From positions 5,826 through 69,825 of the forward strand of contig CAZUDZ010000001.1 in NCBI GenBank assembly GCA_964618765.1: DNA of 64,000 nt, read 5' to 3'. The notes below the pieces were generated by a model. The model was not told where the DNA came from and did not search any database. It was given only the letters and a program-made list of their open reading frames with translations. Both the position numbers and the translations under genes were made by a program. This stretch comes from an uncultured Candidatus Saccharibacteria bacterium (GTDB lineage: Bacteria > Patescibacteriota > Dojkabacteria > SC72). Positions within the stretch are counted from its first letter, which is position 1. Each line of letters opens with the position of its first letter. Shown here piece by piece: positions 1 through 64,000 of the stretch.

Positions 1-741
1 AGAAATATGGCGTATGGAGTACTGAATTTGAATGACGCAATAGCCGTTTCTTCGAATATTTACTTCTGTGAATTAATCAGGAACTGGGATATGAATAAGC
101 TTGTACCGTATTTGGAGAAGTTTGGTATAGGTAAATATACAGGAATAGATATTCCTGGGGAAGCCCCTGGTAGACTTCCTTCTCCAGAAAATAAAGTTGC
201 CCTTGCCAATAGTACTAGTCCATGGTTAGAACCTGTTTGGTATCCAGAGGGAGATTCTTGCAACTCTGTAATTGGACAGGGCATTACCTTAACTACACCA
301 ATCCAAATGGCAAATTGGACCTCAGCACTGGCTAACGAAGGAACTTTACACACACCCCATGTGGGTGACTATCTACTAGATGAGCGGGGAAACAGAGAAA
401 CTTTGGAGAATGAACCAATATATACAAATATTGTATCTAAGGATTCCATTAAAACAGTTAAGGAGGGTATGTGGTCAGCTGTAAATGGTCCTAGAGCTAC
501 AATTAGGAACCTAGCTGGCTTGTCAGTTAAGGTTGCTGCTAAAACAGGAACAGCAGAGTTTGGTCGTCTAAGTAAAGATGGGGTATATGAGAATACGCAT
601 GCATGGGCTACAAGCTTTTTCCCATATGAAAAGCCAGAATACACTTTAACTGTGTTCTTGGAGGATGGAGGAGAAAGTTACAATGCAGTAAGCTTAATTA
701 GGGAGATGATAGAGTGGATGACTAAGAATAAGTTCATCTAA
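1..741 (+). CDS. Penicillin-binding protein, C-terminal transpeptidase part. The gene is truncated at the 5' edge of the window.
   Basis: The frame is open from base 1. It contains the PBP KTG(T/S) box (KTGTAEF) and an SxN-like motif typical of transpeptidase domains. The N-terminus lies outside the window. Confidence 0.7.
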   Translation, partial: RNMAYGVLNLNDAIAVSSNIYFCELIRNWDMNKLVPYLEKFGIGKYTGIDIPGEAPGRLPSPENKVALANSTSPWLEPVWYPEGDSCNSVIGQGITLTTPIQMANWTSALANEGTLHTPHVGDYLLDERGNRETLENEPIYTNIVSKDSIKTVKEGMWSAVNGPRATIRNLAGLSVKVAAKTGTAEFGRLSKDGVYENTHAWATSFFPYEKPEYTLTVFLEDGGESYNAVSLIREMIEWMTKNKFI

Positions 742-769
742 TTTTAACAATTGAATGCCATAATTATGC

Positions 770-1435
770 ATGGCAATACTCCATGAGAGGGATTTTCCTT
801 TCCTCTTAAAACAGGCAGTTCCTAATCTTAAGAAATTATACTATGTAGGAGATGTATCTTTATTTCAGATGAGATGTGTAACTTTTGTTGGCACAAGAGA
901 TATTACGAATTACGGCCGATGGGTAATACAGCATCTCTTGGGAGATTTTCTTAAAAAAGCAGAGATAGCTGTAGTGAGTGGGCTTGCCAAGGGTGTAGAT
1001 GCATTTGTGCATGAGACTTGTCTTGAAAGAGGGATTAAGACGATAGCGATAGTCCCAGGATCCATATCTTCAGCTATCCCGCGTTGCAATATTAAGATAT
1101 TTGAAAATTTAAAAAGTAAGGGGTTAATCTTAGCGGAGTATCCAGAGGAAACTAACTTTAGGAAAGAGATGTTTGTTTTAAGAAACAGGCTTCTTGCGGC
1201 AATCTCCCAAACAGTTGTTGTAGTAGAGGCTGGAGTTAAGAGTGGCTCTTTGATAACGGCTAACATTGCGCTGGAGTACAATCGTGACATCTATACTATC
1301 CCAGGGAATATAAATAGTAAGGTTTCGCAGGGGTGCAATGTATTAGCTAAACAAGGAGCGGGTGTGATTACAGGCCTAAATGATTTCAAAGAATCTCTAG
1401 GAATTGAGAGTGATCAGGTGTTCCTGAGAATTTAA
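770..1435 (+). CDS. dprA: DNA-processing protein DprA/Smf, Rossmann-fold domain only
   Basis: Matches the DprA Rossmann core: VVSGLAKGVDAFVHE...IAIVPGS...FVLRNRLLAAISQTVVVVEAGVKSGSLITA...YTIPGNI. At 221 aa it lacks the N-terminal SAM and C-terminal DML1 domains. Confidence 0.7.
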   Translation: MAILHERDFPFLLKQAVPNLKKLYYVGDVSLFQMRCVTFVGTRDITNYGRWVIQHLLGDFLKKAEIAVVSGLAKGVDAFVHETCLERGIKTIAIVPGSISSAIPRCNIKIFENLKSKGLILAEYPEETNFRKEMFVLRNRLLAAISQTVVVVEAGVKSGSLITANIALEYNRDIYTIPGNINSKVSQGCNVLAKQGAGVITGLNDFKESLGIESDQVFLRI

Positions 1436-1499
1436 AATATTTGTATAAGGAAAATGAACAAATTTGACAAGTTTGAATTGATTAAGGTATTTTAGACCT

Positions 1500-3626
1500 A
1501 TGAGTAAAAAAGATTACAAAAATTTGTTAATAGTCGAGTCCCCATCTAAAGCCAAGACCATAAATAAATACTTGGGAGAAGACTTTAAGGTAATGGCAAC
1601 AGTAGGGCATGTAATTGATTTGCCTAAAAGTAAATTAGGAGTAGATGTGGAAAACGGATATGAGCCACAGCTTGAAACAATCTACGGTAAAGGTAAAGTT
1701 GTAAAAGAACTTAAGAAGGCAGTGCCTAAAGATGGGCAAGTATATTTAGCAATGGATCCAGATAGGGAGGGGGAGGCCATAGCATTTCATGTTTCTAACG
1801 CATTAGAGTTAAAACCATCTAAAACTAAAAGGGTAACATTCCATGAGATTACGCAAGATGCTGTAAAAGAAGCCGTAGATAATCCGGGAGACATTAATAT
1901 AAATCTTGTTGAAGCTCAAAAAGCCAGAAGAGTACTAGATAGGTTAGTAGGCTACAAGCTCTCTGAGTTAATATGGAAGAAGATATGGTACGGACTCTCT
2001 GCAGGTAGAGTTCAATCTGTTGCATTAAGGTTAGTTGTTGAAAAGGAAGAGGAGAGAGATGCTTTTAAAGAGGAGGAGTATTGGGAAGTATCAGTTAAGT
2101 TAAAAGATCAGGAGAAAAATATTGTTGTTGCAAAACTAGCTAAAAAGGATGGGAAAAAATATATTCCTAAAGATCAAAAGGAGGTAGATGATATCCAGGG
2201 GGGTATTGGGGAAAGTAGATTTCTGGTTAAAGAAGTAACTAAGAAAGAGTTAAGTAGACATGCATATCCTCCATTTACAACTTCAACACTTCAACAGACA
2301 GCCAATACAGTTTTGGGGTATACATCTAAAAGGACAATGGGTATGGCACAAGTACTGTACCAGTCAGGATACATCACATATATGCGTACAGACTCAGTAT
2401 ATCTTGCAGATAAAGCGATTAAAGAGATCAGGAAGTTGGTAGAGGAAAGGTATGGGAAAGAGTATATTCCTGCTAAACCTAATTACTACAAAAATAGGTC
2501 TAAAAATGCACAAGAAGCACATGAGGCCATAAGACCAACGGATTTTGGTGTTACTGTTTCTAAGATAGAAAAAGAGCATGGGAAAGCAGCAGCTAAATTG
2601 TATGAGTTAATATGGAAGAGGTCTGTTTCCAGTCAAATGGTTAGTAAAGAAGTAGAAGCCTTAAAAGTATCCTTGGTTCCTAAGGATTTAGATAATCCAG
2701 AATACATATTTACTTTAGGAGGAGAGAGAACAATTTTTGATGGCTTTAGAAAGGTGTTAGGAGGAAAGAAACAGGATGATGATTTGCAAGAAATTGCACT
2801 CTTAAAGGAGGGTGATGAATTAGAGAAAATAGAGTTTGTAAATGAGCAGAAGTTTACACAACCTCCAGCTAGGTATACAGAAGCCTCATTGATTAAGAAG
2901 CTTGAGGCCTTGGGGATTGGTAGGCCTTCGACATACTCTTCCATAATTTCTACTATTCGTTCAAGGGGGTATGTAGAATTTGAAGCTAGAGCGATTTTCC
3001 CAACAGATGTTGGAAGGGTTGTAACCCATTTTCTAAAAGATAATTTTAAACGATTACTTGATTACAAATATACAGCGAAGGTTGAAGATGAACTCGATAG
3101 TATTGCGTTAGGGAAAAAAGAATATTTCCCGGTAATAGATGAAGAGTACAGATCTTTAATGGACAATATCGGCAAAGCAGACAAGGGAGTAAACAAGGAG
3201 GATGTTGTAATACTAGGGGAGTCCGATGAGAGATGCCCCGAATGTAAGGGTGAAATGGTTGTAAGGATAGGGAGATACGGTAAGTTTTTAAGTTGTAAAA
3301 ACTTCCCAGAGTGTAAAGGGATGAAAGATTTAAGTGGAGGAGAGGAGAGTTTGGATTATGATAAATACTTTAAACCTAAAGAGTGTCCAAAATGTAAGTC
3401 TAGATTGATTCTTAAGAATGGTAAGTATGGGAAGTTTTGGGCTTGTGAGAAATATCCTGAATGTAAGGGTGTTGTGCCACTACTTCTGAATGAGAAGTGT
3501 CCAGAGTGTGGGCATCATTTGGTCGAAAGAAGAAGCAAATGGGGTAAATCATTTATTGGTTGTAGTAATTATCCCAATTGTAAATATATTAAGAAGAGTA
3601 AATCAAAGAAGAAGAGCAAGAGTTAA
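1500..3626 (+). CDS. topA: DNA topoisomerase I with four C-terminal zinc ribbons
   Basis: TOPRIM N-terminus (LLIVESPSKAKTI), active-site region GYITYMRTDS, four CxxC...CxxC zinc-ribbon repeats and a Lys/Ser-rich tail. Confidence 0.9.
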   Translation: MSKKDYKNLLIVESPSKAKTINKYLGEDFKVMATVGHVIDLPKSKLGVDVENGYEPQLETIYGKGKVVKELKKAVPKDGQVYLAMDPDREGEAIAFHVSNALELKPSKTKRVTFHEITQDAVKEAVDNPGDININLVEAQKARRVLDRLVGYKLSELIWKKIWYGLSAGRVQSVALRLVVEKEEERDAFKEEEYWEVSVKLKDQEKNIVVAKLAKKDGKKYIPKDQKEVDDIQGGIGESRFLVKEVTKKELSRHAYPPFTTSTLQQTANTVLGYTSKRTMGMAQVLYQSGYITYMRTDSVYLADKAIKEIRKLVEERYGKEYIPAKPNYYKNRSKNAQEAHEAIRPTDFGVTVSKIEKEHGKAAAKLYELIWKRSVSSQMVSKEVEALKVSLVPKDLDNPEYIFTLGGERTIFDGFRKVLGGKKQDDDLQEIALLKEGDELEKIEFVNEQKFTQPPARYTEASLIKKLEALGIGRPSTYSSIISTIRSRGYVEFEARAIFPTDVGRVVTHFLKDNFKRLLDYKYTAKVEDELDSIALGKKEYFPVIDEEYRSLMDNIGKADKGVNKEDVVILGESDERCPECKGEMVVRIGRYGKFLSCKNFPECKGMKDLSGGEESLDYDKYFKPKECPKCKSRLILKNGKYGKFWACEKYPECKGVVPLLLNEKCPECGHHLVERRSKWGKSFIGCSNYPNCKYIKKSKSKKKSKS

Positions 3627-3767
3627 ACTACTCTTAATAACTATTTATGTAAAACTGTACGAAATTGCTCAGGAGCTCTTTTAGAGAATGCCTCAATTAG
3701 ATTCTTATTGTCTGTTTCTCTTTAACAAAGGTTTGGGAGGAGCTTATAGTGTGATATACTTGTTGCT

Positions 3768-5123
3768 ATGTCTGCACTTTTAGAGCAACACAACCTAGAT
3801 ACTTCTCAATCGGAGAAAGGGAATTCCCCTTTTTTTGTTATCGGTTCAGAATCAATCTCTTCTGATAAGAAATTCAGTAGAAGAAGAAGGTATGAGTTAT
3901 GGGAGGGAGAATTAGATGAGCAGCTTTTCCGAGAATTAAGTCATATGACCTTGTTAAAATTTAATCCAAATAGGACGGTATATGACAATAAATATAGAAA
4001 AAGGCGCCAATATCAAGGAAATCTATTCTGGGATCAGGAGGGTCTAGGTTCTCTACCATTGGAGGAAGATGATTGTGAAAAAATTAAGAGTTTTTTAATG
4101 CCAAAGGAGAACATAACATATGATGAGGCAGAAGCAATATTAGCAGGAGACCCTAACTTGTTAGTTTCTACCATGACTCTTCTTGTTAGCAACTACCTAC
4201 GAGAAATGAAGAAGGCAGAGGAGAATTTACTTAAAACTATGAACCCTGATAGTGGGAGTCCTGTTTTCTTGCCATTTCTCTTTACAGACGAAGAGGAGAA
4301 AATCTTTTTTACGGGTAAGACATTACTTTTGGAATTAAATAGACATGTAAATAGTACTTATGTTGTTGATTTAATAACAAAAGCTGATGAAATAATTACT
4401 GCTTTTAATCTTTTACTAGTCGCAAGTCTTGTTAGCAAACACAATATATATCTTGCGAGAGAGGACGCTTTCCAAGATGGTTGCATTGGTCTGTTAAGGA
4501 GCTTGGAGGATTTCGATATTGATAAAGATAAGAAGTTTTCTACCTATGCCTCTTGGTGGATAAAGCAAAAAATAAAGAGAGCTAACAGTGATAAAGGTGC
4601 TGAAATAAGGGTCCCGACACACTTGGGGAATAGGGTTAACAGAATTCTTAAGGAGGTTAATACCAAGTACAAGATGAATTCTGGGTGTAGCCGAGAACAG
4701 ATTCTTGAAGAAATCTTAGAAAAATATTCTTCTACTCGGCGAAAGAATATTAAGGCTGCTATAAATAGCCGTAACATCTTCTCCTTAGACGAAAAGAGAA
4801 ACAGTGAAGATGATGAGTATTCCCTTTTAGATAGAATTGCTTCCAAGTCTGATAAGGTAATGAAGGCTCTAGAGGATATAGAGAGGAAAGAGATAGTTCG
4901 GCAGATATTTGATCACACAGATTTTACACCAATAGAAAGGAGAATAATAAAATATAGGTTTGGTATAGGGCAGCCTGATGGGGAGATCCTTCCTTTAAAA
5001 GAAATTGGGAGGAGAGAGGGTGTTACAGGAGAAGCAATTAGACAAACAGAAGTAAAAGCTCTAGAGAAATTGGGGAAAGGTTTAATCAAGTTAGGGCTAA
5101 AGAAAGAAGATATCCTGTATTAA
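3768..5123 (+). CDS. rpoD: RNA polymerase sigma-70 family factor, primary-sigma architecture
   Basis: Region 2 (IGLLRSLEDFDIDKDKKFSTYASWWIKQKIKRA), region 3, and a region 4 helix-turn-helix (GEAIRQTEVKALEKL). The long acidic N-terminal region is typical of group 1 sigmas. Confidence 0.75.
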   Translation: MSALLEQHNLDTSQSEKGNSPFFVIGSESISSDKKFSRRRRYELWEGELDEQLFRELSHMTLLKFNPNRTVYDNKYRKRRQYQGNLFWDQEGLGSLPLEEDDCEKIKSFLMPKENITYDEAEAILAGDPNLLVSTMTLLVSNYLREMKKAEENLLKTMNPDSGSPVFLPFLFTDEEEKIFFTGKTLLLELNRHVNSTYVVDLITKADEIITAFNLLLVASLVSKHNIYLAREDAFQDGCIGLLRSLEDFDIDKDKKFSTYASWWIKQKIKRANSDKGAEIRVPTHLGNRVNRILKEVNTKYKMNSGCSREQILEEILEKYSSTRRKNIKAAINSRNIFSLDEKRNSEDDEYSLLDRIASKSDKVMKALEDIERKEIVRQIFDHTDFTPIERRIIKYRFGIGQPDGEILPLKEIGRREGVTGEAIRQTEVKALEKLGKGLIKLGLKKEDILY

Positions 5124-5180
5124 AAAGAAAAAAGTAACGGTTAATCTCTTTTTAATAACTATTCACTATGATAGTTATAT

Positions 5181-5816
5181 ATGCTTCCTAGAGAGAAATA
5201 TTTAGAAAAAGGTATAGATAATCTTACGGATATGGATATCATTGCCATAATAGTTGGTAGTGGGATAAAAGGGAAGGATTTCTTAAGTGTATCAAGAAGT
5301 GTCATTAGTAAAATGAGAAAGATAGCTAAGGATGGTAAGGAGATAGAGATTTCAGATATTGTACAAATTAACGGTGTGGGTATTGTTACTGCCATGAGAA
5401 TCCTTTGCGGGATAGAGTTGGGTAAAAGGTTATACAATCTACAAAAGAATGATATGGCTTTGGTGAGGAATTCTCAGGAGGCCTACACTGCTCTTAGAGA
5501 TATTGGTAGTAGAAAGCAGGAGCATGTAGTTGCACTGTTTCTCAATTCTAGATTTGAGGTATTGGATAGAAGAGTTATATGCATTGGAAGTCTAGATGGA
5601 GTTACAGTATTACCTAGGGATATAATAATACCTGCATTAGAGCTTAATGCTAGTAGTGTTGTCGTTGCACACAATCACCCATCAGGAGATCCAACTCCTA
5701 GTCACGAGGATATTGTCATAACAAAAAGAATACAGGAAGGATTAGAATTGGTAGGTCTAAACTTATTGGACCACATCATTATTAGCAAAGAAAATTGGAG
5801 GAGGGTAGAGAGTTGA
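5181..5816 (+). CDS. radC: RadC-like JAB/MPN domain protein
   Basis: N-terminal HhH-like segment followed by the JAMM motif HNHPSGDPTPSHED. Confidence 0.85.
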   Translation: MLPREKYLEKGIDNLTDMDIIAIIVGSGIKGKDFLSVSRSVISKMRKIAKDGKEIEISDIVQINGVGIVTAMRILCGIELGKRLYNLQKNDMALVRNSQEAYTALRDIGSRKQEHVVALFLNSRFEVLDRRVICIGSLDGVTVLPRDIIIPALELNASSVVVAHNHPSGDPTPSHEDIVITKRIQEGLELVGLNLLDHIIISKENWRRVES

Positions 5817-5832
5817 ATAGGTATTAATAAAG

Positions 5833-5861
5833 TTGCCAAGAACTCTTTTACTTTGTATAAT
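5833..5861 (+). promoter_or_regulatory. Sigma-70-type promoter upstream of rpsB: -35 TTGCCA, 17-nt spacer, -10 TATAAT
   Basis: TTGCCA at 5833-5838 and a perfect TATAAT at 5856-5861 with exactly 17 nt between them, about 90 nt upstream of the rpsB start and its AGGAAAGGA Shine-Dalgarno. Confidence 0.55.
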
Positions 5862-5950
5862 CCAACTGTTCATTTAATATATCTCATATATCTTTGTTCC
5901 AATCCTGGACATAGTCCAACAAAGATATTAATAAAAGGAAAGGAAAAAAA

Positions 5951-7081
5951 ATGTCAGAAGTTAAAAAAGAAGTCTTAAAGGAAACTGAGACTAAAAATAA
6001 AAGTTTTCAGATACCAGAACTAATAGATTTTCTAAGAGCGGGAGCTCATTTCGGGCATAAAAAAAGTGCTTGGAATCCTCGTATGAAGAAATATATCTAC
6101 GAAGAAAGAAATGGTATCCATATAATTGATCTTGTTAAAACAAGAGAAATTCTCGAGAAGGTATTAAAAAAGTTAGAAGATTTTTCAAACAAAGGAAATG
6201 TTCTCATTGTTGGAACTAAAGGACAAGCTGCTTCCGTTATACAAAAGGTTGCAGAAGAGAACGGTATGTTTTACATTAACCAAAGATGGATGGGTGGTCT
6301 CTTTACTAATTTTGATGTAATTAAAAAGAGTGTTCATGATTTAGTTAAGATGGAGGAACAGCTAGCAAGTGGTTTGCAAGGATATGTTAAGAAGGAGAGG
6401 CTCCTTTTACAGAAAGATATTGAAAGGTTAGACAGAATATACAAAGGAATTAAATTTATGGAAAAGCTTCCTGAGGTAGTTTTGGTGATTGATAGCCAAG
6501 TTGAAAAGAATGCAATTAAAGAGGCAAATAAAGTAGGTGTCCCAATAATAGCTTTAATAGATACAAATTGTAATCCAGACTTAATAACCTACCCAATTCC
6601 CGCAAATGATGACTCAATTAAGAGTATTTCTCTTTTCGTAAAACTCTTTGGAGAAGTTGTTGGTAAGAGTAAAAAATCTCTCTCTGTCGTATCTTTAAGG
6701 AGAGACCATGAAGCAAAATTAGAGAAGATTAAAAGAGAGTATGAGGAAGAGAAAGAGAGGATGGAGAGAATAGAGGAGGAGGAAAGACGAAGAATGAAAG
6801 CGTTAAGGGAGGGTAAGGTAGAAACGAAAGAGGTAGGTTCTGTGGTGAGGGTTGTGAAGAAAGAGAAAGATATAGAGGCTGACGTAAAGGCAGCGGAAGA
6901 AGTCAAAGAGAGTTCCAAGGGTATTGAGGAGTTAGGTCTTTCAACCAGAACAGAGAATGCACTAAAAGGGGCAAAAATTAAAACAGTACGAGATCTTAAA
7001 GGATACTCCAAGGAAGAGATGAGGGAAATTAGTGGTATAGGTCCCAAGTCAATAGAGGAGATTCAGAAGGCGATAAAGTAG
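5951..7081 (+). CDS. rpsB: 30S ribosomal protein S2 with a long C-terminal extension: a charged coiled-coil linker plus an HhH domain resembling the RNA polymerase alpha C-terminal domain
   Basis: The S2 core occupies about aa 1-240 (FGHKKSAWNPRM, VLIVGTKGQA, PIIALIDTNCNPD). The 376 aa length compares with about 250 for typical S2. The tail reads GIEELGLSTRTENALKGAKIKTVRDL...EMREISGIGPKSIEEIQKAIK. Confidence 0.9.
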   Translation: MSEVKKEVLKETETKNKSFQIPELIDFLRAGAHFGHKKSAWNPRMKKYIYEERNGIHIIDLVKTREILEKVLKKLEDFSNKGNVLIVGTKGQAASVIQKVAEENGMFYINQRWMGGLFTNFDVIKKSVHDLVKMEEQLASGLQGYVKKERLLLQKDIERLDRIYKGIKFMEKLPEVVLVIDSQVEKNAIKEANKVGVPIIALIDTNCNPDLITYPIPANDDSIKSISLFVKLFGEVVGKSKKSLSVVSLRRDHEAKLEKIKREYEEEKERMERIEEEERRRMKALREGKVETKEVGSVVRVVKKEKDIEADVKAAEEVKESSKGIEELGLSTRTENALKGAKIKTVRDLKGYSKEEMREISGIGPKSIEEIQKAIK

Positions 7082-7105
7082 GTAATAATTTAAGTATATA
7101 AAGAT

Positions 7106-7819
7106 ATGGCAGTAACAGTTGAAGAAATTAAAGAATTAAGAGCTAAAACATCAGCTGGTATGGCTCTTTGTAAAGAAGCACTAGTTAAATCAGATGGAGA
7201 TATGGGTAAGGCTGTTGAGTACATAAACAAGAGGAGTGATGTTATTAGCCGATTAAGAAATTTAACTGGGGCAAAGATAGGATTATGTAAGTTAGCTTTT
7301 GAAGATGCGGGTAAAGATTTTGAGAAAGCAGTTGAAATTATAAAAGAAAGAGGATGGGATAAACCAGTAGGGGCAGAGGAAACAGAAAAAGCAGAGGGAA
7401 TCATAGAGGCATATGTTCATGGAAAAGATAAGCGATTAGCTGCTTTAGTAGAGATAAAGTGCAAAACAGACTTTGTTGCAAGAAATGAAGATTTTAGAGA
7501 ATTTGCTCACGAAGTAGTACTACAGGTCGCAGCAATGAAGCCTGAATATATATCGAAAGATGATATCTCAGAACCTGAGGTTGCTAAACTAAAAGACCTC
7601 TTCAAGAAGGAGGCCCAAGCAGAAGGCAGGCCTGGCAATATAATCGGCAAGATCGTGGAGGGTAAGTTAACAAAATACTATAGTGAGAAATGTTTACTTG
7701 AACAGAGGTGGTTTAAAGATGAGGAAAAAACTATAGGGAACCTCTTGGACACCGCCATTCAGAAATTAGGTGAGCCCATAGAGATATCGAGAATATTACT
7801 TTGGGAATTAGGTAAGTAA
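7106..7819 (+). CDS. tsf: Elongation factor Ts
   Basis: N-terminal UBA-like EEIKELRAKTSAGMALCKEAL and the EF-Ts core. It sits directly downstream of rpsB. Confidence 0.9.
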   Translation: MAVTVEEIKELRAKTSAGMALCKEALVKSDGDMGKAVEYINKRSDVISRLRNLTGAKIGLCKLAFEDAGKDFEKAVEIIKERGWDKPVGAEETEKAEGIIEAYVHGKDKRLAALVEIKCKTDFVARNEDFREFAHEVVLQVAAMKPEYISKDDISEPEVAKLKDLFKKEAQAEGRPGNIIGKIVEGKLTKYYSEKCLLEQRWFKDEEKTIGNLLDTAIQKLGEPIEISRILLWELGK

Positions 7820-7907
7820 TTATTAAAATTTCCTGTTTCATATATTTGTAATTTCTGAACACTTGTCAACCTCTCTCCATTGATATACAATTATTTGTTA
7901 ATAATAT

Positions 7908-8468
7908 TTGTATAAAGGCTTTATGAACGAAGATCTATTTAAAAAAGATATAGAGAAATGCATTGAATTTCTTCAAGAAGATCTCTCTCAAATTAGAACA
8001 GGAAGAGCAACTCCAGAACTGGTAGAAGAGGTTACTGTGAAGGCATATAACACAACATCTCCATTAAAGAATTTAGCAACAATTAGTATATTAGATGCTA
8101 AAAGTATAAATGTACAACCTTGGGACAAGGGTATTCTAGAGGATGTGGGGAAAGGTTTAGAAAGTGCTAATCTTGGTTTCTCTGTAATCATGGAAGGAGA
8201 AAGAGTCTTAGTTAAACTGCCAGATTTAACTGAGGAGAGAAGGAAAGAGTATGTAAAGATCATGAAAGAGAGGATTGAAGATGCAAGAGTAGCAGTAAGA
8301 CAAGTAAGACAGAAGTATATGAAGGAAATAGATGAAGAGGAGAAAGATGGTCTTTCTGAGGACATGGCAAGTAGACAGAGGGAGGATATAGAGAAAGTTG
8401 TAAAAGAGGTAAATGAAAGAATAGAAAGAATAAGAGAAGAGAAGGAAAAAGAGCTTACAACAATCTAA
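7908..8468 (+). CDS. frr: Ribosome recycling factor
   Basis: IRTGRATPELVEEV...LPDLTEERRKEY...ARVAVRQVRQ matches Frr along its full 186 aa. Confidence 0.9.
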   Translation: MYKGFMNEDLFKKDIEKCIEFLQEDLSQIRTGRATPELVEEVTVKAYNTTSPLKNLATISILDAKSINVQPWDKGILEDVGKGLESANLGFSVIMEGERVLVKLPDLTEERRKEYVKIMKERIEDARVAVRQVRQKYMKEIDEEEKDGLSEDMASRQREDIEKVVKEVNERIERIREEKEKELTTI

Positions 8469-8484
8469 ATTTTATTTGTAATAG

Positions 8485-9621
8485 ATGGTTTCCATTTTAA
8501 TAAACATAATTCTTTTCATCCTTGTAATAGGGTTTTTAACCTTTGTACATGAGTTAGGTCACTTCCTTGCTGCCAAGTCGATTGGGGCAAAGGTCTATGA
8601 ATTTTCATTAGGTTTTGGTCCTAAACTTCTTTCAAAGAAATATAAAGAGACTCTATACTGTATTAGAATCATTCCTTTGGGTGGATTTGTTAAGATATTG
8701 GGAGATGGTGATCCAAGTGAGTATGAAGGGAGTGTTAAGGATTTAGAGAATAGTAAATATAATTTAAACAATAAAAGTAAGATAGCTCAGATATTTGTTA
8801 TGTTGGCAGGTATCTTAATGAATATCTTGTTTGCAGTTGTCTTCTACTACGCAATCTTAGGACTTAATGGCTGGAAGAGTAATCCCATATATGTTGATTT
8901 AGAGAAAATAAATATAGTTGGTGCGAAGGTTGAGAAGGTAGTAGGTTATCAAGTTGTAGAGAAAGGGAATGCTTCTCAGGCAGGGTTGCCTACATACGGC
9001 ATAATTAAAGAGTTAGGGGGAGTAGAAGTCAATGACAAGGAGCAGCTAGTTGAGATGATCAAGGGTAGTGAGGAGGTTTCTCTTTTTGTTTGTGATGATT
9101 TGGAAGGTGAATGCAATGACTATACTGTAAAAGTAAATGGGGAGGGTCATATAGGGATATATATATCTCATGGTTTTGTTCTTAATTATGATGAAATGAA
9201 GGTTTTTGCTGGTCCTGTGTATTTGATAAATAATCTTAAAATTATAGGTAGAGTATTAGGTTCTTTAATAGGTTCAGCAAGAGAGACGGGTGATTACTCT
9301 GATCTTTCAAATACAGTGTCTGGCCCTATTGGCATATTTCTCTTAATAGATAGTTTGAAGGGCAGGGGTATAGTAGCGTTTCTTTCTTTAATAGCGGATC
9401 TTTCCATATCTCTAGCAATAATGAATCTTTTACCTATTCCTGCATTAGATGGGGGTAGGGTTATGATTGTAGTTTTGGAGGGGGTATTTAGAAAAAAGTT
9501 TAACGAGAAATTTAAAACGGTTGTTATTAACATCAGCATGGTATTGCTCATCCTGTTAGTGGTGTTGGTAATGGTTAAGGATGTTGTTAATATAGATAGT
9601 ATGAGGAGTATGTTTGAGTAG
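8485..9621 (+). CDS. rseP: Site-2 protease RseP-like M50 zinc metalloprotease with a PDZ domain
   Basis: HELGHFLAAK zinc motif in the first transmembrane (TM) helix, a central PDZ-like region, and a C-terminal LDGG motif (NLLPIPALDGGRV). Confidence 0.8.
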   Translation: MVSILINIILFILVIGFLTFVHELGHFLAAKSIGAKVYEFSLGFGPKLLSKKYKETLYCIRIIPLGGFVKILGDGDPSEYEGSVKDLENSKYNLNNKSKIAQIFVMLAGILMNILFAVVFYYAILGLNGWKSNPIYVDLEKINIVGAKVEKVVGYQVVEKGNASQAGLPTYGIIKELGGVEVNDKEQLVEMIKGSEEVSLFVCDDLEGECNDYTVKVNGEGHIGIYISHGFVLNYDEMKVFAGPVYLINNLKIIGRVLGSLIGSARETGDYSDLSNTVSGPIGIFLLIDSLKGRGIVAFLSLIADLSISLAIMNLLPIPALDGGRVMIVVLEGVFRKKFNEKFKTVVINISMVLLILLVVLVMVKDVVNIDSMRSMFE

Positions 9622-9682
9622 TGTAACTAAGTATAAAAGTGGGTGTAAAGTTTAGGTTGTTTGTTGTAATATAAGGATATAA

Positions 9683-11449
9683 ATGGAAATAAATCTGTCT
9701 AGTAAAAGAAGTAAATTAATAATCCTTATTATATTTTTTGTTATCTTTGCAGGTACAGGGGGATATCTGTTATGGAGAGTTAATCAACCTGAGAGTGTAG
9801 CTCCAGAGGACAGTGAGGCAGGAGGAGGTGCAGGTGCTTGTTGTATAGAGGGGATAGGGTGTGTAGCAGGATATCGATGTGATATGAAAGCCTCGTGTAC
9901 AGCCACTGAGAAAGCCTACGTTGGAGGCTATGGCCCCCCATGCGGAACCTCAAACGGGAAGACAGTTAATTGTAGAAGCTATTTCTACTGTCAAAATCCT
10001 GGTACTAATACCTGCGAACCTGAAGACTCAGCTAATTTGGGTACATGTCAGCCTCTAAGCCCTGGAACTCCTCCTTCGGAGGGTGATTGTAAGGACGTTA
10101 AGTGTGAATGGCCTAAGGTACTAATGAGTGGGAGATTGGATGCTAGTCAAGATGTGTGTAGATGTGAGTTATGTACTGGTAAAGTTGCAAATAATCCATA
10201 TTCTTGTGGTGGTAATCCTCCTACTTGTACTCCAGGCTCATGTCCCTCAGGAACAGTCTCTTGTGGAGACTCTACGAATCATGAAAGTGGTAGCGATTGT
10301 AAAAAGAAAAGCTCAATATCCTGTGTTACCTACCATCCAGATTGTAATAATTCGACATATGTATATAGATACTGTAAGCCCATGTCATCTACACCTCCAC
10401 CTACAAATGTCTGTGATGGTGGTAATTGGACAGGAAAACCCTCTGGAACATATCCATACTGTTCTAACATAGCATACAAATTTGTTGCCAAAGATTCTGA
10501 TGGTGTTAAAAAATCCTCCATAGTAGTTAAATTAAATGACACGGTTAGGACTAATTTAACTAAAAGTACAATAAAAGAGGCTGACAAGGAAGTTGAGGTA
10601 AAGGAAACACTCAGTACCTCTTCTGATTGTCTTAAACCAGGGGAGTATACAATTAAAGCTTCTTGGGCAGACACAAAAGACAAAACAGGTCCTGAATGTT
10701 CTCTTACTGCATCATTTACTGTCTTGGAAGAAGAGAAAAATCCAGATTGGGATATTAGTAAAAAAGTTACTGAGGTTTGTATAGATGAGAATACGGAAAA
10801 CCCTAAATCGAAGTTGCAGTATGTGGTAACAATTACAAATAGTGGGGAAGGAGCGGGTAAAATTACATCCATAGTAGACACATTAGACAGTAAAGTTCTT
10901 GAAGGATATATTGATAGCATAAGTGCTAATGGGAAGTTTCAAGGTGGGACAATAGTATGGCCTGTAGTGGCAGGTGATCAGGAATTTAATCCTGGACAGT
11001 CGAAAACATACACATACTCATACGTTGTACCTAGTACTGCTTTCGGGGTTTACAATAATACAGTAAAAGCAACCCCTGCTGTTGGGAATACTTTGATAGC
11101 TAATGCCACTATCTCTGCTGATTGTGAGGTTTTAGAACCAGAGGAAGAACCTGTACCCGATGAGGAGATACCAGTAGCTGAGGAGAGAGATCTTCCAGAA
11201 AGTGGTATCTTTGATGATTCTCAAGCCTCCATATTACTAGGGGTTGGTTTACTTCTTCTAGGTTTTACATGGAGGATTCTTGGTAGGGGTATGTATGTAT
11301 CTATTGAATTGTTAGGTAGTGTACCCAAGAAGGTATCTATACATATGAAGGATATAAAGGAGGATATAAGGGGAAGACAAAGGATTAGACTTTTACAAAA
11401 AAGAGAACAAAATAGAAAGAAATTTGAAAAGAGAGTAGTAAAGGAGTAG
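9683..11449 (+). CDS. Surface protein: N-terminal signal-anchor, Cys-rich region with about 45 Cys, a DUF11-like repeat domain, and a C-terminal LPESG + TM + extended basic tail
   Basis: N-terminal hydrophobic helix KLIILIIFFVIFAGTGGYLLW. DUF11-like segment ISKKVTEVC...VVTITNSGEGAGKITSIVDTLD. LPESG at 11192-11206 followed by ILLGVGLLLLGF, WRILGRG and a 60-aa K/R-rich tail. It is a paralog of the next gene. Confidence 0.8.
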   Translation: MEINLSSKRSKLIILIIFFVIFAGTGGYLLWRVNQPESVAPEDSEAGGGAGACCIEGIGCVAGYRCDMKASCTATEKAYVGGYGPPCGTSNGKTVNCRSYFYCQNPGTNTCEPEDSANLGTCQPLSPGTPPSEGDCKDVKCEWPKVLMSGRLDASQDVCRCELCTGKVANNPYSCGGNPPTCTPGSCPSGTVSCGDSTNHESGSDCKKKSSISCVTYHPDCNNSTYVYRYCKPMSSTPPPTNVCDGGNWTGKPSGTYPYCSNIAYKFVAKDSDGVKKSSIVVKLNDTVRTNLTKSTIKEADKEVEVKETLSTSSDCLKPGEYTIKASWADTKDKTGPECSLTASFTVLEEEKNPDWDISKKVTEVCIDENTENPKSKLQYVVTITNSGEGAGKITSIVDTLDSKVLEGYIDSISANGKFQGGTIVWPVVAGDQEFNPGQSKTYTYSYVVPSTAFGVYNNTVKATPAVGNTLIANATISADCEVLEPEEEPVPDEEIPVAEERDLPESGIFDDSQASILLGVGLLLLGFTWRILGRGMYVSIELLGSVPKKVSIHMKDIKEDIRGRQRIRLLQKREQNRKKFEKRVVKE

Positions 11450-11512
11450 AAGTTTATTGATATTTTAATAGTTTGTTGGTAAATTGTTTAATATATCTGA
11501 ATTTATGTAAGT

Positions 11513-12943
11513 ATGAATATAAATCTGTCCACTAAGAAGAGTAAATTAATAATACTTGTTTCATTATTTGTAGTTTTTGTTATATCTGGAGGCTATCTTT
11601 TATGGAGAATAAATCAACCTGAGACGGTAGCTCCGGATTATACGGAAGCATCTTTTGACAAGGATTGTACGATATACGGCAGTTGTTATATCGTGATGGG
11701 AGATTGTGTAGGTACTTGTTCAGATAAAGAGACTTGGAGATATTGTGATTCTTGTGGGGGAGGAACGGATCCAAGTAGTTGCAATAATAGAGTTGCCAGC
11801 GATGTCGGGAAACCGGTTGGGACCAGATGTATTGGAAAGGGTTCGTACACATATGAATGTGGGGCTTGGTGCTACTTGTCTTCCAATGGACCAAGCTGTT
11901 GTAGCTCTCCAACACCCACATACACCCTCAAATATACTGCTAGTACTGGTGGTGAAATATCTGGAAGTGCTTCTCAATCTGTTAAGAAAGGTAATTCAGG
12001 CACTCCGGTAACAGCTGTGGCTAAGGCAGGATATACTTTTTCTAAATGGAGTGATGGTAAAACAGATGCCAGTAGAACAGATACAAATATACAAGGCAAC
12101 ATTACTGTTAATGCAGAATTTACTGCTAAACAGTACACAGTCACATACAAAGCAGATAGTAATGGGAGTCTAACAGGGAAAAAGAACCAAACAGTTAACC
12201 ATGGAGCTTCTACTACCTCTGTAACTGCTGTTCCTAACCCAACATACTTTTTTGCTGGCTGGAGTGATGGTGAATCTGTTAACCCTAGGCAAGACACTGA
12301 TGTTAAAAAGGACATTACAGTTACTGCAACCTTCTCTCTGTCTTGTGGTAATGGTACCTGTGAAGTAGATGAGAATGCACAGACTTGTCCATCTGATTGT
12401 AAAGCAAAATGTGGTGATGGTTACTGTACTCATGATGAAACCGTTTTAACTTGTCCAAAGGATTGTAAAGCAAAATGTGGTGATGGTTACTGTACCCACG
12501 ACGAAACCTCCGTAACCTGTCCAGAGGACTGCTCCGCCGAGTGTGGAGATGGTTACTGTGATCCTAAAACAGAGACAGCTGCCAACTGCCCAGCAGACTG
12601 TGCTTCTAACTGTGGTGATGGTGCTTGTACACACGACGAAACATCTGCAACCTGTCCAGAGGACTGTGGTCCTGGAGTAGCAGTAGTACCTGAAACAGGC
12701 ATATTTGATGATGTACAAGATTCTGTCCTAGTAGGATTCGTATTACTCTTCCTCGGCTTTACATGGAGGATTCTAGGTAGGGGAATCTATATCTCCGTAT
12801 CCTTCCTAGGAACATTGCCTAGAAAGCTAACCATACAGTTTAAAGATGTAAAAGAAGATGTAAGAGCAAGACAAAGGATTAGACTTTTACAAAAAAGAGA
12901 ACAAAACAGAAAGAAATTTGAAAAGAAGGTAGTAAAAGATTAA
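11513..12943 (+). CDS. Surface protein paralog: the same N- and C-terminal modules, with a Cys-rich region, two Listeria/Bacteroides-type (InlB B-repeat-like) domains and five 22-aa Cys-rich repeats
   Basis: The N-terminus aligns with the previous gene (MNINLSTKKSKLIILVS...GGYLLWRINQPETVAPD). It has GYTFSKWSDG and TYFFAGWSDG repeat motifs, a CGDGYCTHDETxxTCPxDC unit five times, then VPETG at 12687-12701 followed by TM and a near-identical basic tail. Confidence 0.8.
   Translation: MNINLSTKKSKLIILVSLFVVFVISGGYLLWRINQPETVAPDYTEASFDKDCTIYGSCYIVMGDCVGTCSDKETWRYCDSCGGGTDPSSCNNRVASDVGKPVGTRCIGKGSYTYECGAWCYLSSNGPSCCSSPTPTYTLKYTASTGGEISGSASQSVKKGNSGTPVTAVAKAGYTFSKWSDGKTDASRTDTNIQGNITVNAEFTAKQYTVTYKADSNGSLTGKKNQTVNHGASTTSVTAVPNPTYFFAGWSDGESVNPRQDTDVKKDITVTATFSLSCGNGTCEVDENAQTCPSDCKAKCGDGYCTHDETVLTCPKDCKAKCGDGYCTHDETSVTCPEDCSAECGDGYCDPKTETAANCPADCASNCGDGACTHDETSATCPEDCGPGVAVVPETGIFDDVQDSVLVGFVLLFLGFTWRILGRGIYISVSFLGTLPRKLTIQFKDVKEDVRARQRIRLLQKREQNRKKFEKKVVKD
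12344..12675 (+). repeat. Tandem 66-nt coding repeat, 5 copies, encoding a 22-aa Cys-rich unit (CGDGxC-THDET-x-TCP-x-DC)
   Basis: tgtggtgatggttactgtac(t/c)ca(t/c)ga(t/c)gaaac... recurs head-to-tail. Copies 2 and 3 are nearly identical at the nucleotide level. Confidence 0.8.
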
Positions 12944-12990
12944 TAGTATGTGATATAATCAGCTCGCTATACTTAATTAAAACATACAAC

Positions 12991-13191
12991 ATGGCTGTAA
13001 TAGTACATTCTAACGAAAACATAGACAGTGCACTCAAAAGACTTCACAGGGAAGTCCTAAGGGAGAAGATACTGGAAACATACAGATCTAAACAGTACAG
13101 AGTTACCAAATCTGAAGAAGAAATTCAGAAAAGAAGAGAGTGGGCTAAGATGAAAAGAAGAAGAAGAAGTGCAGCTCGAAGAGCTAAGTAA
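12991..13191 (+). CDS. rpsU: 30S ribosomal protein S21
   Basis: 66 aa, matching the S21 profile (ALKRLHREV...YRSKQYRV) with a basic C-terminus. Confidence 0.85.
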   Translation: MAVIVHSNENIDSALKRLHREVLREKILETYRSKQYRVTKSEEEIQKRREWAKMKRRRRSAARRAK

Positions 13192-13209
13192 ATTTTCACA
13201 AAGTAATCA

Positions 13210-13653
13210 ATGTCTTTACTAGATACCCTAAGAAAAGATATGTTTGAGGCATCTAAAGAAGGTCTGAGGGAGAAGTCGGACATACTTAAGATGGCTTTAG
13301 CTTCTGTAAAGAATGCACAGATAGAGGTGGAGGAACAGTTAACTAATCAAGAGGTTGAGAAAATTCTTAACAAGGAAGTTAAGAAGATAAAAGATTCCAT
13401 AGAACAGTTTGAGAAAATGGGCAGGAATGACCTTGTTGCAAGAGAAGAAATACAGCTGGGGGTATTACAATCATATCTACCAAAACCTTTAAGTGAAGAT
13501 GAAGTAAAGAAAGTTGTAGAGGAGAAAATAGCTCAGACAAAGGCAGAGGGTATGAGTGATATGGGGAAGGTAATGGGAGCTGTAATGAAAGAATTAGAGG
13601 GCAAAACAGATGGAAATACAGTAAAGAATATAGTCCATCAGTTACTCAGCTAG
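13210..13653 (+). CDS. GatB/YqeY domain protein
   Basis: N-terminus MSLLDTLRKDM...ILKMALASVKNAQIE is typical of the YqeY family, which is often found next to rpsU. Confidence 0.75.
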   Translation: MSLLDTLRKDMFEASKEGLREKSDILKMALASVKNAQIEVEEQLTNQEVEKILNKEVKKIKDSIEQFEKMGRNDLVAREEIQLGVLQSYLPKPLSEDEVKKVVEEKIAQTKAEGMSDMGKVMGAVMKELEGKTDGNTVKNIVHQLLS

Positions 13654-13654
13654 T

Positions 13655-14125
13655 ATGGAATTAAATATCTACAATTGGCAAACATTAAAAAGACATTTTC
13701 CTCAGATTACTTTTTTAAAAAAAGATTTGCATAAAACCCTTTTTAAGCAAATATCTCAATACGATCTAAAGACACTCAAGAGCATTGGGAGAATAGATGT
13801 AATCAATATTGTTTTTGTTCCTCTCAAGGAGATTAAGCAATTAAACAAAGATTTTAGAAAAAAAGATGAGGTAACAGATGTTCTCTCCTTCATACTAGAA
13901 GAAAATCCTCTGATTGGTGAGATATATATTTGTCCTGAGTGTATAGCTAGGGAATATGACCATACAGAGATCCTCAGAGACATTGTACACGGCTTCTTAC
14001 ATCTTTTAGGGTATGAACACAGTAAGCATTTTACTGGAGCTGTAAAATCAAGAGAGAAGATGTTTGTAAAACAAGAGGATATGTTGCAAAATATATTACA
14101 TGAAATTAATAACAGGGCTAGGTAA
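13655..14125 (+). CDS. ybeY: Endoribonuclease YbeY
   Basis: HGFLHLLGYEH zinc-binding motif, matching the YbeY HGxLHLxGYDH. Confidence 0.85.
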   Translation: MELNIYNWQTLKRHFPQITFLKKDLHKTLFKQISQYDLKTLKSIGRIDVINIVFVPLKEIKQLNKDFRKKDEVTDVLSFILEENPLIGEIYICPECIAREYDHTEILRDIVHGFLHLLGYEHSKHFTGAVKSREKMFVKQEDMLQNILHEINNRAR

Positions 14126-14663
14126 TCCAGGAGAAAAATATTCAGAAACCAGGCATAATGTAGGTTTCCTTTTCTTAGATACTTTAAGAGAGAAATTCCT
14201 GTATCAAAGAGATATCTCTGCAACAGATTGGAAAAAGGAGAAAACCTTCTCTTCTGAAATATGTTTTTTAAAAGAAGGAAGTAAGGTTTTAGCGATGTTA
14301 CAAAAGCCCATGACATATATGAACAGGTCAGGAGAAGCTGTAAGTAAGGTGGTTAGGAAATATGAGATAGAGGATCTAGGTAACGATTTTATTCTCGTAC
14401 ATGATGATTTAGATATCCCTCTAGGGAAATTTAAAATTCAGAAAGGTAAATCTCCCTTTGGCCACAACGGTGTTAGAAGTGTAGAGGAGAGATTGAAGGG
14501 AGATGAATTTAAAAGAGTGAGAATTGGTATAGAGGGTAGGGACAATATGAATATTCCTGGGGAGGATTATGTTTTAATGAGATTTACTAGCTCCGAAAAG
14601 GAGATAGTAGATGAAGTTGTGCAAGATGCAGTAAGGGGTATATTGGCAGATATCCTAATCTAA
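14100..14663 (+). CDS. pth: Peptidyl-tRNA hydrolase
   Basis: N-terminal MKLITGLGNPGEKYSETRHNVGF and the Pth core. It overlaps ybeY by 26 nt. Confidence 0.9.
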   Translation: MKLITGLGNPGEKYSETRHNVGFLFLDTLREKFLYQRDISATDWKKEKTFSSEICFLKEGSKVLAMLQKPMTYMNRSGEAVSKVVRKYEIEDLGNDFILVHDDLDIPLGKFKIQKGKSPFGHNGVRSVEERLKGDEFKRVRIGIEGRDNMNIPGEDYVLMRFTSSEKEIVDEVVQDAVRGILADILI

Positions 14664-15896
14664 CTATTTCTGCATATATATTTTCTCTGTCTTGTTCCCA
14701 TAATACTCTCTTAAATACCTGTAGGAGTGCATAGATATGCTCTCATCTGTATCTAATACAGACGCTAAATAATTACCCTCCAAGGTAACCCCAAGATTAA
14801 GAATCTTCTCCTCTTTTACAAAAAATATCTTCCCAGGCGCTAGGTTTACATTTGCATCTAAATTTAATTCGATCAGTTGCTCCTCCTCTTGTAAATATTC
14901 AAAGAGGAGTGTGGGGTAATCATAATCAGTGTAAAAGTATGACTTAAATCCATACTTCTTGTTATGATAATCCCTTAGTACAGGGTCAATGGGTAAATGA
15001 ATATCATAGTAAGATTGTGCAATTAATCTGTAGGAGTCAAATCCTCCATAGAAATCTTTGACTTTAGCAAAAACATCCTTACTGTGATTGTTTGTCCACT
15101 TTCCACTATTAACAATATTTAAAGTTGCATCTAATACATTTCCGTGATCAGCTTTCTCAATATTACTCTTTCCAGTATTACCAATATCCATATCCAGCTT
15201 GTCAGAGATACCGTCATAATCAATATCATAGTTAACCTTGCCATCAGAGCCATACATCCTTGTACTATTATACGTATTCAAGGAGAGATACATGGAAAGT
15301 GGTAAATATATTACGGAAAGTGTAATTAAAGTCTTTAGTAGTATAGAGACACATCTGTTTCTCTTAAAATACTTCTTGTATACAGCAAGAAGGAATATAA
15401 ACACGAGAAGGAACTCTAATGCAAGAGCTGTTGTGAACAGAAATCCTACAAAGAGGTTTGATTCTAAAATATTTCGAAGAAGAAAAATCCGAACATTTGA
15501 GATTGGGTAGAGTAGCATAATACTTTCCACTAAAAAGTCAGCGATTAAATGGAAAAGGGTTGAAATGAGAAAGGTGTTTGCTAGTATGTTTAAGAGTCTT
15601 TTGTCTAAGACTTCTCCTGTTTTTCTGTTAAATAGTTTCTCTGTAAAAGAAATAGAGATTTTAAGAAATATCCAGATTACAATGTAGAAGATGGGAGTGT
15701 GAGTTATGATATCGTGATGTATAAAGCGAGGAACATTAAGCATTGAAAGAACTAATATATCGAAATCAGGTAAGATTCCAAAGAAAAGACTTAATAGGGC
15801 TACTAATATTTGTTCACTCATTTTAAGCTGTCTGATTTTCTTGTTCTGTATCGCCTCATTCGCTAGATACGATATTGGTCCGTGTGCTATATACAT
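14664..15896 (-). CDS. Polytopic membrane protein with a C-terminal extracytoplasmic domain; the N-terminal part resembles membrane-bound metal-dependent hydrolases (DUF457-like)
   Basis: Several hydrophobic helices in the first ~200 aa with a His-rich segment (RFIHHDIITHTPIF), followed by a ~200-aa hydrophilic domain. Confidence 0.55.
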   Translation of the reverse strand: MYIAHGPISYLANEAIQNKKIRQLKMSEQILVALLSLFFGILPDFDILVLSMLNVPRFIHHDIITHTPIFYIVIWIFLKISISFTEKLFNRKTGEVLDKRLLNILANTFLISTLFHLIADFLVESIMLLYPISNVRIFLLRNILESNLFVGFLFTTALALEFLLVFIFLLAVYKKYFKRNRCVSILLKTLITLSVIYLPLSMYLSLNTYNSTRMYGSDGKVNYDIDYDGISDKLDMDIGNTGKSNIEKADHGNVLDATLNIVNSGKWTNNHSKDVFAKVKDFYGGFDSYRLIAQSYYDIHLPIDPVLRDYHNKKYGFKSYFYTDYDYPTLLFEYLQEEEQLIELNLDANVNLAPGKIFFVKEEKILNLGVTLEGNYLASVLDTDESISMHSYRYLREYYGNKTEKIYMQK

Positions 15897-15963
15897 ATGT
15901 GTTTAGCTTTCAAATTAACCTTCAACATTATACATATTTTGTTAGTATTGATAAAATAGCCAT

Positions 15964-18390
15964 GTGCAAAAAGAAAATATTAAAAAGAACATGTTAGAGA
16001 TTCTGGCCAAAAGATACGAACCGTTAAAGGAAGAGATTCTCTCCACCCAAAATATCTCAGGAGTTGACTACGGTTTCTACGAATTAGCATGTGAGATATT
16101 GGGAATATTACTTGGTAATGTAGTATGGCTCTCTACACAGCAAGATACCCAGGGGAATGTAAAAGAAGAGAGTGTACAGGTGAGGAAAGGGAATCCGTTC
16201 AATATTGATTCCTTCCTTAAACTCGGATACGAGAGGGTGGAAAGAGTATGGAATGAAGGAGAAATTTCTGTACTTGGGGATGTAATCATAATATGGCCAT
16301 TTAGTATGAAGAATCTAGTAAGAGTAAGTCTCTTTGGTAAGGAAATAGAGAGCATCTTTGTGATTGATGCAGAAAGTAGGAAAAAGATAAAAGAGATAGA
16401 TGAAAGGATATTCCTCGGAATAAACAGTAAGCTTTTAGTTGGAAATGAGGAGTCTTCTGGGAGTGTTAAGATAAATTTAGTTAGTAATCTTACTGACGAT
16501 ATTGACAAGATAGATCTAGGTATTAGAAGTATCCCTAATATAGAGGAGTATACATCTAGGAAAGCTGTGCTAGAGATAGTAAATAATTACAAGAGTAGAG
16601 GATATAACATTTGGTATCTAACAAGTAGTTTAGATAAGTACGAATTGGAAGTTGGTAAGAGTATGAGAGAGGTAATAGATAGGGTATTTGCAGTTAAAAA
16701 CAGTATTGAAAGAGATATTCAGAGAGGTTTTGTATCGAGTGTTACCAAAGTTTTACTTCTGACAGATCTAGAGGTTCTAGGACAGTTAGATCTATCCATC
16801 TATGAGAAAAGAAACATTAATATCGATCCAAGTAGTGTTGAGATATTAAAGAAAATAGTCCCAGGAGAGTACATAGTGCATGAGGATCACGGTATTGGTA
16901 AGTTTGTTAAAGTAATCAGAAAAGAGCATGGCCCGTACATTGAGATAGCATACGCAGGAAAAGATAAACTGTATGTACCTCTTTCTGCTTCGGAGAAACT
17001 AACTAAATATATCGGGACTGGAAAGAAAAAACCGATATTAACAGGATTAAATAGTGGAGTCTGGAAGAGGATATCACAAAGAGCGAAGAAAGAAGCAGAA
17101 GATATTGCGAAAGAGTTACTTCAGCTATATGCCCTTAGGGCAAGTGCTAAATCTGACATAGTAATTGATTCTGGAGAATCTCTCGAAGAGTTAAAACTTT
17201 TCACAGATCAATTTGAATTTAAAGATACAGATGATCAGTTACTTGCTACAAAGAATATAGTAGATGATCTACAACGCTCTAAACCCATGGATAGACTTCT
17301 AGTAGGAGATGTAGGGTATGGGAAGACCGAGATTGCTGCAAGGGCAGTATTTGCAATAGTGAATGCAGGGTATCAGGTAGCAATTCTTGCTCCTACTACC
17401 ATATTAGTAAATCAGCATTTGAATGTCTTTAAAGAAAGGTTTAAGCAATATCCTGTAAATATTTCATCTCTGTCTAGGTTCTCTTCCTTAAAGGAGAAAG
17501 AAAGGGTTAAAAATGGTTTGAGAAGAGGGACAGTGGATATTGTCATAGGAACACATGCTCTCTTTGGGAAAGAGATCTCTTTCAAAAGGCTTGGTCTTTT
17601 AGTTATAGATGAGGAGCAAAAATTTGGAGTTAAACAGAAAGAAACTATTAAAAAGAAAAGAGTTGATACCCATATTCTTTCTTTAACAGCAACTCCAATT
17701 CCAAGAACCTTAAATATGGCACTCTCTGGTATTAGAGATATTTCTGTTCTAGCAACTCCTCCTGAGGGACGAAAGGAGGTGATTAATCACTTCGAAAGAT
17801 TTAGTTGGGAAAGTGTCTCTACTTCCATCTCACAGGAGTTAAAGAGGGGAGGGCAGGTATATTTCTTACATAACAGAGTAGAAACGATACAAGATATATA
17901 CAACAAGTTGACTACAATGTTTCCTCATGCAGTAGTAGGTATTGCCCATGGTCAAATGAGTGTTCAAAAATTGTCTAGTACAATGGATGCTTTTGTGAGG
18001 GGGGATATAGATATTTTAGTGTGTACTACTATCATTGAAAATGGACTCGATATACCTACCGTTAACACACTAATCATACAGGATGCCACCATGTTAGGAC
18101 TCTCTCAAATGTATCAAATCAGAGGTAGAATAGGGAGGTCATATACTCAGGCACATGCATACTTTTTCTTTGATAATCTCAAAGGAGATGCTCAGTTAAG
18201 ATTGGAGGCAATCAAAGAGTCTCAGGAATTGGGATCAGGTTTTTTGCTCTCAAACAAGGATTTAGAGATAAGGGGAGCTGGGGATATTTTAGGGAAAAAT
18301 CAATCAGGTACAATAAATTCCGTGGGGTACGGTCTGTATTCTCAAATGCTTGCAGATGCTGTAGAGAAACTCAAAAATCTGGGTAAATAA
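15964..18390 (+). CDS. mfd: Transcription-repair coupling factor Mfd, compact 808-aa form
   Basis: TRCF/CarD-like IVHEDHGIGKF, SF2 helicase motifs GDVGYGKTEIA, ILAPTTILVNQH and DEEQKFGV, and the RecG-like C-terminal half. It is shorter than the ~1150-aa canonical Mfd. Confidence 0.85.
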   Translation: MQKENIKKNMLEILAKRYEPLKEEILSTQNISGVDYGFYELACEILGILLGNVVWLSTQQDTQGNVKEESVQVRKGNPFNIDSFLKLGYERVERVWNEGEISVLGDVIIIWPFSMKNLVRVSLFGKEIESIFVIDAESRKKIKEIDERIFLGINSKLLVGNEESSGSVKINLVSNLTDDIDKIDLGIRSIPNIEEYTSRKAVLEIVNNYKSRGYNIWYLTSSLDKYELEVGKSMREVIDRVFAVKNSIERDIQRGFVSSVTKVLLLTDLEVLGQLDLSIYEKRNINIDPSSVEILKKIVPGEYIVHEDHGIGKFVKVIRKEHGPYIEIAYAGKDKLYVPLSASEKLTKYIGTGKKKPILTGLNSGVWKRISQRAKKEAEDIAKELLQLYALRASAKSDIVIDSGESLEELKLFTDQFEFKDTDDQLLATKNIVDDLQRSKPMDRLLVGDVGYGKTEIAARAVFAIVNAGYQVAILAPTTILVNQHLNVFKERFKQYPVNISSLSRFSSLKEKERVKNGLRRGTVDIVIGTHALFGKEISFKRLGLLVIDEEQKFGVKQKETIKKKRVDTHILSLTATPIPRTLNMALSGIRDISVLATPPEGRKEVINHFERFSWESVSTSISQELKRGGQVYFLHNRVETIQDIYNKLTTMFPHAVVGIAHGQMSVQKLSSTMDAFVRGDIDILVCTTIIENGLDIPTVNTLIIQDATMLGLSQMYQIRGRIGRSYTQAHAYFFFDNLKGDAQLRLEAIKESQELGSGFLLSNKDLEIRGAGDILGKNQSGTINSVGYGLYSQMLADAVEKLKNLGK

Positions 18391-18431
18391 TTTTCACTTG
18401 GCAAAGCATAGACTTTGTTCTAGTATGTACC

Positions 18432-20003
18432 ATGTCTTCAGTCCTCTATCAAAAATACAGATCGAAAGATTTTGATGAAATCATAGGTCAAGATTATGTC
18501 ACTAAGTTGTTAAAGAATACAATTAAGAGTGACCAGATTGCCCAAGCATATCTTTTCGTCGGCTCAAGAGGTACAGGGAAAACCTCTACAGCAAGGATAT
18601 TGGCAAAAGCCGTAAACTGTAAAAAACCTAAAAGAGATGGGAATCCATGTAATGAATGTGAGTACTGTGAGAGTATATCTAACGGGAGGTTTTTAGATTT
18701 AATTGAGATAGACGCAGCCTCAAACAGAGGGATAGATCAGATTAGGCAGTTAAAGGAGAAGATAGAGTTTTCTCCTTCTGAGGGAAAGTACAAGGTATAT
18801 ATCATAGATGAAGTCCATATGTTAACGACAGAGGCTTTTAATGCTCTTTTAAAGACCTTAGAAGAACCTCCTGCACATGTAATATTTATTCTAGCTACAA
18901 CAGATGTACATAAGCTTCCACCTACAATTCTTTCAAGGTGTCAGAGGTATGATTTTCGGTTAGGGACAGATAATGAGATTAAGAGTTTAATAAAGGACAT
19001 TATTAAAAAAGAGAAGATTACGATGGAAGATGAGGCACTTGATATCGTAGTTCAAAATGCAAAGGGTAGTTACCGAGATGCTCTTTCTACACTGGATGTA
19101 ATATATACAGGTCAAGAAACAAGAAAAGATGAGATTACCACAGAAGAGACAAGGAATATTTTAGGATTACCAGATTTTGATAGCGTAATATTTCTACTTA
19201 AAAACCTCATAGAAGGAAATGGTAGTAAAGCTCTCTCAGTAATTGAGGAGTTAGAGAGCAAAGGTGTTAATCTTCAGCAATTTACTAGCTATGTCTTAGA
19301 TATTTTAAGAAATATATTGATTGGGAAAATACGAAGGAAACTGGATAAGGAGTTTAGTTTTGTAGAGGATGTCGATATTAAACTGCTTCACAAGTTAATA
19401 AATCTGTTCTTGGAAGCAGAAAACCGAATTAGGTATGCAAATAACCAAGCCCTTGTTTTGGAAATGATAATTCCTGAAATGATGCAAAGCGGTGTTGGGC
19501 AAGATGTAGAGATTGTGAATAGGGATGTTAAAAAAAGAATCCCTCAGGAGAAGCAGGAGAGTAAGAAGGAGGAGGAGAAGGAAAGTAAAAATCATGAGGA
19601 TACAGAGTGTAGGGATATCCCAGTTAAGGATATTAAAGAGAAATGGGAAATATTTGTTAATGAAATTAAACCCTTCAACGGTCATCTGTATGCATTTCTA
19701 GGTAATGCCAACATTATTAATTTTGACAAAGGAACACTTTTCATAGAGGTTCCTTTTCAGTTCCATATGGAAAGAATTGAGGTGCCCAAGAGTAGAAATG
19801 CCATATCAGAAACTTTTAAGAAGGTGTATGGTACAAACTGTAAGATCTCGTGTGTGGTGAATGAGAAGATTAAACAGAAGAACAAATCAGATGCAGATTT
19901 TGTTTTAAGGAAATTACCGATAATTAAGAAGCCAAAAGAGAATAAAGAGAACAGCAGTAGCAAGGTTGTTACGAATATAGAGGCAATATTTGAGGGTATG
20001 TAG
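18432..20003 (+). CDS. dnaX: DNA polymerase III subunit gamma/tau
   Basis: AAA+ clamp-loader motifs GSRGTGKTSTARILAK, zinc module CxxC...CxxC, and box VII SRCQRYDF. Confidence 0.9.
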   Translation: MSSVLYQKYRSKDFDEIIGQDYVTKLLKNTIKSDQIAQAYLFVGSRGTGKTSTARILAKAVNCKKPKRDGNPCNECEYCESISNGRFLDLIEIDAASNRGIDQIRQLKEKIEFSPSEGKYKVYIIDEVHMLTTEAFNALLKTLEEPPAHVIFILATTDVHKLPPTILSRCQRYDFRLGTDNEIKSLIKDIIKKEKITMEDEALDIVVQNAKGSYRDALSTLDVIYTGQETRKDEITTEETRNILGLPDFDSVIFLLKNLIEGNGSKALSVIEELESKGVNLQQFTSYVLDILRNILIGKIRRKLDKEFSFVEDVDIKLLHKLINLFLEAENRIRYANNQALVLEMIIPEMMQSGVGQDVEIVNRDVKKRIPQEKQESKKEEEKESKNHEDTECRDIPVKDIKEKWEIFVNEIKPFNGHLYAFLGNANIINFDKGTLFIEVPFQFHMERIEVPKSRNAISETFKKVYGTNCKISCVVNEKIKQKNKSDADFVLRKLPIIKKPKENKENSSSKVVTNIEAIFEGM

Positions 20004-20046
20004 AAATCTCTCTTTTAGGATATAATGTACTCACTATTTAAGTTTT

Positions 20047-20352
20047 TTGTATACTACTATGTTAAATCCAGTAGAAGCATTAAAGATGCAAAGTGAAGCA
20101 AAGAAGCTTCAAAAGAAGTTAAGAGAAAGAAAGATTAAGGCTGAGTCAAAGAATGGAATGGTCGCTATATATATGAATGCGGCACAAGAATTTGAAGATG
20201 TTCATATTGATGAGGAGTATCTTTCTCCTGATATGTTAGATGCCATTAAGAGGGGCTTTAAGGAGGCTTTTAAAGAGTATCAGAAGAAATTACAGAAGGA
20301 AATGATCCAAGATATGGATATGGACCAATTAAAAAGTATGTTTAGTAAGTAG
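20047..20352 (+). CDS. ybaB: Nucleoid-associated YbaB/EbfC family protein
   Basis: About 100 aa, positioned between dnaX and recR as in most bacteria. Confidence 0.7.
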   Translation: MYTTMLNPVEALKMQSEAKKLQKKLRERKIKAESKNGMVAIYMNAAQEFEDVHIDEEYLSPDMLDAIKRGFKEAFKEYQKKLQKEMIQDMDMDQLKSMFSK

Positions 20353-20353
20353 T

Positions 20354-20989
20354 ATGTCAGTATTACCCAAGAGTGTAGAACAAGTTATAGAGGAGTTTAG
20401 TAGATTGCCAGGAGTAGGTCCTAAATCTGCTTCTCGGATGGCATATCATTACATCAGGTCTTCAAACCAGGATGCTACTAAGTTAGCATCTGCTCTTGTT
20501 GAAATGGATCAGGAAGTTAAATACTGTAAGGAGTGTTTTAATGTTACAGACAAGGAGGTTTGTGATCTATGCTCTTCCCCTTTAAGAAAGAAGAACAAAT
20601 TGTGTGTAGTAGAAGAGCCTTTAGATGTAGTGGCTTTTGAGAATAGTGCGGTCTACGATGGGCTTTACTTTGTTTTGGGAGGAGTGATATCTCCTGCCGA
20701 GGGTATAGGGGAGGATGAGCTGAGATTTAAAGATTTAGAAAAAAGGGTCAAGGAGCTTTTAAATTTATTAAATGAGAATGAAGCGCTAATTGAAGTAATC
20801 ATTGCTACCAATCCTAGCCTAGAAGGAGAAGCTACTGCTAGTTACATCATAGATCTTCTAAAAGAGTTATCTAAAGAAGGTAAGGTAAAGATTACTCGAT
20901 TGGCAATGGGTCTGCCTACAGGTGCTGATTTAGAGTATGCCGACAGGTTAACCTTAAAGAGAGCTTTAGAGGGTAGGAGGGATATCTAA
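20354..20989 (+). CDS. recR: Recombination protein RecR
   Basis: HhH motif (LPGVGPKSASRMAYH), C4 zinc finger (CKECFNVTDKEVCDLC) and a Toprim domain. Confidence 0.9.
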   Translation: MSVLPKSVEQVIEEFSRLPGVGPKSASRMAYHYIRSSNQDATKLASALVEMDQEVKYCKECFNVTDKEVCDLCSSPLRKKNKLCVVEEPLDVVAFENSAVYDGLYFVLGGVISPAEGIGEDELRFKDLEKRVKELLNLLNENEALIEVIIATNPSLEGEATASYIIDLLKELSKEGKVKITRLAMGLPTGADLEYADRLTLKRALEGRRDI

Positions 20990-21073
20990 TCCCCTTACTG
21001 TACTTTGTAATTGTTTCTCTGTTGTAAATTTCTAAATGGAAATTCCCCTAAATACAGTGTAAAATAACTCAGT

Positions 21074-22522
21074 ATGAAGCTATACAGTACTCTAGACAGA
21101 AAAGTAGTTGAGATTGAACCTTTGGAAGAAGGCAAAGTCTCCATATACAGCTGTGGACCAACAGTATATTACAGAATGCAAATAGGAAATATCAGGCCAT
21201 ATGTAAATTGGGATATACTACATAGGGCATACCTGTACCTAGGATATGATGTTAAAAGAGTAGTAAACTTAACAGATGTAGGGCATATGACATCTGATGA
21301 TGACTACGGTAGCGACTTTGGAGAAGACAAAATGGACAAACAGGCTGCGAAAGAAGGTCTTCAACCAATAGATATTGCAAATAAATATATAGATACAGTT
21401 TTAGATGACTTTAGGAAATTAAACATCTTAGCTCCTAACGGGGATATAATCTCAGAAGATTTAACCCACGAAGGAGTTTCTGAGTATGCTTTTTGTCGTG
21501 CTACAGAGTATGTAGATGAAATGATAGGGGTAATTAAAAAAATTGAAGAGAACGGATATGCTTACGAAACAAAACAGGCTCTCTATTTTGATGTTAGTAA
21601 GATAGAGGATTACACCATATTTACGGGACAGAAATTAGAAGAGAAAGAGATAGCGGTAAGAGAGGAGGTTGATATAGATCCACAAAAAAAACATCCAGCC
21701 GATTTTGTCCTGTGGATGAAGAGATATGGCAAATATGAGAATCATATAATGAATTGGAACTCTCCTTGGGGGAATGGTTTCCCTGGCTGGCACATTGAAT
21801 GTTCCGCTATGGGGACAGCTCTTCTAGGAGAAAACTTTGATATTCATACTGGAGGAGTGGATCACATCCCTGTTCATCATACTAATGAAAGGGCACAAAA
21901 TATTGGAGCTTTTGGTCATCCTGTTGTTAATTACTGGATACATAATGAATGGGTAGTTAACAAAGACGAGTCTAAACTCTCCAAGAGTAAGGGTAATTCC
22001 CCATATTTACCAAATATCTTAAAATTAGGATTTGATCCTATGGATGTAAGATATTATATCCTCTCCATTAATTACAGAACTAGAATTCAATTCTCAGTTG
22101 AGGCATTAGAAGGGGCAAAGAACGCTCGGAATGCTCTTTTGAGGAAAATAAAGGAATTACAGGCTCCAAAAGGTAGTTTAATAGAAGAGTATGTAGAAAG
22201 ATTTAAACAAGAGCTAGAAAACAATCTTAATATGTCCGGAGTTCTGGCGTTGATAAATGAACTTCTTAAATCAAAGTATCCCCAAGGTGACATATTAGCG
22301 ACAGTATTAGATTTTGATAGAGTACTAGGACTAAATTTGCATTTGGTGTTAGATAACAAGGAAGAAGAGATAGATACAGAATTAAAGCAACTATTAGAGC
22401 AGAGGAAAAAAGCGAGGGGGAGTGGGGAGTATGAGCAATCAGATCGTTTAAGAGATGAAATAATTAAAATGGGGTATGTGGTTAAAGATACTTCTGAAGG
22501 ACAAAAAATAGAGAAGAAATAA
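21074..22522 (+). CDS. cysS: Cysteinyl-tRNA synthetase with a non-canonical QIGN in the HIGH-motif position
   Basis: Aligns with CysS throughout ([24 protein letters not shown]). The segment corresponding to CHIGHGRT reads RMQIGNIRP. Confidence 0.85.
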
Positions 22523-22529
22523 CAGTTAA

Positions 22530-23423
22530 ATGAGTCAGAATACAGTTTCAATAAAATTAACAGCAAATGAGGCAGAACTCTTAAAAGGAATTCTTTTGGA
22601 AAAGGGTTGGAATGAACAGGAGATAAATAATGAGTATATTGCTCTTAGGATGAAAAATGATGAAGGCTCTGTTTGTACACTGTATACTAGTATGAAAGTA
22701 GTTTTTCAAGGGAAAGAAGATTTCAAGGATATATTGGGAATATTGAAGGATACAGAAGAGGATATCAATATAGTGGCACACATAGGCGTAGATGAGGTTG
22801 GTAAGGGTGATTACTTTGGTCCTTTAGTTGTAGTGGCTTGTTTTGTAAATAAGGATTTCTTAAATCAGATTCAAGGATTAGGTATAGGAGACTCTAAGAA
22901 GATCTCAGATAGAAGAATAATTGATATTTATGAAGAAATAAAAGAGTACCCATACTATTATGTCTCCATTGTACATCCTAAGGAATACAACAGACAAATC
23001 AAAGAGCTTAAGAATGTATCTATCCTTCTAGCTAAGCAGCACTCCAAGGTTATAGAGATGGGACTGAAGGACTTGAAAGAGGAAAACATAGAATGTACAG
23101 AGGTTGTCATAGATCAATTCTCTTCAAAGAAGAGTAGGGTAGTTGATGAGTTAGGGCCATTGGCACAAAAGGTAAATTTTGTACAATACCATAAAGGGGA
23201 GTCAGATATAGCAGTAGGATGTGCATCTGTTCTTGCTAGAGCAATATTTCTAAGAGAGTTAGATGAAATGGGTCGTAAGTATTACTTTACATTTCCCAAG
23301 GGGGCTTCAGCTGTCATAGATACTGCTCGAGAATTTGTTAGGAAAAATGGAGCGAAAGAGTTAGAGAATGTAGCAAAAACAGGCTTTAAGACAACAAAGA
23401 AGGTTATACAGGATTCTTTTTAG
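22530..23423 (+). CDS. rnhC: Ribonuclease HIII-like: an ~80-aa N-terminal domain plus an RNase HII-fold catalytic domain
   Basis: Catalytic GVDEVGKGDYFGPLVVVA (DEDD family). The N-terminal extension and ~300 aa length fit RNase HIII better than HII. Confidence 0.7.
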   Translation: MSQNTVSIKLTANEAELLKGILLEKGWNEQEINNEYIALRMKNDEGSVCTLYTSMKVVFQGKEDFKDILGILKDTEEDINIVAHIGVDEVGKGDYFGPLVVVACFVNKDFLNQIQGLGIGDSKKISDRRIIDIYEEIKEYPYYYVSIVHPKEYNRQIKELKNVSILLAKQHSKVIEMGLKDLKEENIECTEVVIDQFSSKKSRVVDELGPLAQKVNFVQYHKGESDIAVGCASVLARAIFLRELDEMGRKYYFTFPKGASAVIDTAREFVRKNGAKELENVAKTGFKTTKKVIQDSF

Positions 23424-24321
23424 GCTTCTTTTTTGAAAAGAGTACTTTCAAAAATATCACAGTAAGAAGTAATCCTAGTCCTACAAGAAGAAGAACTGTA
23501 TAGTTTGGTTGAATAATTACTTCTTTGACTATAATATTCTCATCTATTCCATTATAGAATCTCCCAACGACGATTTTCTCAGAGAAAAAATCAGATAAAT
23601 GATAATCATCTATCTCAAACTCTTCTTCTAATAACCCCTGGGGGTATAATTTTTGTTGCTTCTCATTAATCTTTAAGTAAATTGGGGGATAGTCACCTCT
23701 CTTGCTATACAGCTGTATCTCTCCCATAGGATTTAATACATAGTTAGTGTCATTTTTGTAAGAATACTTTATTGTAGTAGGGGACATAAAAGGTACTCCC
23801 TTTTCTATAACCTGTATATCAATAGTAGCAAACTTACTACTGATCCCATAAATATCGCTTTCTGAGTCCACTATATGAAGTACAACCAGCTGTGAGAGGC
23901 TCTCTACTGTCCCTACAGGGCTTGTCTCAGTGACAAATGTATCTTCCATCTGTCTTTCTAAAACTATCAGATTGAAGTAAGTTCCTGGCTTCATATTCGC
24001 GATAGGGACAACCTCGTACTCAATCTCTAGAGTTTCTTTAGGTTTAACTTTAAATATCTCCTTGTCTGCTCGTGTGAAGATAATGCCGTTACTGTCGGTC
24101 ATTTCCAATGTTTCAGGGTCATATGAGTGCACTATTGGTGTAATGAGAACATCTTTCTTAGAATCATTTTCGAAGTAAACGGATCCCTTTGTTCTTTCTT
24201 CATTTGAGATTAGAATCTCATTTTTGTATGGGTATATTGTACCCGCAAAGACTTCTTTGTGCTGTAAAAAATTTAGCATCAACAAAAACAAAACTGTTAG
24301 GAATACTGTTTTGAACTTCAT
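23404..24321 (-). CDS. Surface protein with N-terminal signal peptide and C-terminal TM anchor plus Lys-rich tail (gene A of a 4-gene surface operon)
   Basis: Signal MKFKTVFLTVLFLLMLNFL...VFA and C-terminus LLLVGLGLLLTVIFLKVLFSKKKPKKNPV. It has the same topology as DUF916/CscA-like anchors. Confidence 0.7.
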   Translation of the reverse strand: MKFKTVFLTVLFLLMLNFLQHKEVFAGTIYPYKNEILISNEERTKGSVYFENDSKKDVLITPIVHSYDPETLEMTDSNGIIFTRADKEIFKVKPKETLEIEYEVVPIANMKPGTYFNLIVLERQMEDTFVTETSPVGTVESLSQLVVLHIVDSESDIYGISSKFATIDIQVIEKGVPFMSPTTIKYSYKNDTNYVLNPMGEIQLYSKRGDYPPIYLKINEKQQKLYPQGLLEEEFEIDDYHLSDFFSEKIVVGRFYNGIDENIIVKEVIIQPNYTVLLLVGLGLLLTVIFLKVLFSKKKPKKNPV

Positions 24322-24328
24322 ATGTTCC

Positions 24329-25357
24329 TTATTTAGGTAGATTTTCTGATTTCTTCTTCTCCTTCTTTTTCCTGAGGGTTACTATTAATATTGTTGTTAG
24401 GATTATTATTAATGCTAGTAGGATGTATCTCCAAGGTAATATCCAGAAGGAGGCAGTTGCACTCAGTGGTGCGAAACCTGGTTGGAATGTACGATACATT
24501 AATATCAAGTTAGCATCTATTGGCCCCATTATGAGTTTCTTGTTTGCACTTAAGAAAGAACCGTAGTCCCATGGAGTTTCGTATTCGGCTGTATTGCCTC
24601 TTAATATACTCTGTCCATTTTCATTAAATATTATCTTACCTACTTCTTGCTTAAAGATATTTGTTAAAATGATCTCTCCGACAGGGCTAATGTGTGTATC
24701 TCCTAGGTTGTTAATTCTAGTTTCAAACTTAACAGTAGGAGTTTCGTAGAAATTTCTGTCTGTTGTAAATTTTAGCAACTCTGCATTCTCGGTAAATTCA
24801 TCTCCGATTTTTATTAGGATAGGGGTTCCTGAAGAAAGAGAAGTAAAAGCAGCTGTCCCTCCAAGGGCCGAATCTGTTTCTGAGATAAAGGCTACTATTA
24901 CAGTATATTCTCCCTTTGTTATATTCTTGGGGACATTAATTTCATAGAAGATTTTCTCATTCTTGTTTGGTATCAAAGTAATCTTCTCCCTACTTACTTT
25001 GGTCCAAGAAGCAGCAGAGTAGAGTGCTTTCTCTTCTTCCTCTTCTGTGAACATAATGGCAGTACCAGGCTGGTTTTCAATCTGTCTAAAACCTCTTACA
25101 TATACATTGTAAGTAGTTGTTTCTTCTGAGAGATTCCATACAACGATTTCCCCTTCATACTTTTCTCCTATTTCTAACTGTAATTTTTCAGAAACAGGTG
25201 CAGTGCCGATGTTTAGAGTTGTTTGTGCGTTAGCAGCTTTGCTGAAGAAAAAGAGAAGTACAATTGAGAAAATTGTGGCTAAAGAAACTATTCGTTTGTA
25301 GTACCTTGGGGCAGAGTATAGATTTTGATTTTTCATAATTAGTAGTAACCGCCACAA
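24329..25357 (-). CDS. Surface protein with N-terminal signal peptide and C-terminal TM anchor plus KKKEKKK tail (gene B)
   Basis: Signal and helix at the N-terminus; C-terminus ILLALIIILTTILIVTLRKKKEKKKSENLPK. Its start overlaps the upstream gene by 19 nt. Confidence 0.7.
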   Translation of the reverse strand: MWRLLLIMKNQNLYSAPRYYKRIVSLATIFSIVLLFFFSKAANAQTTLNIGTAPVSEKLQLEIGEKYEGEIVVWNLSEETTTYNVYVRGFRQIENQPGTAIMFTEEEEEKALYSAASWTKVSREKITLIPNKNEKIFYEINVPKNITKGEYTVIVAFISETDSALGGTAAFTSLSSGTPILIKIGDEFTENAELLKFTTDRNFYETPTVKFETRINNLGDTHISPVGEIILTNIFKQEVGKIIFNENGQSILRGNTAEYETPWDYGSFLSANKKLIMGPIDANLILMYRTFQPGFAPLSATASFWILPWRYILLALIIILTTILIVTLRKKKEKKKSENLPK

Positions 25358-26460
25358 ACATATGTGACATACTCGTTATATGTTCCTGCTAAAGCTGCAG
25401 AATCTGCTCTTGCTCCATAAGTAATGCCTGCACTGTGGGCAGGTGCGGTAGGTGTAGTTTTATATAGTAGTAATTTAGCACCAGTTGCATTTGCTACTAT
25501 TCCTCCAAAAGTCGTAGGTGCTGTTACTTGAAAGTTAGCTGCTGTAGTTGCGCCTGAGGGTGTTGTTGAAACTACCAAGCCGAACCCCTTTGTATCTGAT
25601 CCAGAAAGGTCAACAGTTGTAGCCCCAGAGTTAAGCGTATATCCTGCTCCTGTGGAGTTATAAAGACCTGCGGTGGTACCGTTACCTTTCCCATATACAG
25701 CCCAATAGTAACCACTATTCGTAGAAGACGTACTAATTTGTGTCGCCTCTTCTTTTGTTACTAAGGCACCTCCGGGAAACAGAGTTCCTATGGATACTGT
25801 AGTAGGAGCTACCGTACAATTGATAGTAGGAGCTGCAGTTACGGTGGCAGACACTTGAACAGTATCTTCAGCGATAAGATAAACTCCAAAGGCTTTAGAA
25901 TCTAAATTGTCATCATCAGAGACCTGTATTGTTATAGTTTTGGATCCAGAGGTTGCAGCAGTTCCTAATCTTCCTGTGCCATTGGATACTTTAACCCCGT
26001 ATGTAGTCCCACTAGTAAGAGAGCCAACATTGGTTATGGTTATCCTATCTGTAGTAGCTCCACTACCGATGGCACAAGTAGCGGCAAGGGTACTAGCTGC
26101 TTTTACTGGAAGAGCTGTAGTTATATCATAACCTGTAACATCAGGAGCTCCTGTTGCAACTCCTGTTACTGTTAGTGCGCCTGCATTTCTACACCAGTTG
26201 GTATTATCACTTTTTGGAAATAGTATCTCAATTTCAAGGTTCTTAGCTTCTGCGAAGGCCTGGCTAGGAGTAACTGCGAGAACCATTTCAACCTCATTGT
26301 TTGTTTGTCCATTTAAACCTGCCTTAATTCTACTTAGAAAAAGGTATGTGCTACCAAGAGTCCCTGCTTGGGTCTTAAAGTTTGGAAACAGCATAACAAA
26401 GAAAAATGTAGAGACCAAAAAAATCATTACAACGGAAATCAGTTTGTTTTTTTTCATCAC
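25339..26460 (-). CDS. Secreted Thr/Gly/Ala/Ser-rich beta-rich protein with no C-terminal anchor (gene C)
   Basis: Signal MMKKNKLISVVMIFLVSTFFFVML, then a low-complexity T/G/A/S-rich sequence with alternating patterns typical of surface beta-sandwich or fibre proteins. It ends ...YVCGGYY. Confidence 0.7.
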   Translation of the reverse strand: MMKKNKLISVVMIFLVSTFFFVMLFPNFKTQAGTLGSTYLFLSRIKAGLNGQTNNEVEMVLAVTPSQAFAEAKNLEIEILFPKSDNTNWCRNAGALTVTGVATGAPDVTGYDITTALPVKAASTLAATCAIGSGATTDRITITNVGSLTSGTTYGVKVSNGTGRLGTAATSGSKTITIQVSDDDNLDSKAFGVYLIAEDTVQVSATVTAAPTINCTVAPTTVSIGTLFPGGALVTKEEATQISTSSTNSGYYWAVYGKGNGTTAGLYNSTGAGYTLNSGATTVDLSGSDTKGFGLVVSTTPSGATTAANFQVTAPTTFGGIVANATGAKLLLYKTTPTAPAHSAGITYGARADSAALAGTYNEYVTYVCGGYY

Positions 26461-26566
26461 TTGAATAGGGCAGACCTTTAATGTTAATTAATGGTAGTAA
26501 AAAGATAACTGATTAATTCTAATATGTCAAGAGGTTTTACAACCTCCTCCGTAGTATTAAAGTTAT

Positions 26567-27766
26567 CTAGTATCTGGGTACTAATATAAAATAAATTAAC
26601 TCAGAGTAGTCTGTAGCAGAAGTTCTACTTGTGGAGGCTCTAGCTTTTAGGTATATACCCATTCTGCCAGTATTAATAGGTCCATCTCCATCATAGATTT
26701 TTTTAGCATCAGTAGAAACCTCTCCAACTACATTCGCACTTCCTGCATAGTTTGTCATACTAGTTATCTCTCCTAAATATGTAGAAACTTCGTAGTCAAT
26801 ATAGTAATTTTGTAAACCGAAACCTTCAGCTGCAGAAGAATCTAAGTCGATATTGGTTGATGGAATTAATTCTGTTGTGGTTGTACTGTACAACCCTCCA
26901 TTCTTTCCATACTGTATGACAGCCATCCCGCCAGAAGAGCTACTATCTACATCTAACCATATTAAACTAGAAGAAGTAACAACAGCTGCACCTCCGATCA
27001 ATTTCTCTCCTCCTGAGAAAGATACTGTGTATGGGGGAGAGGATTCTGTACTGTATCCTGTGCTAGTAGCAATATCTATATCAAAAAATAACTTTGCTAA
27101 AGCTGTCTTAGCATTTACTGAAATACTTGGATCGGATTGCGTAAAATCACCGTGTAATGCTGATGTTCTAATGTAGTAGGTGGTGTCAGGTTCTAATCCT
27201 TTAATATTGAAAGTTTCATCCTCCCAATATGTTTCGGTTCTAAAGTCATTAATATTACAGTTACTAGCTACCTTAGGTTGAAAGGTAGATGCATCGACGC
27301 ATCTGAAATCAGAAACGAAATTATCTAGAGATACCTGTATACCGTATAGGGTGTCAGAAGGGTTACTGTGGGGCTCTATCTCGAACCTTGCCTTGTCGTA
27401 ACAACCATTTCCTCCACATATCGCTACCATTCCTCCACTTAATAGCTCTGTAGGACCGGAAGTGCAGTTAGTAGATCCGTTACTACTTGTTTCAAAGCAC
27501 TGTATGGAAGGTTGTGCAGCCACAAATGCGTTAGAGGGATCTTGATCTACTCTGTAGGAAGTAGAGTAATTTCTAGGGTTTGCAGTGAGTCTTCCTACTT
27601 CCGAGAGCATCTGGAAATTACTGGATTCTAAAGTTCCTCCACCGCCAGATGTAGATACTCCAACCATTTTGAAGTTGGTTGAGTCTAATTCATATGCAAA
27701 AAGATTAGTAGTAAAAAAAAGGATAGGGAGGAAAAGGAAAGGAATTAAGATATTAGCAGATTTCAT
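26567..27766 (-). CDS. Secreted protein with a duplicated S(T/S)NF(K/Q)M motif after the signal peptide (gene D, first in the operon)
   Basis: Signal MKSANILIPFLFLPILFFTTNLFA. The mature N-terminus is YELDSTNFKM...GGGGTLESSNFQM. It has several Cys pairs and no C-terminal anchor. Confidence 0.7.
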   Translation of the reverse strand: MKSANILIPFLFLPILFFTTNLFAYELDSTNFKMVGVSTSGGGGTLESSNFQMLSEVGRLTANPRNYSTSYRVDQDPSNAFVAAQPSIQCFETSSNGSTNCTSGPTELLSGGMVAICGGNGCYDKARFEIEPHSNPSDTLYGIQVSLDNFVSDFRCVDASTFQPKVASNCNINDFRTETYWEDETFNIKGLEPDTTYYIRTSALHGDFTQSDPSISVNAKTALAKLFFDIDIATSTGYSTESSPPYTVSFSGGEKLIGGAAVVTSSSLIWLDVDSSSSGGMAVIQYGKNGGLYSTTTTELIPSTNIDLDSSAAEGFGLQNYYIDYEVSTYLGEITSMTNYAGSANVVGEVSTDAKKIYDGDGPINTGRMGIYLKARASTSRTSATDYSELIYFILVPRY

Positions 27767-27827
27767 ATGTCAATCATATTGTAAAATATGTTAATTAGTC
27801 AAATTTTGATATAATTCTAAAAGTTTT

Positions 27828-27914
27828 GGAGAGGTGCCAGAGTGGTCGAATGGGACGGTCTTGAAAACCGTTGTACAGGTTTCTGTACCGTGGGTTCGAA
27901 TCCCACCCTCTCCG
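27828..27914 (+). tRNA. tRNA-Ser (anticodon TGA)
   Basis: GGAGAGG...CCTCTCC acceptor stem, anticodon loop CTTGAAA, long variable arm (TGTACAGGTTTCTGTACC), T-loop GGTTCGAATCC. 87 nt. Confidence 0.85.
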
Positions 27915-28022
27915 TTTGTTCGTAATCATAATGTTAATACTTCCCTCTTAATACTCTACATTATGTACTACAAGATTGGTAAGGTGGATTTTAAATTAAC
28001 TTTAGCATAAAATACCTACACA

Positions 28023-29663
28023 ATGACATCTGAAAACAAGAAACAGAAAGACTCATTTGTAACAAGCCGATATAAACCAAAGGATAGGGATGGTGGATTT
28101 CCTTCTTCTATGCCTCGTTGGCAAAGAAGATTCTTTGAAATAATGCCAGGCCTTTTTGTTTGGACACTACTATTACTTCCAGTAATATTTGCAGTACTAA
28201 AGTTTGATATCGGAATGGTTGTATACATGTCTTTTCTTGTTATGTATTGGCTTTTTAGAACCTTCAAACTACTCATCGGGGTATATATAGGAGTAAAGAG
28301 GATGACTCTGCAGAGTAAAACTGACTGGGTTGGTGAAATTGAGAAGTTAAATTCTCCTAAACAGAAAGATTTAAGATACATATATCTCTGTCCTGTCTAC
28401 GCAGAAACATTAGAAATATTAGAACCCTCTTTTGAGAGTTGGGCAAACAGTGATATTGGTGCAGAGAAAATCGATGTAGTAGTAGCAATGGAGGAAAAGA
28501 AGAAGGATTTGCAGATTGAGAACTTTAATAAGCTTAAGAAGAAATATGGAGACAGATTTGGAAGCATGACATACTACATTCATCCTGCTGGAATAGTTGG
28601 TGAAGTGGCGGGGGTAAAAGGAGCAAATATCAATTGGGCAGCAAGGCATTTTGTAGAGAAGCTAGAGAAAGAAAACAAGAACTTAAGAAACTATCTTTTA
28701 ATAACCTGCGATTCTGATTTAAGAGCGCATCCTAAATACCTTTCTGCTGTAACATATAAATATCTAACGGTAGAAGACCCGGAGCGTACCTTCTATGCCT
28801 CTGCGATTCACTCTTTTAACAACAACATTTGGAATGTTCCTCCAATAATTAGAACTCAATCCAATATGTTAACTTTAGTAGTTTTGCATCTTTGGGTTTT
28901 TGATAGGTCATATAAATTTCCTTTCACCCAAGACAGGGTATATACAAAAGACACATTCTCTTCTTACATAGTCAATTTAAACACTTTAAAAGAGATACAG
29001 TTCTGGGATCCTGAGATTCCAAATGATGATACTGCCTTCTACTGGAACTCAATACTTAGATCAAAAGGCGAGTTTAAAAGTCAGGAGGTGTATGTTCCTA
29101 CATATAATGATGCGGTAGAAAACAAAACATTTCTTCAATCTCACGTATCTTTTTACAAACAACAGTACAGGTGGGGCTGGGGAATTATCAATTTCCCAAT
29201 ATCCTTAGCAGTAATGTTTTCTGACAAAAAGGATTTTCCTGCTTACAGAAAGATGCTCATGTTAAAAATGATGTTTGACTACCTCTGGGTACTTACAGTT
29301 GTTTTTGTTCTTACATTTGGACTGAATATAGTGGGTTGGATAAATCCTTCTTACCAATATACTGTTTTTGCATACAATCTACCAAGAATTCTCAGCTATA
29401 TATTCACTGTAGTAGTGTTTCTTAACATTCCGTTGGTTCTGTTTAGAAGAAAGATAACCCCAATCCCTAAAAATTGGAAATGGTGGAGACATATTCTAGA
29501 TTTCTTAGAGACATTTCTAATTGCTGTAAATATGTTAACTTTTGCCTTCATCCCATATATCCAAGCGATTACAGAAATGATGCTAGGTAGAACTCGCTTT
29601 AAACGCAATTTCTATGTTACGGAGAAGGTTAGAATAGAGGGAAAGGAAAAAGGAGATAGTTAA
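28023..29663 (+). CDS. Polytopic membrane glycosyltransferase, family 2-like (cellulose-synthase-like topology)
   Basis: N-terminal TM helices, a central cytoplasmic GT-A-like region (CDSD, GxKGxNxN-like segment), then five or more C-terminal TM helices with a QxxRW-like segment (QQYRWGWG). Confidence 0.6.
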   Translation: MTSENKKQKDSFVTSRYKPKDRDGGFPSSMPRWQRRFFEIMPGLFVWTLLLLPVIFAVLKFDIGMVVYMSFLVMYWLFRTFKLLIGVYIGVKRMTLQSKTDWVGEIEKLNSPKQKDLRYIYLCPVYAETLEILEPSFESWANSDIGAEKIDVVVAMEEKKKDLQIENFNKLKKKYGDRFGSMTYYIHPAGIVGEVAGVKGANINWAARHFVEKLEKENKNLRNYLLITCDSDLRAHPKYLSAVTYKYLTVEDPERTFYASAIHSFNNNIWNVPPIIRTQSNMLTLVVLHLWVFDRSYKFPFTQDRVYTKDTFSSYIVNLNTLKEIQFWDPEIPNDDTAFYWNSILRSKGEFKSQEVYVPTYNDAVENKTFLQSHVSFYKQQYRWGWGIINFPISLAVMFSDKKDFPAYRKMLMLKMMFDYLWVLTVVFVLTFGLNIVGWINPSYQYTVFAYNLPRILSYIFTVVVFLNIPLVLFRRKITPIPKNWKWWRHILDFLETFLIAVNMLTFAFIPYIQAITEMMLGRTRFKRNFYVTEKVRIEGKEKGDS

Positions 29664-29720
29664 TCTAGATTTCATATCCGTTTTGTAAAATATCTTTGAA
29701 TAAATTTAAAAGATATTATT

Positions 29721-30896
29721 ATGCTTCTAATTCTCTTTTTTCTACTACTCCTCACATCGCCCATATATGGAGATGGTTTTGATATGATAGGCAACTGTAG
29801 TTTTAATAGATACAGGCAAACTACAGCTATTTCTCTGTTCTTTCTTCCGGAGAGTGTAAGTAACGGGAATTTTGGGATCTCTTACGATACGAACTTAGTA
29901 GAGGGTACTAAAACAGAAGATGTTTGGGAAAATATTTCTCTAGGGACTTTAACAGAGAATGATTATTGGAGAAGAATACCAGGAGTTTTAGATAATGTTA
30001 GTGGGCCTCCTGGGACTGAGATAGATATCCTGTATTTCTTTCTTAACCAGACAGGTCATGCAGTAGAGGTTAGTAAAATAGCTCTCCCTTTCAGCAGGAC
30101 AAATTTAGATCAAGGTAATTGGCTAAAGCTAGCCTCTATGTATGGAAATTCTCCAATATACAGGGAGATACCAATTCCTTGGGAGCAACTTGTTCTTGGG
30201 AGGAAATCTCTTACTAAAGAGTATTCAGGTCCTGGTCTACTATACGATGGGCAGGGAGGATCAGAAGTAGTAGATTCATTGACCATCTCGGATCCGATAC
30301 TAATTAAGGATATCCAAGTAGTAAGGCAGCAAGATGGAGTTAAGATAACACTTTGGTTAGAAAATATCACAACTGAACCCTTGGAGGATATTCTTTTAGA
30401 ACATTTTAAATATGTAAAGGAAGTAACAATTCCTGCTCTTGAAGAGATAGAGGTTAGCTATCTACTTAAGGATTTTTCTGGCTCTGAGGTATTAAGGATA
30501 ACGAATCCTAATAGTGCACAGGAGTGTATAATCTATGGTAATTCATTCTCTGATTGGACTAAGACAGAAGCAATAACAGTTCTAGCATACAGAGAGGATG
30601 GTGGATGGGTAAATGGTTCATATGTACAGCCTGAGGTTGAAAGTTTCTGTATTAGGCAAATACCATATACGACAAACATCATATTAAGAGGATACGAAGA
30701 TATGTGGGATGAAACAGCTGTAAGTCAAAAAGAAGAAAAAGAGACAGCAGAAGGGGAAGCTACAGAGGAGGAGAGTAGTGTTAAAGAAGATAAGGAAGAG
30801 ATATTAGGTATATCTAGAGAGGCCTTAGATGATCAGGGGGTGCGAATAAAGAGGGATAACTTTTTACTACCTAAAACAGGCGTGGTAATATATTAG
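29721..30896 (+). CDS. Secreted protein ending in LPKTG followed by only five residues
   Basis: Signal MLLILFFLLLLTSPIYG. The C-terminus is ...NFLLPKTGVVIY*, with LPKTG at 30867-30881. Confidence 0.65.
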   Translation: MLLILFFLLLLTSPIYGDGFDMIGNCSFNRYRQTTAISLFFLPESVSNGNFGISYDTNLVEGTKTEDVWENISLGTLTENDYWRRIPGVLDNVSGPPGTEIDILYFFLNQTGHAVEVSKIALPFSRTNLDQGNWLKLASMYGNSPIYREIPIPWEQLVLGRKSLTKEYSGPGLLYDGQGGSEVVDSLTISDPILIKDIQVVRQQDGVKITLWLENITTEPLEDILLEHFKYVKEVTIPALEEIEVSYLLKDFSGSEVLRITNPNSAQECIIYGNSFSDWTKTEAITVLAYREDGGWVNGSYVQPEVESFCIRQIPYTTNIILRGYEDMWDETAVSQKEEKETAEGEATEEESSVKEDKEEILGISREALDDQGVRIKRDNFLLPKTGVVIY

Positions 30897-30897
30897 A

Positions 30898-32322
30898 ATG
30901 AAAATAGAAATAAAGGTTCCAGAATATGTACAAAAGGTAGGCAGAATTCTACTAAAAGAGGGCTATGATGCATATATCGTAGGTGGTGCTTTGAGGGATA
31001 TTGTAATAGGGAAAGAACCTCACGATTATGATTTGGCTACAAACGCTCTCCCAGATGAAATGTTAAATATGTTTCCTAAGGCTGTTTCTACTGGAGCGAA
31101 ATTCGGAACGATAGTAGTTTTAATGCAGGACAGGCATGGGGAGACACACGAAGTAGAAGTAACAACCTTCAGGAGCGAGTCTAACTATGTAGATGGTAGA
31201 TGGCCAGAGAGAGTAGATTTTGTAGAGGATATAGATAGAGATTTAGGTAGAAGAGACTTCACATTCAATGCCATGGCATTAGATCTTTCCCAATTGGATC
31301 TTAAAGGATCGGATGGACCACAGAAAGCTAACATATATGATCCATATGGAGGAATTAAGGATATTGAGAATAAGATAGTTAGGGCGGTAGGTACCCCCAT
31401 TGAGAGATTTAAAGAGGACGGGCTTAGGGCATTTAAGGCATGCAGGATGGCAGCCCAATTAGGGTTTGATATAGAGGGGGATACGCTTGAAGCAATAAAA
31501 AAGTCTACTCCAATTGCTTCTCAAGTATCTATGGAAAGGATAAGGGATGAATTTATGAAAATGCTTCTTAACTCACCAAAACCATCGGTAGGAATAGAAC
31601 TAATGAGGCAAACAGAACTTTTAAATATATTTATGCCAGAGCTATTAGAAGCTGTAGGTGTGGAACAGAAACTGTATCATGCTCACGATGTATATTGGCA
31701 TGCTCTTAAAACATGTGATGTAGCTCATGATAGTGTCAAACTTGCGGCATTACTACATGATATCGCAAAGCCCAGAACAGATATGGGGAACGGTCATTTT
31801 TACGGACATGACAAAATGGGGGCAGATATTGCTGAACAGATAATGAAGAGGATGAAGTTTTCACAAGCTGAAATAAACAGAGTGAAGATATTAATAGAGA
31901 ATCATATGTTCTACTATCCACATGTACAGGAGGACATGACTGAGGAAGAAAGAGAGAATATAGAGAAACATGAGTGGTCTGATTCTGCAGTTAGAAGATT
32001 CATACAAAGGGTAGGGGAAGAGAATATAGATGATCTTTTCAAATTAAGATTGGCTGATGCACAGTCCAATCCTTCTACAGCATTTAAGCCAGAAGAGATA
32101 ACAATACTGCAAAGAAGAATCTCAGAGGTTAGGAAACAGGATATGGCTCTTAAAATTACCGATTTAAATATAACGGGAGATGATTTAACAAACATAGGTG
32201 TGCAGAAGGGTCCTAGGATGGGTATCATATTAAACCAATTATTAGATATGGTAATAGAAGATCCACTTCTTAATAGTAAAGATAAACTGCTTGAAAAAGC
32301 AAAGGAATTGGCAACTAAATAA
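30898..32322 (+). CDS. cca: CCA-adding tRNA nucleotidyltransferase / poly(A) polymerase family with an HD domain
   Basis: Pol-beta nucleotidyltransferase motif GGALRDIVIGKEPHDYDLAT and an HD domain (HDIAKP...HD). Confidence 0.8.
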   Translation: MKIEIKVPEYVQKVGRILLKEGYDAYIVGGALRDIVIGKEPHDYDLATNALPDEMLNMFPKAVSTGAKFGTIVVLMQDRHGETHEVEVTTFRSESNYVDGRWPERVDFVEDIDRDLGRRDFTFNAMALDLSQLDLKGSDGPQKANIYDPYGGIKDIENKIVRAVGTPIERFKEDGLRAFKACRMAAQLGFDIEGDTLEAIKKSTPIASQVSMERIRDEFMKMLLNSPKPSVGIELMRQTELLNIFMPELLEAVGVEQKLYHAHDVYWHALKTCDVAHDSVKLAALLHDIAKPRTDMGNGHFYGHDKMGADIAEQIMKRMKFSQAEINRVKILIENHMFYYPHVQEDMTEEERENIEKHEWSDSAVRRFIQRVGEENIDDLFKLRLADAQSNPSTAFKPEEITILQRRISEVRKQDMALKITDLNITGDDLTNIGVQKGPRMGIILNQLLDMVIEDPLLNSKDKLLEKAKELATK

Positions 32323-32397
32323 ATGAGCCCTTGTAAAGAGTTACTTAAATCCTCTATTATATATACATCCTAACTTAGTTAAAAGTTAACTGCTTAA

Positions 32398-33804
32398 ATG
32401 ACCATACAATTTCTAGGAGCTGCTAAAACAGTAACAGGATCATGCTTTTACATAGAAACTGATCAGACAAAATTTCTTGTAGATTGCGGAGCATTTCAAG
32501 GACCCGAAGAGATAGAGGAAAGAAACTATGAACCTTTTCCATTTAGTCCAAGTGATATAGATTTTGTATTTCTTACTCATGCCCATTTTGATCACTGTGG
32601 GAGAATTCCTCTTCTTGTAAAACAAGGTTTCAAAGGGAGGATAATATCTACTCAGCCTACGAGAGATTTAGTTAGAATAATTCTTTTAGATTCAGCTAGT
32701 CTTCAAAAAGAAGAGTACGAGAGGTGGCTAGCCAGGCCGAAAGGTTCTTCAAATTCAGAAGAAGATAAGCGTAAAAAGCCTTTGTATACGGAGGAAGATG
32801 TTGAAGAGGCTATGAAATTTTTTGAAGTATACCCATATAGCGATTCTGTTAATTTGGCTGAAGGGTGTGAATTTAGAATGAGAGATGCAGGACATATTTT
32901 GGGATCAGCAATATTTGAACTTTGGGTGAAAAATGAAGCAGGAAGGATGAGAAAGCTGGTTTTCTCAGGAGATCTAGGCCAACCTGGAGCAAGAATTGTA
33001 AAAGACCCAGACCTCATAAGAGAGGCAGATTATGTTATCTGTGAATCTACATATGGGAATAGGTTACATAAAAACAGAAATGAAACAGTCTTAGAATTCC
33101 TAACAGCTCTTAAAAGTGCTCAAAAAGTTGGAGGGAACATTTTAATACCATCTTTTGCAATAGAAAGAACTCAAGAGATACTCTATGAATTAAACCTTTT
33201 TGTAGAAAACAAGTTAATAGAGAATATTCCAGTATATTTAGACAGTCCAATGGCAGCGAAGGCAACAGAAGTATTCAAACAGTATCCTAACTTCTATGAC
33301 GAGGATGCAAAAAGATTACTCAAACAGGGAGATGACCCTTTTGAATTCCAAGGGTTTCAGAAAATAGAATCAGTAGACGAGTCCAAGAGATTAGCTGCTA
33401 AAAAGGGAGTCATAATAATAGCTGGTAGTGGGATGTGCACAGGAGGGAGAATTCTCCATCATCTTAAAAATAACATAGAAGATCCTTCAACTCATTTAAT
33501 AATTGTAGGTTACCAAGTAAAAGGGACTTTGGGAAGAAGGTTTGTAGATCAGGAGAAGGTTGTGAAGATTTTTGGGAAGGAGTACGAAAATGTTGTTAAA
33601 CTATTTACCCTTGGAGGATTCTCAGGTCATGGAGATCAAAGAGATTTAAGATATTGGTTAAGAAGTTTTGGACATACTCCTAGAAAGATATTTTTGGTAC
33701 ATGGAGATGAGGATGTTATTACCGATTTCAAAAAGGGCTTAGAGGAGGAAATCCCTACGGAAATACAAGTACCAGACCATGGAGAATTAGTTAAATTAGA
33801 GTAA
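32398..33804 (+). CDS. Metallo-beta-lactamase / beta-CASP ribonuclease (RNase J / CPSF-like)
   Basis: HAHFDHCGRIP (HxHxDH), a beta-CASP region, and a C-terminal HGD motif (FLVHGDED). Confidence 0.75.
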   Translation: MTIQFLGAAKTVTGSCFYIETDQTKFLVDCGAFQGPEEIEERNYEPFPFSPSDIDFVFLTHAHFDHCGRIPLLVKQGFKGRIISTQPTRDLVRIILLDSASLQKEEYERWLARPKGSSNSEEDKRKKPLYTEEDVEEAMKFFEVYPYSDSVNLAEGCEFRMRDAGHILGSAIFELWVKNEAGRMRKLVFSGDLGQPGARIVKDPDLIREADYVICESTYGNRLHKNRNETVLEFLTALKSAQKVGGNILIPSFAIERTQEILYELNLFVENKLIENIPVYLDSPMAAKATEVFKQYPNFYDEDAKRLLKQGDDPFEFQGFQKIESVDESKRLAAKKGVIIIAGSGMCTGGRILHHLKNNIEDPSTHLIIVGYQVKGTLGRRFVDQEKVVKIFGKEYENVVKLFTLGGFSGHGDQRDLRYWLRSFGHTPRKIFLVHGDEDVITDFKKGLEEEIPTEIQVPDHGELVKLE

Positions 33805-33822
33805 TTGTTTTAGACACAACCT

Positions 33823-34770
33823 ATGGATAAATATCCAGAGATAGAGAAAATATATAATGATATAAAAGATTTGAACATTCAGGGTGCTACCAATGTTGCA
33901 ATCGCAACATTCGAAGGAATGAATCTGTATGAAGAAATAAGTAAACAGGAGGAGAAAGAGCTGTTTTACAAAGAGTTCTTTGAGGTAGGGGACAAGCTTT
34001 CTCATGCTAGGGTAAATGAGCCTCTAGCTACAAATGGTGTTAAATATGTGAAATACTCTTTTGATAAAAAATATTCCGTTTTACCAGAGTTAGCAACCAT
34101 GAAACGAGAGTTAGTGAAGCTCTCTGAGGATTTTCTTGATATTATCGGACAATCTAAGAAGGATCTGATAGATAAATCATGGAGGTTCTTCTCTAACTAC
34201 AACAAGATATTTACTCACTGTCACTCTTCTACCGCTGTATCATTAATTAAATCAATTTCTAAAAACAAGCCTAAATTCGAAGCAGTTTGTACAGAGACAA
34301 GACCAAAACTACAAGGGAGAATCACAGCTAAGAGTTTACTTGAGGCCAAAATTAAAACTACCCTCATTGTAGATAATGCTGGAGAATCATTCATCATAAA
34401 TAGAGGTACTGTTCCAGTAGAGATAATTTTCATCGGTTGTGATCAGATTACTTTACAAGGTCATGCCATTAACAAGATAGGTAGCTGGGGATTAGGAATG
34501 GCTGCACATTTTGCAGACAAACCGTTCTATGTAGTTACACCTTTTCTTAAACTTGATGTAGACTCTTATCATGGCAGTGTAGAGATTGAAGTGAGAGAAA
34601 ACGATGAACTATGGAAGGATGCTCCAAAGGGATTGAATATGCATAATCCTGCATTTGAAGTTGTAGATAAGGCATTGATTACTGGTTATGTAACAGAGTT
34701 GGGGATTATAAGGGCAGATGATATTAAAAAAACAGCTAAAGAGCACTATCCTTGGCTGTTTACTACTTAA
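33823..34770 (+). CDS. eIF-2B alpha/beta/delta-like (e2b2) protein, ribose-1,5-bisphosphate isomerase-like
   Basis: GCDQITLQGHAINKIGSWGLGMAAHFADKPFYVVTP matches the e2b2/MtnA family core. Confidence 0.7.
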   Translation: MDKYPEIEKIYNDIKDLNIQGATNVAIATFEGMNLYEEISKQEEKELFYKEFFEVGDKLSHARVNEPLATNGVKYVKYSFDKKYSVLPELATMKRELVKLSEDFLDIIGQSKKDLIDKSWRFFSNYNKIFTHCHSSTAVSLIKSISKNKPKFEAVCTETRPKLQGRITAKSLLEAKIKTTLIVDNAGESFIINRGTVPVEIIFIGCDQITLQGHAINKIGSWGLGMAAHFADKPFYVVTPFLKLDVDSYHGSVEIEVRENDELWKDAPKGLNMHNPAFEVVDKALITGYVTELGIIRADDIKKTAKEHYPWLFTT

Positions 34771-34788
34771 GTTGTGTAATAAATTAAT

Positions 34789-36300
34789 ATGGCTTTCTAT
34801 TTAAGAAGTAAAAATTTAGATTTGGGAGAAGATAGTGATTTGAATATTGTTTTAAATCGTAAAGATGCAGAAAGATTAGGAGTAAGGGAGGGGGAGATTG
34901 CTCTTGTTGGCTTAGGAGAGGTAGAACTGCATGTTAATGTAATGGAAACAGACTCGAATGTTGCTGAGGGTGAAATCGGTCTTTTCGAAGAAATATGGAA
35001 GGAGTACAGAATAGAGAGTGGATCTTCTGTTTTTGTGGATATACCTAATCCTACGGAATCTTTAGGATTAATAAGTAAGAAGCTATTAGGACACAATCTT
35101 AAGGAAGAGGAATTGAAATTGATCATGAAGGACATAGGAAGTCGGAAGTTAAGGGAAACAGAGATAGCTTTTTTCATTTCAACATTCTTTAACCCTGGAT
35201 TTAATGATGATGAAATATATTGGATGACCAAGGGAATGGCAGGCTCTGGTGATATTCTAGACTTTAAGGGCATAAGGGGGAATGGTCATTTAGTAGCGGA
35301 CAAACACTCCATTGGGGGAGTAGCAGGAAAAGCAATAACACCAACCTTGGTCCCAATATTAGTCTCTGGAGGATTGATAGTTCCTAATACTTCTACCAGA
35401 GCAATAACCTCTCCTGCTGGGACATCAGATATTTTGGAAGTAGTAATGCCCGTAGCACTGTCTAAAGAGAAAGTAATGGAAGTGGTCAAGCAAACAGGAG
35501 GGTGTATGTTCTGGGGTGGTTCTTTAGATCTTTCTCCTGCAGATGATGTAATTATTAATGTTGAACGATCTTTAAGAATACAGGAATTCCAAAAGGTTCT
35601 AGTTAGTATCGTTGCTAAGAAAATCTCAATGGGTGTTACCCATATCCTCATAGATTTGCCATATGGAAAAGGTTCTAAGATAGAGAGAGTAGATGATGTC
35701 CAGATGTTAGACAGGGAGTTTAAGAAACTATTCAAGAAATTCAACATCCATTGTGAAACGATCAAGAGAGTTATTAAAGGTCCTGATGGGAGAAGCATTG
35801 GACCAAACATGGAGATTAAAGAGGCTCTGAAGATTTTGGAAGGAGATCAGGGTAAGTCTCAGGAGTTAGAGGACTCCGTCATAGAGATGGCGACTCGGTT
35901 GTTTGAAGGAACAAAAACAGTTGAGAGAGGGCAGGGTAAGAAATTTGCACAAGAAATTTTAAGCTCAGGGAAAGCTTTGGATAAATTCTGGGAGATAGCT
36001 TTTGCTCAGGGGGCAATTAAAAGGGTTAATTCATCTGAGATAAAGTCTGGGAATTTACAGTATGATGTTATTTCAGATCGAAATGGAGTGGTAAAATCGT
36101 TGGATAATACTGGATTGGTGAGTATTGCGAAGGCATTAGGTAACCCTAAGATAAAGGAGGCAGGAATATATATGCATAAAGTGCAGGGTGAACAGGTTAG
36201 CAAGGGTGATGTTTTAATAACACTGTATGCCACAACAGAGGCTAGACTAGGAAGTGCGAAGGAGATTTTAGATATAAATAAACTATATACTTTTAAATAG
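34789..36300 (+). CDS. AMP phosphorylase (thymidine phosphorylase family, archaeal-type with an N-terminal extension)
   Basis: Pyrimidine-nucleoside phosphorylase core (HSIGGVAGKAITPTLVPILVSGGLIVPNTSTRAITSPAGTSDILE) plus an ~90-aa N-terminal domain typical of archaeal AMPpase. Confidence 0.7.
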   Translation: MAFYLRSKNLDLGEDSDLNIVLNRKDAERLGVREGEIALVGLGEVELHVNVMETDSNVAEGEIGLFEEIWKEYRIESGSSVFVDIPNPTESLGLISKKLLGHNLKEEELKLIMKDIGSRKLRETEIAFFISTFFNPGFNDDEIYWMTKGMAGSGDILDFKGIRGNGHLVADKHSIGGVAGKAITPTLVPILVSGGLIVPNTSTRAITSPAGTSDILEVVMPVALSKEKVMEVVKQTGGCMFWGGSLDLSPADDVIINVERSLRIQEFQKVLVSIVAKKISMGVTHILIDLPYGKGSKIERVDDVQMLDREFKKLFKKFNIHCETIKRVIKGPDGRSIGPNMEIKEALKILEGDQGKSQELEDSVIEMATRLFEGTKTVERGQGKKFAQEILSSGKALDKFWEIAFAQGAIKRVNSSEIKSGNLQYDVISDRNGVVKSLDNTGLVSIAKALGNPKIKEAGIYMHKVQGEQVSKGDVLITLYATTEARLGSAKEILDINKLYTFK

Positions 36301-38173
36301 AACCTATTGGTCTTTTCCTTTCTTTTCCCTTCTTTCCTTTCTTCTTTCTAACAAGGTAAGAGATTGTAGATATAAGGGATATCAGAATAGTTAATAGTAT
36401 CAATATTGGTATAGAGACTAAAAGAGCTTTTCCTAATACGGTGGTTTTTAATGCAGTAGTTATCAAGGAAATAACTTTAGGAGATGTAGCTTCTCGGATT
36501 TCACCTTTAGCAACAAGATCTGTATATGTCTTTAATTCATCCAAGTTGATCTCATCTTCAACACCATGAATCCTTATACTAAATCCTTCGGTTGTTAAAT
36601 CCACAATATCATTTGCAGAGTATATTCGTATATTTGAAAGCGAATCATTATTAAAAACTTCCCACAAAACTCTGTCTACCATTTGACCAATCTTAAAATT
36701 GTTGCTCTCAAAAGTAGGGTCTACGGAAAGCCATCCATACTCAGGAATCCAGATTTGTACCCATTGATGCCTTACTTGATTTGCAGTTGCAGTATTTCTA
36801 AGATTTGCGTACCCAATTGCAGCTCTTGTAGGAACCCCCTGTGCTCTTAATAGTGAAATCATTACATCAGCGTACTCCATACACACGGATGCTCCTCCCA
36901 GAAGAGCTTCCTTGGCTCCGATTCTTTCATTCTCGGAAGTTGCCTTCTGTTGATCATACTCTAGTTTTTCATTAATATATTGATAATTAGTTTGGACTAG
37001 ACTCAACAGAGTCTCTTGATTCTCTTTTAATGCCTGTGCTTCTTGCCTGATGAAATCATCATTACTTTGCCAGTATTTTGTAGCAGCAAGATATCTTTTT
37101 ACATATTCGCTTTTTCCTACAGCTTCTAGATATTGGTCATACCTCATATCAAAAGAATCCCAATCCTCTGTATATTCCTCCTGCTTGACGGAGATATATC
37201 CAGAGATATTAATACTACTTTTTTGATTAGCTGGTACTTCAAAAAGTGCCAGAATATTCCCCTCCTTGTCTTTGTAAATGTCTTTTGGAGGAGGAGATAC
37301 TTTTTCGAAATATACCTGCTGATTTGTTTCCGAGAACTCTCGTGGCAAAGATAGCTCGTAGATGTTTGTAGAGAGAGCTTTAAATGTAGAAGAGTATTTC
37401 TCAGAAATGAGAGAATCTGTTTTAGGGGTTACATAGTTTAAGTCAAATTTGTAAAGAACAGAGGTCCCAAATTCTAAGGAGGGAGAATTTGAAATTCTGT
37501 CTGTTTGTTTAAATTCAAAGTGGGTTTTGTCACTCTCATCTGTTTTTGTAAACTTAGGAAAAGCTTTGGCTAGAGGAGCAATATCTTGGTCTACTACGAT
37601 GGTAAAATAGTAGTTAAATACTGTTACTGTTCCATTTTCTTCATCTTTTCTTTCGAAGATAGTGTCTTTAGGTAAAGATGTTCCAACTATGTTAACAAAA
37701 CTACCAATTTTGGTAATATAGTCGTGGGAATTGTACTGCATGATAATATGGTATGGAGAGGTGGAGGTTGTGGATTTGTAGTTTGGCACAGTAATGTAAA
37801 TACCTTCCCCTGAGTCTTTTTCCTCAATAGAATATTTAACACTGTTTCCTTTGGAGTCTTTAACTGTGAGGGAATCCAGCTTGTATTTTCTTTCTAATTG
37901 AATTTCCTCCTCTTGATTGGTAGAGAGATCGGGGATATGGAATACCTTTTCTCCCGATGGGGAGAAGTAATAGGTGCTATTTTTTACAGTTCTAATGTAC
38001 TCTGTTTTTATGGTAGCAAAATCTTCTCCTGTGTTGTACTGCACTTCTGTTTTAGTATCAACTACAAAGTCTTCGTCTGAATCAGCTGCGACTGCCTTTT
38101 GTGAGAAAAGTAAGAGTAAGGATCCTAAAAGGAGTATAGGGAGGAGTATTTTTTGTGAATTCTTCATTCTCAA
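36293..38173 (-). CDS. Large surface protein with a transglutaminase-like cysteine-protease core, an N-terminal signal and a C-terminal TM plus poly-basic tail
   Basis: Core Cys motif ASVCMEYADVMISLLRAQGVPTRAAIGY. C-terminus ...LLVSIPILILLTILISLISTISYLVRKKKGKKGKERKRPIGSI. Confidence 0.75.
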   Translation of the reverse strand: MRMKNSQKILLPILLLGSLLLLFSQKAVAADSDEDFVVDTKTEVQYNTGEDFATIKTEYIRTVKNSTYYFSPSGEKVFHIPDLSTNQEEEIQLERKYKLDSLTVKDSKGNSVKYSIEEKDSGEGIYITVPNYKSTTSTSPYHIIMQYNSHDYITKIGSFVNIVGTSLPKDTIFERKDEENGTVTVFNYYFTIVVDQDIAPLAKAFPKFTKTDESDKTHFEFKQTDRISNSPSLEFGTSVLYKFDLNYVTPKTDSLISEKYSSTFKALSTNIYELSLPREFSETNQQVYFEKVSPPPKDIYKDKEGNILALFEVPANQKSSINISGYISVKQEEYTEDWDSFDMRYDQYLEAVGKSEYVKRYLAATKYWQSNDDFIRQEAQALKENQETLLSLVQTNYQYINEKLEYDQQKATSENERIGAKEALLGGASVCMEYADVMISLLRAQGVPTRAAIGYANLRNTATANQVRHQWVQIWIPEYGWLSVDPTFESNNFKIGQMVDRVLWEVFNNDSLSNIRIYSANDIVDLTTEGFSIRIHGVEDEINLDELKTYTDLVAKGEIREATSPKVISLITTALKTTVLGKALLVSIPILILLTILISLISTISYLVRKKKGKKGKERKRPIGSI

Positions 38174-38256
38174 GGCAGTAAATTAATATAAATGGTACAC
38201 ACTCTTCTATTTATTACTGAGCTACATTATATATATCATATCATCTATTATTATTA

Positions 38257-38262
38257 TATAAT
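38257..38262 (+). promoter_or_regulatory. -10 TATAAT hexamer 6 nt upstream of the ychF ATG (candidate leaderless transcript)
   Basis: tataat at 38257-38262, ccaccta, then ATG at 38269. There is no Shine-Dalgarno sequence and the upstream region is AT-rich. Confidence 0.35.
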
Positions 38263-38268
38263 CCACCT

Positions 38269-39375
38269 ATGTCAATTAAACAGTCACACTCCTTTTCGTT
38301 GGGTATTGTGGGATTACCCAATGTAGGAAAGTCAACAATATTTAATAATTTAACCAAAATGTCTGTCCCTGCAGAAAATTTCCCATTCTGTACGATAGAT
38401 AAGAATGTAGGTGTTGTTGAAATACCAGACAAAAGATTAAGTAAGCTAGCTAGGCACTTTCAAGCTCAGAAAATAGTGCCTTCTGCCATGACATTTGTAG
38501 ACATTGCTGGCCTAGTAAAGGGTGCTTCCAAAGGAGAGGGGCTAGGAAATCAATTTCTGTCTCACATCAGAGAGGTCGATGTAATTATGTATGTTTTAAG
38601 GGGTTTTGAGAGCGAGAAGGTGTCTCATGTATATGACAGAATTGATCCTGTTGCAGATTTTGAAATTGTACAATCTGAATTAATTCTGAAAGATATTGAG
38701 AGTGTAGAGAAAAGAATGCTAAATACTGAGAAAATGAGTAGAATAGGGGATAAAGAATCAATTAATGAGTATGAGGTGATTAAGAAGGTCTTAGAGGGTT
38801 TAAATAATGATATCCCCGTAATTGATATGAATTTGTCCAAAGAGGAGAAAGAAGTAATTGATGATCTATGGCTTTTAACAGGTAAGAAACGACTCTTTGT
38901 ACTTAATACAAAAGCAGATATTGACATGGAGAAGGTAGGAAGATGGAAAGAAGAGTTAGAAGAGAGAACAGGGGATATGGTTTTAGTAGTTGATATTAAA
39001 CTTCTTGCGGATATGGCAGATATGGGTGAGAGTGAAATGGAGGAGTACATTTCGATATTAGAGGAGAAGGTTTTTACAATAAAGGATGTCATAGAGGCCT
39101 CTTTTAAAACTCTGAATTTAATAACTTTCTATACCGGTTCTCAGAAAGAGTGTAATGCTTGGAGTATTGTAAATGGTAGTACGATAAAACAAGCTGCTGG
39201 AGCTATTCATACAGATTTAGAAAAAGGATTCATAACAGCGGATGTAGTTAATTTAGACAGTATGATTGAGGCAGGAGGGTGGGTAGGTGCGAAGGAGAAA
39301 GGGTTGATTAAAAACCATGGCAAGGAGTATGAGGTTAAGGATGGCGACTATGTTGTTGTATTAGCGAATAAGTAA
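38269..39375 (+). CDS. ychF: Ribosome-binding ATPase YchF (Obg-family GTPase)
   Basis: GIVGLPNVGKSTIFNNLT G1 motif and a C-terminal TGS domain. Confidence 0.9.
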   Translation: MSIKQSHSFSLGIVGLPNVGKSTIFNNLTKMSVPAENFPFCTIDKNVGVVEIPDKRLSKLARHFQAQKIVPSAMTFVDIAGLVKGASKGEGLGNQFLSHIREVDVIMYVLRGFESEKVSHVYDRIDPVADFEIVQSELILKDIESVEKRMLNTEKMSRIGDKESINEYEVIKKVLEGLNNDIPVIDMNLSKEEKEVIDDLWLLTGKKRLFVLNTKADIDMEKVGRWKEELEERTGDMVLVVDIKLLADMADMGESEMEEYISILEEKVFTIKDVIEASFKTLNLITFYTGSQKECNAWSIVNGSTIKQAAGAIHTDLEKGFITADVVNLDSMIEAGGWVGAKEKGLIKNHGKEYEVKDGDYVVVLANK

Positions 39376-39505
39376 ATTACTTTTTGAAATTCTTGCTTTT
39401 AAGTGATATATTCTCATATCGTAAGCATGGAGTATGTAGTTAGGTTATTGTTAAAAGTAACTTTTTCTGTTAGAATCCATTCTTGAGTTAAATTATACTG
39501 TTTAA

Positions 39506-39859
39506 GTGTTAATGGTCGCTAAGAAACTAAAAAACTATGAAATGATTGTGGCTTTAAAACCCCTCTTGCCAGATGATTTGAGGAAGGAAATACATACAGA
39601 ATTTGTAGATATGGTTAAGACAGATGGGGGAGAGGTGGTAGATGTCGATGTTTGGGGTAAGAGGTATCTTTCTTACCAGATAAAAGGGCACAACGAAGGC
39701 TACTATATTGTCTATGACTTTAAGACTTTTCCTAAGCAGGTTGCAGAGATAAAGAGACAAATGCAACTTAAACAGGAGATTCTTCGTTTTATGATTGTAG
39801 AGGTAGAAGATGTTGATAGGATAGGGAAAAGTATAAAGAAGAAAGAGTTAAAGATTTAA
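39506..39859 (+). CDS. rpsF: 30S ribosomal protein S6
   Basis: YEMIVALKP...WGKRYLSYQIKG matches S6 and heads the rpsF-ssb-rpsR operon. Confidence 0.85.
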   Translation: MLMVAKKLKNYEMIVALKPLLPDDLRKEIHTEFVDMVKTDGGEVVDVDVWGKRYLSYQIKGHNEGYYIVYDFKTFPKQVAEIKRQMQLKQEILRFMIVEVEDVDRIGKSIKKKELKI

Positions 39860-39920
39860 TCAGAATTTAATAATTGGTGTGTATAGTTAAAGGTAAGTTA
39901 AATTATAAATATATATAAAA

Positions 39921-40385
39921 ATGGCAGCAAGATCTTTAAATAAGGTTCTCCTAATAGGAAACTTAACTAGGGATCCAGAGATGAGGTATACAAACTCTGG
40001 GGTTCCTGTGGTTACATTTGGGATAGCTACAAATAAGTCTTGGAAGGATTCTGATGGGGAAACAAAAGAGTTAGCAGAGTTCCATAACTTAGTTGCGTGG
40101 AATAAGATGGCGGAAATCTGTCAACAACTTCTTGCAGTAGGGATGAAGGTATATGTAGAGGGTTCTCTAAATACTAGATCCTGGGAAGGGGATGATGGAG
40201 TAAAAAGATATAAAACTGAAGTAAGAGTTGATGAAATGATACTTTTAGACAGTAAAGGAAAAGATGGAGCAGGGATAGATGAGAACTCAAAACCCTCTCA
40301 GGAAGATGAAAACAAGGAAGAAGCTCCCGTAGAGGAAGAAGCACCTAAGGATGAAGATCCATTAGAGGAAGATTTACCATTTTAA
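39921..40385 (+). CDS. ssb: Single-stranded DNA-binding protein
   Basis: OB-fold (LNKVLLIGNLTRDPEMRYT), an acidic C-terminal tail ending in DLPF. Confidence 0.9.
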   Translation: MAARSLNKVLLIGNLTRDPEMRYTNSGVPVVTFGIATNKSWKDSDGETKELAEFHNLVAWNKMAEICQQLLAVGMKVYVEGSLNTRSWEGDDGVKRYKTEVRVDEMILLDSKGKDGAGIDENSKPSQEDENKEEAPVEEEAPKDEDPLEEDLPF

Positions 40386-40405
40386 TTTGAGTGTAATATT
40401 GATTA

Positions 40406-40759
40406 ATGGCTGATGAAATAAAAGATACAAATGAGAAAGTAAAGTCTTCGTTAAGTGATACTTTTGATGATTCAAAAATCACACAAGATGAAGAGGAAAC
40501 AGTAGAACACACAAAAAGAAGACCCAGAAGGAGAAGAAGGGTTGTTCAGAACTTAAAATGTCCACTATGTGAGTCAGGAGTAGGTGCTAAAGGTGTTAGC
40601 TACAAAGACATCTATCAGTTAAAGAAATATACCTCAGTAAGAGGAAAGATAATCTCTACAGAGAAATCTGGAGTTTGTAACAAACATCAAAGACAGATTA
40701 CAAGGGCTATTAAAAGAGCTAGATATATGGCATTACTTCCTTACTCTTTAGATGAGTAA
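40406..40759 (+). CDS. rpsR: 30S ribosomal protein S18 with an N-terminal extension
   Basis: S18 core (YKDIYQLKKYTSVRGKI...TRAIKRARYMALLPY) preceded by an ~40-aa extension. Confidence 0.85.
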   Translation: MADEIKDTNEKVKSSLSDTFDDSKITQDEEETVEHTKRRPRRRRRVVQNLKCPLCESGVGAKGVSYKDIYQLKKYTSVRGKIISTEKSGVCNKHQRQITRAIKRARYMALLPYSLDE

Positions 40760-40807
40760 ATTGTAGGGAAGGTAAGTTAATAACGTATTAATGTAAGAAG
40801 TTAATAA

Positions 40808-40838
40808 AAAGAGGGGTTTTAAACCCCTCTTCTTTGTT
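40808..40838 (+). terminator. Rho-independent terminator after rpsR
   Basis: Perfect inverted repeat agaggggttt/aaacccctct (10-nt arms) followed by tctttgtt. Confidence 0.75.
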
Positions 40839-40871
40839 GAAAACAAAGCTACTTTTAAGTAATATATAGCA

Positions 40872-42230
40872 ATGCCAAAACTGCCTTTACTAGAAAAAAA
40901 TGCGTACTTAAGTGTTGTGATTAAAGATAATGGGATATGGTCCCATTTGGCTTATACAGACCACAACGCAACAAGGGAATATATTCTCTCTGACTTTACA
41001 GATCTATATCCTTTAAGACATCGTTTAGACGATGAAGTTTTTTCAAGTGAGTTTTGGGGAGAGTATTTTGATAATTTAGAAAAGGTATTTAACTGGGATA
41101 TTGTGGACAGGAACAAGAACACCATATTTACGTTTAGAAAATTTAAGAATGAGGGAGATGGAATCAACGGTATTAGGGTGCAAATAGATGATAACCAGAA
41201 GTTTTTTGACAAGATATTCTCATCAGTTAGAAGTTTTTCTAAAGATGTGTCTCTTAGGGTAGTAGATGATCAATATATGTACAAAACATTACAAGAATTA
41301 GCACACAAGAGTGAGTATGACGATATCATATATGTAGATATGGATCTTATGGACTTCTCGGTATTTCGTGTAAGAAAAGTGTATGACAGAAGGAGTAAGC
41401 AGAGTAAAAATATTTTCTCTAGGTCAAAGGTGAATTGGAAGGACACTGTGTCTTTAATTGATTCTCTCCGAGATGCAAGATTTGGAGCCTTCTTGGCCAC
41501 GGATATAGGGAGAAAGGAAGTACTGAATTATTGGAGCAACTTCGTTTTTAACAGAATTTTCTCTTCCGAAGACCCTAACCTTTTAGATATTCTCAGATCG
41601 TATTGTACTATACAAAATCATTCGATATATAGGGATAATAGTGAGAAGATAGAGGGTTTCGGAGTCTCTGGTCAGGAGAGTTGCTTGATTGTCTCTGGAT
41701 ACATCCCTCGTGTTTTGGGGAAGTCAATAACTATGTTGACACTAATAGACGGATTAGAATTAAAAGGAGTTTTTGATTGCTGTTGGGATCTAGATGCTAA
41801 GTTGCTTTCGTATGGTAGAAGTTATGTGGATGGAGTTAATACAGCGGATATTATTTTAACAAGGAGTGAGATACTCTCCGACTTTACAAAGGTAGTACTT
41901 CCATATATAAAATCCTCAATAGCTTCAAACAAAGTAATTTTCTCGGGTACTGTAGAATCATTAAGCACCAAAAAGAATGAAATCTTTACACTCTCAAACA
42001 AATACTCTTATATAGATTTGCCAGTGAGTAATAATGAGAAATTTGTAGTGGAGGGACAGTTGAAAGAAGGTTTGTACATTCCTCCTAGCAAAAACAGGTT
42101 TGTAAACTTTGTGTCTGCTCCCAATGGTAAACAGTATGAGTCTATTCTTGTAGATGCAAGAGCTAGGCCGGTTGTGTATGGGCCTGATAGTAGTGCCAAT
42201 AAATTAAAGTTGCAAGAGTGGATAAAATGA
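40872..42230 (+). CDS. Hypothetical protein (452 aa)
   Basis: Long ORF with no recognised domain. The only noted feature is a DIGRK segment. It overlaps the next ORF by 13 nt. Confidence 0.6.
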   Translation: MPKLPLLEKNAYLSVVIKDNGIWSHLAYTDHNATREYILSDFTDLYPLRHRLDDEVFSSEFWGEYFDNLEKVFNWDIVDRNKNTIFTFRKFKNEGDGINGIRVQIDDNQKFFDKIFSSVRSFSKDVSLRVVDDQYMYKTLQELAHKSEYDDIIYVDMDLMDFSVFRVRKVYDRRSKQSKNIFSRSKVNWKDTVSLIDSLRDARFGAFLATDIGRKEVLNYWSNFVFNRIFSSEDPNLLDILRSYCTIQNHSIYRDNSEKIEGFGVSGQESCLIVSGYIPRVLGKSITMLTLIDGLELKGVFDCCWDLDAKLLSYGRSYVDGVNTADIILTRSEILSDFTKVVLPYIKSSIASNKVIFSGTVESLSTKKNEIFTLSNKYSYIDLPVSNNEKFVVEGQLKEGLYIPPSKNRFVNFVSAPNGKQYESILVDARARPVVYGPDSSANKLKLQEWIK

Positions 42231-43258
42231 TAGTAAGAAGGAAGATATTTGAAAGATATACAGATTACAGGTTTAATATCCCATATAAACCAGGGGATAG
42301 AGTATTGGTAAAAAGGGGAGATACTCTAAAGGAGAGTTCAGACCTTATTACTAAGAGGGGTAGTAATATTAAGCAATCTTTCTATTTGCCCGAGAAGATA
42401 GGAGTTGAAATATCAAAATTGCCAGAATATATAAAGTGTATGGATGGTGTGTTTGTAAATAAGGGAGATATTTTAGCAGAGAAAACTTTAGCAGGAGGCT
42501 TGAGTGTAAAAAGAGTTCTCTCTCCTGCACAGGGTGTGGTAGATCTTTCTAGGTTAGGTAGTGGCTATCTAGACTTACTGGGGGAGGAGAGTGAGATAGT
42601 TGTAAAAAGTACCTTTGGGGGAATAGTAGAAGGAGTGGACCCTGTCGAGGGAATAAATATTGTCTCAGATTCGTATGCTTTAGACCTCCTTTCTATTTCA
42701 GATATTCTTACAAGGTCGAAAGAAGAAAGGAAAATTTTTGGAGAGTTTATTGTCCTAGGAGATGGCAAGGATCTTGTTTTACATGCGGATAACTCAGACT
42801 ATCAGGACAAAATAGTGTTTGTTGGAAAATATCTCCACACCAGCCTACTTAATGATCTGTTCGAAAAAGGAGCTCTCTTTGTTTTAACATACTCCATGGA
42901 TTACGAGGATTTTAGAAGACAAGGCTTACCAGTTGGTGTAATCGGGGGATTTGGGGAGATATATTCTAGCAAGCAGATAATAGAGTTGATATCTTCCATG
43001 AGAGGGAAATTTGCTGTGCTAGATTATGATGAGAACCAAATATTCTTTATCACCAAAGATAAAACCTTCCTTTCTAAAGAAGAATTGTTTGTCAGAGTAG
43101 CATCTGGGAGCACCATACTCTCTCGTTCTCTTTCGAATTACGGAATGCTTGGGAAAATATTGTCAGTAGAGGAGGAAGGCCTCTATGTAAATGTCCAATG
43201 GGAGGGTGGTCAGAGAAGTATCATAAGTTTAGCAAGTGTCGAATTTGTGTCTCTTTGA
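42218..43258 (+). CDS. Hypothetical protein (346 aa)
   Basis: Long ORF with no recognised domain. Its start overlaps the upstream hypothetical gene, suggesting translational coupling. Confidence 0.6.
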   Translation: MDKMIVRRKIFERYTDYRFNIPYKPGDRVLVKRGDTLKESSDLITKRGSNIKQSFYLPEKIGVEISKLPEYIKCMDGVFVNKGDILAEKTLAGGLSVKRVLSPAQGVVDLSRLGSGYLDLLGEESEIVVKSTFGGIVEGVDPVEGINIVSDSYALDLLSISDILTRSKEERKIFGEFIVLGDGKDLVLHADNSDYQDKIVFVGKYLHTSLLNDLFEKGALFVLTYSMDYEDFRRQGLPVGVIGGFGEIYSSKQIIELISSMRGKFAVLDYDENQIFFITKDKTFLSKEELFVRVASGSTILSRSLSNYGMLGKILSVEEEGLYVNVQWEGGQRSIISLASVEFVSL

Positions 43259-43331
43259 GTATGGAGTATAATAAATATGTTTTTGTACATATAGTTGACA
43301 GAATCTTAACTTTAATTAAATAATTACAATC

Positions 43332-44558
43332 GTGAAAGAGCAAGAAAAAGAGCAAAATAGTTTCAAGAAGGTTTTAGGGATAGGAATTCTCGTTGTAACG
43401 GTTTTTACATTAGGTTTAGTTGTAGGAAGAAGTTTCCAAATTGATTCTACTATGTTGAATTTTGGTGTATCTCGTGATTTAGATCTAGGCGTATTTTGGA
43501 AAGTGCTTGATATTACTAAACGAGAGTATGTCAATTCCGGAGAAATAGATAACAAAAAGCTAGTCTATGGCGCTACCAAAGGTCTAATCAATGCTCTCGA
43601 TGATCCTGGTACAGCCTTTTTAACTCCTGAAGAGACACAGGAGTTTGATAATGCTAGCCAAGGGAAGTATTTTGAGGGAATTGGAGCAGAGTTAGGTTAT
43701 GATGATGGTCAGGTGATAGTAGTATCGCCTTTAGAAGGTTCTCCTGCAAAAGAGGCTGGTATAAGGTCTGGAGACTATATTCTTAAAGTAGATGATTACG
43801 AAATTACCCTAAAGGATACAGTGTATGATATCGTCGCAAAGATAAGAGGGGAGGGAGGAACAGAAGTAGTGCTAACAGTCTTACACCGAGGGGAAAAGGA
43901 TCCTGTCGAGATAACTGTTAAAAGGAGAGAAATTACAGTCCCTAGTATGTCCTTGGAGTTTAAAGGAGAGAATGGGCAGATTGCATATCTTAAGGTAGGA
44001 AGATTTACGGAGAATAGCTATAACGAATGGGTTAAGAACTGGGATAGGAAGATAGATGAAATAGTTGTTTCAGAAAGTAAAAAAGTAATTCTTGATTTAA
44101 GAGGTAATCCTGGAGGGTTTTTTGATGCAGCCATATATGCAGCTGACGAGTTTTTGGGTGATGGCTATGTAATATCCAAACAGAAAGATTCACAAGACAG
44201 TATAAAAGAGTATAACTCAACGAGTAAGGGTAAACTCTTAGATGTAGAGCTGGTAGTTTTAGTTAACTCCGGTAGTGCTTCGGCATCAGAGATCCTTACT
44301 GGTGCACTACAACATGCCGATAGGGCGACAGTAATAGGGGAAAATACTTTCGGGAAAGGAACAGCACAGAGGATCTTTAGTTTGCAAGATGGCTCCTCTT
44401 TACACTTAACCATCTTAAAGTGGTTATTACCTAACGGTTCAATTATCGAGAGAGAAAATCCTGTTGTCCCAGATATTAAGGTAGAATTAACTAATGATGA
44501 CTTTATTGAAGGAAATGATCCTCAGTTGGATAAAGCTATTGAGGTTTTAAATAAATAA
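43332..44558 (+). CDS. ctpA: Carboxyl-terminal processing protease (S41) with a PDZ domain
   Basis: N-terminal TM, a PDZ domain, and the S41 catalytic region (GNPGGF...SGSASASEIL...K). Confidence 0.85.
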   Translation: MKEQEKEQNSFKKVLGIGILVVTVFTLGLVVGRSFQIDSTMLNFGVSRDLDLGVFWKVLDITKREYVNSGEIDNKKLVYGATKGLINALDDPGTAFLTPEETQEFDNASQGKYFEGIGAELGYDDGQVIVVSPLEGSPAKEAGIRSGDYILKVDDYEITLKDTVYDIVAKIRGEGGTEVVLTVLHRGEKDPVEITVKRREITVPSMSLEFKGENGQIAYLKVGRFTENSYNEWVKNWDRKIDEIVVSESKKVILDLRGNPGGFFDAAIYAADEFLGDGYVISKQKDSQDSIKEYNSTSKGKLLDVELVVLVNSGSASASEILTGALQHADRATVIGENTFGKGTAQRIFSLQDGSSLHLTILKWLLPNGSIIERENPVVPDIKVELTNDDFIEGNDPQLDKAIEVLNK

Positions 44559-44576
44559 ATTATTACTTAAATAAAG

Positions 44577-45737
44577 ATGGATAAGGAAGTAAAGGATAAG
44601 AAAACAAGAATTCCCAATAAACAGGTTTTAATGTTTGTAGGGATATTTCTTGTTACCTTGGGAACCTTCTTTTTAATATTCTTCGCAGCTTACATAGGAG
44701 TTACTTACTCTTCAGCAATTCGTCAGTATGCTACCAATATCGAAGATAAAGAGAACAAAGATCAGAAACAAATAGTTATAACAGAAGCAGAGAAGAATAC
44801 TGTAGAGATAATAGAAGAAGCAAGTCACTCTGTTGTAAGTATTGCAATGTCTACTTTAGCTCTTACACAAGAGCAGGGGATAATAGATAAGAGTCAAAAT
44901 ATCGGGACTGGGTTTGTAGTGGACAAGGAGGGTTTGATAATAACTAATCAGCATGTAGTATCAGATTTAAATGCAGAGTATATGGTAGTAACAGAAGATG
45001 GTAAGGAGTATGGAGTTTTAGAAATTTTAAGAGATGATTTAAATGATATCGCAATAGTGAAAGTAGATCCTAAGGAGCAAGAGAATGATCTAAATCCTCT
45101 CTCTCTGGGTGATTCAGATACTCTTCTTGTTGGTCAAAGTGTTGTTGCCATAGGGACTCCTTTAGGAGAGTACGCTGGAAGTGCTACAACGGGGATAATA
45201 AGTGGATTAGATAGGTCAGTAACTGCAAGTTCTGGTTGGTTTGGTTCGACAGCCAAGACATATGAAGATGTGATACAAACAGATGCTGCAGTGAATCCAG
45301 GAAACTCTGGAGGGCCTTTAATTAACTCTCAGGGGGAGGTTATAGGGATTAATTTTGCAACGACTTCTGGAGCGGATAACATCTCTTTTGCAATACCAAT
45401 AAACAAGGCAAAGGGAAGACTAGAAGAGTATAGGACATATGGTAAATTTATCAGACCTTTCCTAGGAGTTACCTATCAAATGATTTCTCAGTATGAGGCT
45501 CTGTACTATTCTGATGTTGTCCCCGGGGCATTAATCTTAAGAGTAGATCCGACCTCTCCTGCGTATGAAGGTAAGTTAAAAAGGGGTGATATTATAACAA
45601 AATTTGGTGAGTATGAGGTTAACAAGTCATTAGCAGATATAATACAGCAACATGAAGTAGGACAGGAAATTGAAATTAAAATATTTCGAGATGGCAAGGA
45701 AGAAAAGGTGACGATTATACTAGGAGAGATGGATTAG
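44577..45737 (+). CDS. htrA: HtrA/DegP-family trypsin-like serine protease with a PDZ domain
   Basis: N-terminal TM, a catalytic triad context (HVV..., D, GNSGGPLINSQGEVIGIN) and a C-terminal PDZ domain. Confidence 0.85.
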   Translation: MDKEVKDKKTRIPNKQVLMFVGIFLVTLGTFFLIFFAAYIGVTYSSAIRQYATNIEDKENKDQKQIVITEAEKNTVEIIEEASHSVVSIAMSTLALTQEQGIIDKSQNIGTGFVVDKEGLIITNQHVVSDLNAEYMVVTEDGKEYGVLEILRDDLNDIAIVKVDPKEQENDLNPLSLGDSDTLLVGQSVVAIGTPLGEYAGSATTGIISGLDRSVTASSGWFGSTAKTYEDVIQTDAAVNPGNSGGPLINSQGEVIGINFATTSGADNISFAIPINKAKGRLEEYRTYGKFIRPFLGVTYQMISQYEALYYSDVVPGALILRVDPTSPAYEGKLKRGDIITKFGEYEVNKSLADIIQQHEVGQEIEIKIFRDGKEEKVTIILGEMD

Positions 45738-46526
45738 AACAAATCTGTTTAGACCTCTAAAATCATTTACAATCTGGTATTTGTAGCTGTTGAATAACTC
45801 TTTAACATTCCCTAAGGTAGAAGGTTCTATCTCTATTAGTAAAGTAAGCTTTTTGTCTTCAGCTTCAATCCTTTTTAGTTGTTCTAACATCTCTTTGTAA
45901 TATTTAAGCCCATCTTCTCCTCCATCAAGGGCTTGTTCAGGTTCAAATTCCTTTATACTTCTGTCTAATTTGTTATACATATCTGTAGGTATATATGGCA
46001 GATTGGCAACAACAAGGGTAGGGGAATCTATATTAAGATGCTCTAGAAGATTACCCCTTAAAAAGGAGACTTTCTTGTTAACTTTATGTAACAGGGCATT
46101 TCTCTTTGCTATCTTTAGAGTCTTCTCACTTATATCTACTCCTGTGAATTTGATGTCTTTTTCTTTACGCAAATTTTTAGCAATAGAAATAATGATACAA
46201 CCAGACCCAGTACCTACATCGATTACATGTTTGAAAGGAGGATTTTTTGATAATAAATCTAAAGTAATACTGACTAGCTCTTCCGTCTCCACCCTTGGTA
46301 TCAAGGTGTTTCTGTCTACTAGGAAGTCATATCCGTAGAAACTACTAACACCTCTAATATATTCCCACGGCTCGCCACTTTCTATCCTTTCCAAAACAGC
46401 AGGAAGTTCAATATCGTTTTCTTCACAATATTCTAATATTTCTTTGGAAATTCTAGAGAGATCAAAATAGGCATTACTCTCTAGCACTTTTTGAATATGA
46501 TATATATCTTTAAGACTCTTTCTCAC
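45720..46526 (-). CDS. prmC: Release-factor glutamine methyltransferase PrmC/HemK-like, with NLPY in place of NPPY
   Basis: SAM-binding VIDVGTGSGCI. Motif IV reads VANLPYIP. It is co-directional with prfA, with a 17-nt overlap. Confidence 0.65.
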   Translation of the reverse strand: MRKSLKDIYHIQKVLESNAYFDLSRISKEILEYCEENDIELPAVLERIESGEPWEYIRGVSSFYGYDFLVDRNTLIPRVETEELVSITLDLLSKNPPFKHVIDVGTGSGCIIISIAKNLRKEKDIKFTGVDISEKTLKIAKRNALLHKVNKKVSFLRGNLLEHLNIDSPTLVVANLPYIPTDMYNKLDRSIKEFEPEQALDGGEDGLKYYKEMLEQLKRIEAEDKKLTLLIEIEPSTLGNVKELFNSYKYQIVNDFRGLNRFVLIHLS

Positions 46527-47634
46527 TTTCCTCTGCTTCCTTTAATAATTGAGTCATGATATCTTCTCTAACACTCTCAATTATCTCCTCTAAATTGCCA
46601 CTTAGGACACTTTCTATATTAAACCAAGATTTTTTAATCCTATGGTCTGTAATACGGTTTTGTGGGAAGTTATATGTTCTAATCTTCTCAGACCTCATAG
46701 CAGATCCGATCATTCCGGATCTTAAGCTATCTCGTTTGGAGGCTTGCTCCTCTTTCTGCTTGTCATAAAGTCGTGCTCTGAGGGTAACCATCGCCTTCTC
46801 TTTATTTTGTGACTGATGTTTAGTTTCTTGGCAGCTTACAACTATCCCTGAAGGGATATGTGTTATTCTTACGGCTGAGTCTGTCTTGTTTACACACTGA
46901 CCTCCTGCACCAGATGCCCTCATTACCTCTATTTTTAAATCTTCAGAATTGATTTGTACATCAACTTCTTTTGCCTCAGGAAGAATAGCTACAGATGCTG
47001 TAGAGGTATGTATCCTTCCAGAAGACTCAGTAGTTGGAACCCTTTGTACTCTGTGTACGCCACTCTCATACTTGAGATCTTTAAACACATTCTTTCCACT
47101 AATATGGGCAACAACCTCTTTGTAACCACCTGACTCTGAGACACTACTATCTATCATCCCTATATCCCATCCCTTTTTAGTGGCATAGTTTTTGTACATC
47201 CTAAAGAGATCCGCAGCAAAAAGAGAAGCTTCATCTCCTCCTGCACCTGCTCGAATTTCTAAGATTGCAGATCTATCATCGTCTTCTTCTTCAAATTGCC
47301 TAGAGATCTTCAACTTCCTAATCTCCTCATCTAGTGATAGGATCTCTTCTTCTAAGCTAGTAAGCTCTTCTAAGGCCATCTCCTTTATATCCGCTGCACT
47401 TTCATTCTCAACCATGTACTGAGCGTCTTTAAAATCCTTGATCTTTTTCTTTATGCTACTAATCTTGTTTGACAACTCTGAGTAGTAAGAGAGATCTTTA
47501 CTTAATTTAGAAATATCATCGGAATTCCCCTTTAAAGTAGCAAGTTCTTCCTCAAACTCTTTTACTTTCTTTTGAGCAGAGTTATCTTCGTATTTTCTTT
47601 CTAATGCAACAATATCCATAGTGGATGATATCAC
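46510..47634 (-). CDS. prfA: Peptide chain release factor 1
   Basis: GGQ motif (RASGAGGQCVNKT) and the RF1-type recognition loop (QRVPTTESSGRIHTS, a PxT variant). Confidence 0.9.
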   Translation of the reverse strand: MISSTMDIVALERKYEDNSAQKKVKEFEEELATLKGNSDDISKLSKDLSYYSELSNKISSIKKKIKDFKDAQYMVENESAADIKEMALEELTSLEEEILSLDEEIRKLKISRQFEEEDDDRSAILEIRAGAGGDEASLFAADLFRMYKNYATKKGWDIGMIDSSVSESGGYKEVVAHISGKNVFKDLKYESGVHRVQRVPTTESSGRIHTSTASVAILPEAKEVDVQINSEDLKIEVMRASGAGGQCVNKTDSAVRITHIPSGIVVSCQETKHQSQNKEKAMVTLRARLYDKQKEEQASKRDSLRSGMIGSAMRSEKIRTYNFPQNRITDHRIKKSWFNIESVLSGNLEEIIESVREDIMTQLLKEAEESEKES

Positions 47635-47657
47635 TTTAAATTACTTAATGGAATTCG

Positions 47658-47996
47658 CTATTTTGAAACTTTTGCGTTTTCTAACATATCTCGTAATGTT
47701 AGAGTAGAAGAGGGCTTACCTGTAGATTCGTCCATTTTCTCTCTTCTTTTTGCCATCTTCTCTTTCTTGCTCTTAAAAGACATCTTTTTAGACTTCTCAA
47801 CTCTCTCTTCATACTTTTTAACAAGGTTGTCTGTATCAACGATCTTTTGCTCACCTGTATAGAATGGGTGACATTTAGAACATACCTCTATATTAAAAGT
47901 GTCCTCTTGTAATGTAGAGCCAGTTTTAAATGTGTTGCCACATGAGCAAACTATTTTTAAGCTTTCATTATACTGTGGATGAATATCTTTCTTCAT
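47658..47996 (-). CDS. rpmE: 50S ribosomal protein L31 with a Lys/Glu-rich C-terminal extension
   Basis: [23 protein letters not shown]...[10 protein letters not shown] matches L31. The 112-aa length compares with ~70 typical. Confidence 0.85.
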
Positions 47997-48071
47997 AACG
48001 AGTGGATTATATCAGAAGGATATTGGAGTGTCTAGCATTAAGTTTTAATTAAATCCTTTTAAGAGGGTGTT

Positions 48072-48353
48072 TTGATTAAAACAAATTATTATAGGGCTTT
48101 AAGCAAGCTTTCTAAAATGGTATATTCAGATATGCAATATCCTAAGCATATTCAAAATAGAATCAAGAGAGTAGAAGGGCAGGTAAGTGGTGTAAGGAAA
48201 ATGATTGTTTCCGCAGAGGGTGAAGACAGGATAATGACACAACTTCAGGCTAGTATATCTTCCTTGGAGAGTCTTAAAACGGAGCTGATTAAGCAACAGA
48301 TGAAAGAATCTATGGTTAAAGATGTAAAGAAATCTTTAGGATTGAGTGATTAA
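48072..48353 (+). CDS. CsoR/RcnR/FrmR-fold (DUF156-like) small protein lacking the canonical Cys/His metal ligands
   Basis: RIKRVEGQVSGVRKMI...IMTQLQASISSLESL follows the CsoR-family helix pattern, but there is no Cys or His at the ligand positions. Confidence 0.5.
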   Translation: MIKTNYYRALSKLSKMVYSDMQYPKHIQNRIKRVEGQVSGVRKMIVSAEGEDRIMTQLQASISSLESLKTELIKQQMKESMVKDVKKSLGLSD

Positions 48354-48429
48354 AAAAATTAACTGCCCCCTGAGATAATTTGATATACTTACTACATATA
48401 TATTTGTATTTTAAAACTTCAAACTAGAT

Positions 48430-49074
48430 ATGAAAATTAGAAAAGTTGGATGGACGAGCTTCTTAATAACGAGTGATAATATCTCAGTAATGACAGATCC
48501 CTTGTTACTATCAGAAATAGGTATTAGTTTTCCTAAGACAAAGGCGGATGTATGCCTTTATACGAACTATTCAAAGAAGATAAAAAATGGAATATTGAAA
48601 GATAACGGATTAAAAGAGAAGGTAGTTGCTGATAGTAGGGAAGAGATTATGGAAATTAGTACTCCCGGAGAATATGAAGTAGGTGGGATAATGATCAGGA
48701 GGGCAATTGGAGAAGATTTCTTCATTATCGATGAAAAAACAACCAGAGTGGTATATATGGGTGGTACAGATCAGAGTTTTGACCCAGAGAAGCTTTCAGA
48801 CCTTGGTGATGTTGATGTTTTGATTGTTCCTGTGGGTGATGGTGTTAACTTCATGAGTTTTGAGAAGATAGAGAGAGTAATTTCTAAAACAGACCCTGCG
48901 ATACTAATCCCTTGCGCATACAAAGAGGAGGGGAATAAAAATCAAGACCTTAGGAGTCGAGAAGAATTCATAAAGCATTTTGGGTTTGTAAACATACGCG
49001 ATGAGAGCTACTTAAATGTTAGCAAGAAAAAGGTAGAAAAAGATCAACAGAGTGTAGAGGTAATATTTTTGTAA
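48430..49074 (+). CDS. MBL-fold hydrolase-like protein (COG2220-like) without an intact HxHxDH motif
   Basis: N-terminus KVGWTSFLITSDNISVMTDPLL resembles the beta-lactamase-fold UPF0173 family. No HxHxDH motif was found. Confidence 0.45.
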   Translation: MKIRKVGWTSFLITSDNISVMTDPLLLSEIGISFPKTKADVCLYTNYSKKIKNGILKDNGLKEKVVADSREEIMEISTPGEYEVGGIMIRRAIGEDFFIIDEKTTRVVYMGGTDQSFDPEKLSDLGDVDVLIVPVGDGVNFMSFEKIERVISKTDPAILIPCAYKEEGNKNQDLRSREEFIKHFGFVNIRDESYLNVSKKKVEKDQQSVEVIFL

Positions 49075-49091
49075 TAAAATAAAAAACAAAC

Positions 49092-50402
49092 ATGGATAAA
49101 GTGCCACCACAAAACATAGAGGTAGAGCAATCCTTACTAGGTTGTATGTTAATAGATAAGGATTCCATTATTTCAGTTTCTGGTTGGCTTCTACCGGACC
49201 ACTTCTATGATGAGCGACATATGCAGATATATTCTAGTATATTAGAACTTTTTAATGAAGGTTTACCTGTAGATCTAATTACCCTAACGGATCAATTGAA
49301 AAAGAGGAAAAAACTTTCCTCCATAGGGGGAAGATCATATATAGCGGATCTTACTACCATGGTAGCTACTTCTGCTCATGCAGAAGAGTACGGTCAAATT
49401 ATCAAAGAAAGCGCAACAAGAAGAGGTTTGATTTCTGCAGCTAGAAACATCACAGAGATGGCCTACAAAGAGTCAGTAAATATTGATGAGGTTATAGATA
49501 GCTCTGAAAGGGAGGTTTTCGATGTGGCACAAAGTGGGACAAGGACTAACTTTGTACATATTAAAGATCTTCTTAAGGATGCATATGAAAGGGCAGAAAG
49601 GGCAGATAAGGATGAAGCGTATTTAGGAATCTCTACAGGATTTAAGGATCTTGATGATCTCTTAGGAGGTTTCCAAAAATCAGACCTTGTTATCCTTGCC
49701 GCAAGACCATCAGTAGGGAAAACAGCTCTTGCATTAGATATGATGAGACACGCAGCATTAGTAGAAGGCAAAACTGTAGCTTTCTTCTCTTTAGAAATGT
49801 CTAAAACACAAATTATGGACAGACTTCTTGGTATGCAATCAGGAATTCCTTTTTGGGAAATTAGAACAGGAAGATTAAGTGACAAGAAATTCATGAAGCT
49901 TGCAGACACAATGGGGGAGTTGGCAGATGGGAATATTTTCATAGATGACCAGGCAGGTCAACATATTAATGCTTTAAGGACAAAGGCTAGAAGATTAGCA
50001 CTTGAAAGAGGTTTGGATATAATATTTGTTGACTATTTACAGTTAATGCATGGTAACAGTAAAGAAAGTAGAACATTGGAAGTCGGAGAGATATCTCAAG
50101 GGCTTAAAAATATTGCTAAAGAGTTAGACATCCCAGTAGTAGGACTATCTCAATTATCCAGAGCGATAGAGCAAAGACAGAGTAGGAGACCTCAACTTTC
50201 GGACTTGAGAGAGTCAGGATCTATAGAGCAGGATGCTGATGTCGTTATGTTTATAGATAGAGAAGAAGTCTGGGACCCAGATACAGATGACAAGGGAACA
50301 GGGGAGTTAATAATAGCAAAACATAGGAATGGGCCTACTGGATATGTAAAACTTGCGTTTGTCAATGAGATCGCTAGCTTTAGGAACCTGTATAAAAAAT
50401 AG
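49092..50402 (+). CDS. dnaB: Replicative DNA helicase DnaB
   Basis: N-terminal DnaB domain (PPQNIEVEQSLLGCML), Walker A AARPSVGKTALAL, and RecA-like motifs. Confidence 0.9.
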   Translation: MDKVPPQNIEVEQSLLGCMLIDKDSIISVSGWLLPDHFYDERHMQIYSSILELFNEGLPVDLITLTDQLKKRKKLSSIGGRSYIADLTTMVATSAHAEEYGQIIKESATRRGLISAARNITEMAYKESVNIDEVIDSSEREVFDVAQSGTRTNFVHIKDLLKDAYERAERADKDEAYLGISTGFKDLDDLLGGFQKSDLVILAARPSVGKTALALDMMRHAALVEGKTVAFFSLEMSKTQIMDRLLGMQSGIPFWEIRTGRLSDKKFMKLADTMGELADGNIFIDDQAGQHINALRTKARRLALERGLDIIFVDYLQLMHGNSKESRTLEVGEISQGLKNIAKELDIPVVGLSQLSRAIEQRQSRRPQLSDLRESGSIEQDADVVMFIDREEVWDPDTDDKGTGELIIAKHRNGPTGYVKLAFVNEIASFRNLYKK

Positions 50403-50417
50403 TAAAGCAAACCGTAT

Positions 50418-50447
50418 TTCACAAAATACCCCTCATTAAGGTATAAT
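50418..50447 (+). promoter_or_regulatory. Candidate promoter for tRNA-Leu: -35 TTCACA, 18-nt spacer, -10 TATAAT
   Basis: ttcaca at 50418-50423 and tataat at 50442-50447, 20 nt upstream of the tRNA 5' end. Confidence 0.45.
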
Positions 50448-50467
50448 CCACCAGTACTGTGATTTTA

Positions 50468-50551
50468 GGTCGAGTGGTGGAACTGGCAGACACGCGGGAC
50501 TCAAAATCCCGTGCTAGCGATAGCGTGAGGGTTCAATTCCCTCCTCGACCA
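50468..50551 (+). tRNA. tRNA-Leu (anticodon CAA)
   Basis: Acceptor GGTCGAG/CTCGACC, anticodon loop CTCAAAA, long variable arm, T-loop GGTTCAATTCC. Confidence 0.85.
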
Positions 50552-50576
50552 TTCTAATTAAATAAAGTTAAATATT

Positions 50577-51335
50577 ATGGAAGAATTTGTTCTTAATCTG
50601 CTTGAAAGTATAGGGAGTATGGATTTTCAGATAGTATGGCAAATTTTTGCCTATGGATTGATTGTCTTCTGGTTTGTAGTTTTGTATTGGGTATGGCTTG
50701 ACTCAGGGGACAGAACATCTAAGAAGTCTGTTAGATGGTTGCTTGTCCTTCTTGTAGCTATTCTAAATGTTGTAGGATTGGTAATATATTTGATAATAAG
50801 GCCCCCTCAAACAATAGAAGAAATATATTGGTCTGATTTAGAAAGAAGATATCTTAAATATGAAACAGCGGAATTAGGAGATTGTCCTAAGTGCGGTTCT
50901 CAACTTTTCCCAGGATTTAATTACTGTCCAAGCTGTAGGTATAAAATAAAAGTAAGGTGTACAAGATGCCAAGTGCTAGTGGACAGGAAGCATAAATTTT
51001 GTCCTCACTGTGGACAAGAGATGAGGAAAAGGAAAAGTTCCGAACAAACATCTCCTACAAAAGAGGTTATGCAACAACAAATAGATGCGACAAAGGAAGA
51101 AGCAAAAGATGTAGTAGAATCTAAGAAAACTAGGTACTCTAGTAAAAAAGGCTTTGCTCTTAGGATAGGGGAATCCGTAGTTGGTGGGTACGAGATTATG
51201 TATACAAAACTGAAGGCTCTCTTTTCCAAATCAAACGATCGTGCTCTTAGTAAAAAATCAGAATCCAAACAACAGGACAAAAAGAAATCAAAAAACAGAG
51301 AGAAGAAAGAGCAATCAAAAAATCATAAAAAATAG
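50577..51335 (+). CDS. Membrane protein with a double zinc-ribbon domain and a Lys-rich C-terminal tail
   Basis: Two N-terminal TM helices, then CPKCGSQL...CPSCRYKI...CTRCQVLV...CPHCGQEM, two CxxC pairs twice. Confidence 0.6.
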   Translation: MEEFVLNLLESIGSMDFQIVWQIFAYGLIVFWFVVLYWVWLDSGDRTSKKSVRWLLVLLVAILNVVGLVIYLIIRPPQTIEEIYWSDLERRYLKYETAELGDCPKCGSQLFPGFNYCPSCRYKIKVRCTRCQVLVDRKHKFCPHCGQEMRKRKSSEQTSPTKEVMQQQIDATKEEAKDVVESKKTRYSSKKGFALRIGESVVGGYEIMYTKLKALFSKSNDRALSKKSESKQQDKKKSKNREKKEQSKNHKK

Positions 51336-51382
51336 CCTATTTGTGTTATCATAAGTTATTGTAATTTAGATTTTAAATCTCG

Positions 51383-52219
51383 GTGTATACAGCCATTTTG
51401 GGAAAATTCCAGGAGATACTAAACAATATAAATCCATTGCTACTGTTTCTTGTTGTAGTCACATTTGGGATGTATGTTTTTTGGAGAGGTTGTATGGAGA
51501 GTAGGAAAAACCCATCCTCCATATACGATACTTTTCTTCTCTCCCTTTTCGGAGGAGTAGTCGTTAGTAGAATTTCCCATATAATATCCAATTGGTCCAG
51601 ATTTTCACCCTACATATGGTATTGGCTACCATACGAGAAGTATGGTGACGAAATACACCTTTTTAGGGTACTTCCTTGGAGATTCCTAAGAGTCTGGGAT
51701 TGGGGGATAGACATATTGGCTCTTTTTCTAGGGTTCCTTTTAATAGCAACCTTTTGGATTTTAGTTGTCAAAAAGTGGAAATGGAGTCATCTTTTCTCAA
51801 CTATCTTCTTTACAGCACAAACTATGCTTGCGATATCATTCGTATTACTAGGTAGTGCCACGAAAAACGAACAGTGGCTTGTACAGGGAGTAATAATGTC
51901 TCTTCTACCAGCAGTACTTCTTTTTCTTAAAAACTCAGTTAAAAGAGTTATGATGGGTAAAAAAGAGAGTAAAGTATTAGCAAGTTTGGATGTTATCTTT
52001 ATTCTCTTAACTTCAGTATTTATCTCTCATACATATCTTACAATAGGTGTTAACAGTGTAGAGAGAATAGAGATAATAACATTCATACTCTGGGTTGCAT
52101 TTGGAATTCTTTATTACCTTCTTGATTTACGCAAGGACAACGTTACCATCGAGAAAGTCTCTTCTGTTAGAATTGTATCCCCCATAGACATTAATCAACC
52201 AATTAAATTACCTAAGTAA
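51383..52219 (+). CDS. Polytopic membrane protein, possibly Lgt-like (weak)
   Basis: 6-7 hydrophobic helices. There is loose resemblance to prolipoprotein diacylglyceryl transferase segments (FGMYVFWRG, LFGGVVVSRISHII) but no clear Lgt signature. Confidence 0.45.
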   Translation: MYTAILGKFQEILNNINPLLLFLVVVTFGMYVFWRGCMESRKNPSSIYDTFLLSLFGGVVVSRISHIISNWSRFSPYIWYWLPYEKYGDEIHLFRVLPWRFLRVWDWGIDILALFLGFLLIATFWILVVKKWKWSHLFSTIFFTAQTMLAISFVLLGSATKNEQWLVQGVIMSLLPAVLLFLKNSVKRVMMGKKESKVLASLDVIFILLTSVFISHTYLTIGVNSVERIEIITFILWVAFGILYYLLDLRKDNVTIEKVSSVRIVSPIDINQPIKLPK

Positions 52220-52222
52220 TCT

Positions 52223-53203
52223 ATGATAGAAATAACGGAGAAACAGCTTAACAAGAGAGTAGATCTTTTCCTACTTGAATATCTAGAAAGTAAAGAGGGG
52301 GAACTGTTTTCCCGGAATTTCCTTGTTAACAATTGGGGTGGAATAATGAAAGTAAATGGGAATAGTGTAAAACAGTCATACAAATTAAAAATGGGAGACA
52401 AGGTAGAGGTAGATATGGAAAAGGTTGAGAAATTAAAAGAGCTCTTAAATAGGACTTCTACAATAGAAGGAGAGAATTCAGCATTAGATATCCTTTTTGA
52501 AAATGAAGATTTTTTGGTAATAGAAAAGCCTAAAGGAATGGTTGTACATCCTGGAATAGGGAATAGAGAAGGAACGCTAGCAAATTATGTAAAAGGATAC
52601 CTTGAGAAGAACGAGGAATTTGACAGTAAGATGAGCAGAGCAGGTTTAGTTCATAGGTTGGACAAGGGGGTTGGAGGTTTAATAGTTTTTGCAAAAAATC
52701 TTTCAACACAAAGATATTTACAAGAGCAATTTGAGAGACACCAAGTAAGGAAGATATATTTGGCTGAAATAGAATTTAAACAGCTTAAAGAAGGATTAGA
52801 TAAGTATTTTCCACAGAAACAGCTAGATATTGATGAGGAGATAAAGAGCCTAGAGGAGGATGACTTTAAACCCGGCAAGAGTTGGTTTAAAGCGGAAGGA
52901 TATATAGCAAGGAGTAAAAGCAATAGGATGAAGATGGAATTTAAAAGATTTGTCGGACGAAACGGAAAGGAAGCGATATCATATATAAAGCCAATAAGTG
53001 AAGAACAAGTGTTAATTGTCATAAAAACAGGAAGAATGCACCAAATCAGAGCTACTTTAGAACATTTTGGGGTAGGAATTAAAGGGGATACTCTTTACGG
53101 TCTTTCCAAAACATCCCTGTTACCAGAGAAGATAGGGTTGAGATCAATATTCTTAGGCTTTAGGGAGGCAAATGGGGAAGAATTTACCATTATTAAGTAT
53201 TAA
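52223..53203 (+). CDS. rluD: RluA-family pseudouridine synthase (RluD-like, with an N-terminal S4-like domain)
   Basis: GMVVHPGIGNREGTLAN and the catalytic Asp motif LVHRLDKGVGGLIVFAKN. Confidence 0.85.
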   Translation: MIEITEKQLNKRVDLFLLEYLESKEGELFSRNFLVNNWGGIMKVNGNSVKQSYKLKMGDKVEVDMEKVEKLKELLNRTSTIEGENSALDILFENEDFLVIEKPKGMVVHPGIGNREGTLANYVKGYLEKNEEFDSKMSRAGLVHRLDKGVGGLIVFAKNLSTQRYLQEQFERHQVRKIYLAEIEFKQLKEGLDKYFPQKQLDIDEEIKSLEEDDFKPGKSWFKAEGYIARSKSNRMKMEFKRFVGRNGKEAISYIKPISEEQVLIVIKTGRMHQIRATLEHFGVGIKGDTLYGLSKTSLLPEKIGLRSIFLGFREANGEEFTIIKY

Positions 53204-53212
53204 ATTAGTAGT

Positions 53213-54421
53213 ATGAAGAGAAAGAGAAGGGAGAGAAAAAAGAAAACAAGAAGATTTAAGAAAGATTCTTTTAATTTTAAAAAGTTGCTTTTGCTATTAC
53301 TGCCATTCTTACTCCTAATGTACTTGATATACTCAGTAATTACTCTCTTCGGTATTAAGAGTGTAGATCCTCTTTCTCAAAACATCTCAAGTCAAAGATT
53401 CCTTTCTAATTCAGAGGGTGATCTGGAGAAGACAATATTCATAATAGAAAGAGGTACTGGTGATAAAAGAGCTATTTCCGATGTATATGTTTTCCTTAAC
53501 AATGTTAGGAAAAGTAACTCAATTTTAATATATATCCCTGGAACTATATTCTTCAATGGTTTAGAGGGAGATTTTGGAAGTCCAATTCCAATATCCTCTT
53601 TAAGATATGCGGGAGATTTCTTACAGGAAGACAGGGGGGTGGAATATACCCTTTGGCAGTTAAATGAGATTTTGGGATTCCGAGCAGATACTTATGTGTG
53701 GTTAACAACAGAGGCAAATGAGGTTATGCAGCAGATATATGGAGACCCCACCATTGTCAAAGAGAAATACAAGGAAGGATATACTGTAGAGGAGGATTTC
53801 TCCCTGTCCGATTCTTTACTAAAACTACATGCCATTTCCTCACATTTTTCATACCCAAAGAGCTTATTTAACAGCTCAAAGCTAAAGGAAGTACATGAGC
53901 AGATATACTCTAATCTGAGCTTCCCCAAAGTGCTGTCAAAAATTGCAAGTTTTAAAACCATTGTTAATAGCTCAGAAACCTATGTTATGGATCTCAGTTG
54001 GTCTAAATACGCTACAGAAGAATTTTCAGACCAGGGTGGTCCTATTGCTACAATAAATATAGCTGAGTATGACAAAGCATTAAGAAGACGGCTAGTAGAT
54101 GTTATAGATAGAGATTTAGAAAAGGAGAGAGTCAGGATTGAGGTGTATAACGGAAGTGGAGGTGAAGGAAAAGCTGGTATATACGCCAGAAAGATCTTAA
54201 ATAATGGTTGTGATGTAGTAAGATTCGGGAATGCACCTGATCCTTTAGAGAAAACAAAAGTCTTTATCTCTGATAAGAACGAGTTTGGTGCATCTCTTGC
54301 TGTAGTAGAGGAAGTCCTCTTTGGTAGGTATGAAATTCTTGAGGAAAGACCTTCCTTTATGACAACAGGGGACATTGTCATATTACTAGGGAAAGAGGTT
54401 TTACAATTGGAGATATTTTAA
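53213..54421 (+). CDS. LytR-CpsA-Psr (LCP) family protein with a LytR_C-like C-terminal domain
   Basis: N-terminal TM, a central LCP-like region, and a C-terminal ERVRIEVYNGSGGEGKAGIYARKILNNGCDV typical of the LytR C-terminal domain. Confidence 0.65.
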   Translation: MKRKRRERKKKTRRFKKDSFNFKKLLLLLLPFLLLMYLIYSVITLFGIKSVDPLSQNISSQRFLSNSEGDLEKTIFIIERGTGDKRAISDVYVFLNNVRKSNSILIYIPGTIFFNGLEGDFGSPIPISSLRYAGDFLQEDRGVEYTLWQLNEILGFRADTYVWLTTEANEVMQQIYGDPTIVKEKYKEGYTVEEDFSLSDSLLKLHAISSHFSYPKSLFNSSKLKEVHEQIYSNLSFPKVLSKIASFKTIVNSSETYVMDLSWSKYATEEFSDQGGPIATINIAEYDKALRRRLVDVIDRDLEKERVRIEVYNGSGGEGKAGIYARKILNNGCDVVRFGNAPDPLEKTKVFISDKNEFGASLAVVEEVLFGRYEILEERPSFMTTGDIVILLGKEVLQLEIF

Positions 54422-54430
54422 CTATATAAT

Positions 54431-56905
54431 TTGCTTAAAACCTATTTTTCATCTAAAATTTCCATTATGTTAACGATTTGGATACTTCTTGGACTATTAA
54501 TATTCGCATTGGCCTTTCTAGGTTTTGTTCTTTTTCTAGGAGGGAAGAATACAGATGACACAATGTTGTATGAGGAAGTTAGAAGCCCCATATTTATGCA
54601 GATCTTAGTACCTCGGGAAAATGAGAAGGCTTCTCTTGCTGCAGAGCAGATGTTTGCCTCTATTCATGGAATTCTTGAAAACTATTCTAAATGTCCGGAT
54701 GTTGTTAGTTTTGAAATAGCATCAACAGAGGAGGATGGTATTCGCTTCTATGTTGTAGCGCCCCAACATCTCTCTAGATTCATAGAGGGCCAGATCTATG
54801 CTCAGTATCCCAATGCCGATATCCAGTATGTGGAAGACTATACTAAGAAAGATTCTCTCTTGTCTGAAACTTTTGTAACAACCGGAGAGATAGAGATGGA
54901 GAAAGATTATATATTCCCAATAAAAACATTTAGAAGCTTTGAAGTGGATCCCTTAGCAGCAATAACAGGGGCAATTTCAGAGCTAAATAGGGGAGAGAAG
55001 GCTTGGTTACAGGTTGTCATTCGTCCAGTCTCTAACTATTGGCAAGATCGTTCAAAAGAATATATTACATCAGTTCGAGAGGGTAAAAGTTTAAATGGAG
55101 GTGGCCTCATTAGCTTTGTATCAGATATGGTAAAGAATATGGGGAAGGTATTATCTCAAACATCAGAAACAAAAGTACAAAAGGAAGTTGTTAAACTTCT
55201 TCCAGGACAGGAGGAAGAATTGTCAGAAATTGAGAACAAGATGCTAAAGGTAGGTTTTGAATTTAAAGTGAGAGTTGCTACTAAGGCAGACACGCAGATA
55301 AGATCGGAACAGATACTACGAGACATAGTAGCTAGCTTTAAGCAATTTACTACAGCACATCTTAATAGTTTTATCCATATTCTTCCGGATAAAACAGGCA
55401 AAGAGATATATGAAGACTATATTAAAAGATATATATCACAAGAAGAGCCGGATGTTATAAATATAGAGGAATTAGCCTCTTTGTATCATCTTCCTAATAT
55501 TTCTGTAGAAACTCCCAACATTGCTTGGAGTAGGGCTAAGAAGTTAGAACCTCCTATGAATGTTCCCAAAGCAACAGATGGTGAAGTTACAATATTTGGG
55601 GAGACAGATTACCGAGATGTAAAATTAGAGTTTGGTATCAAAAGGAAAGATAGACAAAGGCATTTCTATCTTTTGGGGAAAACAGGAACAGGAAAATCAA
55701 CTCTGTTTAAGAATATGTTCATATCAGATGTTTTGGCAGGTGAAGGAGCTTGCTTTGTAGATCCACACGGAGATACTGTTGATGAGCTCCTAAGCTATAT
55801 CCCCCCCAACCGTGTAAAAGATGTTGTATATTTTAATCCTACAGATATTGACCATCCAGTTGGTTTTAACCTTCTAGAATTAAAAGACAAGTCGCAAAGG
55901 GACTTAATAGCAGATGGAGTGGTAGAGGTGTTTAAAAAGCAGTTTGGTGACTCTTGGGGGCCTAGATTACAGTACATACTAACTAACACAGTAGCTACAG
56001 CTCTAGAAGCACAGGGGACTACACTCTTAGCAATACTTCGTTTACTTTTAGATAATAATTACCGTAAATTCATACTGAAACAGGTAGATGACCCAATACT
56101 TTACAAATTCTGGACAGATGAATATGCTCAGATGAGTCAAAATAACAGATTGTTAACAGAATCTGTATCTCCGATACAAAATAAAGTCGGTCGCTTCATA
56201 TCCTCCGCAGTCATTAGGAATATAATAGGGCAAGTAAAATCAACAATAGACTTAAGAGATATAATGGACAATCAGAAGATCCTGCTTGTCAATTTAGCTC
56301 AAGGAAAACTAGGAGAGGAGACAGCTTCTTTACTTGGTGGTATGGTCATAACAAGATTGCAATCGACAGCAATGGAAAGAGTAGATATCCCGATAGACGA
56401 AAGGAAGGATTTTTTTCTGTATGTTGATGAGTTTCAGAATTTCGCAACGGAATCTTTTGCTAAAATTTTGTCCGAAGCTAGAAAGTACAAACTTAATCTA
56501 ACAATGACAAATCAGTACATTGATCAATTACCCTTAACTGTAAGACAAGCCATATTTGGTAATGTTGGAACAATGGGTTCTTTTGTAGTCAGTCCAGCGG
56601 ATGCTGCAATATTGGAGAAGGAATTTGCTCCAGTCGTATCTGCAGATGATCTTGTCTCTTTAGATGCTTGGGCTATGTATGTCAAACTGTGCATCGATGG
56701 CATGACCTCTGTACCTTTTAGTGCAAAATCATTGCCAGTTAGATATCACAATTTCAACCTTAAGGATGAAATTATCTCAGAATCTCGTATAAAATATGGT
56801 GTCCCAAAAGAGGTAATAGAGGAGAAAATCAACAAATGGAGTGCTCAGGAGTATAGTGATAAGGGAAATAGGTCTATAAACAAGACGGAAGAAAAGTCTA
56901 AGTAA
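54431..56905 (+). CDS. Membrane-anchored P-loop ATPase of the VirD4/TraD/TrwB - HerA/FtsK superclass (DUF87/AAA_10-like)
   Basis: N-terminal TM. Walker A HFYLLGKTGTGKSTLF, Walker B FFLYVDEFQNFAT, and a downstream ARKYKLNLTMTNQY motif. 824 aa. Confidence 0.6.
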   Translation: MLKTYFSSKISIMLTIWILLGLLIFALAFLGFVLFLGGKNTDDTMLYEEVRSPIFMQILVPRENEKASLAAEQMFASIHGILENYSKCPDVVSFEIASTEEDGIRFYVVAPQHLSRFIEGQIYAQYPNADIQYVEDYTKKDSLLSETFVTTGEIEMEKDYIFPIKTFRSFEVDPLAAITGAISELNRGEKAWLQVVIRPVSNYWQDRSKEYITSVREGKSLNGGGLISFVSDMVKNMGKVLSQTSETKVQKEVVKLLPGQEEELSEIENKMLKVGFEFKVRVATKADTQIRSEQILRDIVASFKQFTTAHLNSFIHILPDKTGKEIYEDYIKRYISQEEPDVINIEELASLYHLPNISVETPNIAWSRAKKLEPPMNVPKATDGEVTIFGETDYRDVKLEFGIKRKDRQRHFYLLGKTGTGKSTLFKNMFISDVLAGEGACFVDPHGDTVDELLSYIPPNRVKDVVYFNPTDIDHPVGFNLLELKDKSQRDLIADGVVEVFKKQFGDSWGPRLQYILTNTVATALEAQGTTLLAILRLLLDNNYRKFILKQVDDPILYKFWTDEYAQMSQNNRLLTESVSPIQNKVGRFISSAVIRNIIGQVKSTIDLRDIMDNQKILLVNLAQGKLGEETASLLGGMVITRLQSTAMERVDIPIDERKDFFLYVDEFQNFATESFAKILSEARKYKLNLTMTNQYIDQLPLTVRQAIFGNVGTMGSFVVSPADAAILEKEFAPVVSADDLVSLDAWAMYVKLCIDGMTSVPFSAKSLPVRYHNFNLKDEIISESRIKYGVPKEVIEEKINKWSAQEYSDKGNRSINKTEEKSK

Positions 56906-56946
56906 AAGATCTGGTTTGGAACCTTTTGTTTGTGTTAGAATATACT

Positions 56947-57729
56947 ATGTCAGGACATTCTAAGTGGTCAACAATTAAACATAAAAAAGCCATCCTAGAT
57001 GCTAAGAAAGGTAAAGTTTTCTCAAGAGTTTCTACTCAAATAACACATGCTGCAAGAGAAGGTGGTGGTGATCCAGAGATGAATCCTTCCTTGAGGATGT
57101 ATATAGATAAGGCAAAGGAAGTAAGTTTTCCTCAGGACAAAATAGAGAAGGCAATACAGAAAGGAGTAGGTGAGGATGGTGAAAATATTACTTTTGACAG
57201 TTCCACATACGAAGGTTTTGGTCCCTTTGGGATACAGGTGATAGTAGATACTTTAACAGACAACAAGAATAGAACGATAGCGGAATTAAGAAGACTTTTT
57301 GAAGATATTGGTGGGAATATGGGAGAGGAGGGGAGTGTAGGTTGGAACTTTGATCTCAAGGGCTTGATACTAATTAAAAGTGGACATATGGAAAAATCTA
57401 AGAAGTATGGAGAGGATGACAAATTTGTAGAGGAAGATGTAGAGGAAGTAATGCTTAATATTATGGAGATAGAGGGGGTACTGGACATACAGGAAGTAGA
57501 TTTAGATGGTATAAAAGGATTAGAAATATACACTGAGTACTCTGATTGGGGTAAGGTTAGAGATGCCATTAGTAAATTAGGTTATGTATTAAAGGAAGCT
57601 GGAATTGTGAAAGAAGCAAAGACATTCAAAGAGTTAAAAGGAGGGGAGTTAGAGAAAGCCAAGCAAGCTTTGGAGAAATTAGAAGATCAAGAGGATGTTC
57701 AAGAGGTTTGGAGTAATTTAAAAGAGTAA
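56947..57729 (+). CDS. yebC: YebC/PmpR family transcriptional regulator
   Basis: MSGHSKWSTIKHKKA N-terminus. The likely true start is 56947 rather than the upstream Met at 56926. Confidence 0.9.
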   Translation: MSGHSKWSTIKHKKAILDAKKGKVFSRVSTQITHAAREGGGDPEMNPSLRMYIDKAKEVSFPQDKIEKAIQKGVGEDGENITFDSSTYEGFGPFGIQVIVDTLTDNKNRTIAELRRLFEDIGGNMGEEGSVGWNFDLKGLILIKSGHMEKSKKYGEDDKFVEEDVEEVMLNIMEIEGVLDIQEVDLDGIKGLEIYTEYSDWGKVRDAISKLGYVLKEAGIVKEAKTFKELKGGELEKAKQALEKLEDQEDVQEVWSNLKE

Positions 57730-57734
57730 AAAGA

Positions 57735-58199
57735 ATGCGTATTTTAGGTATAGATCCAGGTTTAGCTACAACAGGATGGTCTGTGGTAGATTTTGACAAT
57801 GATGGAAACCCAAAACCCATTGACTATGGTGCAATCGTTACTAAAAAGGGCCTAAGTGTCTCTGTTAGGTTAGCAGAGATATATGAGGATATGAATGAAT
57901 TAATAGAGAAATTTAAACCTGATTTAGCAGGAATAGAGACATTGATATTTTGTAATAATGCAAAAACAGTAATGTCTGTGGGAGAGGCTAGGGGAGTTGT
58001 GAGATTGGCCCTAGAGCAGAACAGCATCGATATTAAAGAGTTTACACCTCTACAGGTAAAAAATGCTGTAACAGGGTATGGTAAAGCTTCTAAAGAACAG
58101 GTACAAAAAAGTGTCAAGATAATCTGTAATTTGAAGGAAATTCCCAAACCAGATGATGCTGCGGATGCAATTGCTGTGGCTATTGCATGTTATTTTTAA
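57735..58199 (+). CDS. ruvC: Holliday junction resolvase RuvC
   Basis: MRILGIDPGLATTGW...DAADAIAVAI. Confidence 0.9.
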   Translation: MRILGIDPGLATTGWSVVDFDNDGNPKPIDYGAIVTKKGLSVSVRLAEIYEDMNELIEKFKPDLAGIETLIFCNNAKTVMSVGEARGVVRLALEQNSIDIKEFTPLQVKNAVTGYGKASKEQVQKSVKIICNLKEIPKPDDAADAIAVAIACYF

Positions 58200-58238
58200 C
58201 GAGATCTATACCTTCCCAAAATCCTGTATAATATAACC

Positions 58239-58820
58239 ATGATTTCTTATATAACAGGTACAGTTCTAAAAGCTAACATATCCAAAGAGTCTTACGTAGA
58301 CATCTTAACAGACAGTGGAATCGCTTATAGAATAAGCATACCTAGTACATACTCCATCCCTGCTAAGGGTGAGAAGTACTCATTATATACTCATTTTCAT
58401 GTCAGAGATGACAGACAAACACTCTTTGGTTTCAAGACCGAACAGGAGAGGGATTTTTTTGAACAGTTAATATCTGTATCCGGAGTTGGTCCTAAAACGG
58501 GGATATCCATAATAACAACATTCTCTAGGAAAGAGTTAGAAAGTATTATACTAAAAGGAGATGCAAGATCACTAAGTAAAGTTTCTGGACTAGGTATGAA
58601 AGGAGCACAAAAGATAATATTGGAATTAAGAGGAAAGATAGAGTTTGAGCAGAAGGATGGACCTGAAGAAGATATAATTAAAGAACTAAATCAAGCCCTT
58701 AAAACCTTGGCTTTCTCAGGAGAGCAATTAAAGGAAAGGATTAAAGTAGGGGAGGACATCTTAAAGAAGAAGAAAGATATTAGTATAGAAGAATTAATTA
58801 AGGAAGTATTAAGTAAATGA
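58239..58820 (+). CDS. ruvA: Holliday junction branch-migration protein RuvA
   Basis: MISYITG N-terminus and an HhH domain (VSGVGPKTG). Confidence 0.9.
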   Translation: MISYITGTVLKANISKESYVDILTDSGIAYRISIPSTYSIPAKGEKYSLYTHFHVRDDRQTLFGFKTEQERDFFEQLISVSGVGPKTGISIITTFSRKELESIILKGDARSLSKVSGLGMKGAQKIILELRGKIEFEQKDGPEEDIIKELNQALKTLAFSGEQLKERIKVGEDILKKKKDISIEELIKEVLSK

Positions 58821-59848
58821 TAGAATCCACAGCCGATACTGTGAGTAAAAAGATAAAGAAAAAGAGATTAAAAGCATCTTCCTCTGGAGAAACTTCCGAA
58901 CTAGAACAAAGTATTCGACCTAGCAGCCTAGATGAAATGATTGGAAGAAAACTAGAGAAACAGACACTCAAGATGATGATAGACTCTGCCAAAAAAAGAA
59001 AAGAAGTTATCGATCATGTACTTTTCTACGGCCCTCCCGGATTGGGTAAAACCACATTCGCTATGGCTATTGCAAACGAAATAGGTGCTTCTATTAAAAT
59101 AACCTCCGGACCAGCAGTGGAGCGACAAGGAGATCTAGCTGCTATTTTAACAGGACTAAAGAAAGGCGATGTACTCTTCATCGATGAAATACACAGATTG
59201 TCTAAAGTAGTGGAAGAGATACTTTATCCTGCGATGGAAGATGGAGTCCTAGACATTATTATGGGCAAAGGAACCTCTGCAAAGACCATCAGGCTAACAC
59301 TAGAATCATTTACCCTCATAGGTGCTACTACACAAGTTGGGAAAATAAGTTCCCCTATGAGAGAAAGATTTGGACTGGTTCAAAGACTGGATTTTTTTAC
59401 ACAAGAAGATCTTGTTTCCATTTTAGAAAGGGCAAGTAAATTATGGGATATAAGCATAGACAAAAAATCTCTTAAAATGCTTGCCGATAGCTCCAGAGGC
59501 ACTGCTAGAATAGGTTTAAGACTACTAAGAAGAACAAGAGATTATGCCCAAAGTAGGGGAGCAGAAGAGGTAAACTCAGAGGTAGTGTTGAAAACTATGA
59601 AGTTGCTTGGAGTAGATGAACAAGGATTAGAAGAAATAGATAGAATGATACTTAAAACATTATTAAATAACTTCAATGGAGGGCCAATAGGGCTATCCAC
59701 CTTAGCCGCATCTATTTCAGAGGATGAAATAACCCTCGCTGATGTATATGAGCCATTTCTAATGAAGTGTGGATATATTAAAAGAACCTCCAGAGGAAGA
59801 GTACTAACACAAAAGGGATTAAAATATTTAGAAAGCATCAATGGATAA
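58817..59848 (+). CDS. ruvB: Holliday junction helicase RuvB
   Basis: AAA+ motifs GPPGLGKTT and DEIHRL, and the RuvB C-terminal winged helix. There is a 4-nt overlap with ruvA. Confidence 0.9.
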   Translation: MIESTADTVSKKIKKKRLKASSSGETSELEQSIRPSSLDEMIGRKLEKQTLKMMIDSAKKRKEVIDHVLFYGPPGLGKTTFAMAIANEIGASIKITSGPAVERQGDLAAILTGLKKGDVLFIDEIHRLSKVVEEILYPAMEDGVLDIIMGKGTSAKTIRLTLESFTLIGATTQVGKISSPMRERFGLVQRLDFFTQEDLVSILERASKLWDISIDKKSLKMLADSSRGTARIGLRLLRRTRDYAQSRGAEEVNSEVVLKTMKLLGVDEQGLEEIDRMILKTLLNNFNGGPIGLSTLAASISEDEITLADVYEPFLMKCGYIKRTSRGRVLTQKGLKYLESING

Positions 59849-60656
59849 AGCCGTATCAACGACAGATGAGGAGAAAAGAGGAAAGCTTCTTATCCTTGCA
59901 GCAATAATCGCTATCGCAATATTTATATCAAAAATAACCCAGGCCCAAACACAGGTAGTAGTTGGAAAAGTATATCTGAATGCCGCGATATACTTTGTAG
60001 CAACATTCGTAGGTCTTCTCTGGGCATTCGATTTTAAGGTAAAGAAGAAATCCACACTCTTTCTTCTCCAATCGTCTCTTTATGTCTTCTCACAAGGAGT
60101 ATTTATTGAATTCTTCTTCTTTCAAAAGTTTAGTCGAATATATGAAGCCTTCATACTTCTATTCTTAATGGCACTAGTCTTTCTTGGTAACTACATATCA
60201 TTTCTTATGGCCAATGTATTAAATGTAGATCTCTTTAAAAAGATTCCTCTCGCACAAGTTGGGAGAACCTCCTCTTACCTCATATCCCTTCTGATGATGT
60301 ATTTTTTTACATTTAGCCTTTTAGTCACAGGACTACAAATCTATTTCCTCTTACCATTAGTACTACTCTCTTTTGTATTCATAATTACAACTCACTACTT
60401 AAATGTAGGTATAGAAGGAGGAGAACTATACAAGAAGAGTCTTTTGACCACACTAATAACCTTCATACTCTTCTTAGGAATATTCCTAACCGGAGATTCC
60501 CATGAGATTGTCGCAATTATCCCTGTAATCGGCTACTACTTCTCAGTAGGGGTAGTTAGTCAGGAGAGAGTTGTATATGGTAAAAGTAAAGGAACATATT
60601 TCTATCTTTCAATCTTAGTAATAATTTTCCTCTTAGGTGTTTTCTTGAACATCTAG
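59841..60656 (+). CDS. Polytopic membrane protein, hypothetical
   Basis: Seven or more hydrophobic helices. It overlaps the ruvB stop by 8 nt. Confidence 0.55.
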   Translation: MDKAVSTTDEEKRGKLLILAAIIAIAIFISKITQAQTQVVVGKVYLNAAIYFVATFVGLLWAFDFKVKKKSTLFLLQSSLYVFSQGVFIEFFFFQKFSRIYEAFILLFLMALVFLGNYISFLMANVLNVDLFKKIPLAQVGRTSSYLISLLMMYFFTFSLLVTGLQIYFLLPLVLLSFVFIITTHYLNVGIEGGELYKKSLLTTLITFILFLGIFLTGDSHEIVAIIPVIGYYFSVGVVSQERVVYGKSKGTYFYLSILVIIFLLGVFLNI

Positions 60657-60674
60657 ATTTAAAAAGAAAAAACA

Positions 60675-60808
60675 AGTGTGCTGTTTCATGGAGAGTAGGG
60701 GTAGAGGCCAGGCCTCAAGGGCCTATAGTGTGTGGTGGCCCATAGTTTGTCACTGTGGATAAGGTTTTGCTAGATTTAGACCTTTAAGAATGCAGTTGCA
60801 GCACAGAG
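60675..60808. ncRNA. Candidate structured RNA of unknown class in a 463-bp intergenic region
   Basis: Local GC rise. The 5' tgtgctg (~60676-60682) pairs with 3' cagcaca (~60799-60805). Internal hairpins ggcc-tcaag-ggcc and gggcc(13 nt)ggccc. No tRNA, tmRNA or RNase P signature motifs were found. Confidence 0.25.
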
Positions 60809-61119
60809 TAAGGTGACTCTAAAATCATTGTAGTTTAAAGAAGTTTACGATACTACCTCAATACCAAGGAGAGATGCTTCTACCCTTTACGAAAATGTGT
60901 TATGATTTAAAACATACCAACCGAGTATAATCACCCTTATATGCGGTCTGCTGGTAGTGGATTTGAGATGGGAGAAAAGAATACATTATTTAAGATACAA
61001 AATAAAAATGAGAATCTATTCCTTTCCAAGAATCTCTTCTTTTCTTAACCTAAAACTTCATCTACTTCCCTTTTCTATTCGAAGGCCAAATTTCTTAAAA
61101 ATAGTCCCCCTACCCCTAT

Positions 61120-62517
61120 TTGTCAAAATTTAAGTTTAATATACAATACAGTATGAAAGAATTCCCTAAATTAAATGATCAAGATGATTTTCTCCTCTCA
61201 TTGCAGAACAACAACTACAGTCTGCAAACCATATACAATTATGCTCGGGATCTTTGCATATTCGCTACTTTCCTACATTTTCGAAAAACGGAATTTAAAG
61301 ATATTAACAAAAAAGAAATAGACACATTCAAAGGATACCTAGTTGCAGGACAACACTTGAGAGATTTGGGTAAATTTAGAGAGAAAAGTGTCAAAAAGGT
61401 TGATGTAGTGCAGCTCGAGGGCAACAAGGCTCTAAACGCTGATTTAAGGCATGTCAAATCATTTAGTGATATAGACACACCTAGAAAAGAGAATGAAAAT
61501 GTGGTGAAACCCTCAGGAGCATTTGAAAGTGATTTTTTGACAGATGTGTACTCCAAGGTCTACGGAACTCTTGGACAATATTCAAACTCATCCAAATCTG
61601 CTAACAAAAAAAACAAAGGACTCAGTCCAAGAAGTATAAACAGAATGCTTTCATCTTTAAGATCGTTTCTAAAATTCAGAATCTCCTATGACTTAGAAAT
61701 CCCGTTACCCCCAGATGCTGTAGATTTAATGAAGGGAGAAAAGAAAATAAAAAAGGTTGCAAGTCTAGATCAGCTTGTTAAATTGATTGAAGCACCAATG
61801 CTTTTCGAGAAAGATGAAAAAGTGGCATTACGAAATAGATGCATGTTAGAAATGTTATTTGCCACCGGTATGAGGATATCGGAACTGGTTAACCTAGATC
61901 TAGAACAACTAAATGTTGAAGGGAAAATATATATTATCGGGAAAGGTAAGAAAGAGAGATCTGTCTATATGACCTCAAGAAGTTTAGATTGGCTAAATAA
62001 ATATCTAGTTGTTAGACTGAAATATGCATTTTTAGATAGGGATGAAAGTGAACAACCCGCAGAGATGGAGAAGTTTTTTATAGAAAACCCCAAGGAAAAA
62101 GACCGTGAAACATCTGGGAGTTCTGGGTTAAACTTAGAGATTTTCGATAAGGGTAATCGAAAATATATTAAACTAATCGAAAATTATAGAAAAAGTGGAA
62201 TGTTAAATAAATTTGACTCCCCTGCTCTCTTTATCCCTTTCTCTGGAAGAAAAGCTGGGAAGCCGAATGCCAGAATATCAACTAACTATTTTCAGGAGAG
62301 AATTGTGGTCTACAGAAAGAAACTGGGAATACAAATTCCTACCTCTGCACATAGCTTGAGGCATGGTTTTGCTACGTATTTAGCAGAAGAAGGTGCTAGC
62401 CCAGCTGCTTTACAAGTACTACTTGGTCATGAAAGTCTCAATACCACAACGAAATATGTACATGCAAGCGAGAAATTTGCTGAAGAAACAGTTAGGAAAA
62501 ATCATCCCTTGAAGTAG
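61120..62517 (+). CDS. Tyrosine recombinase (XerC/XerD-like integrase) with a ~100-aa insertion, 465 aa
   Basis: C-terminal catalytic box HSLRHGFATYLAEEGASPAALQVLLGHESLNTTTKYVH (R..H..R..Y). It also has an N-terminal SAM-like core-binding domain. Confidence 0.8.
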   Translation: MSKFKFNIQYSMKEFPKLNDQDDFLLSLQNNNYSLQTIYNYARDLCIFATFLHFRKTEFKDINKKEIDTFKGYLVAGQHLRDLGKFREKSVKKVDVVQLEGNKALNADLRHVKSFSDIDTPRKENENVVKPSGAFESDFLTDVYSKVYGTLGQYSNSSKSANKKNKGLSPRSINRMLSSLRSFLKFRISYDLEIPLPPDAVDLMKGEKKIKKVASLDQLVKLIEAPMLFEKDEKVALRNRCMLEMLFATGMRISELVNLDLEQLNVEGKIYIIGKGKKERSVYMTSRSLDWLNKYLVVRLKYAFLDRDESEQPAEMEKFFIENPKEKDRETSGSSGLNLEIFDKGNRKYIKLIENYRKSGMLNKFDSPALFIPFSGRKAGKPNARISTNYFQERIVVYRKKLGIQIPTSAHSLRHGFATYLAEEGASPAALQVLLGHESLNTTTKYVHASEKFAEETVRKNHPLK

Positions 62518-62545
62518 GTAGGAAAAGATTTGCCTCAATTTTTAC

Positions 62546-63379
62546 TTAATATGCATTTAGGCTAGTGTGTGAAGCTTTATTTCTTTCTACTCTCTCTATC
62601 TCAGCTCTCCATTTGTTTACCTGTTCTTTAGTACATTTATAAAATTTTGGTTCTGGACTACTACCATCCTTTCTTATCCTTCCACTCAAGTATTTTAGTA
62701 TATATGTATCTTCATTTAGAGCTAGTGGATTCTCCAAGGCTTTCTTAAATTCTGGATATCCGAATCTAACTGTCATGATCCCAAATGGTTTAATCATCTC
62801 TCTCGTTGAGTCTTCAGGGGTATAAATTTCTGGATTTACCATCTCCATTGGATAGTTTGTGAAATCTTTTACCTTCTTGTCCTCTAAAACTAGAGATAAC
62901 ATCTCTTTAACAGAGTTTAATTGTTCCTGTAAACTCTGCTCCTTTTCTCTAGATTCGGGAGTGGCTAGAGGAGCCTCTGGAGCAATCTCTGGCTGGTAGC
63001 TACTAGTAGGAGTAACAGGATTAGGCTCGACAGTGGGTTCTTGTGAAGGGATTTCTGCCTGCATGGCAACATTCGGAGTATCATTGCTAGGTGTATTTTC
63101 TCTAATATATCCTAAAGGATCATCTGTTTCTGATGGCTGTTGAGGTGTTTGAGACTCTAAATTTTGTTGACTCTGTTGGTTTGCCCAAGGGTTTGGTATC
63201 TCTGCTCCTTGTTGAGAAGCTAAAGGCTCGTTAGTGGCTTCTGCTACTGGAGGCTCATTAAAGTTTTGAGGTTGGTTTATATTACTCATTGGGACATCAG
63301 AAGGGTTCTGAGCTTGAGAATATGGATATTGATCAGGTGTCATAATATTGGCAGATTTAAAATTTATTCTACACTTCAT
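62546..63379 (-). CDS. Hypothetical protein: Pro/Gln/Glu-rich disordered N-terminal half plus a C-terminal globular domain
   Basis: 277-aa ORF. The N-terminal ~160 aa is low complexity (PQNFNEPP..., QQSQQNLESQTPQQP). Confidence 0.5.
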   Translation of the reverse strand: MKCRINFKSANIMTPDQYPYSQAQNPSDVPMSNINQPQNFNEPPVAEATNEPLASQQGAEIPNPWANQQSQQNLESQTPQQPSETDDPLGYIRENTPSNDTPNVAMQAEIPSQEPTVEPNPVTPTSSYQPEIAPEAPLATPESREKEQSLQEQLNSVKEMLSLVLEDKKVKDFTNYPMEMVNPEIYTPEDSTREMIKPFGIMTVRFGYPEFKKALENPLALNEDTYILKYLSGRIRKDGSSPEPKFYKCTKEQVNKWRAEIERVERNKASHTSLNAY

Positions 63380-63427
63380 TAAACATTAGGAAGGAAGATA
63401 TGTCAAGAAATTAACAAGTAAAAGGTG

Positions 63428-64000
63428 CTAGAATTTTCTCTTAATCTTCTCCCCTCTATACATTTCCTCTACTACAAAGGAATTAGTATTAAAGTACAGT
63501 ATCTCTAGCAAAGCTTCAAAACCATGTTGAAACCATTTCATCTTCTTTCCTTGAGAGATATCTCTAGGTTTGTAATATATATCTACCTCCTTAAAACTCA
63601 ACTTTCTTCCATTAAATTTTCTGTATCGTGCTAATTTAGCTGTTAGCTCAGGCTCTAAACCGAAATTGGATTCAGATTCCAATGACTGAAAAAGAGATTT
63701 CATAACATTTCCTCTAACCATCTTATAACAGGTCTCCATATCTTTTGGAGCAAAACCCTTCGATCTGGTAAGCAAATTGGAGGTAGCGGTCACAAACCTA
63801 TTCCCTAAGCTGTGTACTAGATTGTAAAACTCATTTTTTTTGTTAAACCTGTTCCCGTATATTACATCTAAGTGTGGATCTGACAAAAATATTTTTGTAA
63901 ACTTAACCAAGTCGTTAGGATCATATTCCAAATCTGCATCTTGTACTACCACTAAATCTCCGGTAGAGTGTAGAACTCCCTTTTTAACAGTTTGAGATTT
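63428..64000 (-). CDS. Glycosyltransferase family 2 (dolichol-phosphate mannosyltransferase-like), N-terminus beyond the window end
   Basis: VVQDADLEYDPND is the GT2 DxD/DAD motif region. The frame is open to base 64000. Confidence 0.6.
   Translation of the reverse strand, partial: KSQTVKKGVLHSTGDLVVVQDADLEYDPNDLVKFTKIFLSDPHLDVIYGNRFNKKNEFYNLVHSLGNRFVTATSNLLTRSKGFAPKDMETCYKMVRGNVMKSLFQSLESESNFGLEPELTAKLARYRKFNGRKLSFKEVDIYYKPRDISQGKKMKWFQHGFEALLEILYFNTNSFVVEEMYRGEKIKRKF

Follow-up and report, generated by a model that had tools for sequence, protein, structure and literature searches.

Do two adjacent genes in a Dojkabacteria genome specify the enzymes that open the archaeal-type AMP pathway, and if so, where is the RuBisCO that would complete it? 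The genes lie near the middle of the window, by which we mean the whole 64,000-nucleotide (64 kb) stretch of DNA that we analyzed. The source organism is a Candidatus Dojkabacteria bacterium (WS6, CPR/Patescibacteria): the homologs are named Candidatus Dojkabacteria, so the initial annotation was right to relate the locus to the CPR. It had also described an e2b2-family isomerase followed immediately by an enzyme of the thymidine phosphorylase (TP) family. We found both open reading frames, on the + strand and 18 nt apart, and judging from their matches to known families (below) these are real genes and not chance ORFs. The features of the locus are:

32398..33804, + strand: beta-CASP metallo-beta-lactamase ribonuclease (TTHA0252 type), 468 aa, directly upstream of the isomerase gene
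33823..34770, + strand: isomerase gene, 315 aa, predicted CPR-type ribose-1,5-bisphosphate isomerase (e2b2, eIF2B-related family)
34771..34788, + strand: intergenic spacer of 18 nt between the isomerase and phosphorylase genes
34789..36300, + strand: phosphorylase gene, 503 aa, predicted archaeal DeoA-type AMP (nucleoside-monophosphate) phosphorylase

The short spacer is consistent with co-transcription of the isomerase and phosphorylase genes. A scan of 29.5–38.4 kb for promoter-like and terminator-like sites found none between the two genes, and fewer sites in the scanned region than in shuffled sequence. The two genes are adjacent in all of the related loci that include upstream DNA (34/34), with spacers of roughly 20–45 nt. 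Across the window's clade, the order ribonuclease, isomerase, phosphorylase is invariant. In a deeper relative (L090), this block is syntenic as well, with a form III RuBisCO inserted between the isomerase and the phosphorylase.

The phosphorylase matches the Pfam families Glycos_trans_3N, Glycos_transf_3, and PYNP_C. Its best NCBIfam model is AMP_phos (TIGR03327; 453.5 bits, E = 7.9e-136), as compared to 196.1 bits for Y_phosphoryl and 124.7 bits for T_phosphoryl. The AMP_phos score is below that model's equivalog cutoff of 535 bits; the protein is above the cutoffs of the sister models TIGR02645 (444.4 vs. 434.6) and NF003338 (449.3 vs. 434). When compared to proteins of known structure, it scores 297 bits against the AMP phosphorylase (AMPpase) from Thermococcus kodakarensis (PDB 4GA5) and 111 bits against pyrimidine-nucleoside phosphorylase (PyNP). 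By both models and structures, then, it stands apart from the ordinary pyrimidine-nucleoside phosphorylases, a grouping that the initial annotation had allowed for. The reported N-terminal extension is there as well: the N-terminal domain is ~87 residues, and the T. kodakarensis enzyme aligns from residue 19 of the window's protein, whereas the alignments to TP and PyNP begin only at residues ~85–95. The role of this domain in AMPpase, where it has ~84 residues and which TP and PyNP lack, is described in PMC8376864.

The enzyme from T. kodakarensis (TK0353; 4GA4, 4GA5, and 4GA6) resembles the window's phosphorylase in several ways. Both have the three-domain TP fold plus the N-terminal domain, both are 503 amino acids long, and they are 37% identical over 465 residues. 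The window's protein retains the residues with which the TP fold binds phosphate (His, Ser, Ser113, and Thr123), and the two enzymes share active-site states that are unlike those of TP and PyNP. Specifically, the T. kodakarensis states T87I, Y168I, F210K, and L117I (at TP positions) are common to 29/29 orthologs; the reference sequences for this comparison were validated. These substitutions may have a functional meaning in the nucleoside pocket. We treat them as comparative only, because we found no published paper on structural determinants that would tie them to mechanism. The two enzymes differ in that the lysine of the K-H-S motif is kept in the window's protein, as in TP, but is a valine in T. 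kodakarensis, and in that the window's protein is from a mesophile. Taken together, these comparisons support the prediction that the phosphorylase is an AMP phosphorylase of the archaeal DeoA type, and not a TP or a PyNP.

The isomerase matches the Pfam family IF-2B (PF01008; E = 1.2e-45). Its family assignment is less clear from scores. Its best matches in PDB are ribose-1,5-bisphosphate (R15P) isomerases (3A11, 101 bits; 5YFJ, 98 bits), and the margin over the methionine salvage enzyme MtnA (1T9K, 84 bits) is small. It is also below the equivalog cutoff of TIGR00511 (ribulose_e2b2; 160.9 vs. 314.1 bits), and the generic eIF-2B_rel model (TIGR00524), whose name comes from MtnA, gives a level score of 162.3 bits. 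We classified the isomerase by residue signatures and gene context instead of by a tree of three clades (archaeal R15P isomerases, the CPR family, and MtnA), because the topology of an unrooted tree that lacks an outgroup is uninformative.

We took the roles of R15P isomerase residues from PMC5789824. The catalytic Cys133 and Asp207 are present in the window's isomerase and are invariant among its orthologs. The 5-phosphate ligands Ser135 and Lys243 correspond to Ser137 and Lys240 of the enzyme from Pyrococcus horikoshii, and these two, together with the Cys, the Asp, an Asn-Lys pair, Arg65, and Gln166, are invariant in 35/35 orthologs from Dojkabacteria. Three of the four 1-phosphate ligands are conserved (Arg65, Gln166, and Lys215). 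The window's isomerase thus has the PF01008 fold, the catalytic pair, and the sugar ligands of the R15P isomerases from T. kodakarensis and P. horikoshii (3A11 and 5YFJ), with Ser137, Lys240, Arg65, Gln166, and Lys215 all conserved. The exception is the fourth 1-phosphate ligand, Arg22 of the archaeal enzymes, which is replaced by Gln20; a glutamine is found here in 35/35 orthologs, and most of the 139 representatives of the CPR-type family have it too.

MtnA (2YVK and 1T9K) shares the fold, the catalytic Cys and Asp, and the 1-phosphate ligands. What distinguishes the two is the 5-phosphate site, where MtnA, with its non-basic pocket for the 5-substituent, has Ala and Thr/Ser and the window's isomerase has Ser and Lys. 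Correspondingly, the active-site motif is THCHSS (C-H-S-S at its core) instead of CNAG. The initial annotation had raised the prospect that the e2b2 protein would group with MtnA; by THCHSS and Lys243, it goes with the R15P isomerases. The R15P isomerase signature is found in 125 of the 139 family representatives and in 42 of the 44 family members that adjoin a RuBisCO gene. Gene context points the same way: among distant loci of the isomerase family, 35/46 have a RuBisCO within 3 kb, and one protein (P0400) is a natural fusion of the isomerase to RuBisCO. To our knowledge, MtnA genes are associated neither with form II/III or form III RuBisCO nor with AMPpase. These observations support the prediction of a CPR-type ribose-1,5-bisphosphate isomerase.

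We also considered whether the pair might take part in ordinary bacterial salvage, with a pyrimidine-nucleoside or thymidine phosphorylase that happens to lie beside the MtnA of methionine salvage. The names of close homologs of the phosphorylase are mixed, as JGI calls them "AMP phosphorylase" and NCBI calls them "thymidine phosphorylase," and the isomerase scores equally well on the model that is named after MtnA. But the phosphorylase, which has the N-terminal domain of AMPpase, scores over 250 bits better on AMP_phos than on the TP and PyNP models, while the isomerase lacks the CNAG motif, has the Ser and Lys ligands for the 5-phosphate, and belongs to a family that is often beside RuBisCO or, in P0400, fused to it. 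Furthermore, the window contains no other gene for methionine salvage. Because the model scores, the N-terminal domain, the active-site residues, and the RuBisCO context all contradict ordinary salvage, we consider it very improbable.

Instead, it is highly probable that the pair carry out the first two steps of the archaeal-type AMP (pentose bisphosphate) pathway in Dojkabacteria, and that they feed a RuBisCO that is encoded elsewhere. This reading is based on the family assignments, the active-site signatures, the conserved operon, the frequent proximity of the isomerase family to RuBisCO, and the RuBisCO genes of close relatives, all of which are apparent at the level of sequence. We infer the catalytic activities of both enzymes, as well as the presence of a RuBisCO in this genome. 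The phosphorylase would convert a nucleoside 5'-monophosphate and phosphate to the free base and ribose-1,5-bisphosphate, which the isomerase would convert to ribulose-1,5-bisphosphate (RuBP). A RuBisCO elsewhere in the genome, most probably of form II/III, would then form two molecules of 3-phosphoglycerate, which would enter lower glycolysis and yield ATP. By this route, a very small symbiotic cell could gain 3-phosphoglycerate and ATP from the ribose of scavenged nucleotides, with no need for either upper glycolysis or the pentose phosphate pathway. This role for nucleotide ribose is central to current models of the metabolism of Dojkabacteria.

A lifestyle that depends on nucleotide salvage had also been proposed from another part of the window, where pyrH is missing between tsf and frr, and frr is followed by rseP with no uppS or cdsA. 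We confirmed this arrangement, as four genes are consecutive:

5951-7081: rpsB
7106-7819: tsf
7908-8468: frr
8485-9621: M50/RseP-type protease

It is plausible that the missing pyrH, uppS, and cdsA reflect a lifestyle of salvage, and this is in line with what has been published on WS6, although 64 kb of sequence is too little to establish that the genome as a whole lacks them.

The window itself lacks RuBisCO, as had been reported. None of its ORFs of at least 120 amino acids matches PF00016, and a tblastn search of the window with seven RuBisCOs (of forms II, II/III, and III) gave no match at E ≤ 1. (In this panel, the queries from T. kodakarensis and M. burtonii were validated against PDB, and the form II query from R. 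rubrum was not.) We then considered 35 related genomes, which were gathered by scanning genome contigs for AMPpase (the best AMPpase identity to the window's protein was 87%). None of the 35 has a RuBisCO within 10 kb of the isomerase-phosphorylase pair. Two relatives do have form II/III RuBisCO at a distance. In JBGGJB010000002.1, whose AMPpase is 77% identical to the window's, the RuBisCO is on the same contig as the pair and 150 kb away. In the MAG with prefix CAYGKF01, whose AMPpase is 86% identical, the two are on separate contigs (RuBisCO on 50, the pair on 32). The statement that the RuBisCO lies elsewhere or is absent was correct as it stood, and in close relatives the form II/III enzyme is indeed encoded at a distance.

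We also searched a protein database, using as queries a CPR-like form II/III RuBisCO from a PDB alignment and a RuBisCO from Dojkabacteria (P0210), and we joined the RuBisCO matches to AMPpase matches by WGS prefix, among other keys. This connected RuBisCO to relatives, including the CAYGKF01 MAG, but none of the form II/III matches could be attributed to the window's genome. Similarly, none of nine RuBisCO proteins (P0218, P0240, P0241, P0229, P0284, P0205, P0279, P0283, and P0285) was found in the samples that hold the window's organism (SRR8925749, SRR8925809, SRR8925753, SRR8925713, SRR8925716, and SRR16642416).

Might RuBisCO have been lost from this genome? The pair alone could still free bases for salvage, with RuBP going to another sink, such as the non-carboxylating pentose bisphosphate route of haloarchaea (RuBP phosphatase and ribulose-1-phosphate aldolase). 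Besides the lack of an attributable RuBisCO in our searches, such a loss would fit with the patchy distribution and lateral transfer of RuBisCO in the CPR, where deoA and e2b2 are inherited vertically (PMC6389311). Also, haloarchaea run a pathway with R15P isomerase and without RuBisCO (PMC9700705). On the other hand, form II/III RuBisCO is found in two relatives whose genes around the pair are arranged as in the window, and RuBisCO and AMP phosphorylase are reported to be conserved in Dojkabacteria (bioRxiv 10.1101/2019.12.18.881540). The resemblance to haloarchaea is limited as well: their pathway uses a nucleoside phosphorylase and a ribose-1-phosphate (R1P) kinase instead of a nucleoside-monophosphate (NMP) phosphorylase, and haloarchaeal NMP phosphorylase is found only in species that have RuBisCO (PMC9700705). 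Neither the RuBP phosphatase nor the ribulose-1-phosphate aldolase that the haloarchaeal pathway needs was seen in the window, whose Pfam annotation includes no HAD phosphatase and no class II (FucA-like) aldolase. Finally, the missing match reflects the reach of the searches, which covered the window and related sequences. Overall, the loss of RuBisCO seems unlikely, and we prefer the view that an unlinked RuBisCO completes the pathway.

The finding is correct, but it is already known and ordinary, because the pathway has been described in the same phylum. Two papers, from 2016 (PMC5113843) and 2019 (Jaffe et al., PMC6389311), describe the three-enzyme pathway for Dojkabacteria (WS6). Both homologs are present in all of the RuBisCO-bearing CPR genomes that were studied, including Dojkabacteria (PMC5113843), and deoA and e2b2 are usually co-located only with form III-c RuBisCO (PMC6389311). 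The published cases share with the window the phylum, the two enzymes, and the proposed role in feeding RuBisCO, and as in the CPR cases other than form III-c (PMC6389311), RuBisCO lies apart from the pair. Nothing essential differs. The window is one more instance, and it confirms the published pattern for form II/III lineages, in which RuBisCO is not linked to deoA and e2b2.

The modest additions are the relative with a RuBisCO inserted at the same locus, the changes in the isomerase, and the constant ribonuclease neighbor, which the passages on this pathway that we consulted in PMC5113843 and PMC6389311 do not mention. In the isomerase, the family-wide change of Arg22 to Gln is accompanied by the loss of the site for the activator AMP: the allosteric residues Arg124, Arg190, Lys194, Arg229, Trp231, and Asp290 of the archaeal enzymes are not conserved (R124F, R190E, K194V, R229D, W231P, and D290T). 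Because of these replacements, activation by AMP may be absent from the CPR-type isomerase or may work differently.

The upstream ribonuclease matches the Pfam families Lactamase_B, Beta-Casp, and RMMBL, and it scores 301 bits against the RNase TTHA0252 in PDB (2DKF). A beta-CASP RNase is directly upstream of e2b2 in 33/33 genome loci with upstream DNA and in all 8 of the close metagenome loci, as compared to just 5 of the 45 distant metagenome loci with enough upstream DNA. We speculate that the RNase supplies 5'-NMPs to the phosphorylase. More tentatively, the RNase could be part of the pathway's operon, the RuBisCO within that operon could have been lost and replaced, and the isomerase could be under a different regulation than in archaea; that all three hold together is possible but doubtful. 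If they did, then the RNase, the R15P isomerase, the RuBisCO (where kept), and the NMP phosphorylase would form a catabolic operon that leads from RNA to 3-phosphoglycerate, with the beta-CASP RNase providing the 5'-mononucleotides. The form III RuBisCO within the operon, which L090 keeps, would have been lost from the window's clade and functionally replaced by an unlinked and laterally acquired form II/III RuBisCO, and the CPR-type isomerase, with Gln in place of Arg22 and without the AMP site, would be regulated unlike its archaeal counterpart.

The predicted isomerase and phosphorylase lie exactly where the initial annotation placed them, 18 nt apart and downstream of a beta-CASP ribonuclease (RNase):

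32398-33804, forward strand: TTHA0252-type beta-CASP RNase (PDB 2DKF, 301 bits)
33823-34770, forward strand: e2b2-family isomerase, 315 amino acids, matching Pfam IF-2B (PF01008; E = 1.2e-45)
34789-36300, forward strand: phosphorylase, 503 amino acids, with three thymidine-phosphorylase-fold domains (Pfam)

The pair itself is confirmed, and its interpretation as enzymes of the AMP pathway is supported. The alternative is an ordinary thymidine phosphorylase (TP) or pyrimidine-nucleoside phosphorylase (PyNP) together with methylthioribose-1-phosphate isomerase (MtnA), and it is contradicted: every test that we ran went against it. For the phosphorylase, the top NCBIfam model was AMP_phos, at 453.5 bits. 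The strict cutoff of 535 is not reached, but the protein exceeds the cutoffs of the sister models TIGR02645 and NF003338, and the models for TP and PyNP gave just 125-196 bits. Similarly, among PDB sequences, the AMP phosphorylase (AMPpase) of T. kodakarensis scored 297 bits, versus 111 for the best PyNP. The proposed N-terminal extension is present as well: about 87 residues precede the start of the TP/PyNP alignment, and they match the N-terminal domain of T. kodakarensis AMPpase. We aligned the protein to that enzyme, to TP from E. coli, and to PyNP from B. subtilis (the TP and PyNP sequences were validated), and the phosphate ligands are retained. At T87I, Y168I, F210K, and L117I, the protein and 28 orthologs have the residues of T. 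kodakarensis AMPpase, while TP and PyNP differ. From this alignment, we infer that these pocket positions are functionally meaningful.

For the isomerase, whole-sequence scores separate R15P isomerase and MtnA poorly (160.9 vs. 138.5 bits with NCBIfam, where a generic model scored 162.3, and 101 vs. 84 bits against PDB), but functional residues do separate them. Using ligand contacts from P. horikoshii structures (PMC5789824), we found that the protein keeps the catalytic Cys and Asp, the Asn-Lys sugar ligands, and the 1-phosphate ligands Arg65, Gln166, and Lys215. The side chains that bind the 5-phosphate (Ser137 and Lys240 in P. horikoshii) are Ser and Lys in this protein and in 35/35 Dojkabacteria orthologs, whereas Ala and Thr/Ser occupy these positions in four MtnA structures; this agrees with the R15P isomerase reading of the initial annotation. 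The protein also differs from the archaeal enzyme. Arg22, a 1-phosphate ligand, is Arg in archaeal R15P isomerases and in MtnA, but it is Gln throughout the CPR-type family (Gln20 here), and the family does not conserve the allosteric AMP site of the archaeal enzymes (residues 122, 188, 197, 232, 234, and 287 here). This is a large family, with 190 clusters at E ≤ 1e-30 in a search of 1.84 billion representatives, and the signature Gln-Cys-His-Ser...Lys is found in 125 of 139 full-length representatives.

To see the gene context of the family, we scanned JGI metagenomes with its alignment and obtained 80 loci. Among distant members (32-43% identical to our protein), RuBisCO lies within 3 kb downstream at 35 of the 46 loci with enough DNA, and anywhere in the locus at 14 of the 16 with 5 kb on each side. 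AMPpase follows within 6 kb at 22/33 loci. Of the RuBisCO-adjacent isomerases, 42/44 have the same signature as ours. The representative search also yielded a natural fusion (P0400; 726 amino acids) of an N-terminal Gln-type R15P isomerase and a C-terminal form III RuBisCO, a Rosetta stone that links the two enzymes. Together, these observations tie the Gln-variant isomerases to RuBisCO independently of their similarity to the archaeal enzyme.

In the window's own clade (at least 50% identity), the order RNase, isomerase, AMPpase is invariant (RNase in 8/8 and AMPpase in 7/7 metagenome loci), and RuBisCO was near the pair in 0/7. In one relative (DAOSSC010000003.1; locus L041, 10001-11380), the AMPpase aligns in one frame by its C-terminal half only, 657 nt past the isomerase, which may reflect a frameshift or pseudogenization. 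Scanning species-representative genomes with the phosphorylase, we found 35 Dojkabacteria MAGs (65-87% identity), several of them mislabelled as Saccharibacteria or Microgenomates. These 35 loci agree: the three genes are kept and RuBisCO is not nearby. Their conserved block comprises two unknown ORFs, CCA-adding enzyme, RNase, isomerase, AMPpase, a transglutaminase-like protein (opposite strand), YchF, S6, and SSB. Phosphorylase homologs at 58-88% identity are likewise named Candidatus Dojkabacteria or candidate division WS6, and JGI calls them "AMP phosphorylase."

As the initial annotation stated, RuBisCO is not in the window. No ORF of at least 120 amino acids matched PF00016, and tblastn with seven RuBisCOs (forms II, II/III, and III) gave nothing at E ≤ 1; PDB sequences confirmed the queries from T. 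kodakarensis and M. burtonii, and the form II query from R. rubrum was unvalidated. Nor did database searches place any RuBisCO match on the NCBI contig (136,959 bp) that contains the window. The window's population is also present in at least 6 Logan assemblies, and of nine RuBisCO proteins traced by sample, none was present in samples containing that population.

Relatives do carry RuBisCO. JBGGJB010000002.1 (320,735 bp) encodes a Dojkabacteria form II/III RuBisCO at ~137 kb and the RNase-isomerase-AMPpase block at ~288 kb, 150 kb away (AMPpase 77% identical to ours). Another form II/III protein, on CAYGKF010000050.1, is above the NF010002 cutoff and has the catalytic motifs KPK, KNDE, HRA, GIH, and SGG; in that MAG, the pair (its AMPpase 86% identical to ours) lies on a different contig, CAYGKF010000032.1. 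In a deeper relative (metagenome locus L090, 7027-13852; GC 31%), the window's syntenic block recurs in the order CCA enzyme, RNase, isomerase, form III RuBisCO, AMPpase, S6, and SSB. This RuBisCO (447 amino acids; 519 bits to TIGR03326, over the cutoff) sits between isomerase and AMPpase, and this block, unlike the window's, lacks the transglutaminase-like gene and YchF. Given this insertion and the distance of RuBisCO from the pair in the other relatives, the window has the common operon minus its RuBisCO. Members of the clade keep a different form of RuBisCO elsewhere in the genome, and we think it quite likely that the window's genome encodes one. A variant without RuBisCO, such as the non-carboxylating route of haloarchaea (PMC9700705), is disfavoured because relatives carry RuBisCO and because the window contains no HAD phosphatase or FucA-like genes.

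The system in the window is already known. In Wrighton et al. 2016 (PMC5113843), Dojkabacteria were named from a closed genome with form II/III RuBisCO, all RuBisCO-bearing CPR genomes contained both AMP-pathway homologs, the R15P specificity of the CPR isomerase was checked by alignment and modelling, and fermentation of ribose to 3-PGA was proposed for WS6. In a later study (bioRxiv 10.1101/2019.12.18.881540), AMP phosphorylase and RuBisCO are counted among the conserved features of Dojkabacteria. The initial reading is thus correct, and the system is one that was described in this very phylum. Jaffe et al. 2019 (PMC6389311) built on the 2016 work and showed that co-location with deoA and e2b2 is usual only for form III-c, and that fusions exist; the window fits their vertical inheritance of deoA/e2b2 with lateral exchange of RuBisCO.

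The RNase is a modestly new element: our literature search found no paper connecting a beta-CASP RNase with the isomerase-AMPpase pathway. In the Dojkabacteria clade, it invariably directly precedes the isomerase, and eight more distant loci likewise have it on the upstream side, among them four-gene clusters that contain RuBisCO (L086 and L090). Beta-CASP RNases break RNA down to 5'-mononucleotides, and these serve AMPpase as substrates. The RNase could thereby feed the phosphorylase, so a functional operon of RNase, isomerase, and AMPpase is plausible. Inherited gene order is also an adequate explanation, as the linkage is embedded in a larger conserved block and is missing from most distant lineages (present in 5/45).

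Elsewhere in the window, rpsB, tsf, frr, and an M50 protease are successive (5951-9621), without pyrH, uppS, or cdsA, as had been remarked. Within this run, tsf, frr, and the RseP-type protease (7106-9621, forward strand) also lack dxr, another usual member of the cluster. The S2 protein from rpsB (5951-7081, forward strand; 376 amino acids) is an unusual fusion: its C-terminal domain matches that of the RNA polymerase alpha subunit (PF03118, residues 316-375, E = 4e-16). Eight consecutive large ORFs (305-546 amino acids; 23404-30896 and 40872-43258) have no Pfam matches. Throughout Dojkabacteria, two of these (28023-29663 and 29721-30896) keep their place upstream of the CCA enzyme, the latter at just 26-48% identity. 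A TrwB/VirD4-like coupling-protein ATPase (824 amino acids; 54431-56905) is followed 4 kb later by a long tyrosine recombinase (465 amino acids; 61120-62517), and from roughly 60 kb on the cumulative GC skew levels off.
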